A stretch of DNA of 64,000 bases from Nemertoderma westbladi. Lineage: Eukaryota > Animalia > Xenacoelomorpha. Location: positions 52,846-116,845 of the forward strand of contig JAUCBJ010007248.1 in the NCBI GenBank assembly GCA_032718475.1, in the 5' to 3' direction. Shown piece after piece: positions 1-64,000 of this stretch (positions are counted from its first letter, which is position 1; each line of letters begins with the position of its first letter). Under the pieces are notes generated by a model, which was not told the DNA's origin, did not search any database, and saw only the letters and a list, made by a program, of their open reading frames with translations. The position numbers were made by a program, and so were the translations under genes.

Positions 1-1196
1 CTGCAGATTCGCGAATGAGTTGACACCGAAAAATCTTGCCTGTTCACGAATTTAACCCATCGCTGTTTTAAATCCTCATTGCTGGGGAACATAAAGCTTG
101 GCTTCCGAGGCTGACCTTTATACCCGGTTTTACAATTATATATACAGCATTTATTAACCATACTGAGCATTGAATTTACTGACAAAACATATAGGCCTAG
201 CAGTTTAGTCTAGGCTACTGTTGTGCGTTGTATTGGGTATTACTGTATTAGATGCCTACCCAGCAGCCCAGTTACCTCCAGAGCAAATTGCAAATCTCGC
301 TTTCTGAGGCAGGTTGTAGGGTCGAGGTTAGGGTCTGAACTTACAACCTTACAAGAGCGGCGTCCCGATAAACCATAATTAAAATTGTTACCGGTACATA
401 ACCTGTAACCCTAACCTTACATTCCTAAAGCCCGAAGTGGTGCTGAGGCTCTAATCTAATTAGAAGGGCATGACAATATTACTTAGGCCTATGGTTTTGG
501 CATGACCAACTACCGGTAACTAGCTAGGTATTGATACAGACACACACAGCCTAAGACTCTGACAATGGACAATACCGACAGCGGATTATATTACAGTATT
601 ACAGTAGTAACTGCTGACCTGTCTGCCTGTACCGGTAGGCCTACCCTATACCGCATCCAGCATGAGTCAGTCAGACAGACAACAGGTAACAGAATCCAAA
701 TTCTAAAACTAATGGCCTTGATTTTCGAGGCCTGATAAGGTGACCTATCAGGCCGTATAATATAGTAGCCCATGCTACTACCTCCAAAGTGCCAATTTTC
801 CTTAGTCTTATTTTATTTCTCTTATGTTCCCCCCTGAGTAGTAGCCTAAACAACTTCATTGAAACAGCGTCTGCCATAGTCTGCTATGTTAAACACTACC
901 GAATGGCTCCTGCCCCTCCCACTTACTATGGTTACCATTGTGTATATGTGACATACGTTACCACTGTGTATATGTAACATATGCGGTATAAGGGCAGCCC
1001 ACAGACGGAAGTAATTTAATTAATTCATGTCTACTGCTTGGTGTTTGACCTTGAAAAGTAGGTGGGTTGCAGACGTTTGGTAAAGTCTTTAACATGATAG
1101 ACTATGACAGTCGCAACATCTAAAAGGTAAATAAACACTGACTAGCGCCAGCCGACAATACCACAATTCTATACTTATCGCTAAGCAACAAGTTGT

Positions 1197-1345
1197 GGGG
1201 CGAGCCGCGTAGTGAGTATAAGGTTATAGTATTTATAATATTATTTTAATTTGATTATTCTACCTATGGGGCGAGCCATGAAGTGAGTGATAGCATCGAA
1301 GTAAGGTTATTGTATTTATAATATTATTATTTTAATTTGATCATT
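1197..1345. repeat. Short dispersed direct repeats (GGGGCGAGC...AAGGTTATWGTATTTATAATA): two copies here, two more at ~2583-2690
   Basis: GGGGCGAGC occurs at ~1197, ~1268, ~2584 and ~2640, three times followed by the AAGGTTAT-GTATTTATAATA block; the LINE lies between the two pairs. Confidence 0.7.
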
Positions 1346-1354
1346 TACTTAAAT

Positions 1355-2433
1355 CCGTTAAAACTGAAAGTATTTTGTTTGGTTCCAAAAGAAAGTTAAA
1401 GAAGGTAACTAAGTTTGAAGTCACTAGTAATGGACATAAGATTGAAAATAAAAAGGAAGTTAAATATTTAGGCGCCACATTGGATAACTGCTTATCAGGA
1501 GAAAGTACAGTGAAAAATATTTTCTCGAAAGTTAACAGTAGGCTTAGGTTTCTATACAGAAATAAAAATAGTTTGAACACCGACTCCCGCAAGTTACTTT
1601 GCTCTTCTTTAATACAGTGTCACATGGACTATGCGTGCTCTTCTTGGTATGAAGGCTTAACCAAACAGCTTAAATGTAAATTACAAGTAGCTCAGAATAA
1701 AGTAGTACGATTTATTAAAGACTACAAACCTAGGCACCACCTAACTCCAGATGACTTTTCTGAATCTGGACTACTTAACTTAGATAGTAGAGTTAAGCAG
1801 CTACGCCTTAACCATGTGCATAAAGTGTATAATGGTAAATGTCCCAATTACCTAAAACAAAAATTCAACAGAGTACGCGATACACACTCTTACAGTACCA
1901 GAGCTAGTGCTTCAAACTTCTACCTCCCGAATTGTAAATCCTTCGAATCTGATACTTTCTTTTTTAACGGTATTAAAAATTGGAACGCTCTGCCTAATGA
2001 AATTAAAAACCTAAATAATCAACATTCTTTTAAATCTGCAGTTAAATCTCACCTCCATGTGCAATGTAAAAATAGGTACAATAGTCCTACAGTAAGTTAT
2101 TAGTTTATTAATTATTTACAATTTATACTGTAATTACGTTTTATAATAAATTGTTCTGTACATTACATCTTTATCGTTGAGTCGGGCATTGTCACGCTCT
2201 CGGTAAAGTTGTACATGTACATAGTGTAATTACGTTTTATATTGGTTTTAGGTTAGCGTAGTGTAATATTGTATTTGTAACCAAGTAACATAAAGGACCC
2301 CCTTGGAAATAAGCTGCAAAGCTTTAGGGGTAATCCTATATGTTATGTTGGACAATACCTTTATACCGGTACATTGTTTGGTGTATTTGTTATTGTTTTT
2401 ACATAATGTATAAATAAATCTATCTATCTATCT
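1355..2433 (+). mobile_element. 5'-truncated non-LTR retrotransposon, L2/CR1 group
   Basis: C-terminal RT/thumb ORF, 3' UTR with a stem-loop near 2295-2338, AATAAA, and an (ATCT)n tail ending at ~2433; 5' boundary approximate. Confidence 0.8.
1375..2103 (+). CDS. C-terminal part of a LINE ORF2 reverse transcriptase (5'-partial)
   Basis: KTESILFG..., VKYLGATLD, LIQCHMDYACSSW, KLQVAQNKVVR, HSYSTR, GIKNWNALP...FKSAVK motifs typical of L2/CR1 ORF2 C-termini. Confidence 0.85.
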   Translation: MFGSKRKLKKVTKFEVTSNGHKIENKKEVKYLGATLDNCLSGESTVKNIFSKVNSRLRFLYRNKNSLNTDSRKLLCSSLIQCHMDYACSSWYEGLTKQLKCKLQVAQNKVVRFIKDYKPRHHLTPDDFSESGLLNLDSRVKQLRLNHVHKVYNGKCPNYLKQKFNRVRDTHSYSTRASASNFYLPNCKSFESDTFFFNGIKNWNALPNEIKNLNNQHSFKSAVKSHLHVQCKNRYNSPTVSY

Positions 2434-2861
2434 ATGTTACCGCTTTATTTAAAAATTTCTCCCACCACCTCATCCGCTTATCCCGCTATCACCATCCACC
2501 CAATCTTCTTCCTCATGCTCAGCATCATTACCACCACCACCATAACCCAACATCTCCATCATTCCTTCCAACATTGTAAAAATGGGGCGAGCCATGAAGC
2601 GAGTGAAGCCTTAGCATATGGGTGCCATTAATGAGTTGTGGGGCGAGCTACGACGAAGTAAGGTTATTGTATTTATAATATGATCATTATACCAACAAAT
2701 ATTTCAACCGATAATTCATTATACCAACAAATAATTTAACAAATTTATAATTTTCTACCATAAAATAATAATAATTTTTTAACCATGTCTGACTCGTTAC
2801 AGCGACACCACCTACGAAAGCGACCTATTTATAATAATAAAGTTTCTACCGCTCAAAAGAT

Positions 2862-3122
2862 TCACACTGAATGTTTAATCTTCTTTATTTGAGGTACGTC
2901 TTCATCATCCACGATGTCCTCTTCAAAGTCACTGATATCTTCATACTCATAGCTAGGTGTTTTATTCACGACAAGATCAATTTTTCGCTTAAGCACTTGT
3001 TCTTTCATGGCTTGAGGTGTTTTCATCTGAGCACTTGCATCCCCAACGAGGGTATCAATATCCTTATAATCATTCTTTTTTTCAGCGCCACCTCCAAGCT
3101 CACTTTCCGCAATCGTTGGCAA
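2862..3122 (-). CDS. Small acidic hypothetical protein of the Polinton-like segment
   Basis: 86-aa ORF directly downstream of and co-oriented with 3159-4175; no motif recognised. Confidence 0.35.
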   Translation of the reverse strand: MPTIAESELGGGAEKKNDYKDIDTLVGDASAQMKTPQAMKEQVLKRKIDLVVNKTPSYEYEDISDFEEDIVDDEDVPQIKKIKHSV

Positions 3123-3158
3123 CCAGATTTTTTTCTCACCTATTTTCTTAGCGGTGAC

Positions 3159-4175
3159 TTATACTGCCTCGGACGTCTGCAGCTGTCTAGCGTTGTTCAG
3201 CATTTCCACTTTCATGAGTTCCTCGTCCGCTAATTCATCAATCGCAGCCTCAACAACTAACTTTTTAATCGGTAGAAAGTCACACCTAGTCGGAATATCG
3301 TGGCCCGCATACTTCTGTAATTCCTTAATTATCTTGACATCTGCGTTGTTTCGAGGGATGAAAATAACCTTGGTGTCGAAGTTGTGGGACAAATATATCC
3401 GTTTTCCGTTAACGATCGATGTGTACCTTATACTAACCTCGTCGATATTCTCCTTAACATTCTTATCTATGTTAAAGTCGAGCAAACAGAATTCATCCGC
3501 TCTGAGATTCAACCCATCGTAATATAGAACACCCTTCCGCTGTCTACCTATATCATCCGCTTCCCAAACGCCGACAAATCGTTGCCCTTCAAAGTCGTAG
3601 ATATATCCAATGTACCCACAATCTTCGAACTCCATAAAATTCTCATCGTGAATTTCCTTCTGTTTTGGTTCAATACGGGAAAGAACGACTTTGCCGTAGA
3701 TGCTTTGTAAGACATCTAGAATTCTTCGAGAGATAAAGATTGATGCGCCGTTTTTCCCAATGCGTAAGTACGCGTGATTTATGGGTGTTATATACAAATT
3801 ACCTCTGGTATATTCCTTATAATATTCAATAGCTATTTTCTTATAATTGAGGAAGTCAAATAGGAATCTTATGTTCTGGTAAGTAAGACTTACCGATTCT
3901 TGCACGATGTTGCGGCCTTTGTTGGCATCACCCCAACGATTGAATCGAACGTATTTCCCATTAAATGCTTTTATTTCCATTCCTTCCTCCAAACACTCGA
4001 GACTCCACAAACTCTTACCCATAGCCACTGTTACGTATGGGGTGGGTACACTGCTAGTAGAGCTACTGCTTAATGGCATCATTTTTGGTTGTGGCGGTTT
4101 CACAGATTCCATCGACAAACTTTGTGAAATATTAAGTGTAAAAATAATCAATAATATTGCGCTAAAACAATGCAC
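3159..4175 (-). CDS. Hypothetical protein with two PC4-like (ssDNA-binding) repeats
   Basis: Intact 338-aa ORF; IKAFNGKYVRFNRW...SVSLTYQNIRFL and IYDFEGQRFVGVWE...GLNLRADEFCLL resemble the PC4 pattern VxxFxGxxxxDIRE...GIxLxxEQWxxL. Confidence 0.5.
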   Translation of the reverse strand: MHCFSAILLIIFTLNISQSLSMESVKPPQPKMMPLSSSSTSSVPTPYVTVAMGKSLWSLECLEEGMEIKAFNGKYVRFNRWGDANKGRNIVQESVSLTYQNIRFLFDFLNYKKIAIEYYKEYTRGNLYITPINHAYLRIGKNGASIFISRRILDVLQSIYGKVVLSRIEPKQKEIHDENFMEFEDCGYIGYIYDFEGQRFVGVWEADDIGRQRKGVLYYDGLNLRADEFCLLDFNIDKNVKENIDEVSIRYTSIVNGKRIYLSHNFDTKVIFIPRNNADVKIIKELQKYAGHDIPTRCDFLPIKKLVVEAAIDELADEELMKVEMLNNARQLQTSEAV

Positions 4176-4318
4176 GAAAAAATATGAAATAATGAATTAA
4201 CCCGAATGATGAAATAAAGTATTTTACGACGTATTTATAATATAATGATGGGCTATCGGGATAATGGGTATATTTTAACCACTCAACCGGTTTAATCGGT
4301 ATTGTCCTGAGAGAATTT

Positions 4319-4918
4319 TTGGGGCAGCTTGAGTCTATAGATAAGATCATTTTTTCGAATATATTATTCATTATTTCATTTCTTTTCGGAATTTTTTTAG
4401 GTAAAATACACCGTAATAAAAAAATGTTTCCAATAACACAACCTGAAAATAGTCACTGTGGGCCTAATTCAATTATTCCAATAAAAATTGAATTGTTAAC
4501 CCCGAAAGCTCGAGTGCCTGTATGTGGATCATATAGTCCAGCTGGGATTGACATATATAGCGCTGTGAATAGAACAATAGAGCCACGCTCGCGAATTTTA
4601 ATTGAGACCGGCGTTAAAATATATGTAGCCACCAATTATTTTGGAAGAATTACACCGACTTTTACCTTAGCAAAAATTGAAATCGATGTTGTCGAATGCA
4701 TACTGGATTCGAGCGTTGCACGCAGTAATATAGATCAACTTGTAATTATATTGATTAACAACACATCTAAGGAATACGTTGTAACATCGGGCGATAAAAT
4801 ATGCCAGCTTATATGCCAACAATGTAATGCGGCAATACTCTACGTTTCTAATATTTATTCGGATGATTATTTCGGGCTTTTACCGACGAATTTAACAACC
4901 GTATGGGGAAGAGATTAA
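4319..4918 (+). CDS. dUTPase-like protein with degenerate catalytic motifs (likely start at MFPITQ)
   Basis: AGIDIYS (motif 1), IEPRSRILIETG, GRITP (motif 2 altered), GDKICQLI (motif 4); motif 3 altered and motif 5 absent. Confidence 0.8.
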   Translation: MGQLESIDKIIFSNILFIISFLFGIFLGKIHRNKKMFPITQPENSHCGPNSIIPIKIELLTPKARVPVCGSYSPAGIDIYSAVNRTIEPRSRILIETGVKIYVATNYFGRITPTFTLAKIEIDVVECILDSSVARSNIDQLVIILINNTSKEYVVTSGDKICQLICQQCNAAILYVSNIYSDDYFGLLPTNLTTVWGRD

Positions 4919-5272
4919 TTCGGCATTTCACCGTACATATTAATAAATATGCGGCATTAAACGCATAACACCAAACTCGGTTGGTGACACATGTCAATAC
5001 TATTTCGGTACTCTTACACGTTTTTATAAAGCCTAGTTAATAGAACATATAAATAGGATAATTTGTCAGTTCAGTAAATTTTGGTTGGTTAAATGGTTTC
5101 TAGTGTAGGGTGGCTGGCTGGGTATTGGATATGTTTATCTACATATAATCTACAGCATATCTTTCATTGGTATAATATTATTAATTATGGATTAAATTTT
5201 AAGCATAAAGCAATATTGTAAATATGTTTCTGTAGCTACGTTAATAAATATATTATAATTGTAATAATTGTA

Positions 5273-7943
5273 ATGGCGGAGATTACTTACGTTTTTTGCG
5301 GTTGAAATATACTGAAGAAAAATTATTTACAGCATTTACGCACACATTTCGATGGGTACGTTTGTGATAATTATAATTGCCGAACTACTTCCAAAAGAAT
5401 AGCAATATTTCACAGTAAAAGATGTTGCGGGTTGTCTCGCCCGAATTATACCTAAAGCAGTTATACGCTATCCTGCCCAACATGCTCCGAAGATTTCGAA
5501 AATTTCGATTCATATATCGAACATAATTGCCATCGAAACCATTACAATTCTCGCAAACGCAAACATAATCAAAAACAATCAGAACCGACATTTCAACCGG
5601 ATCTCAACGTTGGTTCGCCTGTAAGCATTACAAACAGCTCAGATACACCCAACGAAGGTTTTCATCTCTCGAAAACATGTCACGAATCCCGCGTTCAGGA
5701 ATATACCCATAATGTGCCATCTAATGAGATGTATCCAGATGTACCGAATTATTTAAATTATATGGGGATATATGCTTCACGTGCTTTTAACTTGACTGCG
5801 TCAACTTTTATTGATATGTTTTATAAAGTGTGGGTGATTGCTTCGGTGATAATGGAGCGCGATGACGCTAATTATACATTACAGGATGAATTCCATTTTA
5901 CTTCGATCGGTACAGATAATTATATTGAAAATAGCCCGGATTTTGATGCGTGGTACTCCACAGTCATTTCCCATATTTGCGAAAAAATATCGCGATTTAT
6001 TAGACGGGGTAGCGGTTGGAAACTTATAACTGTATCGTGCATTAAACTTTCTATTGCGTCATACTTGCGATCGGTATATCGTTTTGGACATAGTGGTGAT
6101 GCCAACCAATCAATCCCAACAAAATTAAAAAATAAACATTGTATAATAAATGTGCCGTGTAATGGAGGTGAATGTTTTAAGTGGGCGGTCCTGACAGCAA
6201 AATTTTCTAAACAATATCAGATGATCACACACTGCGCCATGTTTCACGCCAAAGTTCTTATAATCAGTATTTAGGGTTTTTTTAATTTAAGCGAATTAGA
6301 TTCTACCCTATCATGGAAACTAAATATTCTAAAATTTGAAAAAAATAATCCAAATTATTTAATAAATTTATTGTATTTCGATAGAAGTAGCGAGAAAATT
6401 TCCTTTCTACGACAACCGAGCGCTAAAAAAGCTGAAGGTAAAAGACTGCTAAATTTATTGCTTATTGAACGCCAAAATTTAACCTCGACAAATCACATCA
6501 TCGGTGTTTCCAACTTAAATAGATTATTTAACGGTCGTGGGGAAGGCAATAGCGACACTCATTGTCTTCGTTGTGAGCGATGTATTCGTGGTTTCTACAG
6601 TCCAAATGCGTTAGAACGCCAAGGTGTTGGCAAGGCGGGCGCCAAATAGAGGAGATGCCATCTAAACTGAATTTACGGTTTACTAATTACTATAAGTCTG
6701 TGAGTACACCTTTTATAGTATATGGGGATTTCGAAGTGGTGCTAGCCCCAGCAAATAATATAAAAAAATATTATATAGCCGAACATCTCCCATCGGCGGC
6801 TTCATATTTGATTGTCCCTAATAGCGAGTTAATTAACCCGCCAAATTTATTTTTGTCTACATTTAGACAAAATATTGATAATAACTCGGTACAGAATTTT
6901 ATCGATAGTCTGGTTTTCGATTTATTTAAGTGCCATGAATGGTCTACCTTTAACACACACCACCCCAAACACCTGGATCAGACACAACACCAAGCTTACA
7001 TACATGCTACGAATTGCTTTAATTGTAAATCATTTTTTCGGGAAGATATAAATCCAAGTGTAATGCATCACAACCATTACAACGGAGCTTGTGTACGTGT
7101 ATTTCCTGTAATAAACAATTAAGTGTTAAACGTCACCTATTCCCAGTTGTCTTACATAATTTTTATTTTTATGATTCACATTTAATTTTACAAAAAGGGT
7201 TCGCCGATAATAAATATAAAAACTGGGACATTAAAACCATCGCGAAAAATACTGAAAGGTATATCTCACTCCGCATCGATATTCCAATGTCAGAAGCACG
7301 GAAATGGACGTAAGAGGGCTCCCAACCAGCAAATCGATAACTATACGTTTATTGATTCATTCGCGTTTATGGGGTTTTCCCTTTCTGCTTTGGCTGGGTT
7401 TTTGATGAAAGATGTGGTAGATTTAACAACCGTTATCCCACACACCGTGAAGCAAATGAGAAAATTATATCCAAATATAACCGACGAAATTTTACGACGT
7501 AAGTCAGTTTTTCCTTATGAATATGTCGATTCATTAAATAAATTGGGGGATACTAAATTACCGCATCTGAAAGAGTTTTACAGCGAATTAACATTAACAT
7601 CTATTAGCCCTGAAGAATATACATTTGCTCATCTTTCGTGGGAACAATTTGGATGTGAGACACTTTTTGATTATTTGGAAGCTTACTTACATCTTGACGT
7701 GTTGCTACTGGCCGATATTTTTGAAAATGTTCGTGCTTATTGTACTAAACATTATTCGCTCGAGGTCTCGAACTACTATACGATGGCGGGGGTCAGTTGG
7801 GACGCAGCCTTGAGATATTCCAAGTCACATATTCGTCTACTCGCAGACCATGAAATGTATTTAACATTCGAAAATTCCATTAGGGGCGGAATTTCTTACA
7901 CCAACCTTCATATCGCAAATTCGAATATACCGGACACAGAAAC
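5273..7943 (+). pseudogene. Protein-primed DNA polymerase B, N-terminal part (frameshifted)
   Basis: Fragments 5714-6274 (RGSGW, CIINV..CFKWAVL), 6580-7122 (YGDFE; CxxC..HNH endonuclease VII-like), 7089-7313 (HNF..YDSHLI), 7369-7943 (FIDS, RKSVFPYEY, YLHLDVLLLADIFE, IRGG). Confidence 0.9.
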
Positions 7944-8526
7944 TGTGACGGGATCTGTGGAGGATCCCGGTTTATCCGGTTTTTGGTTTCTAGTCTACGC
8001 GTCCCCACCGTGTGTGAAAGATATAAAGAGTTCTGGGTTATTGATCGATCGATGTATATAAGTTCGGGATATAATATAATAGAGATAATAGCACAAAATG
8101 GTTGATGTATGATGTAATGTACCGGTAGGTGATATCTACTGGTGACGGTAGGCGGAGACGGTAACTAGAGTTCCACTACTGTCCTAACTAGCTGACTTAC
8201 TACAAGTGAATGAAATATTGCATGGACCGGTAATATATTGCACTGTTGGATAATATTGCTCTACCCAGTCGATGCTTCCCCCCTATTGGCTAATATCCTA
8301 ATTGTCGCCCCTTCACCTTCCCTGGAGTGTTTCCCGTTGCTCCTGTTATTCTCTCTCTCTCTCAGGGGTGTAACCCCTGACCCCTTTGTGCGTATGTCCT
8401 CTGGGGTTTCCTTGTCCCCACTTTATTGGGGTGGTACGAGGTTGATATTGGATATCGACCTCGTGTTCCTAATATTGCTTAAAGCTTACTTTATGGGGCT
8501 GGTTAGCGGAATTGAATACGCTAACA
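7944..8526 (-). repeat. BEL-1 3' LTR (583 bp)
   Basis: Direct repeat of 20168-20749 with about ten differences; TGT...ACA termini. Confidence 0.95.
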
Positions 8527-8535
8527 CTCCCCCCC
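8527..8535 (-). promoter_or_regulatory. BEL-1 polypurine tract
   Basis: GGGGGGGAG on the minus strand abutting the 3' LTR. Confidence 0.85.
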
Positions 8536-9298
8536 ATGCTATCTTCCCGGTAAGAAGATAGCATCCACCTCTAGTGCGCTACAATTCAAATGGATCTCGA
8601 CCTAGTATCGAGTGTGGGGTGGAACTATTTTTTCAGAGCCGGTTTTCCAGACCACCCCCTATGGGTATGATATCGCTACCCTGTCTACCTAGCGTCCCAT
8701 GTCGGGCCGATCATGCGCTCCTCTCACACGACTTTTGTTTCCCCAACACTTTCGCCACTCTAACTCCACTCTATTCTCACCCTGACTCTCGCTACTTCTC
8801 CTCACCTCTGCTCTAACTTTCGGACTTCCCTGTCCCTCACTCGCCCTCTTGTTCCCCCCCCCCCCCCCCCACACTTGAATCGCACTCGCACTCTCTCCAC
8901 ACTTCGCACTATCGCTCCATCGCTCGACCCCTCTTTGGCTAACTCACTCATCTCTGATGAGTCCCATCCCCCTCTCCTGTGCCGTCGCACTCAGGAAATG
9001 TGAAGTCGTCTAGTGTCTCGTTCGTCATAGTCAGTCATCCCCCGGTCCAGTAGCTAATTGGAAAAAGGTTGAGTGACTATAGTACTTACTTCGATTATAT
9101 TTCGCTAAACTAATAATGATTACTACGTACGTACCTACTAATTGCACTTTTCAATTATTTAAATTACTTAAATTTATACTTAGGAGTTCGCACATCTCGC
9201 GTGGTGCCTTCCAGGCATATTACTCCGAAGTCCTAGTTCGTTCCACCATCCTTTGGGAACCACCTCAAGTCTTTCCCTTTGTTGTCCCCCTCCCTGGG

Positions 9299-10237
9299 TC
9301 ATTTCCTGGTCACTGCCGCTCCTCTGGTCTTGTCTGCTTTCTGGCTTCTGACTCTCGCCGCCACCTCCTTACTGATCCCAGTCGTCGACTCCTTGGGTGC
9401 CGGTGTTATTAGCTCCCGGTATCGCTTCGCGGGTGGCCCCTCCGAGTGGTCCTGTTGTCTCCCCCTGATGGCGTCCCATAGGATCATCTTCATTGCCCGC
9501 GGCACATGCTCTGCCAAGAAATCCCTAAACTCTCCTCTACTCTGTGGCGTCCACCTATCCAAATACCTCTGCATATTTTATCACTCCGGCATATGATGCC
9601 GCGTTGCCACTTCCTGGTAGGTAAACGGAAGCCTCCGTTTGATAATCTCCATGTGAGCCTCCTGATTGATGTTAAAGAAGCCCCACCGGAACTCCTGGGC
9701 CTAAATATGTTGCCGAGTCATCGCCCCGACGTTGGCCCATTCCTCGAAGACCCTAAACTTCTCTTCGTCGTCCATCCAGTCGCACTGGCGTCCGTAATGT
9801 CCCCGAAAGTTACACTTTGAACATCGGTTATGCAACCATGGACACGCCCCCATCCTGTGGCTCGACTCGCGGCAATAGAGACAACTAGTCCCTTTCTGGA
9901 ACCGGTATAAACAGCTCCTTTCCTGATGGGTCTGTCTCCCACAGTAATCACAGCTGACCACCAATGTCTCCCGCCCCACATCGTCTTTCGTCCCAAGCGA
10001 TCTCCACGGTCTGTGGAGTCGCTGGTAAGCGAACTTCCGGACGTTAGCGTCCCTATCTACGTCGATCTCCTCGCCCCTCTCGGGCATCGTCTCCCCGAAT
10101 ACTACCCGTGGTGCCGTCCCCGGTTGCTCGCCCAACCTAATGGTGCTCCCCGCGAAATCCATCGCCGGCTCCTCGTGCACCCAGGCCCGCTTGCCGGGTC
10201 TATCCCAGAAAGCCCTTGCCCCACTGGCCGTCACCAC
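9299..10237 (-). pseudogene. BEL-1 accessory ORF with three CCHC-type zinc knuckles, interrupted by in-frame stops
   Basis: CDYCGRQTHQERSC, CLYCRESSHRMGAC, CSKCNFRGHYGRQC; ORFs 9701-10237 and 9299-9574 share a frame, separated by three stops. Confidence 0.7.
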
Positions 10238-11208
10238 CTAGGCTCCCCTAACCTCCTTAGCGGCTGGTCCCCCTCGGCGCCCGCTGGTATGGGCGTCGCC
10301 TGCAATCCCGACGTCGACTGTTTCGGTGACCCCACCGTCCATCCCAGTTCTCGCCCTAGAGACTCCCCCGAACTCCCTGATGAAGTCCAACGAAGTTCAT
10401 CCAAGCCCGCCTGTTCCTCGAAGCCGTAGCTCTGTGCCCTAGCTTCCTCCTCCCTTTCTTCTGCTTCTCTCCTCTCCCGTCTGGCGACTTCTTCCAGCCG
10501 CTTCGCCTCTCGCCTATCCGTCTCTAGCTGCTCCCATCTCTGACACGGCGTATCCACCTCCCTGTCTACCAGATGTCGGCTGTTATAGTACACCGACTCG
10601 CCCTTCAGCCCCGGGTGGTCTACCAGACCCCCGAAAGCCGTCTTAAAGGCTCTTCTGTAGCTTAGGGGTGATCCCGATAATAGGAATGCCGTTGGTTCCC
10701 TCTCGATAATCACGGTCATGAATAGGTTAAGCAAACCTATCATTATCCAGTCCTCCTGTAGGATATATCGCTTCTGATATACCTTTATAGCTCCTCTCTG
10801 GAATTGATACACCTCTTGTCTCCCTGGCCTCGCTCCCCACTTCAGCGAGTTCGCCAAGTCTGCTCTGTACTCCTCTCTGAACTTGCCCCAGTCCATCGGT
10901 TTGTGACACACGAGCCACATTAACTGGCCCATCGCCACTGCCCCGCAATGTCCTGTGTTCTCTACTAGTCCCAATCCGTCCGGCGCTGTCATAGCCATGT
11001 AGACCGTCTGCGTATCCAGAAGGTTGGGGGTGTCCGGACCGATGATCCTCTCCGCGTCGTCGCAAATCACCGATCCCACTTTCGTCGTCGACTTCTCTCT
11101 CACTAGTGCTTGCACCGCCTTTGGCAGCCGGTTTAACTTCGGCCCATCCTTCTTTCCATACGTTCCTAGATCGGTACTGCGTACCCTCTTACTAACCTCT
11201 AACTCCAC
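10231..11208 (-). CDS. BEL-1 accessory ORF of unknown function with a C-terminal charged coiled coil
   Basis: 325-aa ORF downstream of integrase, overlapping the zinc-knuckle ORF by 7 nt; no obvious signal peptide or env-like C-terminal anchor. Confidence 0.65.
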   Translation of the reverse strand: MELEVSKRVRSTDLGTYGKKDGPKLNRLPKAVQALVREKSTTKVGSVICDDAERIIGPDTPNLLDTQTVYMAMTAPDGLGLVENTGHCGAVAMGQLMWLVCHKPMDWGKFREEYRADLANSLKWGARPGRQEVYQFQRGAIKVYQKRYILQEDWIMIGLLNLFMTVIIEREPTAFLLSGSPLSYRRAFKTAFGGLVDHPGLKGESVYYNSRHLVDREVDTPCQRWEQLETDRREAKRLEEVARRERREAEEREEEARAQSYGFEEQAGLDELRWTSSGSSGESLGRELGWTVGSPKQSTSGLQATPIPAGAEGDQPLRRLGEPRW

Positions 11209-11560
11209 TAACTAACTAATTGGTACTACGTACCCTCTTACTAACCTCTAACTCCATTAACTAACTAATCGGTACTACGTACCCTCTTACTAACCTCTAA
11301 CTCCATTAACTAACTAATGGTACTACGTACCCTCTTACTAACCTCTAACTCCATTAACTAACTAACGGTACTACGTACCCTCTTACCAACCTCTAACTTC
11401 TCTCCAACTAACTAACGGTACTACGTACCCTGTTACTAAACTCCAACTTCTGCCTACTGACGGTACTACGTACCCTCTTACTAACTAACTTCTGCCTACT
11501 GACGGTACTACGTACCCTCTTACTAACTTACTTCTGCCTACTGACGGCACTACGTACCTA
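11172..11560. repeat. Tandem minisatellite, ~41-49 bp unit, about 9 copies
   Basis: GGTACTACGTACCCTCTTACTAACCTCTAACTCC... at 11173, 11222, 11271, 11319, 11367 and onward. Confidence 0.9.
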
Positions 11561-11703
11561 TTATGTACTTATTCTAAGACTTTCTCTTCTTATTATTTTT
11601 ATTTTATTTTTATATTTATTATGTGGGAAGGGCGTCTCGCCCTCAATCCCACCCCCCTCAGTCCAAAACTTGGACGACTAAACTCCACTAAAATCACACT
11701 AGT

Positions 11704-13227
11704 TCAAGGTGCCCCCTCTAGTAGACAGCATTTTCCTACAGCCCTCATGTAGGTCTTTCTGTCTTCCGCACCTATCTTTCCACCTATTCGCACTTCTACC
11801 GATCGGACTCTTCCGTCCTCATAGGAGTAAGTGCCCACAACTCTCGCCAATCGCCATTGGTTGTTGATGATGGTATCATCTGTGACGATCACCAGATCAC
11901 CCTCCTTTAGCTCTCTGTTCGTGTTCCTCCACTTACTTCTTCTGTGAAGTGTGGGCAGATATTCCTCGACCCACCTCCTCTAGTACTCCGCGCTTATTGC
12001 CTTAGCAACTTTCCAATTCTGGCGGGAGTGTATGTCGTCTGGGTCTACACCCCGCATGTCGACTGTCGCCGGCCTCTCCATTAGAAAGTGACTGGGCATC
12101 AGCACGTCTAATGACTCAGGGTCATCATTCTCTGGATATAGCGGTCTGCTATTGATGATACCCTCACACTTTGCCAGTACTGTCCTTAGTACGTCCTCTG
12201 TAACCATGTGGGTGTTCATCAGCTTCGTGATCAGACGTTTCGAACTACCCACTAATCTCTCGACGCATCCTAGGGTATGCGGAGCATACGGCGTCCTCCT
12301 CTCCCACTTTACTTGTCGCCTTCTCATGGCCGCCCTGACTTCCTCCCCTTCCAGGATATCCAAGGCCTCTGCCATCTCGTTCTCCGCCCCCACAAAGTTG
12401 GTCCCGCTGTCAGAATACAGTACTGCGATTGTCCCACCTTTGCGGTCTCTAAATCTTTCTAAAGCATTAATGAATGCTGATGCGGTTGCATCTTGGGCGA
12501 GTTCTATTCCTACCGCCCGCGTGTTGTTACAAACGAAGATGATACCGTAGCATTTCTCCGTGTGTCGCATCACCTTAATCTTTATCGGCCCGAACATATC
12601 CACACCGCAATGCGTAAATGGCGGGTCGTGCTGTCTTACTCTACTGGCCGGTAGTTGCGCCATTTCCTGTATGGCCCGTTCCTTCTTCGCCCGTCAGCAG
12701 CTCTGGCACTGCCCCACTACCGCCTTTACCTTCTTCCTCAACTGTTTGACCCAAAAGGTCCTTCTTATCTCCGTGAGGGTTCGGTTGGTGCCCCCTTGCA
12801 ATATCGATTTGTGGGTGTCCCGGATAATCTGGTGGACTATCGGCGATCCTGTGGGAATGATGATGGGCTTCGGTGGTACAACGATACTGTTGTTGTATCC
12901 CACCCTAGAGTTCATTACTAGGATCCCGTCGTCATTAAGTTGTGGTGACAGCGTGATCAGCTCGCTGTCCCGCCGGAGATGCTGTTGCTTACCGATGCGT
13001 TCCACCTCGTCGCCGTAGTTCTTCCTCTGCTCGTAGCGGATGACTGCTTTGGCCGCTCCTTCCAGGTCTATTGTCGTTCTAATCTTCACGTCTTTACCAA
13101 CTCCCCTGAGGAACTTTCCGAAGGCTCTCCAGTATGCCACTAACTTCTTGCTCTTGTACCAACTAGAACTGTAGCTAAGGAGTTTATCCGTCGGGTTATC
13201 GCACAGTTCTCCTGGTTTTGGTTGCAC
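11704..13227 (-). pseudogene. BEL-1 integrase (disrupted)
   Basis: H...GG...CQSC zinc region, GVDMFGP, YSDSGTNF, ERLV, INSRPL, W.LARV...DGRVR, RAVGKCCLLE; frameshift at ~12690 and stop at 11980. Confidence 0.9.
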
Positions 13228-13261
13228 GTCCCTTATCTCCCTCCAGAAATCTGAATCAGAA

Positions 13262-13876
13262 TCAGAGATTCTGGGAGTATATCTCCTCTCCCTCTGAATC
13301 TCCCTCTTCTCCTTCTGACACTACTTCTCCTGAGCCCGGGACCCGGGCCCGGGACCGGGACTTTCTCATCGGCGGCCAGGCCTCCCTATCGCTCAGAAAC
13401 TGTGGCCCGTGTTGCCACAATACTTCCTTCTTCAAGAAAGTGTGGCGTACCACGCCCCTCGATAACAAGTCCGCTGGGTTCTCGTCCGTTGGGCAGTAGT
13501 GCCACCTTTCCAGTTCTGTGGTCGCCCTTATTTCGTCCACTCTATTCGCGACGAATATAGGGTATCTCGTCCTTTCGTTGTGTAGCCAACCGAGCACTAC
13601 CATGGAATCCGTCCAGTAGTGTGTTTCCACTATGTTGGGAATAGCGTCCACTAAGTAGGCTGTGGCCCTAACTCCTAATCTCGCAGCTGTCAACTCGAGT
13701 TTCGGAACTGATGCTGAGTCTGGTGGCGTCGACTTCGCTTTACTGAATGCGAGTCTGGGCTTGTGAGCCCCCTCTCGTTGTACTAAGTAGAGTGCCGCCC
13801 CATATGCCTCTAATGACGCATCGGAGAACATATGTAGATCCAGATTCGTCGATGTCCCCATCCGGGAAATATACAC
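13262..13876 (-). pseudogene. BEL-1 RNase H
   Basis: FSDAS..AYGA, PKLEL, WTDS, FVANRV, NPADLLSRG; frameshifted relative to RT. Confidence 0.9.
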
Positions 13877-15158
13877 GCGGCATGCTGTATGTTCCCATCT
13901 GCTCTAAACTCTCTGTCCACTTGTTCCACTGCTTACTAATCTCTTCTGGGACCTCTGCGTCCCACTCGTCCTTTAATTTGTATACTCTCTTGAGTATCTG
14001 TTTCCCCGTGACTAGTAATGGGGATGCTAGGCCTAGGGGATCGTATATCCTCGCTATATATGACACATAGCCCCTCTTTGTGTGGATACCTGCTCCCTCC
14101 TGACTCAATTGGTATTTTAACTCGTCTGTCTCTCTGTTCCACACGATTCCCAGTGCCTTCTGTTGAGACTCTATCCTCTTGTTCGCCATGTCCTGCCCCT
14201 TGGCTGTTGTGGGATTATCCATGGTCGATCCTGGTCTCTCGTCTTTTATTGCCTCGATAAATTCCTTCGAACTGGATTGGAATTTGGTTAGGTTGAAGCC
14301 GGATCCTTTAAGGATGTCGCGAACCTCGCGCCCTGTGTCCAGTAGCTCCTTAACCGTATTTCCAGACTCCATCCCGTCGTCTACGTAGAAGCCGCGTCGA
14401 ATCATATCGACGGCTTTGGCGCTGAACTTATCTTCCTTCCCTGCTACCGTATCTCTTACGGCCATAGTCGTTGTAAACGAAGACGACTTGGCTCCCATAT
14501 TCTGTACTACCATCTTATACATTGGTATGGTCGACGGTTCCTCATCGCCGTCGTACCATAGGAAGCGTTGGCTGTCGCTATCCTCTCCCGTTACACGGAC
14601 TTGGTTGAACATGCCTTCGATGTCGCAGGTGAAAGCGTGTTTGCCATTCCTGAATCTGAGTAGGACCTCGATCCCTGAGTTGTAGATGTTGGGACCCTCC
14701 AGCAGATAATCGTTTAGGCATTTCCCGTTGGTCTTGGCTGATGCGTCAACTACCATCCGCAGTTTACCTTTCTTCGGGTCTATAGCCACGTGGAGTGGCA
14801 GGTAATAGGTCCTGTCCGTGTTTGGCTCGTCGACCGGTAACTCCATGGCCCATCCTTTCTCGACATACTTTCTAATTGTCTTGTGGATGTACTCATTCTT
14901 CTCGGGGCTCCGTTTTAACGTCTGCTTTAACTTGCGAAGCCTCGTAAGTACCATCCCTTTGTTGTCGGGTAACGGTAGCTTTGGTAGCTTCCATACCATC
15001 CCTATGGTATACCGCCCCTCATCGCATGTCATCGATTCCTTTACACTTTGTAAAGCCTGCTTGTCTTCTACCGAGGTTCCGACCCCGGTCTCCTTTAATC
15101 CCTCAAAATCCTGCCTGAGCAGTCTCCTGAGCTGCTCCTCTGCTCCCTCATCCTCCAT
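13740..15158 (-). CDS. BEL-1 reverse transcriptase segment
   Basis: YYLPLH, KLRMVVDAS, LNDYLLEGP, DIEGMFNQV, FYVDD, YDPLGL. Confidence 0.92.
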   Translation of the reverse strand: MEDEGAEEQLRRLLRQDFEGLKETGVGTSVEDKQALQSVKESMTCDEGRYTIGMVWKLPKLPLPDNKGMVLTRLRKLKQTLKRSPEKNEYIHKTIRKYVEKGWAMELPVDEPNTDRTYYLPLHVAIDPKKGKLRMVVDASAKTNGKCLNDYLLEGPNIYNSGIEVLLRFRNGKHAFTCDIEGMFNQVRVTGEDSDSQRFLWYDGDEEPSTIPMYKMVVQNMGAKSSSFTTTMAVRDTVAGKEDKFSAKAVDMIRRGFYVDDGMESGNTVKELLDTGREVRDILKGSGFNLTKFQSSSKEFIEAIKDERPGSTMDNPTTAKGQDMANKRIESQQKALGIVWNRETDELKYQLSQEGAGIHTKRGYVSYIARIYDPLGLASPLLVTGKQILKRVYKLKDEWDAEVPEEISKQWNKWTESLEQMGTYSMPRVYFPDGDIDESGSTYVLRCVIRGIWGGTLLSTTRGGSQAQTRIQ

Positions 15159-15161
15159 CTC

Positions 15162-17144
15162 TCACATAGTTCCCGCGAACATGCATCCTGATGTCTCCGA
15201 CATCCTAAATGGTATCTTACTCTTGATTGGGCCACTCAGTGTCCACCCGAATGGTGTCAATATCGCCACCGGGTCACATTGCCTGTCTTCGCCGAAGACC
15301 ATTTGCATTCTCTCGTGGGCCGTTGGGCAGTCCATTCCTACTATGATGGATACCTTCCTAACGTCCACCTCTGGGATTGAGAAGTCGATACTGTCCAGGA
15401 ATCTGTATTGTTCGACCTCGATGTTGGTTGGCCGCCTGGCGTTAATATTTATCGACTCTATCACCTGGATGGGGTCGATGGTCGCCCCATAATCGCATCC
15501 CGGTGCTACCGCTGCTATCGCGCACCGTCCGGTTCTCATCTCCAGAACCTCATCTTTGCTGGAGATGGTTGTTACCGCCATTCTACTTGGCCTCGTTCTC
15601 AATCCTATCTCTTCGGCCACCCAATCCTCAACTAAGGTGAAGGCTGCACCACTGTCGACCAGCATCAGTGTGGTTACTGATCGGTTGCCTTCGCCGATTA
15701 TCCTTACTGGTACTACCCCTAATAGTACCGTCCCTCTCTTCTTTGCTACTACGGTGCTTGTTGCCATTGTTTGTCCTTTACTCTGACCGAACTTAATTGG
15801 CGTTTCTCTGCATTGTCTAGCTCTGTGTCCACTCATCACGCATCGCGAGCAGATGTCATTTCTCGCCGCGTATTCTACCTGATCTTCCCTGGGTAGCGCC
15901 TGCCAGTACCTGCAGTTCATGGTCTGATGAAGCGCATTTGAATGTAGCTGGCATTTGCTCTTTGGATCGTAGCCATCCTTATACAGTGCATTGCGTATCG
16001 CAGATGCATTTGTACCAAAGTCCTTACTGTTCTTATTGTTTGAATTCTGCCTACTGGGCGTACTGGGGGTATGTTTGTTTGTGTTGTTATTTTTCCCCTG
16101 TCCGCTCCATGATGTCGTCTTACCCTCGGCTACCTGTGGACTTGCAGTCCCCTGCGTCGCTGCGTATGGCAGTGATTGCCTGAGCTTTGGTAATGCGTTT
16201 GACGTGTTATGTTCTGGTTTCGGCCTGTGGTAATCGGTCTTTGATCCCTTTCCCACGCTATCCTTGCTGTAGACTGGGTCCGTTATAAGTTCAGCTTCAT
16301 AGTTTAAGAAGCTTGACATCTCTTCTAAACCCGGTTCCGCACCCTTCCTATCTCGAGTGGAGAAAGCGATTTTCCTCCACTTATTGCGCAGCCACATCGG
16401 AAGTGCCTGGGCTATCGTTGTGATGTTGTTGGACGCGTTGAGTTCGTATGGCGCATCCAATGTCTTTAGCACTATTAGCGCCTTCTCGACTTTGTTAGCG
16501 AATGTCTTTATGCTAACGGGGTTATCCTGTAGGCCACCCGATGTTATACCTCTCAGGGTCTGCCGGATGATCTTGGCCAGGTGCCTGTATTACCTGTCTA
16601 ACGCCCGCCATGCCGTCGTGAAGCCACCCTCGATACCCTGGTATTGCCTCACGATGTCGTATGCTGGGCCCCCTGTATATACTTGCAGATACTTTAGGCA
16701 CTCCGCCTGCGTCAAATTTTTCGTTAATATTTCGTTACTATACATGCGCCGAAACTGTAGGTATTCTTCCGGCCTACTCCCATCGAATTTGAATGGTTCC
16801 ACGGGTGGTAACTCGATCCTTGTTTTTAGTGCATCGATTAACGTGGCCATCCCCACCGCTTGCGCTTCCAATGGGTTCGATGGGTGCTGCATAGGTTCTC
16901 CCGTTGGGTGCGGTCCGTACGTCTTGTTTGCCGCTTTCCTCTGACTTGGATATATCATAGGGGGTAGCGGCCCCCTCCATATTTCTGTGTCGCATGATCT
17001 ATTCTCGTCCAAGGGGTTCGATGTTCTTACTCCTACTGGGGTATATTGTTGATATTGTGATGAGGGAATGTCACCCTGTCCCCCCCCCCCCCCACTGGTA
17101 TATTTGGTACTGGGGTTGATGTTAATATATTGGAGCCCATGCAT
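15162..17144 (-). pseudogene. BEL-1 Gag C-terminal part and aspartic protease
   Basis: KFDGSRPEEY Gag motif, knuckles CQLH...H...C and CSRC...GH...C, protease LVDSGA, TPFGWTLSG; in-frame stops at 16590 and 15162. Confidence 0.88.
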
Positions 17145-20010
17145 CTATCCGCAATAATCCCCCCTTCCCCTGGGTATATGTTATGTCCTTGCATGCTGTA
17201 GTCATACTGCTGTGCTGGTACCGGTATAGGCCTATCTACTTCTGGCCTCCTTGCCGGTATATACTCCGCGACTTCCGGGTTTAATCCCGCTGTTCGCGCT
17301 ATCCTATCGCCTATATTATCTCTCTCAGCATAGCCTATGGTATGTGCAGTAAGGCCTACAGTATGTCCTGCAGTCTGTATGTGTCGCTCGGGATCGAAGT
17401 TTATCCTTCTCGAATAATCCTCCCCGCGGCCACCGCATTCTCGATCGGTAGGTATATCCCGTCGGGAAGCTTCTCTTCGACCCCCTCTACTGCTCTCGCT
17501 CTCGTGCCGGTACATCCCGTACCCCTCTCTCTGCGCGCAATACGCCTCGTCAGGTCGCGCTCCTCCGGGGCGACGGCAATCTCCCGAAGTTCGACCCTGC
17601 TGACTCTCCGTCTCCACCTCTACTACCGACGGCTCGCTATCCGTCCTCGCTCTCCTGTCGTTCGCGGCGACACTTCTTCTACTCTCTTCCCTTCTTCTCT
17701 CTGTAGTGCAGTATTCCCGCTCGTGAGATCTCTCGTCGACCTCCCGGTTAAACTCCACTGTTCTTCTTCCCTCTTCTGATCGGGCTCGACGCTTCGTCCG
17801 CCCTCTCGCGACGTCAACCTGTCTCTCTCTGCTCGATTGCACGCCGCTGGGGATACTCGCAATCCCCCTATCACTCTCCGTCGCCGGGTGTTGCGGTTTA
17901 CCTGTCTCGGCCCGCGCATTATCCGTCGACGCTTGCGGGGCACTCTCTGCCCCCCCCCCCCCACCCCCCCTTTCGCCGCTAACTCGCTGTTGTGGGGATC
18001 CTGTAGCCCCCCCCCCCCCCCCCCCCCACTCGCCACATCTAACTTCACTATCTCTCACCCCGCTACTATATCCCTCACTAGCCGACACATCAACCCTACT
18101 GCGGCTGGGTCTATTCACCCCCGCCTGTCCCTCTGCTATTGTGTGGCCTACCAGGCCCTCTGCTTTCTGCCTACTAACTACGTGGCCTACCAGGCCCTCG
18201 CTGGGTTTACTCAACCCAACCACTCCCTGCCTAATAACTACATGGCCTACCAGGCCCTCTCCGGGTTGGCTCAACCCCGCCACTTCCAGCCCACTAACTA
18301 AGTGGCCTACCAGGCCCTCTTCGGGTTGGCTCAACCCCGCAACTTTCTGCCTACCAACTGTACGGCCTACCAGGCCCTCGTCTGCCGGGTTATACACATC
18401 CGACACATTCACGTTAATAGCACCACTAATATTGTCATTGGTTAGATCAATTAAATCCTCTAACTCGATAAAGTTACCTTGTGCACCCAAATTAGAAACG
18501 GGATTATTTTGCTCGTTCGAAATAAGATTATTTGAATTATTTTGTAAATTCAGACTTATATTTAAATTATTTGAATTATTTTGTAAATTCGGACTTAGAT
18601 TTAAATTATTTGAATTATTTTCTACATTAATATTAGAATCACTAGGATTTAAATTACTACTGTCGGGCAAAATATTATTTCCTGCAATGAAAGTTTGATT
18701 AGAATTATCTAGTACTGTACTATTAATATTAACGTTGTCTACTGTATCATTATTATTACCCCCCCTGCCCGTACGGTTACACCAGTCTCGGGTCTGTCGT
18801 GCGGTCCCTGTAAGTGGGGTATTAATAAATGTTTCTTCGACCCTCGGCTCCTCGAAAGCACTCGAGCCAGCGTCACTCTCTGACAGCCCCATCTGGGCCA
18901 TTTTTAGTCTGCGCTTCTGCTTGGTTTGGTACTGAATGAGTCCCCCTAGGCGGGCATGTAAACCATCCCGCACACGCTTCCCCTCTGCTGCTCTCTCCCG
19001 ACTCTCCCGCGCGCTCTGCTCGGCCAAATCCCTCGCTCTCTCAACTCTCTCCATTCGTTTCGCCTCCCTTGCCACCTCACGCTCTTTAAGTTCTGCCTCG
19101 CTCTCTTTTCGTTCAGCCTCGCGCTCTTTGCGTTCACACTCCTCTCTCGCCTCACGCTCTTCTCGTTTCTTCCTCCCTATTTCCTCACACTCCCTAAAGC
19201 TTCTTGCGGCTTTCTCGGCCCTCTCTCCGGTCTCTCTAGCCAGTTCCATTTCTTTCTCTAATAGCACTCTCCCCTCCTCTAACTGTCTCTCTACTTCTCT
19301 CTGGTCTTACGCTATCAGATTGAGATAACACGCCGCATTTATTCCCCTCACCCGTGTTTCTTTTACGGAGGATGTAGCAGACTTATCGGTTGTGACGGAT
19401 TCCCTCCGCCTTCCCGTCCTACTAACCCCCCCCCCCTTTTTCCGGAACCTTTTCCGACCGACGAGACCGAATCCTCGGGGTTAACCTCGGATTCGCCCTC
19501 CTGCGGTTTCCTCCAACCCACTAATTGTATTCCCCAGGCATCGACTAAGTATGGCCCTACGTACACTACGCTAGGTTCCATACCCCTACATTCCAATAGT
19601 TCAAACAGTTCGGTGGCAACCCCTCTCGCTCTCTCGCTGGCTAGTTCTCCCTGCCCAAAACGTTTTAGATAGTCAAAGTGTTCGTTCGACTCACCTAGTC
19701 TTTTCTTTAGGTTTACCTCGTCTATCTGGGCCCCCTCTTTGGCCTCCTTAAGTAGTTTCCGGGTCGCGTTGTAGGCCTGCCAAAGTCGATCGCTGACCCC
19801 GATGTCCTCGTCGCCGACATCCCCTCTATCTCTCCGGGTCCGGCGTCGTGCCGGCAGCCCCACCGTTGCCGTTCCGGTGGGCCGTCCGTCGCCCTCGGCC
19901 TGTGGCTGGCCGGCGACACTGGCACGTCGACCGCCGTCGTGTGTCGACTCGTCTCTCTCTCCTCCCGACTCGTCCTCCAGTTGTAGACGGCTCCCCTCAC
20001 GTTGGATCAC
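17033..20010 (-). pseudogene. BEL-1 very long low-complexity Gag N-terminal region
   Basis: ORFs 19363-20010 and 17033-19267 with coiled coil, Asn-rich tract and 54-bp GLVGH repeats; breaks fall at poly-C runs. Confidence 0.7.
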
Positions 20011-20134
20011 CGGGTCACCCGTTGGCGATGGGTCCGGTGTCGTGGGCCTATACCGTCGTGTCGCGGCCTCGCGGATTGTTAGATCGCCATCCGGGGTCCG
20101 CGTCCGGTGTCGTCTCTCCTATTCGGCTCATCGT

Positions 20135-20167
20135 AGCGTAGTCAGGCAGTAGTCGCTTTCTAGTTAC
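20135..20167 (-). promoter_or_regulatory. BEL-1 non-tRNA primer-binding site, complementary to its own LTR
   Basis: Sense GTAACTAGA directly after the LTR; its complement lies at 20385-20393, with further bulged pairing to 20400-20417. Confidence 0.7.
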
Positions 20168-20749
20168 TGTGACAGGATCTGCGGAGGATCCCGGTTTATC
20201 CGGTTTTTGGTTTCTAGTCTACGCGTCCCCACCATGTGTGAAAGATATAAAGAGTTCTGGGTTATTGATCGATCGATGTATATAAGTTCGGGATATAATA
20301 TAATAGAGATAATAGCACAAAATGGTTGATGTATGATGTAATGTACCGGTAGGTGATATCTTCTGGTGACGGTAGGCGGAGACGGTAACTAGAGTTCCGC
20401 TACTGTCCTAACTAGCTGACTTACTACAAGTGAATGAAATATTGCATGGACCGGTAATATATTGCACAGTTGGCCATATTGCTCTACCCAGTCGATGCTT
20501 CCCCCCTATTGGCTAATATCCTAATTGTCGCCCCTTCACCTTCCCTGGAGTGTTTCCCGTTGCTCCTGTTATTCTCTCTCTCTCTCAGGGGTGTAACCCC
20601 TGACCCCTTTGTGCGTATGTCCTCTGGGGTTTCCTTGTCCACACTTTATTGGGGTGGTACGAGGTTGATATTGGATATCGACCTCGTGTTCCCAATATTG
20701 CTTAAAGCTCACTTTATGGGGCTGGTTAGCGGAATTGAATACGCTAACA
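20168..20749 (-). repeat. BEL-1 5' LTR (582 bp)
   Basis: Direct repeat of 7944-8526. Confidence 0.95.
20431..20463 (-). promoter_or_regulatory. Putative TATA plus initiator of the BEL-1 LTR (TSS ~20435)
   Basis: Sense ATATATTA about 27 nt upstream of TCATTC, which matches the TCAKTY initiator. Confidence 0.45.
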
Positions 20750-22112
20750 GAAACATACAACCCTAATAAACCCGAAGCTCATTTATATAATTTAGATTTC
20801 AACAGTTTATATAGCGGTTCTTTGTCGGAGCAACTTCCTTATTCAGACTTTGAATGGTTGGACGTTGATAGTGTCGATATCATGAGTCTGGAAATTGAAG
20901 ATATATACGGATATTTCGCCGTAGTAGACCTCGGATACCCAACGACTATTCATGATGCCACATCCGAGCTTCCATTTGCACCGGAGCATGTTAAACTCGA
21001 TAGTAGGTATCTCAGTCCATACATGAAAAGACTTTGGCGGCATTATAATGGTGATAAAATTTTCAATAGCCCAGCAAAAAAATTGATGTTAACCCAATTC
21101 TATAAGTATGAGTACGGTGTACATCTAAAATTATTGCGCTTTTATATTCATGATGGAATGCGCTTGATTAAAGTTCATAAACTTACTAGATTTAAGCAAG
21201 GTTACATTTTTAAGGATTTTATTGAATATAACACCCAGCAAAGAAAAATAGCAAGCAATGAGTTTTATGATAAGTTTCACAAAGGAACAAATAACGCGCT
21301 TTTCGGGAAAAGCATGGAGAATATACAGGGCCGTGTCTCATTTCGCTTATGTAATTCAATCGAGAAATGTGACTTATTATTATCCAAGCCAAACCACGAA
21401 AATTTAATTATGTTCAATGATTCATTATCAGGTCACGTCCTATCTAAAACCGCGGTTTGTTTGGAAAAACCTATTTTTTTAGGCAATGCTGTGTTGGACT
21501 TGTCAAAGTTAGATTACTACCCTTTTTTCTACAATAAGTTAAAGCCCATGGAAGCCGAATTAAATTGTAAAATACATTTGTTAGGTGGAGACACCGATTC
21601 ATTTTTTCTACAGTGTGTTGGTTTATCCCAGCACCAATTTTTATCTGCGTTACAATCAAAAAAAGTTTTAGACTGTTCAAATTATCCTATTACACATCCG
21701 CTGTATACAGTAGAATAGAAAGGGAAATATAGATATTTAAAGGATGAAGGGAAGTCTAACCCGTTTGAACAGGTTATTTTACTCAGACCAAAATGTTATA
21801 GCTTTCGTGGGGGGTCAGTTCCAAAACGTGTCGCTAAAGGCGTAGGAAAAATGGTTATAAAAAAGAAACTCTCCCACGACTCATATTTAAAAGTATATAA
21901 TGAGGTTAGCGAGCATTACGAATACATTCAAAGGTTTCAATCGAATTTACATAAAGTCTACACTGTTTCACAAAAAAAAATCGCTAACACTCTGGGAAGA
22001 TAAATGATACTACATATCAACTACTGAAAGCCTACCTTACGGTCATTATAAAACACATTTGGATCGCAAAGCGCCAGCTCCAAAGCTTTATATGCCACCC
22101 ATTGTAGAATAG
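20750..22112 (+). pseudogene. Protein-primed DNA polymerase B, C-terminal part
   Basis: LDFNSLYSG, LPFAPE, KGTNNALFGKSMEN, GGDTDS, KDE, LRPKCYS, AKGV, EDK*...SLPYGHYK; stops at 21718 and ~22005. Confidence 0.93.
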
Positions 22113-22121
22113 CGGACTGTA

Positions 22122-22388
22122 ATGTCTCTTAGTGTTGTTAACAGTATAAGTTTGAGGTTGGTTGGTGGTCACATCATTCGATGTACTGACTAAAGGAATT
22201 CTAAATGGGAAACTCGTCATAAAGCCTTTTCAATATATTGTCAAAATTTGCGGTGGGACGTGTCTCTTTTTCCCGAGCGGCAAGGTCACTTTACTCGGTA
22301 AATCGCCTAAAATAAAAAAAATTATTAAGTATATATATAAGCATACTGATTATAAACTAACTTTTATTTCAATCAATAGCCAAACTTA
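22122..22388 (+). pseudogene. TBP-like (TATA-binding protein fold) ORF, frameshifted and cut by the Helitron
   Basis: MSLSVVN start 10 nt after the PolB stop; TCLFFPSGKVTLLG resembles TBP TALIFSSGKMVCTG. Confidence 0.55.
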
Positions 22389-23399
22389 TCCTACTAATAT
22401 AATAGCTCAAAAGTACTGCGACGACTACTACTACTACTACTACTACTACTCCAAGTTGCTAAATTGGTAATATCTCCCTGTTATTTCTAATTCACAATGC
22501 TAATCAAAGGTCAAGCACATTATTATGATTGTTGAGTTGGAAATCAATTGCTAATACAGTAGTGTAACAAGAGTTGTTTCCATAATCACCAGCTGTTAAT
22601 AAACGGATTATTACCATTCATTGAAGGATAACAATGCCAATCAAAGGTCAACCACAATTTCTCAAACCAATTGCTTATTAGTTTTGTTTCCAATCCCCAG
22701 TAAACGAATTGCATTGCCATTCAAGTATCATCAGTAAGAATATAGGTAGGTCACTCACTGTAAACTAAATTTGTACTGTATATTTGTCGCAACAGAACAA
22801 GTACGAAATTCTGTATAAATTATGTTTTTTTGAGAAGCCGTTCTGAAATATAATTTATTTTTACTTTATAATAAAACGGAAGCTGAAACTTTTAGCATTG
22901 GATTTATCTCCCGAACACGCAAATCTCCTTCACGGATAACAGGATTATGAACCGTGATCAAGGTAAGATATTGAATGTATATTATTGAATGTATATGTAT
23001 ATATTATATATGTAATATTAAATTTTTTGAATCGTTACACAGTACGTCTATTATTATTTTTATGTATCGTTATCCAGAGTACGGTATTACCATAGGCAAA
23101 ATAATTTTTTGTTCTTTTTCATGCTTGCTCCATCAGAGGCATTATTTGATCCATTAAAATAGTTAACGAAATTAAACATTTAATTATAGATACAACCCTA
23201 ATAATATTTTGATGCAGATAGAGTGAGAAGGTGCAGTAGGTGCGGCTGTCACACTAAAGGACACCCATTACTGCTTGGAGAGAAGTGTGTTCAGATTGTG
23301 AACCAATCGGAATTGGATAAGCGGCGGGTAAATAATGGTGATGCAAAGAAAAGGTATCAAACCGCTGACAGACAAAGAAAAAATCAGAGTGATGCAGTT

Positions 23400-23850
23400 G
23401 CTGCTAGAAACAGAAGCGCGAAACCTTCTGCAATGGCTGCTGCCAGAGTGAGAAATGCAAAACCTTCTGCAATGGCTGCTGCCAGAGTGAGAAATGCAAA
23501 ACCTTCAGCAAAGGCTGCTGCTAGAGTGAGGAATGCAGAACCTTCAGCAAAGGCTGCTGCTAGAGAGAGGAATGCAGAACCTTCAGCAAAGGCTGCTGCT
23601 AGAGAGAGGAATGCAGAACCTTCAGCAAAGGCTGTTGCTAGAGAGAGGAATGCAGAACCTTCAGCAAAGGCTGCTGCTAGAGAGAGGAATGCAGAACCTT
23701 CAGCAAAGGCTGCTGCTAGAGAGAGGAATGCAGAACCTTCAGCAAAGGCTGCTGCTAGAGAGAGGAATGCAGAACCTTCAGCAAGGCTGCTGCTAGAGAG
23801 AGGAATGCAGAACCTTCAGCAAAGGCTGCTGCTAGAGAGACGAATGCAGT
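23400..23850 (+). repeat. 39-bp coding tandem repeat (ARERNAEPSAKAA), about 11 copies, in the Helitron N-terminal ORF 23223-23852
   Basis: GCTGCTAGAGAGAGGAATGCAGAACCTTCAGCAAAGGCT repeated. Confidence 0.92.
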
Positions 23851-23899
23851 AAATCCAGTCCAAGCAGTAAATGCAGAGACTTCAGGTCATGGACGCACA

Positions 23900-24760
23900 A
23901 AACAATTCATTCTCAATTCTCCTGGTGGATATGGAAAAACATTCACATTCACCGTTATTGGTGCCAAGATCAGGGCTGAGGGAGGAATTGTACTCATGGT
24001 GGCCAGCACAGGTTTGGCTGCTCAAAATCTGGAAGGGGGAAGGACGGCACATAGCCGTTTCAAAATTCCAATTAACATAATGGAAGACTCCACATGCAAC
24101 ATCAAGGCCCAGAGCGATCTAGCAACGCTGATCAGGGCATGTTACTCATCATCTGGGACGAGATTTTCAGTGTGCATCGGTTTATTATTGAGTGTGTGGA
24201 AAGGAGTCTGCGGGACATTATGGATTGTGATGAACCGTGGGGTGGAAAGGTGGTTTGTCTTGGCGGCAACCCCAGGCAGACTCCGCCGGTGGTTAAGAGG
24301 GGTGGTCGACCACAGATAGTTCGATCATGTGTACAAATGTCTCATCTCTACCCTTGCATGAAGGAGCACAGGCTAACACAAAATATGCGAACTGATCCTG
24401 GTGAGTTGGAATTCTCCAGTTACATTCTCAAGTTGGGGGAAGGGCGTGAAAAGACATATGAAGAGGAGGGCAAGAACAAGATCAAAATACCATTAAATCA
24501 CCTTACTACATCAGTGAAGGATTCGATCAACCTTACATTCCCAGACTTGGAGTATGGCTGTCACGGATCAGACAATATAATCAATGGCGCTATATATACT
24601 CCATTAAACAAGAATGTCAAGGAAATCAACGATCAATGCATCAGCAAATTTCCTGGTGAATTAAAGCAATATCTGTCTGCCGATTCTATTCTTGAAGACA
24701 ACCATAAAGATACTCTTCCTTCAGAATTCATCAATTCGCTCACTCCCTCTGGCCTTCCTG
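23900..24760 (+). pseudogene. Helitron PIF1-type helicase fragment (frameshifted)
   Basis: PGGYGKTF, VASTGLAA..LEGGRTAHSRFKIP, LIIWDE, PWGGKVVCLGG..RQ.PPVV, LTQNMR, YLSAD, SLTPSGLP. Confidence 0.9.
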
Positions 24761-24991
24761 TCAACCCATTAGGGCAAACTGTTTATCAACCCACGAAGAC
24801 GAACTCAACACACCACACCAAGGCGCTGAGGCTCAGTCTATACCTCAGTAGCATACCGCGCAAAACCATTTACACGCCTTGTTTTAAGTTTATTAGGTTA
24901 AACATTTCCGATCATTGGGGCAACTGTTTATCGGTCCATGAACGTGAACTCTTGGTATATAGTATTAATATATTAATAATGATATATAACG

Positions 24992-25444
24992 ATGAAAAAT
25001 AGCGATATTAGCCCTGGAAATTTTAAGAAATTGTATCTAGTTTCTACTTTATTATCGGATACTTATAATAAGAAAAGCAATAATATAATACAACCGCTAG
25101 ATGGTGTGGTAATTTCATCTCAGAAAGCCAAACGGTTGTTAAGTTATTTAATGCGATTCTCGCGTGACAGAGTATGGTGGAGCGATAATAATAAACTCTA
25201 TATAGAAAATAAACTTATACCCGGAGCGAATATCAGTCATTTGATTGAATTGTTGGTTGCTAAAAAAAATAAGAAAAACACTGAAATAATTCCAGGACAA
25301 ACAACATTTGTGGGGCTATTAAAACGCTTAAGGATACCGAAACGATTAATTGGTCGCGGTTGGTTGAAACGGCGTAGGGTTCACGTAAGCCCCCCCAATG
25401 CAAAACGTGTTGACGTGTGGAAACAATACGTGGGACTACAATAA
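24992..25444 (+). CDS. Conserved uncharacterised Polinton/Maverick-type protein
   Basis: KAKRLL...W...KL..ENKLIPGANISHLI...PG..TF...L..LRIP..LIG pattern, recalled from invertebrate Polinton ORFs. Confidence 0.55.
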   Translation: MKNSDISPGNFKKLYLVSTLLSDTYNKKSNNIIQPLDGVVISSQKAKRLLSYLMRFSRDRVWWSDNNKLYIENKLIPGANISHLIELLVAKKNKKNTEIIPGQTTFVGLLKRLRIPKRLIGRGWLKRRRVHVSPPNAKRVDVWKQYVGLQ

Positions 25445-25809
25445 ATCGACGTGTGGAAACAATATGTTACATCATTAAACATTACATCATGATGTCATGA
25501 TGATAATCATTACATCATTAGTTACTTCATCATTCATATAACATTATATATTTTAGGCAGTTATTTTTTTGCCCTAGGCCTATATTTTTTACTTTTTTTG
25601 CCCTCTATTTTTACTCAAATGCCCTATATTTTTTTTCTAATACTTTTATGCCCTATATAGTGTAAGTACTTTTCTGCCCTATATTTTTTGGACTAGCAAA
25701 ACTGTTATACTCGACTTTCAGACTGTTGCTTTTTTTTTTGTTTAACATCATGACGTTACATCATGATGAAGGACTACATTAAAATATTATGTTTTTTGAA
25801 CGTTTCATA

Positions 25810-26662
25810 TTAAAAGCATGTCTAATAATAAAGCAAGTGGATTAGATGAAATCCCAGCGGAGGTATGGAAAACCGGAGTGCTAAATAGACCATTATTGAA
25901 TGTTTTCAACCGGATGTTAACAGGGGAAAAGCCACCACCAATTTGGACTAAAGGTCAACTAAAGCCTCTCCCCAAGAAAGGAGACCTCGGCATACCAACG
26001 AACTATCGTGGGATCTGTCTGCTTGTGGTAGCTGCCAAAATATACAATAAAATGATTCTATATAGGATTAGGCCTCACATAGAGAAACTACTGCGTAAGA
26101 GCCAAAACGGATTTCGACCAAGTAGATCAACAATAGCTCAGATACTTGCACTACGGAGACTGATTGAAGGAATTAAGTCAAAGAATCTCCCCGCAGTCAT
26201 GACTTTTGTGTACTTCAAGAAGGCATTCGACTCCATCCATAGAGGTAAAATGCTTGAAATCCTAAGAGCTTATGGAATACCAGAAGTAATTGTTGATGGC
26301 ATTGGATTGTTATATTGTGACACAGAAGCGCAGGTACTCTCACCAGATGGTGAAACTGAGTTTTTCTCAATCCTGGCTGGCGTACTGCAAGGTGACACAT
26401 TAGCACCATTACTATTTGTAATTGTGCTGGATTACGCAATGAGGATGGCCACAAAGGGTGAAGATCTGGGATTCACACTTCAAGAGCGCAGAAGTAGTAG
26501 ATATCCGGCAACTACAGTCACAGACACCGACTTTGCGGATGACATCGCCCTGCTCTCTAATAAGCTAGCAGATGCACAGCTTCTACTAAATAAAGTGGAG
26601 AGGGCTGCTAAGGAGGTTGGATTGCATATAAATGCTACCAAGACCGAATTCATGACCTTTAA
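25810..26662 (+). pseudogene. RTE-clade LINE reverse transcriptase, 5' part (continues at 42993)
   Basis: KASGLDEIPAE, PKKGDL..NYRGI, QNGFR, FKKAFDS, GVLQGDTLAP, FADDI; cut at TTAA 26659-26662. Confidence 0.92.
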
Positions 26663-28225
26663 CCATATTAGTACCGGGCTATAAAATGTTGTACAAATAC
26701 CGGGGGGGGGGGGGGGTCATATTGACCCACCCCTCTAAAATCTACAAATTTTTACGAAAACGTCTGATTTTTTGTTTGTACGTAGGTATCACTAGTCAGG
26801 ATCCGACCGAAAAAGAAAATTTTCGAAAAAATGTACTGGGGTGGTTATATTGCAGCACCAAAATTACAAGTAGTGCACAATTTTCAGAAAATTTGAAAGT
26901 TACATTTTTCGTCTAATTGTATTTCAATACAGGTTTTCTGGGGCGCAAAATACATTGGAAAATATTTAAAAATGATATGATTACTATAAATGGCTGTTTA
27001 GACCTCTCTACGTAGGAAAAAAATGAAAAAAACAAGTAACCAGCACTTTTCAGTTAGAACACAAAATTTTTAATTCACTTATACGATGCTATAAATTCAC
27101 ATTTTCAGGTTTTCTAGGGCGCTGATTCTAATGGAATACATTTCTAAAATGCCCCATCATTGCTACTTGTATTTTTCGGCGTAATTTGGTAAATTTTGGT
27201 GCTAGGACCAAATTTCGTACCCATCACCAAAAAGTACAAGTTTGCGATGTCCAGTGCTGTTTTTATTGATTCCATCGGATTCAGGACCCTCATAAACCCG
27301 TATAACGCAATAAACAAGATGATACTATCTACTGATCAATTTGCTTATTTTCCAAAATTTGGTGCTGGCACAACAATTTTCACCCACCGGCGAAAAATAC
27401 AATGTTTGAAAACTCTTATGAAATTTTTACTGATTCCATTGAATTCAGAACACTCACAATCCCGTATAACGCAAGAAACAAGGTGACACAATCAATTTAT
27501 ATATTTGATGGTTTTCAAAATTTGGTGCTAGCACCACATTTTGCACCCACTTCCGAAAAATTCAAGTTTGTGATGCCTAGTTCGAAAATTATATATTCCA
27601 TTCAATTCAGAATAGCCATAAACCTCTAAAACGCAAGAAATAAATTGCCACAAACAAGTTTATCAATTGAATGGATTTTCAAAATTTCGTGCTAGCACCA
27701 AAATTTGCACCCACCACCGAAAAATACAAGTTTGATACGCTTGGTGCAACTCGTATATATTTCATCGAAACCAGAACCCCAAAAAACCCCAATTGCGTAA
27801 AAAACAAGTTTCACGCAATCAATTTACAAAATTGACATATTTCAAAATTTGGTGCTGGCACCAAAAATTGGCACCCGCCGAAAAAAACAAGTTTGAAATT
27901 TCTAAATCAATTTATATGAATTCCATCCAATTTCTAACACCAAAAAACCGGTGTAAATCAAAAATAGAGATGTTACAATTCATATTTAATGAAATGTAAT
28001 TTTCAAAAAACGTCTCAAAAAAAGTGCCAAAAGTAGGGTTAAAAAATGGTGCTATAACTCGAAAACTACCCAATATTTTTGAAAACGGTTTTCACTACTA
28101 GGAAGACAATAGATTTTTAGGAAAAGTCATAAAATTTCAGATTCCCAACTGCGTTTGTTTCAGAATTATAATAAAAAAACCACGGTGGGGGTCATATTGA
28201 CCCCTTCCCCCCGGGTTTAATAGGG
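26663..28225 (+). mobile_element. piggyBac-like non-autonomous element (MITE-A copy 1)
   Basis: TTAA on both sides; imperfect TIR CCATATTAGTACCGGG / CCCGGGTTTAATAGGG; subterminal GGGTCATATTGACCC palindromes; internal ~130-bp repeats. Confidence 0.85.
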
Positions 28226-30300
28226 TTAAATAACAAAATTCTACAAGAAGATATACAGATATATAAATAGAAAAAATAAACATCTCATACTTAATAATAT
28301 GTAATATAAATTCTTACAGAAACTGTAAAATATATTTTAACGAATTTTAAACTAGGTTTTAGACTCCATAGATATTTTATTGGATATTTAAATAATTTGC
28401 ATTTGTTTTTCCTAACTACTCCTTGACCCTGCACTTACACATTTTATACTATACCTTCCTTATTCCCTAACAGCCTCTACCATCCCTGCTCTTACATTCC
28501 TAATAATATTCCTAATGGCGACTAAGATAAGATTGATATGTAAACTGGTCATCTTAACAACTCTATGTTATATCTCATTATTTATATTGACAAAGATCGA
28601 TGTAATAGTTAATTACAAAGATTCCTACCTTACAAAGAATTATAACAACAATGTAATATTTATTTACAATGAATCCTACCATTCACCAATCTCTAAATCT
28701 ACACTAACAAATGAGGGCCAATATTAAAATTTTGCGTTTCAAACTCGCTGCGCGGGAACTCGTCCAGCTCGAAAACTACTTAACTTACGGGAGATTTGTT
28801 TACACAGACTTATAGTGCGTTAAATTATCTATCTAACAGCGTTAATTACCGAAGCTATTATACAACTGGAGCGGCAGACGATCGTGTGAAATATAATATT
28901 TATAAAAAAGGGACGAAAAAATTTTTTCCTTTATAATTCGCTACTCTATTACAATTTAGCTTTTTGCGCCAAAACTTCCTGTAAAATGTAGAAAATAAAC
29001 TCCGCTGTCTTTTTTCTTAACATTTGTAATTAAAATTACGAATTTTAAGGGTCGAAAAATATCGCGTCATTTACACCCTTTTTTATTAATTTTTTTGGGG
29101 CCAAAAATGACCCCCTCTCAAAAGATAGAAAAAAAAAATTACGGCAAAGAATATACTAATTTTATTGAATTTGGACCATCAGAACCAAAGTTAGAGCGAT
29201 TTTAGTGAAAAAATAAAAATAATTTTTTTTTGCAAAAAATTAAGAATGGTCAATATTGGCTTTCGTACCCGCGAACTTAGGTTTCATTAACGTGATTGAT
29301 AACCACTAGACTACGTGACCAAGATAATTTGAAATTTTCGAGTGACTATTTTTAAACATCAATAACTTCCGTTCTATTGGGCCGTTTAATCTGAAACTTT
29401 TTTCATTGGATAGAGGATAGATTGTAGTGTGTGAAATAGGATACAACTTGGGAAAAGACTTAAGTGCACTTGGTGCAAAATGCACTTAAAAAGTGCACAT
29501 TTTTTCTATATTTCAAACACTATTATTTCCAATTCTATTCATCGTAGAATGTTTTTTATTGGGTTCAAATGTAGTTTGAAGTGATTTCTAACTATAATCG
29601 TAACATTTGTATAACTTTTTATGTCAATAAAGTGACTTAAATTAAATTAAATTAGTACCGGGCTATAAAATGTTGTACAAATACCGGGGGGGGGGGGGGG
29701 GGTCATATTCACCCCCCCCCCCCCCCCCCCCCCCCTCTAAAATCTACAAATTTTTACGAAAACGTCTGATTTTTTGTTTGTGCGTAGGTATCACTAGTCA
29801 GGATCCGACCGAAAAAGAAAATTTTCGAAAAAATGTACCGGGGTGGTTATATTGCAGCACAAAAATTACAAGTAGTGCACAATTTTCAGAAAATTTGAAA
29901 GTTACATTTTTCGTCTAATTGTATTTCAATACAGGTTTTCTGGGGCGCAAAATACATTGGAAAATATTTAAAAATGATATGATTACTATAAATGGCTGTT
30001 TAGACCTCTCTACGTAGGAAAAAAATGAAAAAAACAAGTAACCAGCACTTTTCAGTTAGAACACAAAATTTTTAATTCACTTATACGATGCTATAAATTC
30101 ACATTTTCAGGTTTTCTAGGGCGCTGATTCTAATGGAATACATTTCTAAAATGCCCCATCATTGCTACTTGTATTTTTCGGCGTAATTTGGCAAATTTTG
30201 GTGCTAGGACCAAATTTCGTATCCATCACCAAAAAGTACACGTTTGCGATGTCCAGTGCTGTTTTTATTGATTCCATCGGATTCAGGACCCTCATAAACC

Positions 30301-31485
30301 TGTTCGCGCTTTTGAAGACCTTTAGCAGTTTAACCTGCCAAAATTTATATGTCTTTTAGTTAATTAACACACCTTTAGCATACGACAATATTTTATGCTA
30401 ATAAACAAAACATTAGCCGAAGCCAGCCCATGCGCGATCATTCACCCGATGGATCTACACCCGGGAGGCTGAATTCGGATGCTTAGATTTTATTATTGCA
30501 GTGTAAGGTTGCAGTGTAAGCCTACTGTATTATTCGATTGATCGCTAATATGTAATTTCTGACAGATATTATTAACTTTCGGGAAATATTAACAGTTCCT
30601 TTAGGACGTGGCGCTCTATCTATTTAAACAGAGCTAGGACTTATACTAAACGCAACGATAAGGCTTATGATTAAAGTATAAGTCGCATTCTTTAGGAAAT
30701 GCTTTGTTACCAGTCACATCACACTCACAATCATGCACACTATTCTGCCGACCGTCAGTATATTTGATCACACATAAAGAGAACAGCAATTGACTCAGGT
30801 AGTGTCTACTAAATAACATTAGATTCAATACACACCACATTGATATAAATCGCAATTGTTATATATAGCCCGCCTCTCTAACCTGTAGTGTATCAAGAAA
30901 ATTGGGAATTTTGGGTGATTTATCCGTATTCTCCAAAGAGCAATATTTCCATCAACAAATAGATACAATTAATAACTGACGGTAAATAGCAGTACAAACA
31001 ATATGATTAGTGCAGTTAAATTAAGTGAGGTAACACCGCCGGTAACAGTTATACTTTCTATAATCTAAGCAGTTTTTGCTAGAGTTGTTCCAAAAGCCGG
31101 TGTTATGGCGAAAAATGGGAACACAACAACAGAAACATGTGACTACTGCTCTATACGAAGATACCAACTCCCTTATTCCACGAAGCTCCCGTTCAACACA
31201 GAGGATGAGCATAGAGATAGGAAATTCAGTTCAGTAGCGCTGGGATAGGTCGAAATCAACGCCTACGCAAATTCTATTGGCCGACACGGACAGCAAGGCT
31301 TAGGCAACCTCTCTAGGCTAGTTGGCCGATTAAACTGAGCCCAGATATCTCCGTACAGCACATCAGCCAATAAGCTGGTAGCTTGCACTATTTTAGTTAT
31401 AAATCCCTTTGAGAGTATTCTAGCGACTGGGGGGGAACTGGCCAGCAAAGGCAAACGTATCAGTTATCCCACAAAAGCTTTTACA
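30301..31485 (-). repeat. BEL-2 3' LTR
   Basis: No difference from 40901-42085 seen by eye; preceded on the minus strand by a short purine-rich tract GGGAGCGG. Confidence 0.95.
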
Positions 31486-31563
31486 CCGCTCCCAGAAAAT
31501 GGGATTTGAGTCTATAAAATATACAAAATCACAGTTTCTAAAATATAAAAATACTCTAAACAG

Positions 31564-32280
31564 TTAGTCTTTCTTGCGCGGACGGCGTTTACACAGTTTT
31601 TTAAAGCTAGCAAGAGTCCTTTTCTCTTTGGGGCGAGCCACTTTACGAGGAGGGCTATAACTCCTGGGTGAAGGGTGCAATATGATTGCATCAGAAGGTG
31701 TGGGATTGCGATCGGTATATCCGCCGGTCGAAGTACCGGGTTGATTGACATCAACGTCCGGGGAGAGGGGTCTAACGGCTTTGAGAGCTCGTTTCAAGAC
31801 AGCCGCTCTTACGGGTCCTTTACGAGTGGTCTGAACGAGGGCCGTGGGTGGACCATAGGCAGTTAGAAACTTCCTTGGTTTAATGGTTCTTTCCAACTCG
31901 CATTCGCGGGCTCTGTACTCGTAAGGCCGTCGATATACTTCTTGTAACTCGGGGTGTGAGTTGACAAATAAGTCTCCATAGGCCGGATCTTGACGGATAA
32001 AGTTTATTAAGTTGTACGAATTGATGTCACTCGGATTAATGCTCCTGAGAAATTTTCGTACATATTTGGTTGAAATACATTCTCCAACGCGATTCAATAG
32101 TTCATAACTTGATAGGCGCGATTTCTGCTCGACGGAGGCAAACAAATAAGGATGGAACGCATAAACTCCTTCGTAAGCGCGTCCAGGATAATAGCGATGG
32201 CGCGAATCACAATGTAAATCAGTGTTCGCTTCCCAAGCTCTGATGTAACGTAGTGTGATCATTTCATCTACGCCTTCCAA
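31564..32280 (-). CDS. BEL-2 accessory ORF, unknown function, basic C-terminus
   Basis: 238-aa ORF ending 78 nt before the 3' LTR; tail RKVARPKEKR...KKLCKRRPRKKD. Confidence 0.55.
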   Translation of the reverse strand: MEGVDEMITLRYIRAWEANTDLHCDSRHRYYPGRAYEGVYAFHPYLFASVEQKSRLSSYELLNRVGECISTKYVRKFLRSINPSDINSYNLINFIRQDPAYGDLFVNSHPELQEVYRRPYEYRARECELERTIKPRKFLTAYGPPTALVQTTRKGPVRAAVLKRALKAVRPLSPDVDVNQPGTSTGGYTDRNPTPSDAIILHPSPRSYSPPRKVARPKEKRTLASFKKLCKRRPRKKD

Positions 32281-32614
32281 ATCGTGACTAAAAAGGGCAA
32301 TCGAAACTGGCGCGTCCCTTTAGTTGACAATGGTGACATTGAGTCATAAATTGAGGGCAAACCGCAAAAATGTGCAAATTATTAAATCTGCAATACGCGC
32401 AATAAATTTCCATCGCCGGTTGTTCGTGGAAATAGGAACAGCGGACGTTTGTGTCCATGGGCGTAACATGGTCTCTCGATGCGCATAACCGACAACGTTG
32501 CCGAGAAACATAGTTGGCATGGCGATAATCGTACGCAGTGAGACACTGTGGACCTTGATACCATTCTAGGATGTAATCGTTGTCGCTGTTCCGAGCGCGA
32601 TAGGCTGAATCTCC

Positions 32615-33013
32615 TCAGATTCTAGACATATTGGTTCGTCTTCCCAGTCTGTTACGAATAGAATTTTCGTGATCTATTCTCGTTTTATCGTTACGACGCC
32701 GCTGGGTATGATATTTAAATAGAACCATTTCCCTTTCGGTGTCTGCATCGTCCGTATCATGTAAATCGGTAGGATGGCCGGTAGTTAAGAAGTCCATATA
32801 CGTACCATTACGATTCGTATAGCGAGCGGTGAATTTTCTATAGTCCAATTCACGCGTAAGTTGTTCCTGGGACATCGGCGGTTCGATATAACGACCATCG
32901 TCCTCCGTAATAGTCGGATCGGCTTCACCGCGTATTAAGCTATCCACAAACGCTTGTAAAGGTAGAGTATATCGCTCTCTAATACCAAGGTCATCTTCTA
33001 TCAATTCCGTCAT
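32615..33013 (-). CDS. BEL-2 accessory ORF, unknown function
   Basis: 132-aa ATG-initiated ORF in sense orientation downstream of gag-PR. Confidence 0.5.
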   Translation of the reverse strand: MTELIEDDLGIRERYTLPLQAFVDSLIRGEADPTITEDDGRYIEPPMSQEQLTRELDYRKFTARYTNRNGTYMDFLTTGHPTDLHDTDDADTEREMVLFKYHTQRRRNDKTRIDHENSIRNRLGRRTNMSRI

Positions 33014-34637
33014 ATCTGCTATCTGAGTTTATTAATATCAATATGAGTTAATATTTTAGGCAAGCGGGCGTCGCTGCCTACTAGGCTTTTGCCCCCGGAC
33101 AGTGGGTTTCTCAGCGCCGATGTACCGCTGTCGCAGTGTTTACGCCAACATGTAGCAACAGCACGACAACGATAACCGGCACAAGTCCCACCACTGTCCG
33201 TCCCAAAGGCTTGAATCCACTTGAGGTTATCTCGGTAGAGTTAGGGCTACTTTACAATTGCGATTAGCTACTGTAAACACACTTTAGTAGTAACATTCAC
33301 CTATAAACGCACAAATTCCATACAATCATTACTTACTGCACAAATGCATGCCATTTGTCCGTTAGTCAGTGTCTTCCAGAATGTCACGTTATTACTATGT
33401 ATCCTTGGATACTAATAGTGCGCTATGTATACTCTTATGCTACGCAATGGGGCAAGCTTTTTATTGTTCCTTTAACTTGCTTCTAATTCTAGCGTGGGTG
33501 TTGCCATGGTGACATTATGGAAAACTAGCGGTAGAATTAGGGTACTTCTCATGCATACAGATCTGGGATGTTATTTAATAGTAATTCTTTAATTGTCAAT
33601 ATCCTCTTTATGCATGATTTTATAAATTTTATCGGCTATTGACTATATATTGGAGATTCTCGCACTCTAGTACACTCAATATGAATCTCCGCTCCCATGA
33701 TCTATTAATTACTGGAATTTTGGGAATGTTATAAATTGCACAAAATGACAATTTATGAAATTCATTCAAATATGAATTTAAATTTATTCCCGTTAATTTT
33801 ATTATTTGATGTTAAATTGACACAAATTTTATTCCAGAGCATGTCTGGGGACTCAGGATCCTTAATTCTATGAAATCGTCCTTTTAAGAATATCGGTAAA
33901 TACTGCGATATCTTAATTGACTAGAAATTTTAGAGGATCTGAATTTTACAGATTTTAATAAATATTAAATTAATATTTAGGATGGGCACCGATTTATTCC
34001 AGAACTTGTCTGGGGACGTTAACCACTGATTCTAGAATTTGTCTTTCAAGTATATCGGTGGGTGCCGCGATATCTTAATCGACTAGAATTACAGATGGTC
34101 AAAAAGTTTAACAGATTTATTTGCGATTTACGCTACTGTTAGAGGGACATCACGCTACTATATGTATTATTTGTTATAAGGTAGAAGAGCAATATCGCAC
34201 GAAGCAATGTCAGTGTGAAGAGGCAAGTCGTTTCCAAGGTCTACCCAGAGCTTGGTTTAGCCGAGACACGAGGATCTGAACTTTGCATTCCTAATACTCT
34301 GCCTACCAATAATACTTAAATATAGTAGTGGCTTTATTGTACTTTAAGAAGTACTGACATGTCATCTTACTATAGTCTCGCATTTATAATATAATACGGA
34401 CAGTAAGGAAAGAGAAAAATAATTATTTCTTGCCGTCGCACTAAATATATTATAAGTAATTAAGTACGTAATAAACACTAATATATTGCACTAATTTACT
34501 AAATAATCGCTAAAATAACATTCTACTAAATAAAATTAAAGAAAACGATTATAATAAAATTACGTAATAATACATACATAAATATAAAATAAAAACAAAT
34601 ATAAAATGATATAGTCACACGCCCACTCCATATGTTA

Positions 34638-37600
34638 TTACGTTATGGAGTCCCTAGATATTTGTCGGATTAGGGAAGTGGTCGTAGGAAGAGTATCTTG
34701 CCTTCCATAGTTTCCGGACAGTTTTCGGTCTCTTTCCAGTAAACATAAACGACTAGCTGGGCGATTGAGTGGTTGTGTTAGTTTCTCCGCTCCCTTGGCC
34801 TGTCTACTCTCCGCCGTGGTAAGATGAGGAGGCCATTCTTCTTCTTCTTTACTTAAGAAGTCGGATCCACCTAACCAGCCTGGAGTATCTATCAGTTCTT
34901 GAGGAGTTGCTCCTCTGGAAGCGATGTCGGCTGGATTAATCGTCCCAAGGCAATGTCTCCATTGATCTACATTGGAGTTAATATCGTCATTATCTGAGGA
35001 GTATGGTGTTCCCTCAGTTGGGTCGTCCACATCACTGCTCTCCACTTCCCCCTTTACTTGGTATACCTGTTGTTGAGGTAATCTCTCTTTGAGAGTTCTA
35101 CGGGAAGGGCCAGTGAAGTACCAACCTACTCTAGTTCTTACCGCATAGGTTTGTAGTGGCTGTGGTTGAGCAGGCCGTTTCTCTAATGGCTCGAGCGCCT
35201 CATGCGCGTTTTGGCCGATGAGTATTTGCACTCCAGGATAATCGGTTTGGAATCGAGGTATCTCAAGATGTTGGATGCACTCGTCCTCGTCCCAGTTATA
35301 AGGTTCTGCTTGAGTAGTAGCAAAGTTCTTTATAGCCACCATTTTTACTGACCTTATACCTTGTGTTCCTAACTTATCCTGGGGGGTGGACAACACACCT
35401 ACATAGTAATCTGCCGTTAGGGTAGATTTCCAAACCTGCATAATTCCTGACATATTCAATTTAGTCCGGAACTTGGGTTGTCCAGCAAAGATATCTTCGG
35501 CTAGTTCTTGATCGATGAATGTTCCTGTGCTGCCGGAGTCAAGTAGGGCGTTCACTATGTAACTCTTGTTGGGACCATGAACTCGAACTTGCACTACAGG
35601 AAATTCTCTTATTCCTATGTTGGAAGTTGGAACTTTCCAAGATGGTTGTTTGTCAAAAGGAGTTGGAGTAAACTCGTCAGTGTCCTTTTCATCCGTAAGT
35701 GCTCGATACACTGTGGTATTTATTAGATAACAGGATTCGTTGGCATCGGAGAATTCGTCTGTATAGAATCCTTCCCACTCAGAACCTCGGCCAGTGTCGT
35801 TCACATCACTGAATTGGACATGTAGTTCGGGCTCACTTACCTGACTCGGGTTGTCTCGTTCGAACTCACTGTGTAACAAGATGTGATGTTTCGCGCCACA
35901 CTTTGCACACCCTACGTCGGAGTAACAGGTTCGCCGTTGGTGTCCTGATCTGAGGCAATTATAGCATAGCCGCTTATTCCACAGGACTGTACGTCTGTCT
36001 ACAGGGGATTTCTTTAGAAATTCAGCACACGCACTCAAACGGTGAGGCCCGTCGCACAGCGCACATTTTGGTTTGATGTTACTCACCTTAACTTGGTTAA
36101 CGTTATGCACTCTCGTTCTTTCTTCGGGCTTTCTTCCGTGAATTCTCTTAGGAGACGTAGGAGGGGTTGTTGTTACCTGTTCTCTCCTGTCACTGGTTCG
36201 AGACTTGTATTTACTTACGTCTTTATAGGTCTTGTTGTCATAGTAAGATTTTGCTGTGTCTTTCCCGCTGTCCTCTTCTTGAGAAGCTTGGCTTTCGCCG
36301 TCGTCAGTATAACACACTGGTATTATCCTTCTCCTAGAATCGGGTTTCTCACTTACCTTATTTTCCGATGTTTTCTCTCTGGCCTGCCTTATGAGTTGTA
36401 ATTTTACTTCACTATCTAAGAAAGACATGAGATCAGCCATGGTAGGACTTCGTCGTTGTTGTTCATTCATGTACAACACTTTCTTGTCCCAGCGTGTACA
36501 TACTCCACCCTTTGGTAAAGTAGAGACTACGGCTCCAATAACCATGGAACTCTGATATTCATGCGACTTACCTAACCAGTCCAGTTGTCTACAGATCTCT
36601 TGAATTTCATCGGAAAACTCTATAATCCCGCTACTAAGGAAGTGTCGGGGGGCTACTAATTTTGCATACAAATACTTAGCTATGTTATCCTTGTTACCAT
36701 ACCTGATGTTTAGTGTATCCCAAACTTGTCTTAATCCATCTGGATGTCCAATAAACTTTAACGCCATTAACTTGGGAGGTCCTTCCAAGCACTTGATGAG
36801 GAATCTAAGTTTCTCTCCGTTAGATAGTACAGAGTTCTGTATGCTATCTTTGTAATATTCGTTGAAAGGTAACCATTTCATCTCATCTCCATTGAATTTG
36901 ACGATCTCTCCCACTTTGACCGCTTGGCGGGCTTCTGTTCTAGCCATCTGACGCGTAAAGCTTTCTTGGACCATCGTGTTATTTAATATCGAATTATCGG
37001 TATATAAATTTCTCGGATCATTATCAGGTCTATAGGGAATATCATTAATAACAGGTCTATAATCACCCTTAATAGGGTTTGCTATAGGGGTTTCAACTTC
37101 ACTAGCAGTATAGATGCGTGTAGGCTCCACACCTTGCGCATGTAGTACTTCAGACCTAACAGGTTGACACAATGTTACAGGGGGCATTGGTATGCCTTTT
37201 TGTATATTGACTAATTTGTCGCGTTCTAGCGCGATACTTTGCTGCACTTCTTGCAACTCTGCTCTACCTTCCCTCACTGTTCCCTTAAGTTGGTGGACAG
37301 TCTCCTGCATCTGTCCTAGCAGGAGATTCATCCCCCGCCGTCCCTCTTCCACCCACTCAACCGCCGAAGCGGGAGTCGCCAACATAGTAGCGGGCTGACG
37401 CGGGACGACGGGAGACAAATTATTGATTTCTCTCTCTGCTATCTGGACAGGGGTATTTGCATGGACTGTTCCACCGGGTACAGGCAGTGTAGTACTATGT
37501 AAAGGGAATTTAGAGTTAAGCTCTGGAAGTGTAGGGGTCTCTAGCACAGAAGTGACTTTGGGAACAACAGGCCTAATTATTTCAGGTTCATCGACTATAG

Positions 37601-38846
37601 TAGGGAGTCTTTTGACCTGGATAAATTGTTCTATGGGTTCTGCACTACCGAAGTCTGTGCTAGTTAGCTGTCTTTTAACAGCTGGGGGCAAATCAGGCAA
37701 TTTGCGACGGTAATATGTTTTTCTACGCCTACTTAGATGAGATCTATTTCCTCCGCCTTCAGGATCGGTAGTATCGCCTTCCTCCGAGGATGTGTATCCC
37801 TGGCGCTTGGGAGTAGATTTTCTCATCATCTGCATTTGATTAGCAGTAAACTGTTTATTTATACTGTCTTGTGTCTCTTGCAGATTTTCCAACTCCAGTT
37901 GGGTAGTCTGCTCAGATGCTCTCCTTTCTGCTTCTGCCACTGCCTTTGCTGCTTTTCTTTCTGCTTCTGCATCTGCCGCCGCTGCCTTTCTTTCTGCTTC
38001 TGCATCTGCCGCAGCCGCCGCCTTTGCTGCTTTTCTTTCTGCTTCTGCATCTGCCGCCGCTGCCTTTGCTGCTATTCTTTCTGCTTCTACTTCTGCCGCC
38101 GCTGCCTTTCTTTCTGCTTCTGCATCTGCCATAGCCGCCGCCTTTTGTTCCTCTATTCTTCTTTTCTTTATTTGTTCTTCTTGGACTCTAACGAGGCGGA
38201 GTTTTTCATCACATTTAGCTTGTTCTGCAGCTAACATTTCCGCATCGATTGCGTCCAACACAAGCTTGGTTCCTTCACTATTAGGGCGAAGTCCAGACAG
38301 TCGTCTCCTCAACTCTTCGTCTCCTATGAATCGCTGATAGTCTGACAGATATATGTCAATGGCGTCTCTAGTTCGCGGCTTCTCTGCTGCTGTTAATTCG
38401 CTTTCCACTTCGCTTTCCACCTCGCTTTCCACTGGAGAAGAAGTGGCGTCGGTTGATTCTTCATAGGTTGGCCGCTCATCATAAACCATATCCGCCATCT
38501 TCGCTCCGCGTTCGGGCGTCCGCTCAACAGTATCCGAACTACTGGAGCTATCGGGCCGCTGAGAACTAGGTTCTTGGCTAGGAGGTTGCTGCTGTTTTAT
38601 AGCTTCTTCTTGATCCCGCTTGACTTGGGCCCGAGTGCCTATGGCAGACCAACGGCGCTTCACTAACTTCGCAAAATGCGAAATCGCTTCTACCAACCTA
38701 GGTTCTGATACAACCACTGCAGGGGTTGCCCTTCTTACAGTATGAGGGGTTTCAGACCTCGGTCTGGGATTCTCTACACTTTGATCTGAGAAACAGTCTG
38801 TTGTTTCTAGGAGACTATCTGACAGAGTTTGCCTTGTGTCAGCCAT
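34638..38846 (-). CDS. BEL-2 Gag-protease polyprotein with RT/RH and IN cores removed in frame
   Basis: Uninterrupted 1402 aa: KFNGDEMKWLPF, three knuckles (CALC..H....C, CYNC...GH....C, CAKC...HH..LH), LLDSGS, TRVGW..TGP, then WRHC....NPADIASRG, then RPASRLCLLE. Confidence 0.92.
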   Translation of the reverse strand: MADTRQTLSDSLLETTDCFSDQSVENPRPRSETPHTVRRATPAVVVSEPRLVEAISHFAKLVKRRWSAIGTRAQVKRDQEEAIKQQQPPSQEPSSQRPDSSSSSDTVERTPERGAKMADMVYDERPTYEESTDATSSPVESEVESEVESELTAAEKPRTRDAIDIYLSDYQRFIGDEELRRRLSGLRPNSEGTKLVLDAIDAEMLAAEQAKCDEKLRLVRVQEEQIKKRRIEEQKAAAMADAEAERKAAAAEVEAERIAAKAAAADAEAERKAAKAAAAADAEAERKAAAADAEAERKAAKAVAEAERRASEQTTQLELENLQETQDSINKQFTANQMQMMRKSTPKRQGYTSSEEGDTTDPEGGGNRSHLSRRRKTYYRRKLPDLPPAVKRQLTSTDFGSAEPIEQFIQVKRLPTIVDEPEIIRPVVPKVTSVLETPTLPELNSKFPLHSTTLPVPGGTVHANTPVQIAEREINNLSPVVPRQPATMLATPASAVEWVEEGRRGMNLLLGQMQETVHQLKGTVREGRAELQEVQQSIALERDKLVNIQKGIPMPPVTLCQPVRSEVLHAQGVEPTRIYTASEVETPIANPIKGDYRPVINDIPYRPDNDPRNLYTDNSILNNTMVQESFTRQMARTEARQAVKVGEIVKFNGDEMKWLPFNEYYKDSIQNSVLSNGEKLRFLIKCLEGPPKLMALKFIGHPDGLRQVWDTLNIRYGNKDNIAKYLYAKLVAPRHFLSSGIIEFSDEIQEICRQLDWLGKSHEYQSSMVIGAVVSTLPKGGVCTRWDKKVLYMNEQQRRSPTMADLMSFLDSEVKLQLIRQAREKTSENKVSEKPDSRRRIIPVCYTDDGESQASQEEDSGKDTAKSYYDNKTYKDVSKYKSRTSDRREQVTTTPPTSPKRIHGRKPEERTRVHNVNQVKVSNIKPKCALCDGPHRLSACAEFLKKSPVDRRTVLWNKRLCYNCLRSGHQRRTCYSDVGCAKCGAKHHILLHSEFERDNPSQVSEPELHVQFSDVNDTGRGSEWEGFYTDEFSDANESCYLINTTVYRALTDEKDTDEFTPTPFDKQPSWKVPTSNIGIREFPVVQVRVHGPNKSYIVNALLDSGSTGTFIDQELAEDIFAGQPKFRTKLNMSGIMQVWKSTLTADYYVGVLSTPQDKLGTQGIRSVKMVAIKNFATTQAEPYNWDEDECIQHLEIPRFQTDYPGVQILIGQNAHEALEPLEKRPAQPQPLQTYAVRTRVGWYFTGPSRRTLKERLPQQQVYQVKGEVESSDVDDPTEGTPYSSDNDDINSNVDQWRHCLGTINPADIASRGATPQELIDTPGWLGGSDFLSKEEEEWPPHLTTAESRQAKGAEKLTQPLNRPASRLCLLERDRKLSGNYGRQDTLPTTTSLIRQISRDSIT

Positions 38847-40086
38847 GTTTGTTTACACAGTTGAATGCCTACGGCTACAAATACAGTCAAAGTAAGTCTA
38901 GTAATTCAGTATCACCGTTAGCCTAATAATTAATTGCCGATACTGCTGCTCAGTGTAGCGTGATATATATATAATATATTAGAATACCGGTATGCTTATA
39001 ATATATATATAAGTATTATTACAGACTAGATTTGTCACAGAGTACCGGTATATAATTTTAGCACAAATATATATAAATATATAATAGGCCTATCGTGAAT
39101 ACCGGTATGTCAATTATTTTAAAATAATTGAATTTCTGAATGTTAGGGATTACTTGGTTACTTTACTTACTCTATTACCGTTATTTGAGCAGCAGTCCAA
39201 CTGATATTAAGACCTAAGTGTTGTAGAACAGGCCTACTATTTTATTAATAGATTTAGTGGATTTATATGTACCCTTATGAGGGGTTTTATTACAATATTG
39301 AAATAGATGTTACTATTTCTGGGGGGAGTCACTACACAGAAGCTGTGCGCTCTCAGTGGAGTGCTACCTATGGGACACTAAAACAGATAATTCTAATTTA
39401 CCTAAGTTACTTATTACTACAAATTACTTACAATACGGGTGAGATTAATTCTCTAATTAAACACAACAAAAATATTACGTACGAATTTTTTAGGGTAATT
39501 TTACAGGAAGTCTACAACCAGCCTAACAAAGGGTTAGAATTCTGGTTATTACAACGGACAGGGTACTACGGTATTTGAAATAATAAGTAGTAGTAAATAT
39601 ATTGTACTGTCCAGATAGGAAAATACCACCGCCTGACGACCTATAACCGTATCGCTATAGGTACTACGTTATGTATCACGGATTGTTCCTACCCAGAAGC
39701 TAATAGAGCTAACGAATGTGCCTATCAACCTCTTTACAACACAAATATACTGCCTACACTAATTACTTCGGAAAGCACTGTACACTAAACCCTAAATTAG
39801 GTACAAGTACCGGTATAACAAATAATCAGTAGTTAAATATACTTGAACAGTTAAAAGAACCACGGCATCTGCTGGAGTGACCGAAGCACAAAATCTCCAG
39901 TCTTTACCTACGCCGAGCAGCCCTGATGTAGTACCGGGGTTAATTTAACTATAACGGTATGTATAACAAGCACAATTACTGTAGGAATAAACTTGGGGAC
40001 ATGAATGTTGCGAATAATCGCATAAACTCTGAATAATAAATATTACGCTACCCGTACAGAATACTCAAACAAATACAAACCAAACG

Positions 40087-40600
40087 CTGGCAGACTACTA
40101 TTAAGCCTAAACAAACTACAGTATGTGCAGATTCTGAAACTGTTAGTTAGTATGCGTTCTAACACGGTAGTACGACTTACTCTTTAAGAGGGGATTGACC
40201 TTACCGCTTATGGCTGCCCCAACTTACTAACGGCACTTGATCAGACCAACTCTACACACGCAGCAATCCCTTCAGACCCAAAAATAGCCAGACAACAATC
40301 CAGCCTACAAATATTTGAGTAATAACTATTACGGTACCTGAACAGACCACACAAACAAACACAGGCTAAAACACTGGCAGACTACGATCAAGCCTAAATA
40401 AACTACAGTATATGCAGACTCTGAAACTGTTAGTTAGTATGCGTTCTAACACGGTAGTACGACTTATTCTTTAAGAGGGGATTGACCTTACCGCATATGG
40501 CTGCCCCAACTTACTAACGGCACTTTATCAGACAAACTCTACACACGCCGTAATCTCTCCAAACTCAACAACAGTCAGACAGCAGCTCAGCCTACAATTA
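40087..40600. repeat. Direct repeat in the BEL-2 5' leader (period ~287 bp, two copies)
   Basis: CTGGCAGACTAC...CTGAAACTGTTAGTTAGTATGCGTTCTAACACGG...GGCTGCCCCAACTTACTAACGGCAC at ~40087 and ~40374. Confidence 0.85.
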
Positions 40601-40888
40601 TCTGAACAATCTGAGCAGGTTCACACGCCTTCTGCTCAATATTAGCCTACTAGTAAATAAAACCGACAGAAATAAGTAAACTATACAAAAGAATGAGGGG
40701 TGATCAATCCCTATTCCCCTGGCAGCCTACAATATACAATAGATCACAATCGAAATAATACTAAATGTACTTGTACAGCAGTACCGGTACCGGTGATGAC
40801 AGTTAGGCCTACTGACCTACAGAAGTACCGGTTCAGTTTTACCGGTCACTACGGTATTTTGCAACCTTATTGCCTACTGCAATAAGAT

Positions 40889-40900
40889 TATAACTGTTAC
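40889..40900 (-). promoter_or_regulatory. BEL-2 non-tRNA primer-binding site, complementary to its own LTR
   Basis: Sense GTAACAGTTATA directly after the LTR; perfect 12-nt complement at 41642-41653. Confidence 0.75.
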
Positions 40901-42085
40901 TGTTCGCGCTTTTGAAGACCTTTAGCAGTTTAACCTGCCAAAATTTATATGTCTTTTAGTTAATTAACACACCTTTAGCATACGACAATATTTTATGCTA
41001 ATAAACAAAACATTAGCCGAAGCCAGCCCATGCGCGATCATTCACCCGATGGATCTACACCCGGGAGGCTGAATTCGGATGCTTAGATTTTATTATTGCA
41101 GTGTAAGGTTGCAGTGTAAGCCTACTGTATTATTCGATTGATCGCTAATATGTAATTTCTGACAGATATTATTAACTTTCGGGAAATATTAACAGTTCCT
41201 TTAGGACGTGGCGCTCTATCTATTTAAACAGAGCTAGGACTTATACTAAACGCAACGATAAGGCTTATGATTAAAGTATAAGTCGCATTCTTTAGGAAAT
41301 GCTTTGTTACCAGTCACATCACACTCACAATCATGCACACTATTCTGCCGACCGTCAGTATATTTGATCACACATAAAGAGAACAGCAATTGACTCAGGT
41401 AGTGTCTACTAAATAACATTAGATTCAATACACACCACATTGATATAAATCGCAATTGTTATATATAGCCCGCCTCTCTAACCTGTAGTGTATCAAGAAA
41501 ATTGGGAATTTTGGGTGATTTATCCGTATTCTCCAAAGAGCAATATTTCCATCAACAAATAGATACAATTAATAACTGACGGTAAATAGCAGTACAAACA
41601 ATATGATTAGTGCAGTTAAATTAAGTGAGGTAACACCGCCGGTAACAGTTATACTTTCTATAATCTAAGCAGTTTTTGCTAGAGTTGTTCCAAAAGCCGG
41701 TGTTATGGCGAAAAATGGGAACACAACAACAGAAACATGTGACTACTGCTCTATACGAAGATACCAACTCCCTTATTCCACGAAGCTCCCGTTCAACACA
41801 GAGGATGAGCATAGAGATAGGAAATTCAGTTCAGTAGCGCTGGGATAGGTCGAAATCAACGCCTACGCAAATTCTATTGGCCGACACGGACAGCAAGGCT
41901 TAGGCAACCTCTCTAGGCTAGTTGGCCGATTAAACTGAGCCCAGATATCTCCGTACAGCACATCAGCCAATAAGCTGGTAGCTTGCACTATTTTAGTTAT
42001 AAATCCCTTTGAGAGTATTCTAGCGACTGGGGGGGAACTGGCCAGCAAAGGCAAACGTATCAGTTATCCCACAAAAGCTTTTACA
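40901..42085 (-). repeat. BEL-2 5' LTR
   Basis: Direct repeat of 30301-31485. Confidence 0.95.
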
Positions 42086-42992
42086 AAACCCGTATAACGC
42101 AATAAACAAGATGATACTATCTACTGATCAATTTGCTTATTTTCCAAAATTTGGTGCTGGCACAACAATTTTCACCCACCGGCGAAAAATACAATGTTTG
42201 AAAACTCTTATGAAATTTTTACCGATTCCATTGAATTCAGAACACTCACAATCCCGTATAACGCAAGAAACAAGGTGACACAATCAATTTATATATTTGA
42301 TGGTTTTCAAAATTTGGTGCTAGCACCACATTTTGCACCCACTTCCGAAAAATTCAATTTTGTGATAACTAGTTCGAAAATTATATATTCCATTCAATTC
42401 AGAATAGCCATAAACCTCTAAAACGCAAGAAATAAATTGCCACAAATAAGTTTATCAATTGAATGGATTTTCAAAATTTCGTGCTAGCACCAAAATTTGC
42501 ACCCACCACCGAAAAATACAAGTTCGATACGCTTGGTGCAACTCGTATATATTTCATCGAAACCAGAACACCAAAAAACCCCAATTGCGTAAAAAACAAG
42601 TTTCACGCAATCAATTTACAAAATTGACATATTTCAAAATTTGGTGCTGGCACCAAAAATTGGCACCCGCCGAAAAAAACAAGTTTGAAATTTCTAAATC
42701 AATTTATATGAATTCCATCCAATTTCTAACACCAAAAAACCGGTGTAAATCAAAAATAGAGATGTTGCAATTCATATTTAATGAAATGTAATTTTCAAAA
42801 AACGTCTCAAAAAAAGAGCCAAAAGCAAAAAAAAATATTTTTGAAAACGGTTTTCACTACTAGGAAGACAATAGATTTTTAGGAAAAGTCATAAAATTTC
42901 AGATTCCCAACTGCGTTTGTTTCAGAATTATAATAAAAAAACCACGGGGGGGGGGGGGTCATATTGACCCCCCCCCCCCGGGTTTAATAGGG

Positions 42993-43437
42993 TTAATGTT
43001 GATGGAAACTTGACAACCATTGATAATAATCAACTAAGGAAGGTCGATGACTTCCAGTACCTTGGATCATGGATAGAGAGTAGCAAAAAGGACATATAAG
43101 TTAGGAAAGCAAAGGCTTATTGGGTAGCTTTATCAAAAATGGATACCATCTGGAAATCAGATCTCTCCAGGCACCTGAAGACTAAGTTCTTTCGAGCCAC
43201 AGTGGAAAGTGTATTTTTATACGGGGGTGAGACCTGGACACTGACTAAATCACCGAATTCGAATCATCGAATTGATGGTTGCTACACAAGACTACTAAGG
43301 GCAGCCCTAAACATCAGCTGGAGACAACATATGACAAACGCCGAGCTTTATGGTACAATACCACCTGTATCAACCACCCTCCGTGAACGCAGATTAAGAT
43401 TCAGTGGGCACTGCTGGCGAAGTAAAGACGAGGTCAT
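42993..43437 (+). pseudogene. RTE LINE RT, 3' continuation of 25810-26662
   Basis: TTAA-TGTTGATGGA restores MTFNVDGNL; FQYLGSW, FRATVESVFLYG.ETW, RRLRFSGHCWR. Confidence 0.9.
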
Positions 43438-43440
43438 ACC

Positions 43441-44520
43441 AGATGGAGAATCGGGAAGCCTGGAAGGATCTCATTTCCACTGTCGGAGTTCGCTCGACCT
43501 AGTAGTAGTATGTTTGAGAATGAAATTCAAGTTTGGTTGACAAATGGGTTTATTGTAGAATATGACCCGATTGTACACGGTGAAATTGAATGTGTGTTAC
43601 CGTTAATGCCTGTGGTCCAGGAACACAAGATCACAACTCCTGTGAGACCTGTATTAGATTACTCAATGTTAAATAGTTGCTTGGTGAGTTTTCCAGGACA
43701 ACAAATGGGAATATGTAATAATAAATTGCGAAACTGGCGACAGGGTTCATCAAATAGTACGATTATAGATATTAAAAAAGCATATTTACAGATAAGAGTT
43801 GCTCCATATTTGTTGAAATATCAAGCACTTTTATACAAAGATACTATTTATATAATGACACGAATGGGGTTTGAATTAGAGATTGCGAGAAAAGTTTTAG
43901 AAACTGTGATTGAGTTCATCTTTAGTGTTAGCAAATTTCCCGAAAATGCAGTAGATTTCTATGTGGATGATGTCTATTGTGATGAGAATTTGGTATCTGC
44001 AAGTTCAGTGGAAATTGCTTTGAACAATTACGGTTTACCCACAAAACCCCCTACAAGTATCAAAGAAAATGACGTTTTGGGCTTACATGTATTCGAAGCA
44101 AATTCTGAGTTGTGTTGGAAGCGACGTAACAAAGGTGATCTTATACCAGATTTATTTAGCATGATTCGAAGAGGTCTACATTCATGGACTGGTAAGGTAA
44201 CTGGCCTATATCCCGTATGCAGTTGGTTACGATTAGCCTGCAGTTGGTTGAAACGACAATGTATAGGAGATTGGGATAGTCCAGTTGACTCATGGATATT
44301 AAAATTGGTGAAAGTTACATGGGAGAGCATATGTAATAACGATCCAGTATGTGGAGTATGGAATGTAAATACTCTTAATGGAAATTGTGTGATGTGATGC
44401 TAGTGACATTGCTAGAGGAGTTCTTCTAGAAGTCGATGGTAGAATAATTGAGGACGCTGCTTGGCTACGAAAGAAAAATGAATCAAAAGCTCATATCAAT
44501 GTGGTGGTCAACAGCGTGGT
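43441..44520 (+). pseudogene. Divergent LTR-retrotransposon pol fragment (RT to start of RNase H), BEL/Pao-like
   Basis: PVVQ..K...VRPVLDY..LN, DIKKAYLQI, TRMGF, FYVDD, VLGL, CDAS..A.GV, EDAAWLR, HIN. Confidence 0.75.
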
Positions 44521-44540
44521 CGATGTAATCAATCTCGAGC

Positions 44541-45729
44541 TCGTTTGTCATGTGTTGTCTCCAGCTGATGTTTAGGGCTGCCCTTAGTAGTCTTGTGTAG
44601 CAACCATCAATTCGTTGTTCAAGTGATTTAGTCAGTGTCCAGGTCTCACCCCCGTATAAAAATACACTTTCCACTGTGGCTCGAAAGAACTTAGTCTTCA
44701 GGTGCCTGGAGAGATCTGATTTCCAGATGGTATCCATTTTTGATAGAGCTACCCAAGCCTTTGCTTTCCTAACTTCTATGTCCTTTTTGCTACTCTCTAT
44801 CCATGATCCAATGTACTGGAAGTCATCGACCTTCCTTAGTTAATTATTATCAATGGTTGTCAAGTTTCCATCAACATTAAAGGTCATAAATTCGGTCTTG
44901 GTAGCATTTATATGCAATCCAACCTCCTTAGCAGCCCTCTCCACTTGATTTAGTAGAAGCTGTGCATCTGCTAGCGTATTAGAGAGCAGGGCGATGTCAT
45001 CCGCAAAGTCGGTGTCTGTGACTGTAGTTGCCGGATATCTACTACTTCTGCGTTCTTGAAGTGTGAATCCCAGATCTTCACCCTTTGTGGCCGTCCTCAT
45101 TGCGTAATCCAGCACAATTACAAATAGTAATGGTGCTAATGTGTCACCTTGCAATACGCCAGCCAGGATTGAGAAAAATTCAGTTTCACCATCTGGTGAG
45201 AGTACCTGCGCTTCTGTGTCACAATATAACAATCCAATGCCATCAATAATTACTTCTGGTATTCCATAAGCTCGTAGGATTTCAAGCATTTTACCTCTAT
45301 GGATGGAGTCGAATGCCTTCTTGAAGTCCACAAAAGTCATGACTGCGGGGAGATTCTTTGACTTAATTCCTTCAATCAGTCTCCGTAGTGCAAGTATCTG
45401 AGCTATTGTTGATCTACTTGGTCGAAATCCGTTTTGGCTCTTACGCAGTAGTTTCTCTATGTGAGGCCTAATCCTATATAGAATCATTTTATTGTATATT
45501 TTGGCAGCTACCACAAGCAGACAGATCCCAGGATAGTTCGTTGGTATGCCGAGGTCTCCTTTCTTGGGGAGAGGCTTTGGTTGACCTTTACTCCAAATTG
45601 GTGGTGGCTTTTCCCCTTTTAGCATACGGTTGCAAACATTCAATAATGGTCTATTTAGCACTCCGGTTTTCCATACCTCCGCTGGGATTTCATCTAATCC
45701 ACTTGCTTTATTATTGGACATGCTTTTAA
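44541..45729 (-). pseudogene. Second RTE LINE RT fragment, inverted
   Basis: ORFs 44840-45721 and 44483-44737 nearly identical to the plus-strand copy; in-frame stop at 44840. Confidence 0.92.
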
Positions 45730-48105
45730 CCCTATTAACCCTTTGGTTACTAGGCCCTTTTTTAAATAGCCCCCCAGAACCTAAAAATTAAGCAAACTTT
45801 AAAACATATTTACGGCAATGCCAATCATCTAGAAGTTATGACACATTTTTAAAATGATTTGACTTTTATCTTAAAAGGTGTCATGATTGATATTCTTCAT
45901 ATTTTTTTAATTTAAAAAAATTAAATTTTTAAAAATTAATAAAAAAAATTTTAATTAAAAATTTTTTTTTTAATTAAAAAAAAAAATTTTTTTGAAAATT
46001 AAAAAATGAAAAAATTTTTTATTTTTCTGAACTATATCATATATATTATTATATTTCATGGTCTATTTATAGTATCGGTATAATCTATATGACTTATTTA
46101 TGATAATCTGCAAAGCATTTATCAAGGCAGAGCCCTGGATATAAACTGTAAATGAATGATAAAAAATACAGTATAAATGAATAATTATTGTAATACCAAA
46201 ATGCAATATAGCTTCATTATTGCAGAATTACCACAATAATCCACCAGGATGCTAGTACAGGAACAATCATCATTCCCATTATTCTATTTACGAAATACAA
46301 TTACGTAATTCACCAATATGAAGAATACCAGGTTTTCACTTTTCACTTTTCAGTCATGTCATGTATTTATTTATTATTACAAAGTAGATTATTACAGTGG
46401 ATAGCTTGACAGGGAAATAAACTCTGATTGGTTGGAATTCTCAAGGGCTACTCATTCAAACCTCTGCCATATCATACTGTACAAGGTACAATCAATCTGC
46501 TTTCAATAAGCAGCCTTCTTTTTCTGAAAAGGAGCTCATCACTGATTGGTTGAATTCCAACCTCTAACTCAAACTCCAGATCACTTTTTTTAACTAAAAC
46601 GGGTAGTATAGTGTCCTAAGCGATGGATAAACACTGCTAAAATAACCTAAACTTGAATCATCCCCATTGGCAGCCATTAACACCAGGACGTATATATACG
46701 TCCTTAGGACACTGTTGAGGACGTATATATACGTCCTTAGGGCTCAAAGGGTTAAACCCGGGGGGGGGGGTCAATATGACCCTTCCCGTGGTTTTTTTAT
46801 TATAATTCTGAAACAAACGCAGTTGGGAATCTGAAATTTTATTACTTTTCCTAAAAATCTATTGTCTTCCTAGTAGTGAAAACCGTTTTCAAAAATATTG
46901 GGTACTTTTCGAGTTATAGCACCATTTTTTAACCCTACTTTTGCCATTTTTTTTGAGACGTTTTTGAAAATTACATTTAATTAAATATGAATTGTAACAT
47001 CTCTATTTTTAATTTACACCGGTTTTTTGGTGTTAGAAATTTGATGGAATTCATATAAATTGATTTAGAAATTTCAAACTTGTTTTTTTCGGTGGGTGCC
47101 AAATTTTGGTGCCAGCACCAAATTTTGAAATAAGTCAATTTTGTAAATTGATCGTTTGAAACTTGTTTTTTACGCAATTGGGATTTTTTGGTTTTCTGGA
47201 TTCGATGAAATATATACGAGTTGCACCAAGCGTATCAAACTTGTATTTTTCGGTGCTGTGTGCAAATTTTGGTGCTAAGCACAAAATTTTGAAAATCCAT
47301 TCAATAGATAAAATTGCTTGTGACAATTTATTTCTTGCGTTTTAGAGGTTTATGGCTGTTCTGAATTCAATGGAAAAAATAATTATCGAACTAGACATCT
47401 CAAACTTGTATTTTTCGGATGTGGGTGCAAAATGTGGTGCTAGCACCAAATTTTGAAAACCATCAAATATATCAATTGATTGTGTCACCTTGTTTCTTGC
47501 GTTATACGGGTTTGTGATGGTTCTGAATTCAATGGAAACAGTAAAAATTTCATAAGAGTTCTCAAACTTGTATTTTTCGCCGGTGGGTGAAAATTGTTGT
47601 GCCAGCACCAAATTTTGGAAAATTACAGTATGCAAATTGATAAGTAGATAGTATCACCTTGTTTCTTGCGTTATACGGGTTTATGAGGGTTCTGAATCCG
47701 ATGGAATCAATAAAAACAGCACTGGACATCGCAAACTTGTACTTTTTAGTGATGGGTACGAAATTTGGTGCTAGCACCAAACTTTGCCAAATTACGCCGA
47801 AAAATACAGGTAGCAATAATCTGGCATATTAGAAATGTATTCCATTAGAATCAGCGCCCTCGAAAACCTGAAAATGTGAATTTATAGCATCGTATAAGTG
47901 AATTAAAAATTTTGTGTTCTAACTGAAAAGTGCTGGTTACTTGTTTTTTTTAATTTTTTTCCTACGCAGAGAGGACTAAACAGCCATTTATAGTAATCAT
48001 ATCATTTTTTAATATTTTCCAATGTATTTTGCACCCCAGAAAACCTGTATTAAAAAATAATTAGCCGAAAATGTAACCTTCAAATTTGGTGAAAATTGTG
48101 CACTA
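45730..48105 (-). mobile_element. MITE-A copy 3 (inverted, truncated at its left end, carrying nested MITE-B)
   Basis: TTAA|CCCTATTAA...ACCCGGG terminus, then the reverse complement of MITE-A up to ~48105. Confidence 0.85.
45739..46751. mobile_element. piggyBac-like MITE-B (1013 bp)
   Basis: TTAA|CCCTTTG ... CAAAGGG|TTAA; two GGACGTATATATACGTCC palindromes near the right end. Confidence 0.85.
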
Positions 48106-48661
48106 GGCTCATTCCAAGTAAAGTGCGGGACATTCGTACGACTTTTTGTGCATACTTTAGCACTGTACATCATGAAAATGAACTAAAATAGAATAATGCT
48201 TGTGTTTCTTAGAAAAACCAATTATCGGTTCAGTAAAAAAAAGCAGTTTGGAAAACCGGCAGCAGTTTATGTCTCATAATTATTGCTTCAAAAAATTGTA
48301 AAGTGCGGGACGCGTACGAAAGTGAAATTCTCAACTGTCAAATTCATTGCTAAAGTTCAACGAATTGGGTAAAGTTAGTGGGAAAACTTTTGTTCCGTGA
48401 TGTTCCTAGATATGTAGGGAAAATAAATTAGCCTTTAGTAAGATGGTAGGTAACATCAATGAAACAGGGGAGTAGTTTAAGTGCAGCAAAGACATGTAAA
48501 GTGTGGGACATTTCACTGTAAAGTGCGGGACACGTACGATAATAAACTTATCATTCGAGGTTAAGACCCCTAGATCCCTTCCTATATAATAAACGTATAA
48601 TAATAACACCTCGAAAAATACAGCTTGCCAACACATTGTTACTATCAATATAAGTTGTGCA

Positions 48662-48985
48662 ATGATTCCTGAGGAAATCATTGCACAATCACATCAGTAT
48701 GCAATGGTTCGTACAAAGTACAATGCACACATCTCCAACCAGACACTATATAACATTGGAAGTGTCTCATTCGTTCCCCCAAGCTTGATACTTGAACAAA
48801 GCCGCATCCGCTTTGCAAGGCATTGCTTTCGCCGAGAGGTCCAGCCTGTGCACAATCTTGTGCTTTGGCGGCCCCATGGAGTGAATAGGCATGGTGGACA
48901 GCCCATGACTTTCTTGAGACGCATCTTAAAGGACACTGGCCTTGAAGAGGCGGATAATCTCGCAAAAGCCATGGTGGATAGGTAG
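48662..48985 (+). pseudogene. 3' fragment of another RTE-like ORF
   Basis: HISNQTLY, RIRFARHCFR..QPV..LVLW.P.G..R.G....T, L.KAM.DR. Confidence 0.65.
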
Positions 48986-51336
48986 TTGTGGCGGTGCAAA
49001 TTTGTTGATAAGCTGGCACATCATTCTTAATGCATGCTGCATTGGGTTTGCCAATTGTCGATTGAATGGTAGTGTCAAAATATTTTTTTTAAGACAGCAT
49101 AGCTTCTCATGTGCAGCTGCAATGCAGCAGTCCGATTGTAGTTAGAGATAATACGTATTTATCATATGGCTGCCGCAACCCAGTGTAAGTAGTTTTGCTA
49201 ACAGTTTAACACATGAAATTCGGTCAAAAGCTTTACTAAAATCTACTAATATTGAAAAGCTTCTTCCTAGCTACGGAACTCGTTGTCTTCTGGACGGTTA
49301 AGATCATTAGATTCACATATTTCGCTATTCCACCCAATATCTTCCCAGATAGTCTTTGCAGCAATATCATTTAATAGCTTTTTCTGGCTGTCGAGTAGTC
49401 TGGTAGTCTAGCTGTCTAGAGGAATCGGGATTTAGGGATTCGATAGGGATTCGATCATTGCCGAGGCTGAAAATACGTAGATTTTGTATTATTTTTTCGT
49501 CTCTGATTCGTTTTTACCGATTGATGTCTCACAGTTTATTTTTACCCGCTAACATCTTTAGTGCCCCCATCTACCACCACCCCACCCCCCTTATTTTCAT
49601 CTGGTAGGCCCCAAATGGCCCATACTAACAGAACACCTTTCTTATCTTAAACTTAAATATTATTATCATATTTTGGACGTAACAAATGAATTCTAAATTA
49701 GCAGTAACTAAATTATGCAATATGTTGCATATATCTCTATATTAATCGATAATACAGTCGCTTGTACTAAAATTCCATTGAATATAATCCCTTGTGTTAC
49801 TGTTACGGTATGAGTTACTGAGCTGTGAGCTTGTAAAATATATCATGCGGTGAAATCCATATTTGTTTGTTTGCTTGATACTGTTTCATACATCAACATT
49901 GTTATCAGACACACTAGTGATATCACTATATATCTCTACAGTGATATATAATCATTCTGTGGAGCATGGCTACATTAGTAGACATCATAATTTAAATTTA
50001 AATTGAATTCAATTAAATTAGACACTACAAGCTTGGAAATCCCAGCATAATACTGTACTAGGAGACAAAAGGGGACAGTTCGTCTAACTTATGGCACCTA
50101 ATAATAAAGCCAGTAATATGGCGAATGTAACTGTATGCATATTATTTGTGGCCATACTTGGGGTAATGCTTGTAGTTACTGAGGGTACTGATATTTAAGG
50201 GCAAGTGGAATCTGTGTTCGATTGAAGCATAGCATATATGTTCCTGATGATTTTAGTGTTGTCAGAAACCTGACTGAAGGATCAGCTATTGGCATCACGG
50301 ATGCTTGCTGCTGCCGGCTGGCTGCGTCTACAGAACACGGCTGTATAGGATCACCGCTCCCAGACGGCACAAATTATAAAATATAAACTTTATGTGTCCT
50401 TTATCGAAAGAAATAAATTTAATTTAGAGGTAAATCAAAAGATACATTAATTTGAAAACCTTAAATTATAATAACTTTAAAAATTTAAAGTTCTTTTAAG
50501 AACCTAAAAGAATTTTAAAACCTATGGGTTGTGGGCAAGGCGTCCTTTAATACAATTATATTGACGCCTTGGTTGAGGGCGAGCTTTGCTTAATATACTG
50601 CAATTAATCTCTTGTTATCTACAATAGTCGGCGTATAATATCTTATAGTATCAATTATATTATAGGTGTACGCCATTAAGTGTGCATTTTAATTTTTTAA
50701 TTTTCATTTTAATTTTATGATTTCAGAGATCTATCTTGCCATTAACAGAGTCTTTGGGAATTTTTAACTTTTAGTTGAAGTAGCTGTGTTAATTACAATT
50801 GAGGAACGGTTTTTTGAAATATAATATTATGATACAACCAGGAATTAATGATTGATGTTGATGGAATAGGATTTGTGCGCGAAAAAATTGTTCGGCTAGA
50901 AACAATTGAAGAAGGGGGGGGGGGGGGGGCAAGGTGCCCTGAATCGAGTGGCGGGGTTTATATTTTGTAAAAACAGGAGGAAGCTGTCAAAATGGCGGGT
51001 TTATTAAAAAAAACATACCTAAAAACTACAACTACAACTAATTTATTTCTGAGTATGTTAAGTTCAATAAGTTTGATATCATGACGTCAATAAATGTATA
51101 TTAAACATAATTCTGAGTTATCTGGCAGTTTCATGCCTCAGCGATGGTTTAGAGAAGGGATTAGATTTACCATCAATCTGCAATTAATAATTAGATTTAC
51201 AGAAAGAAATTAGATGTTTGAAATTAATTAATAATAATTCAGTGGGGTCGCTTAAAGATCTACTACTACTACTACAGTAGGTCGAGCGAAATCGGACAGT
51301 GGAAATGAAATCCTTCCAGGCTTCCCGATTCTCCAT

Positions 51337-52221
51337 GGTGCTGGCACATCAATTTTCACCCTCCGACGAAAAATACAAGTTTGAAAACTCTTATGAAATT
51401 TTTACTGATTCCATTGAATTCAGAACCCTCACAAACCCGAATAACGCAAGAAACAAGGTGCCACAATCAATTGATATATTTGATGGTTTTCAAAATTTGG
51501 TGCTAGCACCACATTTTACACCCACTTCCGAAAAATACACAAGTTTACATAAGTTTGAGATGTCTAGTTCGATAATTATATATTCCATTGAATTCAGAAC
51601 AGCCATAAACCTCTAAAACGCAAGAAATAAATTGTCACAAGCAATTATATCTATTGAATGGATTTTCAAAATATCGTGATAGCACCAAAATTTGCACACA
51701 GCACCGAAAAATACAAGTTTGATACGCTTGGTGCAACTCGTATATATTTCATCGAAACCAGAACCCCGAAAAACCCCAATTGCGTAAAAAACAAGTTTCA
51801 AACAATCAATTTACAAAATTAACATATTTCAAAATTTGGTGCTGGCACCAAAATTTGGCAGCCGCCGAAAAAAACAAGTTTGAAATTTCTAAATCAATTT
51901 ATATAAATTCCATCCAATTGCTAACACCAAAAAACCGGTGTAAATCAAAAATAGAGATCTTACAAATCATATTTAATGAAATGTAATTTTCAAAAAACGT
52001 CTCAAAAAAAGTGCCAAAAGTAGGGTTAAAAAATGGTGCTATAACTCGAAATCTACCCAATATTTTTTTGAAAACGGTTTTCACTACTAGGAAGACAATA
52101 GATTTTTTTGGAAAAGTCATGAAATTTCAGATTCCCAACTGCGTTTGTTTCAGAATTATAACAAAAAAACACAGGGTGGGGGGGGGGTCATATTGACCCT
52201 TTCCCCCCGGGTTTAATAGGG
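51337..52221 (+). mobile_element. MITE-A copy 4 (right half only)
   Basis: Matches ~27360-28225 and ends GGG|TTAA. Confidence 0.85.
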
Positions 52222-52740
52222 TTAAAAGTACCTAGTCTTTTTTTAAACTAATTTTACTGAACATTAATTTAAAAAAAAGTCTTTTTTTATCTGATTTTGC
52301 GGAAAATTAGTTAAAAGAATTTTTTTAACTAATTTTAGCTTACAGTACAGCTAGCTCAAACAATCTTTCGTCTGTACAGTACCCGTACTGGTACTTGTAC
52401 ACGATAAGACAGTACAGTAAGCCTAAAACTGTACAGTATACAGCAGTACAATTTGAATAGTGAAATTGGTGATAGTGGATAGACCTGTCTCATCCTCAGA
52501 TCCTACAGAATGGCTGTTAGCAGTACCGGACCTTGTGGTAGGCCTAAATATTGGCGATCTGTACGTGCTCGAAAATTTGAAAGAGCAAGATAACGTGATG
52601 TTTTCGGAGGCTGTACTGTAGTACAGCCTCAGAAATTCTAGGATATTTATCCGAAAGCGTGGGCAGCATTAATACTGTAATAGAGTATTATCGTCGTAAG
52701 CAATGATATCACTGGTGATATTTTTTTTCAAATAAAACAA

Positions 52741-52985
52741 ATATTCGATATAAAAACGTAACGGAAAACACTATTTTCCACTCATTTGCTTTAGCAAAAT
52801 TCAGATATTCTGCCCTCGTGTGTTGAGTTTTCCACACGTTGACATTTTAATTCTCGCTTCGATCGTACTAAAAACCTGCCAACTCTTGTAAAACTCAACC
52901 ATTCGGACATAATAGTATTATTTCGCTAAATTGAAAATGAGTGAAAAAAGCGGTGTTTTCACCTTACTTTTTTTATCGAATAATA
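52741..52985. mobile_element. Old fold-back MITE
   Basis: Imperfect long inverted repeat TATTCGATA..AAAA.GTAA..GAAAACAC...CACTCATTT / AAATGAGTG...GTGTTTTC..TTAC.TTTT.ATCGAATA. Confidence 0.55.
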
Positions 52986-53015
52986 TGTCCTTTTTGCGGA
53001 ATGCCAGGCTGTATA

Positions 53016-53224
53016 CAATAGGGTTGGTGCGCGAAAAAATTGTTGGGCTAGAAACAATCGAATAAGGGGTAACAAAGTGCCCTGAATCGAGTGGGGGGCT
53101 GTGTTTTTTCTATTAAGTAAGCCCGGGAAGCCAATTTTGAATTGAGCCAATTTTGGATTGAATATTGTTTCTTCTTATTCAATTGTTTCTCGCCCAACAA
53201 TTTTTTCGCGCACCCACCCTATTG
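53016..53224. mobile_element. Small MITE with ~50-bp TIRs and TA flanks (related fragment at ~50866-50960)
   Basis: CAATAGGGTTGGTGCGCGAAAAAATTGTTGGGC... / ...GCCCAACAATTTTTTCGCGCACCCACCCTATTG. Confidence 0.75.
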
Positions 53225-53911
53225 TATACATTACAGTAGGTGGTGAACTCATGCATGTCATGTGACTAAGTGGGCAGCGTGACGCAGTATGGTTCTTTTT
53301 TGCTAATTATGAAACTCCAACTTCAAAAATAATAGAAATTAAATCGAAATGAAATTTCTAAAAACTAAATGATAGCTCCAGTAGGATTGATGTATCAGAG
53401 TGCTTTTGATAGGGTGCAGTGGGCTATATGTCCATGTGGTGTTGGGCGGGGAAAGGGATTGTTAAGAAGAAAAACTGCATACATTTCAGTTGAAAACTTT
53501 GTCCTACATTAGGCCACCACTGTAAATAATACAGTCCACAACACCTGATGTATACAATTGTATGCACTGCACTGCCTTTGGAAAGGAATCACAAAGTCAG
53601 ATAAGTATGATAAACGTAATTGGTAGCATAAATCTGTGATTGGACATGCTCTTTACAGGCAAAGGCTACTGACCGGACCCATTGCTCAATTGACCGGACC
53701 CGTTGACCGGACCCATAGCCATTTAAAGAGCAGGTTAGTAAAGGAGCAGGATACAGAGGTGAGTTGGGGGAACCAAAACAATAAACGAAAATTTGCACAT
53801 ATTACAAGATTATGTAGGTTACTTAATTGTGGTAATAAAGGGTCCGGTCAATAATATACAAGGCTATATCCATGCAAAGGATCTTACACAGATCATAAAG
53901 GAATAAAGGAG

Positions 53912-54152
53912 ACAGGGGGGGGGAAACTTGACGCAAATCCCATCTTGGCGAATTAATATCTCGCCTCAATTTTAAATACTCAATTTAAGGAACGTAGCAG
54001 GTTTCAGTGGCATGTTATTCTAACCAAAACAATAATCTAAATATAATAGAACAGGTAACAGTTTTATTTTTGAGAGTAATCAGCTGTTATTTGCGTCGAA
54101 TTTCCCCTGGAGAGGGATGAAAGTTTATTGCGTCCAGTTTCCCTCCCTATCT
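53912..54152. mobile_element. Possible small MITE
   Basis: AGACAGGGGGGGGAAACTTGACGCAA / TTGCGTCCAGTTTCCCTCCCTATCT imperfect TIR. Confidence 0.5.
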
Positions 54153-55008
54153 GAAATAAATGTAACTTTTATTCCTAAAAATGGCTGATGTTTACCTTTC
54201 AACTACAGTATATACACTGGTAGACTGGCTTCCTAAAACGGAAAACTTAGCAGTCGTTACATACTTCGCTACTTGTATTATACAGTACCGGGTAGAGGGC
54301 CCAGATACTTAGAAGTACCGGTACTTGTTTGCAAAATTTAATAAAGATAGGCTACACTTTAACTTTAAGTTGCGGTCATTTTTAATCTGAGAATAGCAAT
54401 GGGCAATACTGTCTGTTTATCAAGATGATGATTGTGCCCAGACTACTGCACTTCTGAAGGAAAGTGTTATTTACCTATGGTCAGAGAGAGAGATTCCACT
54501 CTGTCACTTGGCAATTACTCAAATCCATTCACCTGAATGGCACAGTAGAGTAAACTAAACTAAATTTCCTCAACAATCTTTGCCTATGGTCTGAAGGGGA
54601 GCCGCTAAATGCCATTCACCTATAAAACATTTTGAATGTCACAGTGTGTAACCTGATAGTCGGTCGGTCGGTCGGTCGGTCGGTGACATTTTTTATTGTT
54701 TCCTATCTTGTAATCATTGTTAAATATAGCTCTACACCCCCCCCCCCCCCCCCCCCCCTCCCCTATGAAACCGCCCCTGCTTTTTACATTATTTTATATG
54801 TACATTTGTTACAACTATCATATCAGTAATTATTTTCAGTAATTTTAGGCGTTTTATATTTAGCTCTATCCAGTATTTAGGACTAGGCCTACATAGAAAC
54901 TCAAGCATAATTCTACTTTGTATTCCACTGTGTATTCTACTGTAATATTTTATTTACTACATTATTTTATCATTTTACCCATGTGGGATAATATACTAAA
55001 AGATTATC

Positions 55009-55533
55009 ATGTTGAAATTGTTTCTGCATAAAATATTCCTATTCAGACGAACCTTAGGTGTCTTATTGTTTGCATCTCTTTTTCTTATATGGTTTCAATC
55101 ATTTTTTTGGAGAGGGGAATTCAAATTATATTACAAAAATGACACAATTGTAGAAGATAAAACATGTAACGAACGAATGATGAATATATTTTGGCTGAAA
55201 ACTCATAAAACAGGCACATCATCTACAATTTCAATGTTTACCAAACACGCATATTTGAATAAATTGAGACCGGCAATGCCTAACCCCGAAACTCCTATTC
55301 TCAACTTTGGTCTTGCGTGGACCTACTGGTGGGAGAAAGAATTAAACCGTTACACACAGCATCCAAATATATCTTTTCTCCACATGAGGTACAACAAAAA
55401 GATTAAGAACATTATGCCAATTGGTACAAAGTATATTTCGAATATTAGGGATCCAGCAACTCTGATTACTTCCTACATGGACTACCGGTACTTTCCACAA
55501 AAGTGCGAATGGTGTCACTTTAATTCATCTTAA
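55009..55533 (+). CDS. Galactose-3-O-sulfotransferase-like host gene, 5' exon or truncated copy
   Basis: Type II signal anchor, NIFWLKTHKTGTSST (5'-PSB), HMRYN, YISNIRDP...ITSY (3'-PB); C-terminal half not found. Confidence 0.8.
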   Translation: MLKLFLHKIFLFRRTLGVLLFASLFLIWFQSFFWRGEFKLYYKNDTIVEDKTCNERMMNIFWLKTHKTGTSSTISMFTKHAYLNKLRPAMPNPETPILNFGLAWTYWWEKELNRYTQHPNISFLHMRYNKKIKNIMPIGTKYISNIRDPATLITSYMDYRYFPQKCEWCHFNSS

Positions 55534-56094
55534 ATTAAACTTTAGCATTACTTTATATCATACTGCATTGTTTTTTAAATTGATGAAAATGAAAAAAATG
55601 TCATAGTCATTATCTCACCATCAATGCTGTTCCCACAATTCCCTGGAATTTACCTCCTTTTTTGTCTTTATAATTAATATATTTTTAATAAGAGTTTTTG
55701 AAAATGTTCCTTTAGCAAAATTGCGTGTAAGGCCTATTATAACGAACATTGACTAGTCACTGTATACTGTATAGAAAGCAGGGACAGGATACGATACGAT
55801 ACGAAAATGGACATTCGTATTTCGTATCGCAGTATTTTATTCGTATCGAATTTCGTATCATATCATAAAAATTGACTTCGTATCGTATAATATGAATAAA
55901 TATTTTTCGTATTTCGTATCGTATTTTCGTATCTTATTCCTTTAGGAAATGCCTTTCTAGTAATATTGTATATATATTAAATAATTAAATATATATTATA
56001 TATTAAATTCGGACCATTTAATTAATCTAAATTTTTTTTCTCTAATATCCAGAAAATAATAATATATATTTTAATCTTAATAATAATTAACTAG

Positions 56095-56129
<35 letters not shown>

Positions 56130-56289
56130 CTAGAACTAGAAATAATAAAAGAATAATAATACATATACATATACAAAACAATACAAAAACAATATTTAAA
56201 ATTTTCGTATCTTATTATTTTGTAAATATTGATGTTTTCAACTCAACAGTCAATTTTTTAGTACTAAGTCTCCTAAAATTTCTTCAGAT

Positions 56290-56590
56290 GTTGATGAAAA
56301 ATGATTTGAAAAAAGCCGCAATTGCATTGGTCATGCAATTACACAGGCTGTTGTTAGACCACGATCAGTATTGTTGCCAGTTTTGTTTGGCCTGGGTGTT
56401 GAAATGGATTTAGTTTTTGGTTTGAGATGGTTGATCAATGAATTGTTTGCATTCGGATTTAGCGTTTCATATGATGGAATCAACACCTTTAAGCAGTCAA
56501 GACAAGTCTCTGAACTTTCTTTCATCAGCAGACGGTCTTCCAACCCATTTCATAGCTGACAATGCTGATGCTAATATAAGAATAGTCACA
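56290..56590 (+). pseudogene. Fragment of an uncharacterised transposon-associated protein common in invertebrate genomes
   Basis: GHAITQAV.RPRSVLLPVLFGLGV....FG.RWLINEL..FGFSVSY...FKQS...FIADN.D.N, frameshifted; family recalled from memory only. Confidence 0.45.
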
Positions 56591-58342
56591 TTTCTTTACA
56601 ATTTTTTCCCAGAATTGGTGTATAAATTAGTTGCAGCTTAATTGACCTGATGCCGGAAGCCATATAAACTCGGGGATCTGCGGGATAGAGTTCGTTTTAT
56701 CTGAACTTAGATGAAGTGAAACATGAAGGTAAAACAATTTGAAGTTATTGAATTGTTGTTATTCATCTGTCAAGTCACACCAGAGACGTCAAAGTATACA
56801 AAGCAACCCATTCTTCTGGCAACTACAAAGTTATGTAACACACTGATTTTTTGTGGATTTACATTTAGGGCAATTCTACAGAAAATGGGACACGACCATG
56901 GGAATATAAAAGTCCGGAATCATCAAAATTTGTTATGAAATCGGTGCTGGGGATAGTTGAAATGTATGAAAATGGAGAACATATCACTTTTAATGCAACA
57001 TTAAAATTTTTTCGATCTTTTAAAGTAAAGGCAACATGTTTTTAAGTCGTAGTGAAAAACGGTATGTAAATATAATATGCTAAGCAATAGTACTAGATTG
57101 CAGACTGGAGCGAATATTTTTTGTTTACAAACAGGCAATATGTACACCTTTCATATACTAGAGATTTAGGCCTGTGCTACATATTATAAAGCAGAGCATG
57201 GCACTCAAAAACATCCCTGAAATCGTGTCCCGGAAATCACAAAATAGTATGAAAAGTTTCCATTAAGAAAATAAATCGGAGTGTATGTGGCAAACAGTGG
57301 CAGATTTTCCTAATGTATGACATGGGTTTCCACTGCATATAGATTATTACATCGTAGTGTTAACATTGGATGAAGCAATGAGTGATAAAATTTTGTCCCG
57401 CGAGTCACATTTCAACACATGTCACACAATTGTCTATATTTCTTATACATAGAAAGTCGCACGTATTCAAACAATGAAATTACTTTATAGGAAAGTTATA
57501 GGCACATCAATCTGTGCAAAATTGTACCATTATTGCAAAAAAATTAATTTTTCTTGTCCAGGAAGTCACTAAAACCCATCGCGATCGCAGTTTACACCCT
57601 TTACCAGCAGAGCAATATATAAAAAAGGAGGGTAATTTAAACTTAATATGGGTGCCAACCATGGGTACCAGTGATACGGATTTGTTGCTGTAGCTGTGGT
57701 AGGCTGGGGTCTAGCACAATCAGACATTCAGATGTCGCTTTAACATTATTTACTAATAGCTGAATAGTGATAAATACGCTACTGTCAGACTGTATGTTCT
57801 TTAGGCCCAGTATCAGTTGCCTTCCTTTGTCTGTTTGTTAGAAGCTAGAAGCTTGCACCTGGTTGATCGGTAGTAGTAGTGTAATAGGAATATAACAGTA
57901 TCGGTAGCGTATAGCCTTTACTTTGTTTTAGGTTAGGCATAGGCCTGTAGAACGTGGTTAGTATTTGTTGCTAATATAACTAAACTATATATATGATGAT
58001 ATTATTATGGTGATCAAATGGTGATGTACAGATGTTCTGATGTGATTATATTTTGTTATTATATTTTATTATACAGTCCCTATATTATGATGAACCAAGT
58101 ATAAGCAACAGACTACGTTATTTATATGATCGGGTTGATGCAGATAAGAGCATGATGAGATAGCTTATTACATGGAGGTCCCACCGGCTGCATTCACTAC
58201 GATCTATAGGGTAAGGGTATACAGGCTTATGTTTAACATCTAGAGGTGGGTTATGCGGTAAGTAGCAGAACTGGAGCGTGTTACTCGTCAAACTGCCGAA
58301 GAAACGAAAGATATTTATCACGGGGAGATTAGAAAAGCAGCA

Positions 58343-61255
58343 ATGAGTGAGGAGAAAAAGTCGAAACAGACATCGAAGGGTGCTGCAGGAGGTGATACAG
58401 GGTTGGCAACTGACTTGAGCAACATCGCACAAATGTTCAGTACTGTTATGCAACAACAGATGGAAAATCAGGCGAGAATGTTTACTCAAATGATGGAGAA
58501 ACTTTACGATAAAGATGCCGCACGTTTAGAGAGTGATCGCGTTGTAGCAGAAGAGAGGAATCGTCGGGAAGAAGAGATGTTCCGATCTCTTCTGAATAAC
58601 CAGGAACGTTTGGGAAGAGATTATGAGGGTGACGATCCTATGTATTCGGCAACGGGTTCTAGAGATATGAGTAGGCGTTCCACGAAATTAACTGAAAAAA
58701 TTCCTCCTTTCGACCCAAAAACAATGTCAATCCAAGAATGGTTTGATGAGTATTATGACAGGGTAATGACTGATTCCCAGGTCGGAGCAGAAGAGAAGAA
58801 GAACCGTTTACTAGTGAAAATTGGTCGACTTCATACAATGCTAGAAGAAACCTTAGACGAGTCGGATAAGGAGAGTTATGATTCATTAAAGAAAGCTGTA
58901 ATAGGCATTCTTGGGGACAGTAGAAGGAGTACAGCTACTGAAGTTGCCTCCTGTAAACAGGATATTAATGAATCTTTACCTGAATTTATTGAACGATTCA
59001 TGGTTTGTGTTCGACGTCGTAAGGAAGAAGTAGACGGTGTTGGTGAAACTCCATTACTTCAGGATTTCTTTGCTGTTAATATCCGTTCTGGACTTAGTGG
59101 ACGTCTGCGAGGTTGGCGACGACTTCATCCTGACTCAACTTGGAAAGAGTTATTCCAACAAGCAAATGCACTAGATATGGAACATGCTGTAGAGCCGAAA
59201 TGTTCAGTAACTACATCTTCAATTGATTATAAATCGAGTAATTATAACAAATCAAAGTCTAGTTCAAATAATAATGCTAATTTTTCTACTAACACAGAAA
59301 TTGTAAAGAAACCAAATGTCCATTGTTATAATTGTGGAAAATATGGTCATTTTGCTTATGATTGTTGCTCACCTATTAAGTGTCATGGTTGTGGAAAGTC
59401 CGGACATCGTATAAAAGACTGTTATAAGAACAATAAAAAGAAGGATGACAAGAATAAATGCAAAGGTAAGACAGATGATAAATATCAACAATCTTCTTTA
59501 TCTTGTAACACAGTTATTGTGGGATACGATAAATGTAATCATACTCAAGATGATTATAATGAAGCACCAACTGCGAGCAAAGGGGAAGGTGCAATATCAT
59601 CAGCAATTGATGCCAGAAAAACTAACTCTACAATGGAGGGTAAATCTAAATTGCCATGGAATGGTCAGCATTTACGACGATGTTTTACATTGGCAACGGT
59701 AGGGGGTGTAGATTATCGTTCTTTCGTCGATGGGGGTAGTGAAGTATCAATAATATCTGAGGCTGCTTTGGACAGAATACAGTCTCTTACATCAACGAAA
59801 GTTCAGGTATTACCGCCGCCAGTGGAACCAAAGTCTGCGTCTGGTCATGTCATGGATATAACGGGATCAGTAATGTTGAATATGCAGTTAGGGAGAAAGC
59901 AACATACCGTAGAATTATTAGTGGGTCGTAGTGGACAACATGATGTATTAATTGGCTTGGATTTGCTAGGTGCATTCCGTATTTGTATGAGATGGAATGT
60001 TAGCGGAGATATAATCCTCGAAATGGATGGTGAGGAACTGATCAGTGAAACAGTTACACGTTCTTATGGGGATAAGACGATTGCAACTGTATGGTGTAAT
60101 GATATAGTAATAATACCTCCACGGAGTCGACAGATGATAACTGGATATGTAGATAATGCTATGAATAGGGGAGATTCTCTTTTATTTGAGCAGTCTGAAT
60201 CTTTAACAAAGAAACATGGTCTCAATGCAGCAAGATCACTTACCAAAGTTGATGAGTTACAACGTATACCTGTGCAGGTTCTAAATACATCTAACATGGA
60301 AATGCGAATCAATAAGAAGACTAAACTTGGATCGGTAGAATATATTGAGACTATACATGAGATTAATAATACAGATGGTGATGATAGGGAAGATGATAGT
60401 GATATGGAATGTATGTCTATGCCTGTACCAGATGTTTTATCAGAGCCATGGACTAGGGAAACATTTGAATCCGAACTTCAAATAGGGGATGATTCCAGTC
60501 ACGAGGAGAAAGATGAACTTGTTAATATATTATACAATCATTGTCATGTATTTGCCAGAAATGAAGCTGATTTAGGTTTAGTGGAGGGTGTGTCTCACCA
60601 TATTGATACAGGAGACTCAAAACCAATTAGAGTTAAAGGTGTTAGAACTCCGAAATCGCATTGGCCAGTTATTGAGAAACAAATAAATCATATGTTAGAA
60701 AATGATGTGATAGAACGTTCTGAGAGTCCATGGTTGTTTAGGCCGGTGCTTGCTCTTAAGAAAGGTGGTGGTATACGATTTTGTATTGATTTTAGGCCGT
60801 TAAATGCAGTGACAAAGAGGGATGCTTATCCTTTACCATCGGTTACTGAGTTAATTGACTGTATTGGAGCACCACCGAGGGGGGCAAAACGTCTTTATTG
60901 TAGTACTCTTGACGTTTATTCGGCTTATTGGACTGTAAAGATTGAACCAAAGGACAAGGAGAAGACAGCATTTTCAACTCATATGGGTTTATTTCATTTT
61001 AAACGTATGCCGTTTGGTTTGACCAATGCACCTGCAACATTTCAGCGCTTAATGGAACTGACATTATCGGGACTGCAATATATTACTTGTCTAATATATC
61101 TCGATGATATTTTAATATTTGCATTTGGTTCTGAAGAACACTTAAAGCGATTAGAAACTGTCTTAGTAGCATTGGAAAGAGTTGGAATGAAATTAAAGTT
61201 GAAGAAATGTAAATTCTTAAATTCTAGAATATACTATCTGGGACATATTATTTAA
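58343..61255 (+). CDS. Ty3/Gypsy gag-pol, 3'-truncated within RT
   Basis: Two CCHC knuckles, protease FVDGGS, SPW..PV...KK.G..RFCIDFRPLN, KTAF, MPFGLTNAPATFQR, YLDDI, KKC.F....YLGHII; RH and IN missing. Confidence 0.93.
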   Translation: MSEEKKSKQTSKGAAGGDTGLATDLSNIAQMFSTVMQQQMENQARMFTQMMEKLYDKDAARLESDRVVAEERNRREEEMFRSLLNNQERLGRDYEGDDPMYSATGSRDMSRRSTKLTEKIPPFDPKTMSIQEWFDEYYDRVMTDSQVGAEEKKNRLLVKIGRLHTMLEETLDESDKESYDSLKKAVIGILGDSRRSTATEVASCKQDINESLPEFIERFMVCVRRRKEEVDGVGETPLLQDFFAVNIRSGLSGRLRGWRRLHPDSTWKELFQQANALDMEHAVEPKCSVTTSSIDYKSSNYNKSKSSSNNNANFSTNTEIVKKPNVHCYNCGKYGHFAYDCCSPIKCHGCGKSGHRIKDCYKNNKKKDDKNKCKGKTDDKYQQSSLSCNTVIVGYDKCNHTQDDYNEAPTASKGEGAISSAIDARKTNSTMEGKSKLPWNGQHLRRCFTLATVGGVDYRSFVDGGSEVSIISEAALDRIQSLTSTKVQVLPPPVEPKSASGHVMDITGSVMLNMQLGRKQHTVELLVGRSGQHDVLIGLDLLGAFRICMRWNVSGDIILEMDGEELISETVTRSYGDKTIATVWCNDIVIIPPRSRQMITGYVDNAMNRGDSLLFEQSESLTKKHGLNAARSLTKVDELQRIPVQVLNTSNMEMRINKKTKLGSVEYIETIHEINNTDGDDREDDSDMECMSMPVPDVLSEPWTRETFESELQIGDDSSHEEKDELVNILYNHCHVFARNEADLGLVEGVSHHIDTGDSKPIRVKGVRTPKSHWPVIEKQINHMLENDVIERSESPWLFRPVLALKKGGGIRFCIDFRPLNAVTKRDAYPLPSVTELIDCIGAPPRGAKRLYCSTLDVYSAYWTVKIEPKDKEKTAFSTHMGLFHFKRMPFGLTNAPATFQRLMELTLSGLQYITCLIYLDDILIFAFGSEEHLKRLETVLVALERVGMKLKLKKCKFLNSRIYYLGHII

Positions 61256-61373
61256 TGTTTCTAACCGACGTCGAGCGTGGCGTGAGCATAATTAATCGAA
61301 AATGTCTCCAGGCGGAGAGATAGTAGGGTTGTTGAGGGTCTAACCACGGTTATAAATAATAAAAAAGTTAATT

Positions 61374-61416
61374 TACCGTATGCGCATTTCGCCCGTTGCG
61401 GGTGTCCTCAGCGGTA
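61374..61416 (-). ncRNA. Minimal type I hammerhead ribozyme of the Penelope-like element
   Basis: TACCG-CTGAGGA-CA-CCCG CAA CGGG-C-GAAA-TGCGCA-TA-CGGTA: stem I, core, stem II, palindromic stem III. Confidence 0.75.
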
Positions 61417-62002
61417 TTTATTTATGATAAAATGAACATTAAAAACAATTTATATAAAAACAGAATGACTGGCTAGGTAGAACGCGTACATTATCATAAT
61501 AACTATAAGGAAACACAGTGACATGCGGTCCTACTGTATGTCTATTTAATTAAGTAAGGGTGGTACAATTAAAATTAAAGTGGGTCTGGCGGGGAGGGGG
61601 GACATGTGTCGTTTAGGTATGTTAGGTAGGTAGGTTGCCAAAGTATGCAAGTACTGTAGCTGACGGTAACTACCTAGGGTTGTAGGGGGTATGAGTCTGC
61701 GGCAGGCAGGCTGTTAACTGGTTGTGGGGAGCTACCGGTTTCAGGCTAGGGGTTACTTAGGGCTGTGTTACTGTATAATTTAGTATCAAGGGGCACGTAG
61801 ATACAGTATGAATAAAAATGGCTACGTTGGGCTTTGTTGTGGGCAGTCCGAGAATGGGCGTAGTTGGCGGAAAGTATTTTTAGGACAAGGTTTGAGTCTC
61901 GAGAAAATAAGGAGGAATATTTCAGCAGGTTTGAGAGGGGGGTTTGGGGGGGGGGGGGGGGTGGTGGGTTTCTTTGTTAGATGTTTTTAGAATGGTAGGT
62001 AT

Positions 62003-62700
62003 AAATAATTATTGCAGCAAAAATTAAAATAAAATAGCACCATAAAACTGTGAGGTAATAAAACTGTGTACCGCATATACGTCATATGGACCAAAGTGGT
62101 TTGGGGTCTGTGGTAAAAGTATTAAAAAGTACAATAAAACTGTAAATGATTTTGTGAGATAATTAAAGTAGGCCTATGTACTGTATGAAAGATGCGCCAA
62201 AATGGTTTAGGGTCTCGTGAAATTGTAAATGATTTTGAGAGATAATTAAACTATGTACCATGTATACGGCAGATGCACCAAAGTGGTTAGGGGTCTCTGG
62301 TAGGAACTTGCGGGGATATGAATTAATTATTGCAGCAAAATTTCATAAAATATTAAAAATAGCACCGTAAAACTGTAAATGATTTTGTGGGATAATTAAA
62401 CTATGTACTGTATATACGGCAGATGCACCAAAATGGTTTAGGGTCACTGGTAGGAATTTCAGGGGTTCTTGCGGGGATATGAATTAATTATTGCAGCAAA
62501 ATTTCATTAAATATTAAAAATAGCACCGTAAAACTGTAAATGATTTTGTGAGATAATTAAACTATGTACTGTATATACCAAATACACCAAATGGTTGATG
62601 CACCAAAATGGTTGAGGGTCTCTGGTAGGAATTTCAGGGGTTCCTTAATATTGCAGCAAAATTTAATTAATTATAAAACATAACACCGTAAAAACAAATG
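62003..62700. repeat. Degenerate tandem repeats (~160-bp unit) in the Penelope-like 3' region
   Basis: TATTGCAGCAAAA...AAAACTGTAAATGATTTTG...GATGCACCAAAATGGTT recurring. Confidence 0.8.
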
Positions 62701-62717
62701 TTCAAACTAGGATCGAG

Positions 62718-64000
62718 TCACATGGCCGGTGTGATTTTGTTGAGGGGAGGGTGGTGGAGATTGATGAGGACGGACTCGGTGTTGATACGTCGGTAATGGT
62801 TGCGGAACTGTTTAATGCAGGTGATGTTAAGGTCATCGAGGGGGCAGTCTACGAAGTGTTGCAGTAGGAGAACTTCTGGGTCAGAGGTGTCGAGCCCTTT
62901 TCGTGCGTCTCTTATGGCGGATCGGTGCGTGTTCAGCCGTTTGTGTATGTATTGTTCAGTCTGTCCCAGGTACCATTGTTTGGGGTGGGATTTACATGTG
63001 ATCATGTAAAGTACGTTGTGTGTTTTACAGTCGAAAGGGCCTGTGATCCGTTGGCCCCATGGGGTGGTGGAGGGGTTGGCAATTGCTTTGCAGCAAAGGC
63101 ATCGGGGTTTGCGGCAGGGTTCATTGCCGGTGGTGCGGTGGGGTACTGTTTTGCGGATGAGCATCTGACCAAGGTTGGGCAGATTGCGGGGAACTGGTAT
63201 AATGCAAATCTGGTTGTCGTTTAGAAATTTTTTGTGTCGCTTAATGGTATTAGTAAGGATGTTCAAGAAATGGGGCGTGGTCGCAAGGTAGATTGGGGGG
63301 AGTGTTTGGGGGATGACGGTGGGGGGGTTGCATGGTAGCCGGGGTTCAGGATTCCAGGCGTAGAGTTGCAGGAGGAAGTTGAGTGGATAACCTCTGAGTT
63401 TGCATAGTTCCAGATAGGAGTGTCGGGCTAGATTGAACTGGTGGTCATTATCAGTGAGGCGTCGGTATCTAAGTATTTCGGATTTAACAACAGCTAAGAG
63501 TGATGGTTTATGGTGGTAACTAGAGTACAGGATTGGGAGTTTATTGGATGTCGGTTTTTTATAAAGTTTAGTTAGGAGAGAGTTGTGGTGGCGGTATATT
63601 GTGACGTCTAGGTAGTTCATTTGGGTGTAGGAGAATTCAGTCGTAAATTGTACATCGTTGGTGTGGTATAATTGTTCGCATGCTGTGTTAAGGTTGTGAG
63701 TGAGGGTGTCGATCTGCTGGGGGGTAAGGTGTTGGTCGTAAATGAGTAAACTGTCGTCGACTAGAGTACGGAAGAATGTGTGTGAGAATAGTGTAACGTT
63801 CAGAGCCCTATGGATGATTTTGGATGTGGTTAATACGGCATAGTCTCCACTGTGGGAGCCGCCCATGGGTGCCCCGGCAATCTGTAAATAGAATTTTTGG
63901 TCAAATTGGAAGTAGTTATGATACAGTAAAAAGCGGAGTATGAGGCATAGTTGATGGGGTGTGTATATGGATCGGTAAGGTAGTGATGGATCCTCTGTGA
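62718..64000 (-). CDS. Penelope-like RT plus GIY-YIG endonuclease (5'-partial)
   Basis: FYLQIAGAPMG, LVDD, YLDV, LYKKPT, YSSYH, GYP; C.KPRC.CC linker; VLYMITC...YLGQT....KRLNTH. Confidence 0.92.
   Translation of the reverse strand, partial: TEDPSLPYRSIYTPHQLCLILRFLLYHNYFQFDQKFYLQIAGAPMGGSHSGDYAVLTTSKIIHRALNVTLFSHTFFRTLVDDSLLIYDQHLTPQQIDTLTHNLNTACEQLYHTNDVQFTTEFSYTQMNYLDVTIYRHHNSLLTKLYKKPTSNKLPILYSSYHHKPSLLAVVKSEILRYRRLTDNDHQFNLARHSYLELCKLRGYPLNFLLQLYAWNPEPRLPCNPPTVIPQTLPPIYLATTPHFLNILTNTIKRHKKFLNDNQICIIPVPRNLPNLGQMLIRKTVPHRTTGNEPCRKPRCLCCKAIANPSTTPWGQRITGPFDCKTHNVLYMITCKSHPKQWYLGQTEQYIHKRLNTHRSAIRDARKGLDTSDPEVLLLQHFVDCPLDDLNITCIKQFRNHYRRINTESVLINLHHPPLNKITPAM

Follow-up and report, generated by a model that had tools for sequence, protein, structure and literature searches.

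A BEL/Pao retrotransposon of Nemertoderma westbladi with a primer-binding site complementary to its own LTR: a candidate for self-priming

In the LTR retrotransposon Tf1, the RNA's first 11 bases pair with the primer-binding site (PBS), and RNase H cleavage occurs between bases 11 and 12, as described in PMC7175516. Priming of this type depends on the start site, according to PMC5341516. PMC6317226 describes self-priming for the Tf1/sushi and Tcn1 groups, which are Ty3/gypsy chromoviruses, and also reports a proposal, made from sequence alone, that the plant Ty1/copia TAR lineage (Houba, Osr-1) self-primes. The original prediction for the locus analyzed here named Tf1 and chromoviral Gypsy elements as known self-primers and missed the proposal for plant copia, by which the mechanism is not limited to chromoviruses.

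The ICTV gives BEL/Pao elements (Belpaoviridae) a genome of 4.2–10 kb with an 18-nt PBS for the 3′ end of tRNA-Arg or tRNA-Gly (PMC8742986); the prediction, too, took these elements to be normally regarded as tRNA-primed. The same text calls their replication poorly understood (PMC8742986). The main text of three BEL/Pao surveys (PMC3118150, PMC554778, and PMC6238403) contains no PBS or tRNA passage. The prediction knew of no description of self-priming in BEL/Pao, and none was found in a literature search that had supplements, subscription papers, Repbase, and GyDB outside its scope. In a wider context, tRNA priming has been proposed to have arisen late in the evolution of LTR elements (PMC3601003).

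The window, i.e. the whole stretch of 64,000 nucleotides of contig JAUCBJ010007248.1 that was analyzed, contains a 12.8-kb LTR retrotransposon on the minus strand (positions 20749–7944), termed BEL-1. Its LTRs are identical at 571 of 582 aligned bases, and the element is flanked by a 5-bp TSD. The main parts of BEL-1 are as follows.

20168–20749, minus strand: 5′ LTR, 582 bp, TGT...ACA
7944–8526, minus strand: 3′ LTR, 583 bp, TGT...ACA
20750–20754 and 7939–7943: TSD GTTTC, on both flanks
8527–8538, minus strand: polypurine tract (PPT), G-rich, adjoining the 3′ LTR
11980–20118, minus strand: broken gag-pol region

The Pfam domains of BEL-1 follow the order DUF1759, aspartic protease, reverse transcriptase (RT) region with Peptidase_A17 (in two pieces), integrase H2C2, and rve. 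Peptidase_A17 scores above the cut-off in both pieces, and DUF1759 and rve score below it. Among the matches listed, all 102 of 102 BEL-1 homologues contain PF05380 or PF03564. By its proteins as well as its LTRs, TSD, and PPT, BEL-1 is a BEL/Pao element (Belpaoviridae), yet it departs from the priming described for this family. Membership in the Tf1/sushi group is ruled out, because the proteins are those of BEL/Pao and not of a Ty3/gypsy chromovirus. The coding region contains in-frame stops at 16590–92, 15162–64, and 12694–96 in addition to frame changes; therefore, this copy is dead, although full-length, and its mechanism is that of active sisters or of an ancestor.

Several other features of BEL-1 and its surroundings were noted. 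The very start of the LTR carries a 7-bp inverted repeat (20725–20748, minus strand). The interval between pol and the 3′ LTR (9701–11570, minus strand) comprises arrays of 42–50-nt repeats at 11156–11570, a 326-amino acid ORF without a Pfam match or a usable Protein Atlas match, and an overlapping 178-amino acid ORF with zinc-knuckle-like Cys/His motifs and Protein Atlas leads of 0.88 at most. In the regions bordering BEL-1 (4265–8058 and 20669–21718, plus strand), matches to a dUTPase and a type-B DNA polymerase are placed on its left, which suggests that BEL-1 inserted into a Polinton-like element; the ORF on its right has no Pfam match. Elsewhere in the window, a 997-amino acid ORF at 58262–61255 (plus strand) combines a zinc knuckle, an aspartic protease, and an RT and is another retroelement, probably of the Ty3/gypsy type. 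The intervals 25800–26684 (plus strand), 44840–45787 (minus strand), and 43426–44397 (plus strand) contain two oppositely oriented RT ORFs that are 98% alike across 853 nt, as well as a DUF7047 ORF that adjoins one of the two. A 39-nt tandem array in an open frame is followed by a PIF1-like helicase ORF (23360–25002, plus strand). Finally, a dispersed repeat family (26726–28229, 42086–42996, 46754–48071, and 51269–52225) has members that are 93–99% alike, occur in both orientations, and contain internal units of about 162 nt; it is probably a non-autonomous DNA transposon.

The features of the BEL-1 primer site and of the complementary LTR segment, with PBS positions counted from the LTR end, are listed below.

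20159–20167, minus strand: PBS core (+1 to +9), adjoining the LTR end, without TGG
20153–20158, minus strand: leader side of the internal loop (+10 to +15), variable in sister copies
20135–20152, minus strand: distal leader arm (+16 to +33), complementary to 20400–20417
20385–20393, minus strand: predicted 3′ end of the self-primer, a perfect 9-nt complement of the PBS core; putative cut at 20385/20384 by analogy with Tf1
20394–20401, minus strand: LTR side of the loop, with a GG motif (20398–20397)
20400–20417, minus strand: LTR arm of the distal anchoring helix

As originally predicted, no TGG follows the 5′ LTR of BEL-1, where the bases are those given before. The first TGG appears only at +79, so that the PBS is not one for the 3′ end of tRNA-Arg or tRNA-Gly in the sense of the ICTV description (18 nt). 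The claim that positions +1 to +9 are exactly complementary to 20393–20385 inside the LTR also holds, as a perfect 9-nt match, and so does the claim that pairing resumes past a loop: positions +16 to +33 pair with 20400–20417 through 17 pairs, including one G-U, with one bulge on each strand. BEL-1 thus features what characterizes the Tf1 type, namely a PBS at the LTR end that is complementary to its own LTR and has no TGG for a tRNA end. ARAGORN detected no tRNA genes in the 64-kb window and in 60 of 80 loci of relatives.

Within BEL-1, the 9-mer complement of the PBS core is confined to the two LTRs. Shuffling the LTR 5000 times gave an anchored match of at least 9 nt in 6 cases, 15 of 11,615 internal positions gave one when taken as pseudo-PBS, and none of 240 control ACA sites reaches the anchored self-match of BEL-1. 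The 35-nt duplex has a predicted energy of −37.6 kcal/mol; one of 1000 shuffled PBSs attained this value, and none of 500 shuffled LTRs did. Of 332 segments of 35 nt taken from the interior, the PBS segment alone attains it (next best, −37.2). The distal helix has a z-score of −5.3. The anchored complementarity of BEL-1 is a real feature and exceeds chance.

Judged from these sequences, the BEL-1 family probably employs Tf1-like self-priming from its own RNA and not from a host tRNA. The genomic RNA would fold such that its 5′ part pairs with the PBS, and a cut, probably by the RT/RNase H of the element, would fall after 20385. The freed 3′ end at 20385 would then prime minus-strand synthesis into the terminal ACA of the LTR; because the base at 20385 would pair with the first base past the LTR, extension would copy this ACA immediately. 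After strand transfer, the 3′ LTR copy would serve to restore the sequence of the primer itself. For the start site, the cut, and the cutting enzyme, we infer these assignments by analogy with Tf1. Further LTR features that bear on this mechanism are the following.

20432–20437, minus strand: initiator-like TCATTC, candidate start 20435 by motif only
20419–20424, minus strand: donor-like GTAAGT, a consensus splice donor, 11 nt after the candidate start and inside the predicted primer region
20375–20384, minus strand: 5′ arm of a predicted R-U5 stem of 10 bp that begins directly behind the predicted cut
20224–20233, minus strand: 3′ arm of the predicted R-U5 stem
20173–20193, minus strand: predicted 7-bp U5 hairpin, 5 nt before the LTR end
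20645–20650, minus strand: sole canonical AATAAA of the BEL-1 LTR; it overlaps a CCAAT box and precedes the primer end by 266 nt

When the RNA was folded, the primer helix had a probability of 0.55–0.93 for RNA starts at 20417–20500 and of 0.00–0.03 for starts at 20395–20400. The latter values, obtained with starts at 20395 or 20400, argue against a primer of Tf1 size (∼11 nt) in BEL-1. In these predictions, the 9-bp core forms only with the 17-bp distal arm present. A primer would therefore measure 33 nt or more, or about 50 nt with a start at 20435, and the loss of the core without the arm offers a possible reason for the long arm of BEL-1. A competing fold accounts for about 0.2–0.45 of the ensemble for starts at 20435–20500. 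The pairing strand had been predicted to be the first ∼50 nt of the RNA, starting at ∼20435 behind a TATA/initiator pair. The fold favors such a long primer, since it needs a start at or upstream of 20417, and the exact start at 20435 would be a candidate position within that range. Of the promoter pair, the initiator-like TCATTC is present at 20437–20432, but no TATA[AT]A was found upstream. Use of the splice donor at 20424 would remove the primer arm of BEL-1.

Tf1-type self-priming involves supporting R-U5 and U5 stems around the cut. In BEL-1, a 10-bp R-U5 stem is predicted to begin at the first base after the cut; it was matched in 2 of 300 shuffles and has a pair probability of about 0.44. 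Such a stem reaches significance in one of eight relatives; in BEL-2, the second BEL element of the window (see below), it does not. At position 20174 of the U5 hairpin, the G-U pair is replaced by G-C in nearly all sister contigs and in the 3′ LTR of BEL-1.

The main difficulty for self-priming of BEL-1 is the upstream AATAAA. As a matter of logic, cutting and priming needs the poly(A) site to lie downstream of the cut; otherwise, R would not survive for strand transfer. If the upstream AATAAA is used, the primer site falls into U5, and the mechanism cannot work. Downstream of the BEL-1 primer site, GATAAA is the only poly(A)-type signal. A canonical poly(A) signal lies downstream of the primer site in BEL-2 and in five of eight relatives, and upstream of it in none of the eight.

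Sister copies of BEL-1 were collected from four runs of the same organism (three studies), and all contigs were compared over the PBS/LTR region. PBS substitutions in the full table occur at +10, +14, and +30, all of which are unpaired in the model, and none occurs at +1 to +9 or +16 to +29; further changes are the loss of 2 nt from the loop and indels at the distal end. The probability of all three changes being at unpaired positions is P = 0.006, a value weakened by two of the three being CpG transitions, the BEL-1 helices containing no CpG except +30/+31. On the LTR side, for which 40 of 115 variant rows were considered, changes in predicted stems keep or add pairs: G-C becomes G-U at 20415, position 20376 of the R-U5 stem changes to U-G, and position 20174 of the U5 hairpin changes to G-C.

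A diverged subfamily, clearest in run X5, differs from BEL-1 at two core positions of its PBS and reads AATCC at +8 to +12. In the dominant X5 LTR contig, changes at 20394 and 20396 place GGATT opposite the AATCC of the subfamily. From these sequences, the X5 subfamily appears to have changed both strands of the primer helix, its PBS and LTR contigs being linked by depth alone (65.5 and 125.3, the 1:2 ratio expected of leader to LTR). Single contigs from X2 and X5, read by eye, maintain the distal helix mostly via G-U/A-U exchanges, and beyond about +33, the sequence differs in a diverged sister contig. The complementarity in sister copies, which the original prediction made a point of comparison, is borne out insofar as contig variation avoids paired sites; the core itself is altered in the X5 subfamily, apparently with matching changes in the LTR.

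The window contains a second element of this kind, BEL-2.

30301–42085, minus strand: BEL-2, with identical LTRs of 1185 bp (42085–40901 and 31485–30301) and TSD GGTTT
40889–40900, minus strand: BEL-2 PBS, without TGG in 100 nt
41642–41653, minus strand: perfect 12-nt complement of the BEL-2 PBS, inside the BEL-2 LTR

The 12-nt self-complement of BEL-2 was reached in 0 of 5000 shuffles and at 1 of 9389 internal positions. The PBS letters of BEL-1 and BEL-2 diverge after the fifth base, and their proteins share 20–35% identity. BEL-2 encodes a 1404-amino acid gag-protease with an RNase H-like tail at its end and no RT match, and its leader of about 2 kb includes a 287-nt tandem duplication. This element is very young and probably non-autonomous. 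Unexplained ORFs of BEL-2 at 31564–33028 take the same position as the extra ORFs of BEL-1.

For more distant relatives, we took the best 80 of 539 confirmed metagenome stretches from an RT alignment search. These relatives are 30–36% identical and form 62 families besides BEL-1 at 90%. In a quick tree with 63 rows, BEL-1 sits on a long branch of unsure placement, with at most 37% identity to the relatives. No relatives were found in viral_contigs. In 12 loci, the LTR end was fixed by two LTR copies, independent of the PBS. The eight that end in ACA were used, and L025, L027, L072, and L073, whose repeat does not end in ACA, were left out of the eight-family count.

All eight families with a fixed end lack TGG and possess an anchored self-complement of 10–15 nt at offsets of 0–4, and none of the control ACA sites of the same elements (96–135 each) reaches the match of its family. 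Six of the eight match only across a GT-AG junction in the LTR (L005, L020, L026, L064, L076, and L022); the first five of these feature a strong donor, a T-rich acceptor, and introns of 72–186 nt. Unspliced pairing occurs in L058 and in the 3′ LTR of L046. An additional row, the 5′ LTR of L051, missed with 7 nt. L046 has an intron acceptor in its 5′ LTR (145–326) and the exon–exon junction as DNA in its 3′ LTR (6694–7103); this intron-less 3′ LTR may reflect real intron loss or a chimeric contig. The PBS self-match has an offset of 0 in BEL-1, BEL-2, L020, L026, and L046, and begins 2–4 nt past ACA in L005, L022, L058, L064, and L076 (LTR ends 55, 214, 207, 57, and 1793, respectively), a difference that may be due to different end processing by integrase.

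A wider, uncontrolled screen of 74 of the 80 loci, which took the best of many ACA sites, gave 22 loci with at least 10 through a junction. Three of them look like chance, and the remaining 19 represent 15 families. Many contigs in this screen are without an LTR, and TGG follows some ACA sites that are not fixed LTR ends; tRNA-primed families may be present among the rest of the loci. A GG just upstream of the primer helix is shared by BEL-1 and 13 of 16 relative loci (background 0.17), and in nine relative loci, it is located opposite a leader CC. A long distal helix at 0 of 500 shuffles was seen in 1 of 14 relatives.

The original prediction overlooked both that most relatives build their primer by splicing and that the only AATAAA lies upstream of the primer site. 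In BEL-1, no GT/GC-AG junction (46 donors × 43 acceptors) improves on the 9 nt of the unspliced match, the best one providing 8 pairs including one G-U. Moreover, the GG of BEL-1 at 20398–20397 is contiguous with the primer end, whereas the GG of the relatives is in exon 1. For both reasons, BEL-1 resembles a DNA version of the product that its relatives obtain by splicing. In the history that we infer, this primer is assembled across an LTR intron in the relatives, and BEL-1 looks intron-less, with a long anchoring arm. The opposite assumption, a primer of the BEL-1 family spliced from donor 20487 to the AG at 20389 with the long unspliced helix being secondary, we consider very improbable. 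This AG is positioned 4 nt before the primer end, as compared with 4–10 nt for the acceptors of the relatives, and a change at 20489 (about 60% of X1 depth) would convert the 8 pairs with one G-U of this junction into 8 Watson-Crick pairs. One sister PBS variant would, by eye, also gain 4 pairs past a bulge in the spliced form. However, this junction, like all others, is not superior to the unspliced 9 nt, its AG has no pyrimidine tract, and the GG motif does not reside in a separate exon. The X5 changes fit the unspliced segment, and splicing at the strong donor 20424 destroys the match.

Two further explanations dispense with self-priming altogether. It is improbable that a host RNA, such as an internal tRNA fragment or another small RNA, serves as the primer, with the LTR-leader helix acting as a switch between a hidden and an exposed PBS. 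This explanation would agree with the ICTV description of Belpaoviridae as primed by tRNA-Arg/Gly (PMC8742986), with the half-tRNA primers without CCA reported for plant copia lineages in PMC6317226, with the GTNA-like start shared by the PBSs of these families, and with the upstream AATAAA, which would put the helix in U5. Yet, the PBS letters vary by family, and each LTR matches the PBS of its own family, in many cases only when joined across a splice junction that has a canonical donor; a single host RNA would not follow such family-specific changes. Equally unlikely is a complementarity that is structural or accidental (an inverted duplication of old date, or a structure used in packaging or translation) with no role in priming. 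Template switching can generate an inverted copy of 33 nt that is then inherited, the long arm is rare among relatives, and the BEL-1 copy is dead. Against this stand the start of the match at exactly +1 in BEL-1 and BEL-2 and at +1 to +5 in all eight fixed-end families, the lack of any other primer site in BEL-1, and the variation among sister copies, which spares paired positions, whereas a diverged contig differs beyond about +33.

Self-priming, as originally predicted, is supported by the covariation in sister copies, by BEL-2, and by all eight relative families; cleavage after GUUAC would be the step that releases the primer. A broader scenario, to which we assign an even chance, is that a broad animal branch of BEL/Pao dropped tRNA priming and that most of its families splice an LTR intron to build the self-primer. 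The BEL-1 lineage would be an intron-less offshoot, in which the short primer was replaced by a two-helix arm of 33–50 nt. Priming would then depend on start-site choice, and the donor at 20424 would act as a switch between priming-competent RNA and mRNA. If true, self-priming in BEL/Pao would mean that priming without a tRNA either originated one more time or is old and shared, which bears on the proposal of late tRNA priming (PMC3601003). It would also tie retrotransposon copying to start-site choice and, in the relatives, to host splicing. Tools that require a tRNA PBS will miss or misjudge such elements.

Compared with known systems, BEL-1 resembles Belpaoviridae (Semotivirus) in its LTR pair, 5-bp TSD, PPT, and the order gag(DUF1759)-PR-RT-Peptidase_A17-IN. 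In contrast to the description of this family, it has no TGG, measures 12.8 kb, and contains extra ORFs before the 3′ LTR. With the TAR lineage, BEL-1 shares self-priming that is predicted by sequence alone, outside Ty3/gypsy (PMC6317226); TAR elements, however, belong to the copia superfamily of plants, and the accessible part of the same source mentions no splice-built or long two-helix primer for them. The likeness to Tf1/Tf2 of Schizosaccharomyces pombe and to the Tf1/sushi and Tcn1 groups consists in a PBS that matches no tRNA and pairs with the R region of the element itself. Unlike Tf1, BEL-1 belongs to another superfamily, its primer would be no shorter than 33 nt (against 11 nt) and would form two helices with a loop between them, its cut and cutting enzyme are putative, and many of its relatives form the primer only after splicing. 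Self-priming in BEL-1 is most likely a known mechanism in a new form, in a family described as tRNA-primed.

Follow-up and report, generated by a model that had tools for sequence, protein, structure and literature searches.

The window analysed here is a stretch of 64,000 nucleotides from Nemertoderma westbladi (contig JAUCBJ010007248.1, positions 52,846 to 116,845), which contains two retrotransposons with long terminal repeats (LTRs), BEL-1 and BEL-2, both on the minus strand. BEL-2 spans positions 30301-42085. LTR comparison places its 5' LTR, which begins with TG and ends in CA, at 40901..42085 and its 3' LTR at 30301..31485, both of 1185 bp and 100% identical, with a purine-rich tract ahead of the latter (31486..31495). 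The element is flanked by a 5-bp target-site duplication, GGTTT (42086..42090, second copy at 30296-30300), and a contig of sequencing run X1 omits exactly BEL-2 and one copy of this duplication, which is consistent with an empty site. The long open reading frame (ORF; 34638..38852, minus strand) encodes Gag, with a DUF1759 domain according to Pfam, and a protease-like region, followed by a short piece of the region that comes after RNase H. When the window was searched with 108 BEL-type proteins, Gag, protease and this short piece were found in BEL-2 and reverse transcriptase (RT), RNase H and integrase were not detected, an absence missed by the sequence-only reading that preceded this work. 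As this copy lacks RT, RNase H and integrase, BEL-2 needs a helper, and we conclude that it is a recently inserted, non-autonomous BEL/Pao element. Its leader, between the element's primer-binding site (PBS) and gag, measures about 2 kb (38853-40888, minus strand) and includes an internal 242-nt repeat (40082-40323 and 40369-40610), while gag itself contains alanine/glutamate-rich coding repeat units of 33 nt (window positions 37898-38145). BEL-2 lies inside one copy of a repeat family with internal units of ~160 nt and inverted ends, which is found in both orientations at 26667-28230, 29651-30303, 42086-42996, 46752-48105 and 51336-52226.

BEL-1 spans 7944-20749 and has a 5' LTR of 582 bp (20168..20749), a 3' LTR that is 98% identical to it (7944-8526) and the target-site duplication GTTTC. 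All Pol domains are present, spread over several frames, in the order protease, Peptidase_A17, Integrase_H2C2 and rve (Pfam), and the RT/Peptidase_A17 frame (13740..15161, minus strand) was the query for our searches and trees. The two elements are distant from each other: their LTRs differ in length and sequence, as had been noted, and do not align, Gag identity is ~21% and blastn gives no match between them. Both have extra 3' ORFs past the pol position (32288-32614 and 9701-10237, minus strand), whose Cys/His-rich knuckle-like motifs give a weak alignment between the two elements (25% over 77 aa, E 1e-4); the 3' ORFs at 31564-32319 and 10231-11211 had no Pfam match, and the five 3' ORFs tested had none in 80 metagenome loci. 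Elsewhere in the window we found a 39-nt tandem array, an alanine/glutamate-rich coding repeat outside both elements (23360-23879), a DUF7047 ORF (43426-44397, plus strand), another Gag-protease-RT ORF that heads for the end of the window (58262-61255, plus strand), and a second RT fragment (44840-45787, minus strand), of which an inverted copy lies near 25810-26662.

In both elements the 5' LTR is followed by a sequence other than TGG, and no tRNA or Rfam match was found within the window. In BEL-2 the terminal ACA of the LTR is followed, flush with the LTR end, by GTAACAGTTATA (40889..40900, read from 40900 to 40889 on the minus strand), and the LTR contains an exact 12-nt complement of this sequence at 41642..41653 (minus strand), followed by CG, just as the sequence-only reading had described. 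This 12-mer is the candidate self-primer of BEL-2, with a predicted 3' end at 41642. The figure of 1 in 14,000 previously given for such a match arising by chance is arithmetically correct; in our controls none of 2000 shuffled LTRs reached 12 nt and, among 1400 positions of the BEL-2 leader, only position 1 did so. In BEL-1 the PBS position is occupied by GTAACTAGA (20159..20167, minus strand), from which pairing reaches over ~45 nt of the leader. The candidate self-primer region of BEL-1 (20385..20435, minus strand) consists of an exact 9-mer (20385-20393) and an extended duplex that reaches as far as an initiator-like TCATTC near 20435, upstream of which lie TATA-like and CCAAT motifs. The exact 9-nt match was reached by 4 of 2000 shuffles and at 4 of 1400 leader positions; the extended duplex lies above chance, its energy being equalled in 0 of 60 shuffles and its alignment in 19 of 5000, and it is the minimum free energy (MFE) structure in cis in 10 of 12 folds starting at or upstream of LTR position 331. 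Primers assembled by splicing were rejected for both BEL-1 and BEL-2, as the best canonical junctions gave 0 and 6 nt, less than the contiguous 9 and 12 nt, and a 15-nt splice join in BEL-2 was dropped since its donor context was non-canonical. The BEL-1 LTR does contain a GTAAGT with an AG at a distance of 36 nt (20389-20424, minus strand), this AG lying within the candidate primer; splicing there would destroy the match, and this pair is therefore probably due to chance or a relic.

Both the BEL-1 9-nt match and the BEL-2 12-mer read GTTAC/CG at the predicted primer end, as had been reported, and ACAGTAAC occurs four times in the window, always on the minus strand, two of these occurrences lying at the LTR ends of BEL-1 and BEL-2. 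The first five PBS bases are common to the two elements; from base 6 onwards the PBSs differ, each matching its own LTR only. This pattern had been taken for covariation, a term that calls for caution here: as the two LTRs do not align, what is seen is a PBS that fits the LTR of its own element and not column-wise compensation. The proposal that a bulged duplex extends the BEL-2 pairing to about 41700 fared less well: the blocks can be matched up visually, but an equally good alignment is obtained with 922 of 5000 shuffled leaders, and the energy of a 50-nt BEL-2 duplex was equalled by 7 of 60 shuffled LTRs. Moreover, a hairpin of the BEL-2 leader (40862..40890, minus strand, leader nt 11-39; pair probability ~0.9) is predicted to compete with this extended duplex. 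The long duplex, proposed earlier to exceed the 11-nt Tf1 primer, was retained for BEL-1 but not for BEL-2, in which the significant match is 12 bp, comparable to the 10-15 nt found in relatives.

Sequencing run X1 contains one extra base behind 40891 in most of the coverage of the BEL-2 PBS (depth 27.4 of 36.7, two contigs). Nine pairs at the priming end are kept in this variant, and the exact 12 is broken unless the LTR changed too; the single listed contig over the 12-mer, at low cover, is unchanged, and none of the listed contigs covers both PBS and 12-mer. Cover at the primer is low in this run, and among the joints listed for its contigs none reads as an LTR intron, but neither observation carries weight as evidence.

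We collected relatives by scanning 29 of 64 parts of metagenome data with a BEL-1 RT profile; the best 80 of 480 related stretches were kept, representing 54 families. Viral contigs gave 355 pattern matches, with no relative among them. In 14 families the 5' LTR end was fixed by comparing 5' and 3' copies, with no use of pairing, although two of these ends (L059 and L067) are not CA and a third (L023) rests on an 82%-identical relative; L034 was kept outside this set because its repeat boundary was unclear. A first scan, with an offset of at most 4 nt from the LTR end, a strict acceptor filter and a match of at least 10 nt, returned 9 of the 14 families. After this result we loosened the scan (offset of at most 5 nt, one pyrimidine fewer, and the L063 LTR used for the L023 family), and found a match to the family's own LTR over 10-15 nt in 12 of 14, contiguous in two and running across a GT..AG junction in ten. 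Under the same relaxed scan, decoy positions in the leader passed in 7 of 1056 cases and pairings between different families in 12 of 240, six of the latter among three families that have one PBS. The junctions in the ten families have GTAAG, GTGAG or GTACG donors and pyrimidine-rich YAG acceptors. Of the two families left, L077 has a TGG site, which we take to be of the tRNA-Met type, and L067 shows neither a self-match nor a tRNA-type site. The self-complementary architecture proposed for BEL-1 and BEL-2 thus reaches far beyond them, and its construction from a predicted splice junction in most relatives is something that could not have been seen from the window.

One family connects the two forms. 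In L052 the junction is interrupted by an intron of 536 nt, whereas L051, of the same family, has a 3' LTR without exactly this intron and with a contiguous 11-nt match, with the proviso that short-read contigs may merge copies. Such an intron-less LTR is the expected leftover of a reverse-transcribed spliced RNA. Three sister families, L027, L023 and L043, have the same 11-nt PBS core and LTR introns of 164, 406 (in L063) and 366 nt, respectively. In 31 further loci the LTR end was inferred among up to 55 ACA sites, a weaker approach in which the pairing picked the end: 18 reached at least 10 nt, of which 15 were accepted (11 spliced, 3 contiguous and 1 starting at the acceptor) and L046, L003 and L061, with 10-11 nt at doubtful ends, were left unlabelled. 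L020, also with an inferred end, has a TGG site, presumably of the tRNA-Arg type, and neither of the two tRNA-type families (L077 and L020) shows a self-complementary match. In all matching families the duplex ends at the LTR terminus or within 0-5 nt of it.

Of the 12 relatives, 11 have a predicted primer that ends in AC, a feature for which the scan did not select, and one has AT; the base that follows is C in ten and G in two. L051/L052 were counted here at the acceptor shown by the intron-less copy, the scan having chosen a tied upstream acceptor. GUUAC/CG had been suggested as a shared processing site; a GTTAC end occurs in none of the 12 relatives, and the common feature is mostly AC/C. 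Ten of these relatives, all but L070 and L080, have an AATAAA or ATTAAA downstream of the primer end, and so does BEL-2, where the sole AATAAA of the LTR (41089..41094, minus strand) is found 548 nt downstream; no such signal is found downstream of the BEL-1 primer end.

A quick tree of RT plus integrase with 43 rows, made up of metagenome loci and search matches without named clade references, groups all 27 self-complementary loci under a single branch (SH-aLRT 99), together with two loci with no match and three unlabelled proteins, one of them from Danio; the tRNA-type L077 and L020 lie outside it. On this tree the character changes once between self-complementary and tRNA-type sites and five times between spliced and contiguous primers. 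BEL-1 forms a long branch, and a tree in which it is forced into the self-complementary clade is not rejected (p-AU 0.511), which is not evidence of membership. BEL-2, having no RT, has no place in the tree, and its Gag-protease scores were uninformative as to its position.

Self-priming has been described for Tf1/sushi elements, and predictions of it exist for the TAR lineage of Copia and for Tcn1, according to the available text of the sources (PMC6317226, PMC4600332, bioRxiv 2022.12.06.519325). The arrangement in BEL-1 and BEL-2 resembles that of Tf1, Tf2 and Tj1 of the Tf1/sushi group (Ty3/gypsy chromoviruses), in which, as far as the accessible text goes, a PBS adjoining the 5' LTR complements an upstream LTR segment and there is no tRNA site (PMC4600332, bioRxiv 2022.12.06.519325). 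The pattern is also similar to that of the Ty1/copia TAR lineage (to which Houba and Osr-1 belong) and of Tcn1 chromoviruses, for which a self-complementary PBS is predicted in otherwise tRNA-primed superfamilies, but these belong to other superfamilies than the BEL elements, are called plant elements and, in the available text of PMC6317226, are not mentioned with a spliced primer. BEL-1 and BEL-2 differ from Tf1/sushi in being BEL/Pao elements by DUF1759 and Peptidase_A17, with no chromodomain match in Pfam, and most of their relatives differ from Tf1 in having the primer split by a predicted intron. The two duplexes that flank the Tf1 primer in its "pretzel" were not found in a crude duplex-versus-shuffle test: on either side p<0.05 was reached by 1 of 13, and by BEL-1 or BEL-2 on none. 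That the primer forms the extreme 5' end of the RNA is putative in the BEL elements.

The 2021 ICTV profile of the Belpaoviridae (Semotivirus) calls BEL/Pao replication poorly understood and describes tRNA priming, from an 18-nt PBS for host tRNA-Arg or tRNA-Gly (PMC8742986). Both of our elements agree with this profile in having TG...CA LTRs within the range of 0.2-1.2 kb and a purine tract, and BEL-1 has the order Gag-PR-RT-RH-IN; however, a tRNA-type PBS is found in neither, and at 11.8 kb (BEL-2) and 12.8 kb (BEL-1), with extra 3' ORFs, both exceed the 4.2-10 kb given there (PMC8742986). Judged from their sequences, BEL-1 and BEL-2 are BEL/Pao elements by protein and variants in their predicted priming. 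We found no description of self-priming or of a spliced primer in BEL/Pao in the literature, although subscription papers, Repbase, GyDB, the full ICTV report and supplements could hold one; the terms 'PBS' and 'tRNA' are absent from the available text of PMC554778, PMC3118150 and PMC6238403, and that of PMC3601003, PMC8220671 and PMC12451622 adds nothing on BEL priming. These observations suggest a known mechanism, self-priming, in a new superfamily setting for which we found no printed description.

BEL-2 probably primes reverse transcription from the 12-mer in the RNA of its own LTR instead of a tRNA. The likely reading of the sequence is a Tf1-like self-priming in which BEL-2 is an intron-less form that would use the RT of a helper. 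Transcription would start in the BEL-2 5' LTR upstream of 41653, and the 12-mer would pair with the PBS. Tf1-type priming depends on a cut that frees the primer end, and in Tf1 this cleavage is made by the RNase H of the RT, as stated in a cited title. In BEL-2 the cut in the RNA would fall after the terminal AC, between 41642 and 41641, and the helper element's RT would probably make it with its RNase H; in BEL-1 the predicted cut is after 20385. The helper RT would then extend the cut end across the LTR terminus, halt at the cut and transfer to the 3' R, which in BEL-2 would come from the downstream AATAAA.

When retroelements prime from tRNA, the attached primer is copied during plus-strand synthesis. 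In the same way, plus-strand synthesis in these elements may recopy the PBS from the attached primer and so keep the PBS matched to its own primer, which would account both for the fit of PBSs to spliced junctions and for the match of every family to itself. For most relatives we predict that splicing of an LTR intron joins the primer, and BEL-1 and BEL-2 would be intron-less forms of the same system. Since the cut would mark the end of strong-stop DNA, an intron lying upstream of the cut would be inherited from the 3' LTR copy and lost only if that copy were spliced. We give an even chance to the broader proposal that, in a large and widespread BEL/Pao branch, an AC-ending self-primer replaces the tRNA, is usually assembled by the spliceosome from two LTR exons and is recopied into the PBS in each cycle, with the intron surviving because strong-stop DNA ends before the junction, and with BEL-1 and BEL-2 as intron-less members, the latter with a helper RT.

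It is possible, but unlikely, that the same 12-mer primes in trans, from a second packaged RNA, a short spliced or terminated LTR transcript or the 3' LTR copy. The promoter motifs of the BEL-2 LTR allow for this: CCAAT motifs lie upstream of the 12-mer (one at 41876..41880, minus strand, a promoter hint only), and TATATA (41460..41467, minus strand) and CCAAT are also found downstream. If the TATATA were a working TATA box it would conflict with priming in cis, since a transcript starting there would lack the 12-mer at its 5' end. Folding of BEL-2 in cis is also marginal over the 741 nt that separate PBS and 12-mer. Of 30 folds with varied ends, nine have all 12 bp in the MFE structure and forcing the 12 bp costs 0-8.3 kcal/mol, which is in favour of the main reading; in the other 21 the pairs are absent or incomplete and local pairings occlude the PBS. 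Furthermore, relatives must retain the intron in the 3' copy yet use a spliced primer, a combination that would come easily with a separate RNA. Pointing the other way are the BEL-1 extended duplex, which reaches the initiator-like motif, itself preceded by TATA-like and CCAAT motifs, and is the MFE structure in cis in 10 of the 12 folds mentioned above, and the poly(A) signals that most relatives have a short way downstream of the primer end.

We consider it improbable that the pairing serves packaging, dimerisation or translation control as an RNA structure while the real primer is something else. Priming here is deduced from sequence, and the competing folds of the BEL-2 leader do resemble a switch; yet in every matching family the duplex ends where a primer end must sit, close to the LTR terminus, no tRNA-type site is found in its stead, and the two families that have a tRNA-type site have no such match. 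It is very unlikely that both elements are primed by a small RNA or tRNA fragment of the host with GUUAC at its end, the LTR match being incidental. The five shared PBS bases would fit, and half-tRNA priming is known in Copia lineages according to the available text of PMC6317226, but the divergence of the two PBSs from base 6, and the many different PBSs of the relatives, each matching its own LTR or junction, are at odds with a common primer. Chance complementarity in an AT-rich repeat, to which the short exact match of BEL-1 and the chance-level extension in BEL-2 might point, is scarcely credible, being already contradicted by the shuffles of BEL-2 and by the excess of matching relatives over decoys.

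Should self-priming from the LTR hold for BEL-2, a non-autonomous element could use a self-primer with a helper RT, and should it hold for the whole BEL/Pao branch, the mechanism would extend to a third LTR superfamily. Self-priming BEL/Pao elements would then be beyond the reach of control by 3' tRNA fragments, and would go unnoticed by annotation tools that rely on a tRNA PBS. If real, a primer assembled through splicing would make retrotransposition dependent on RNA processing by the host and would explain how LTR introns persist. With cut sites predicted after 41642 in BEL-2 and after 20385 in BEL-1, the question is testable, and zebrafish may offer a testable member of the branch, as L076, a contiguous self-complementary locus with an inferred LTR end, is sister to the Danio rerio protein P0009.
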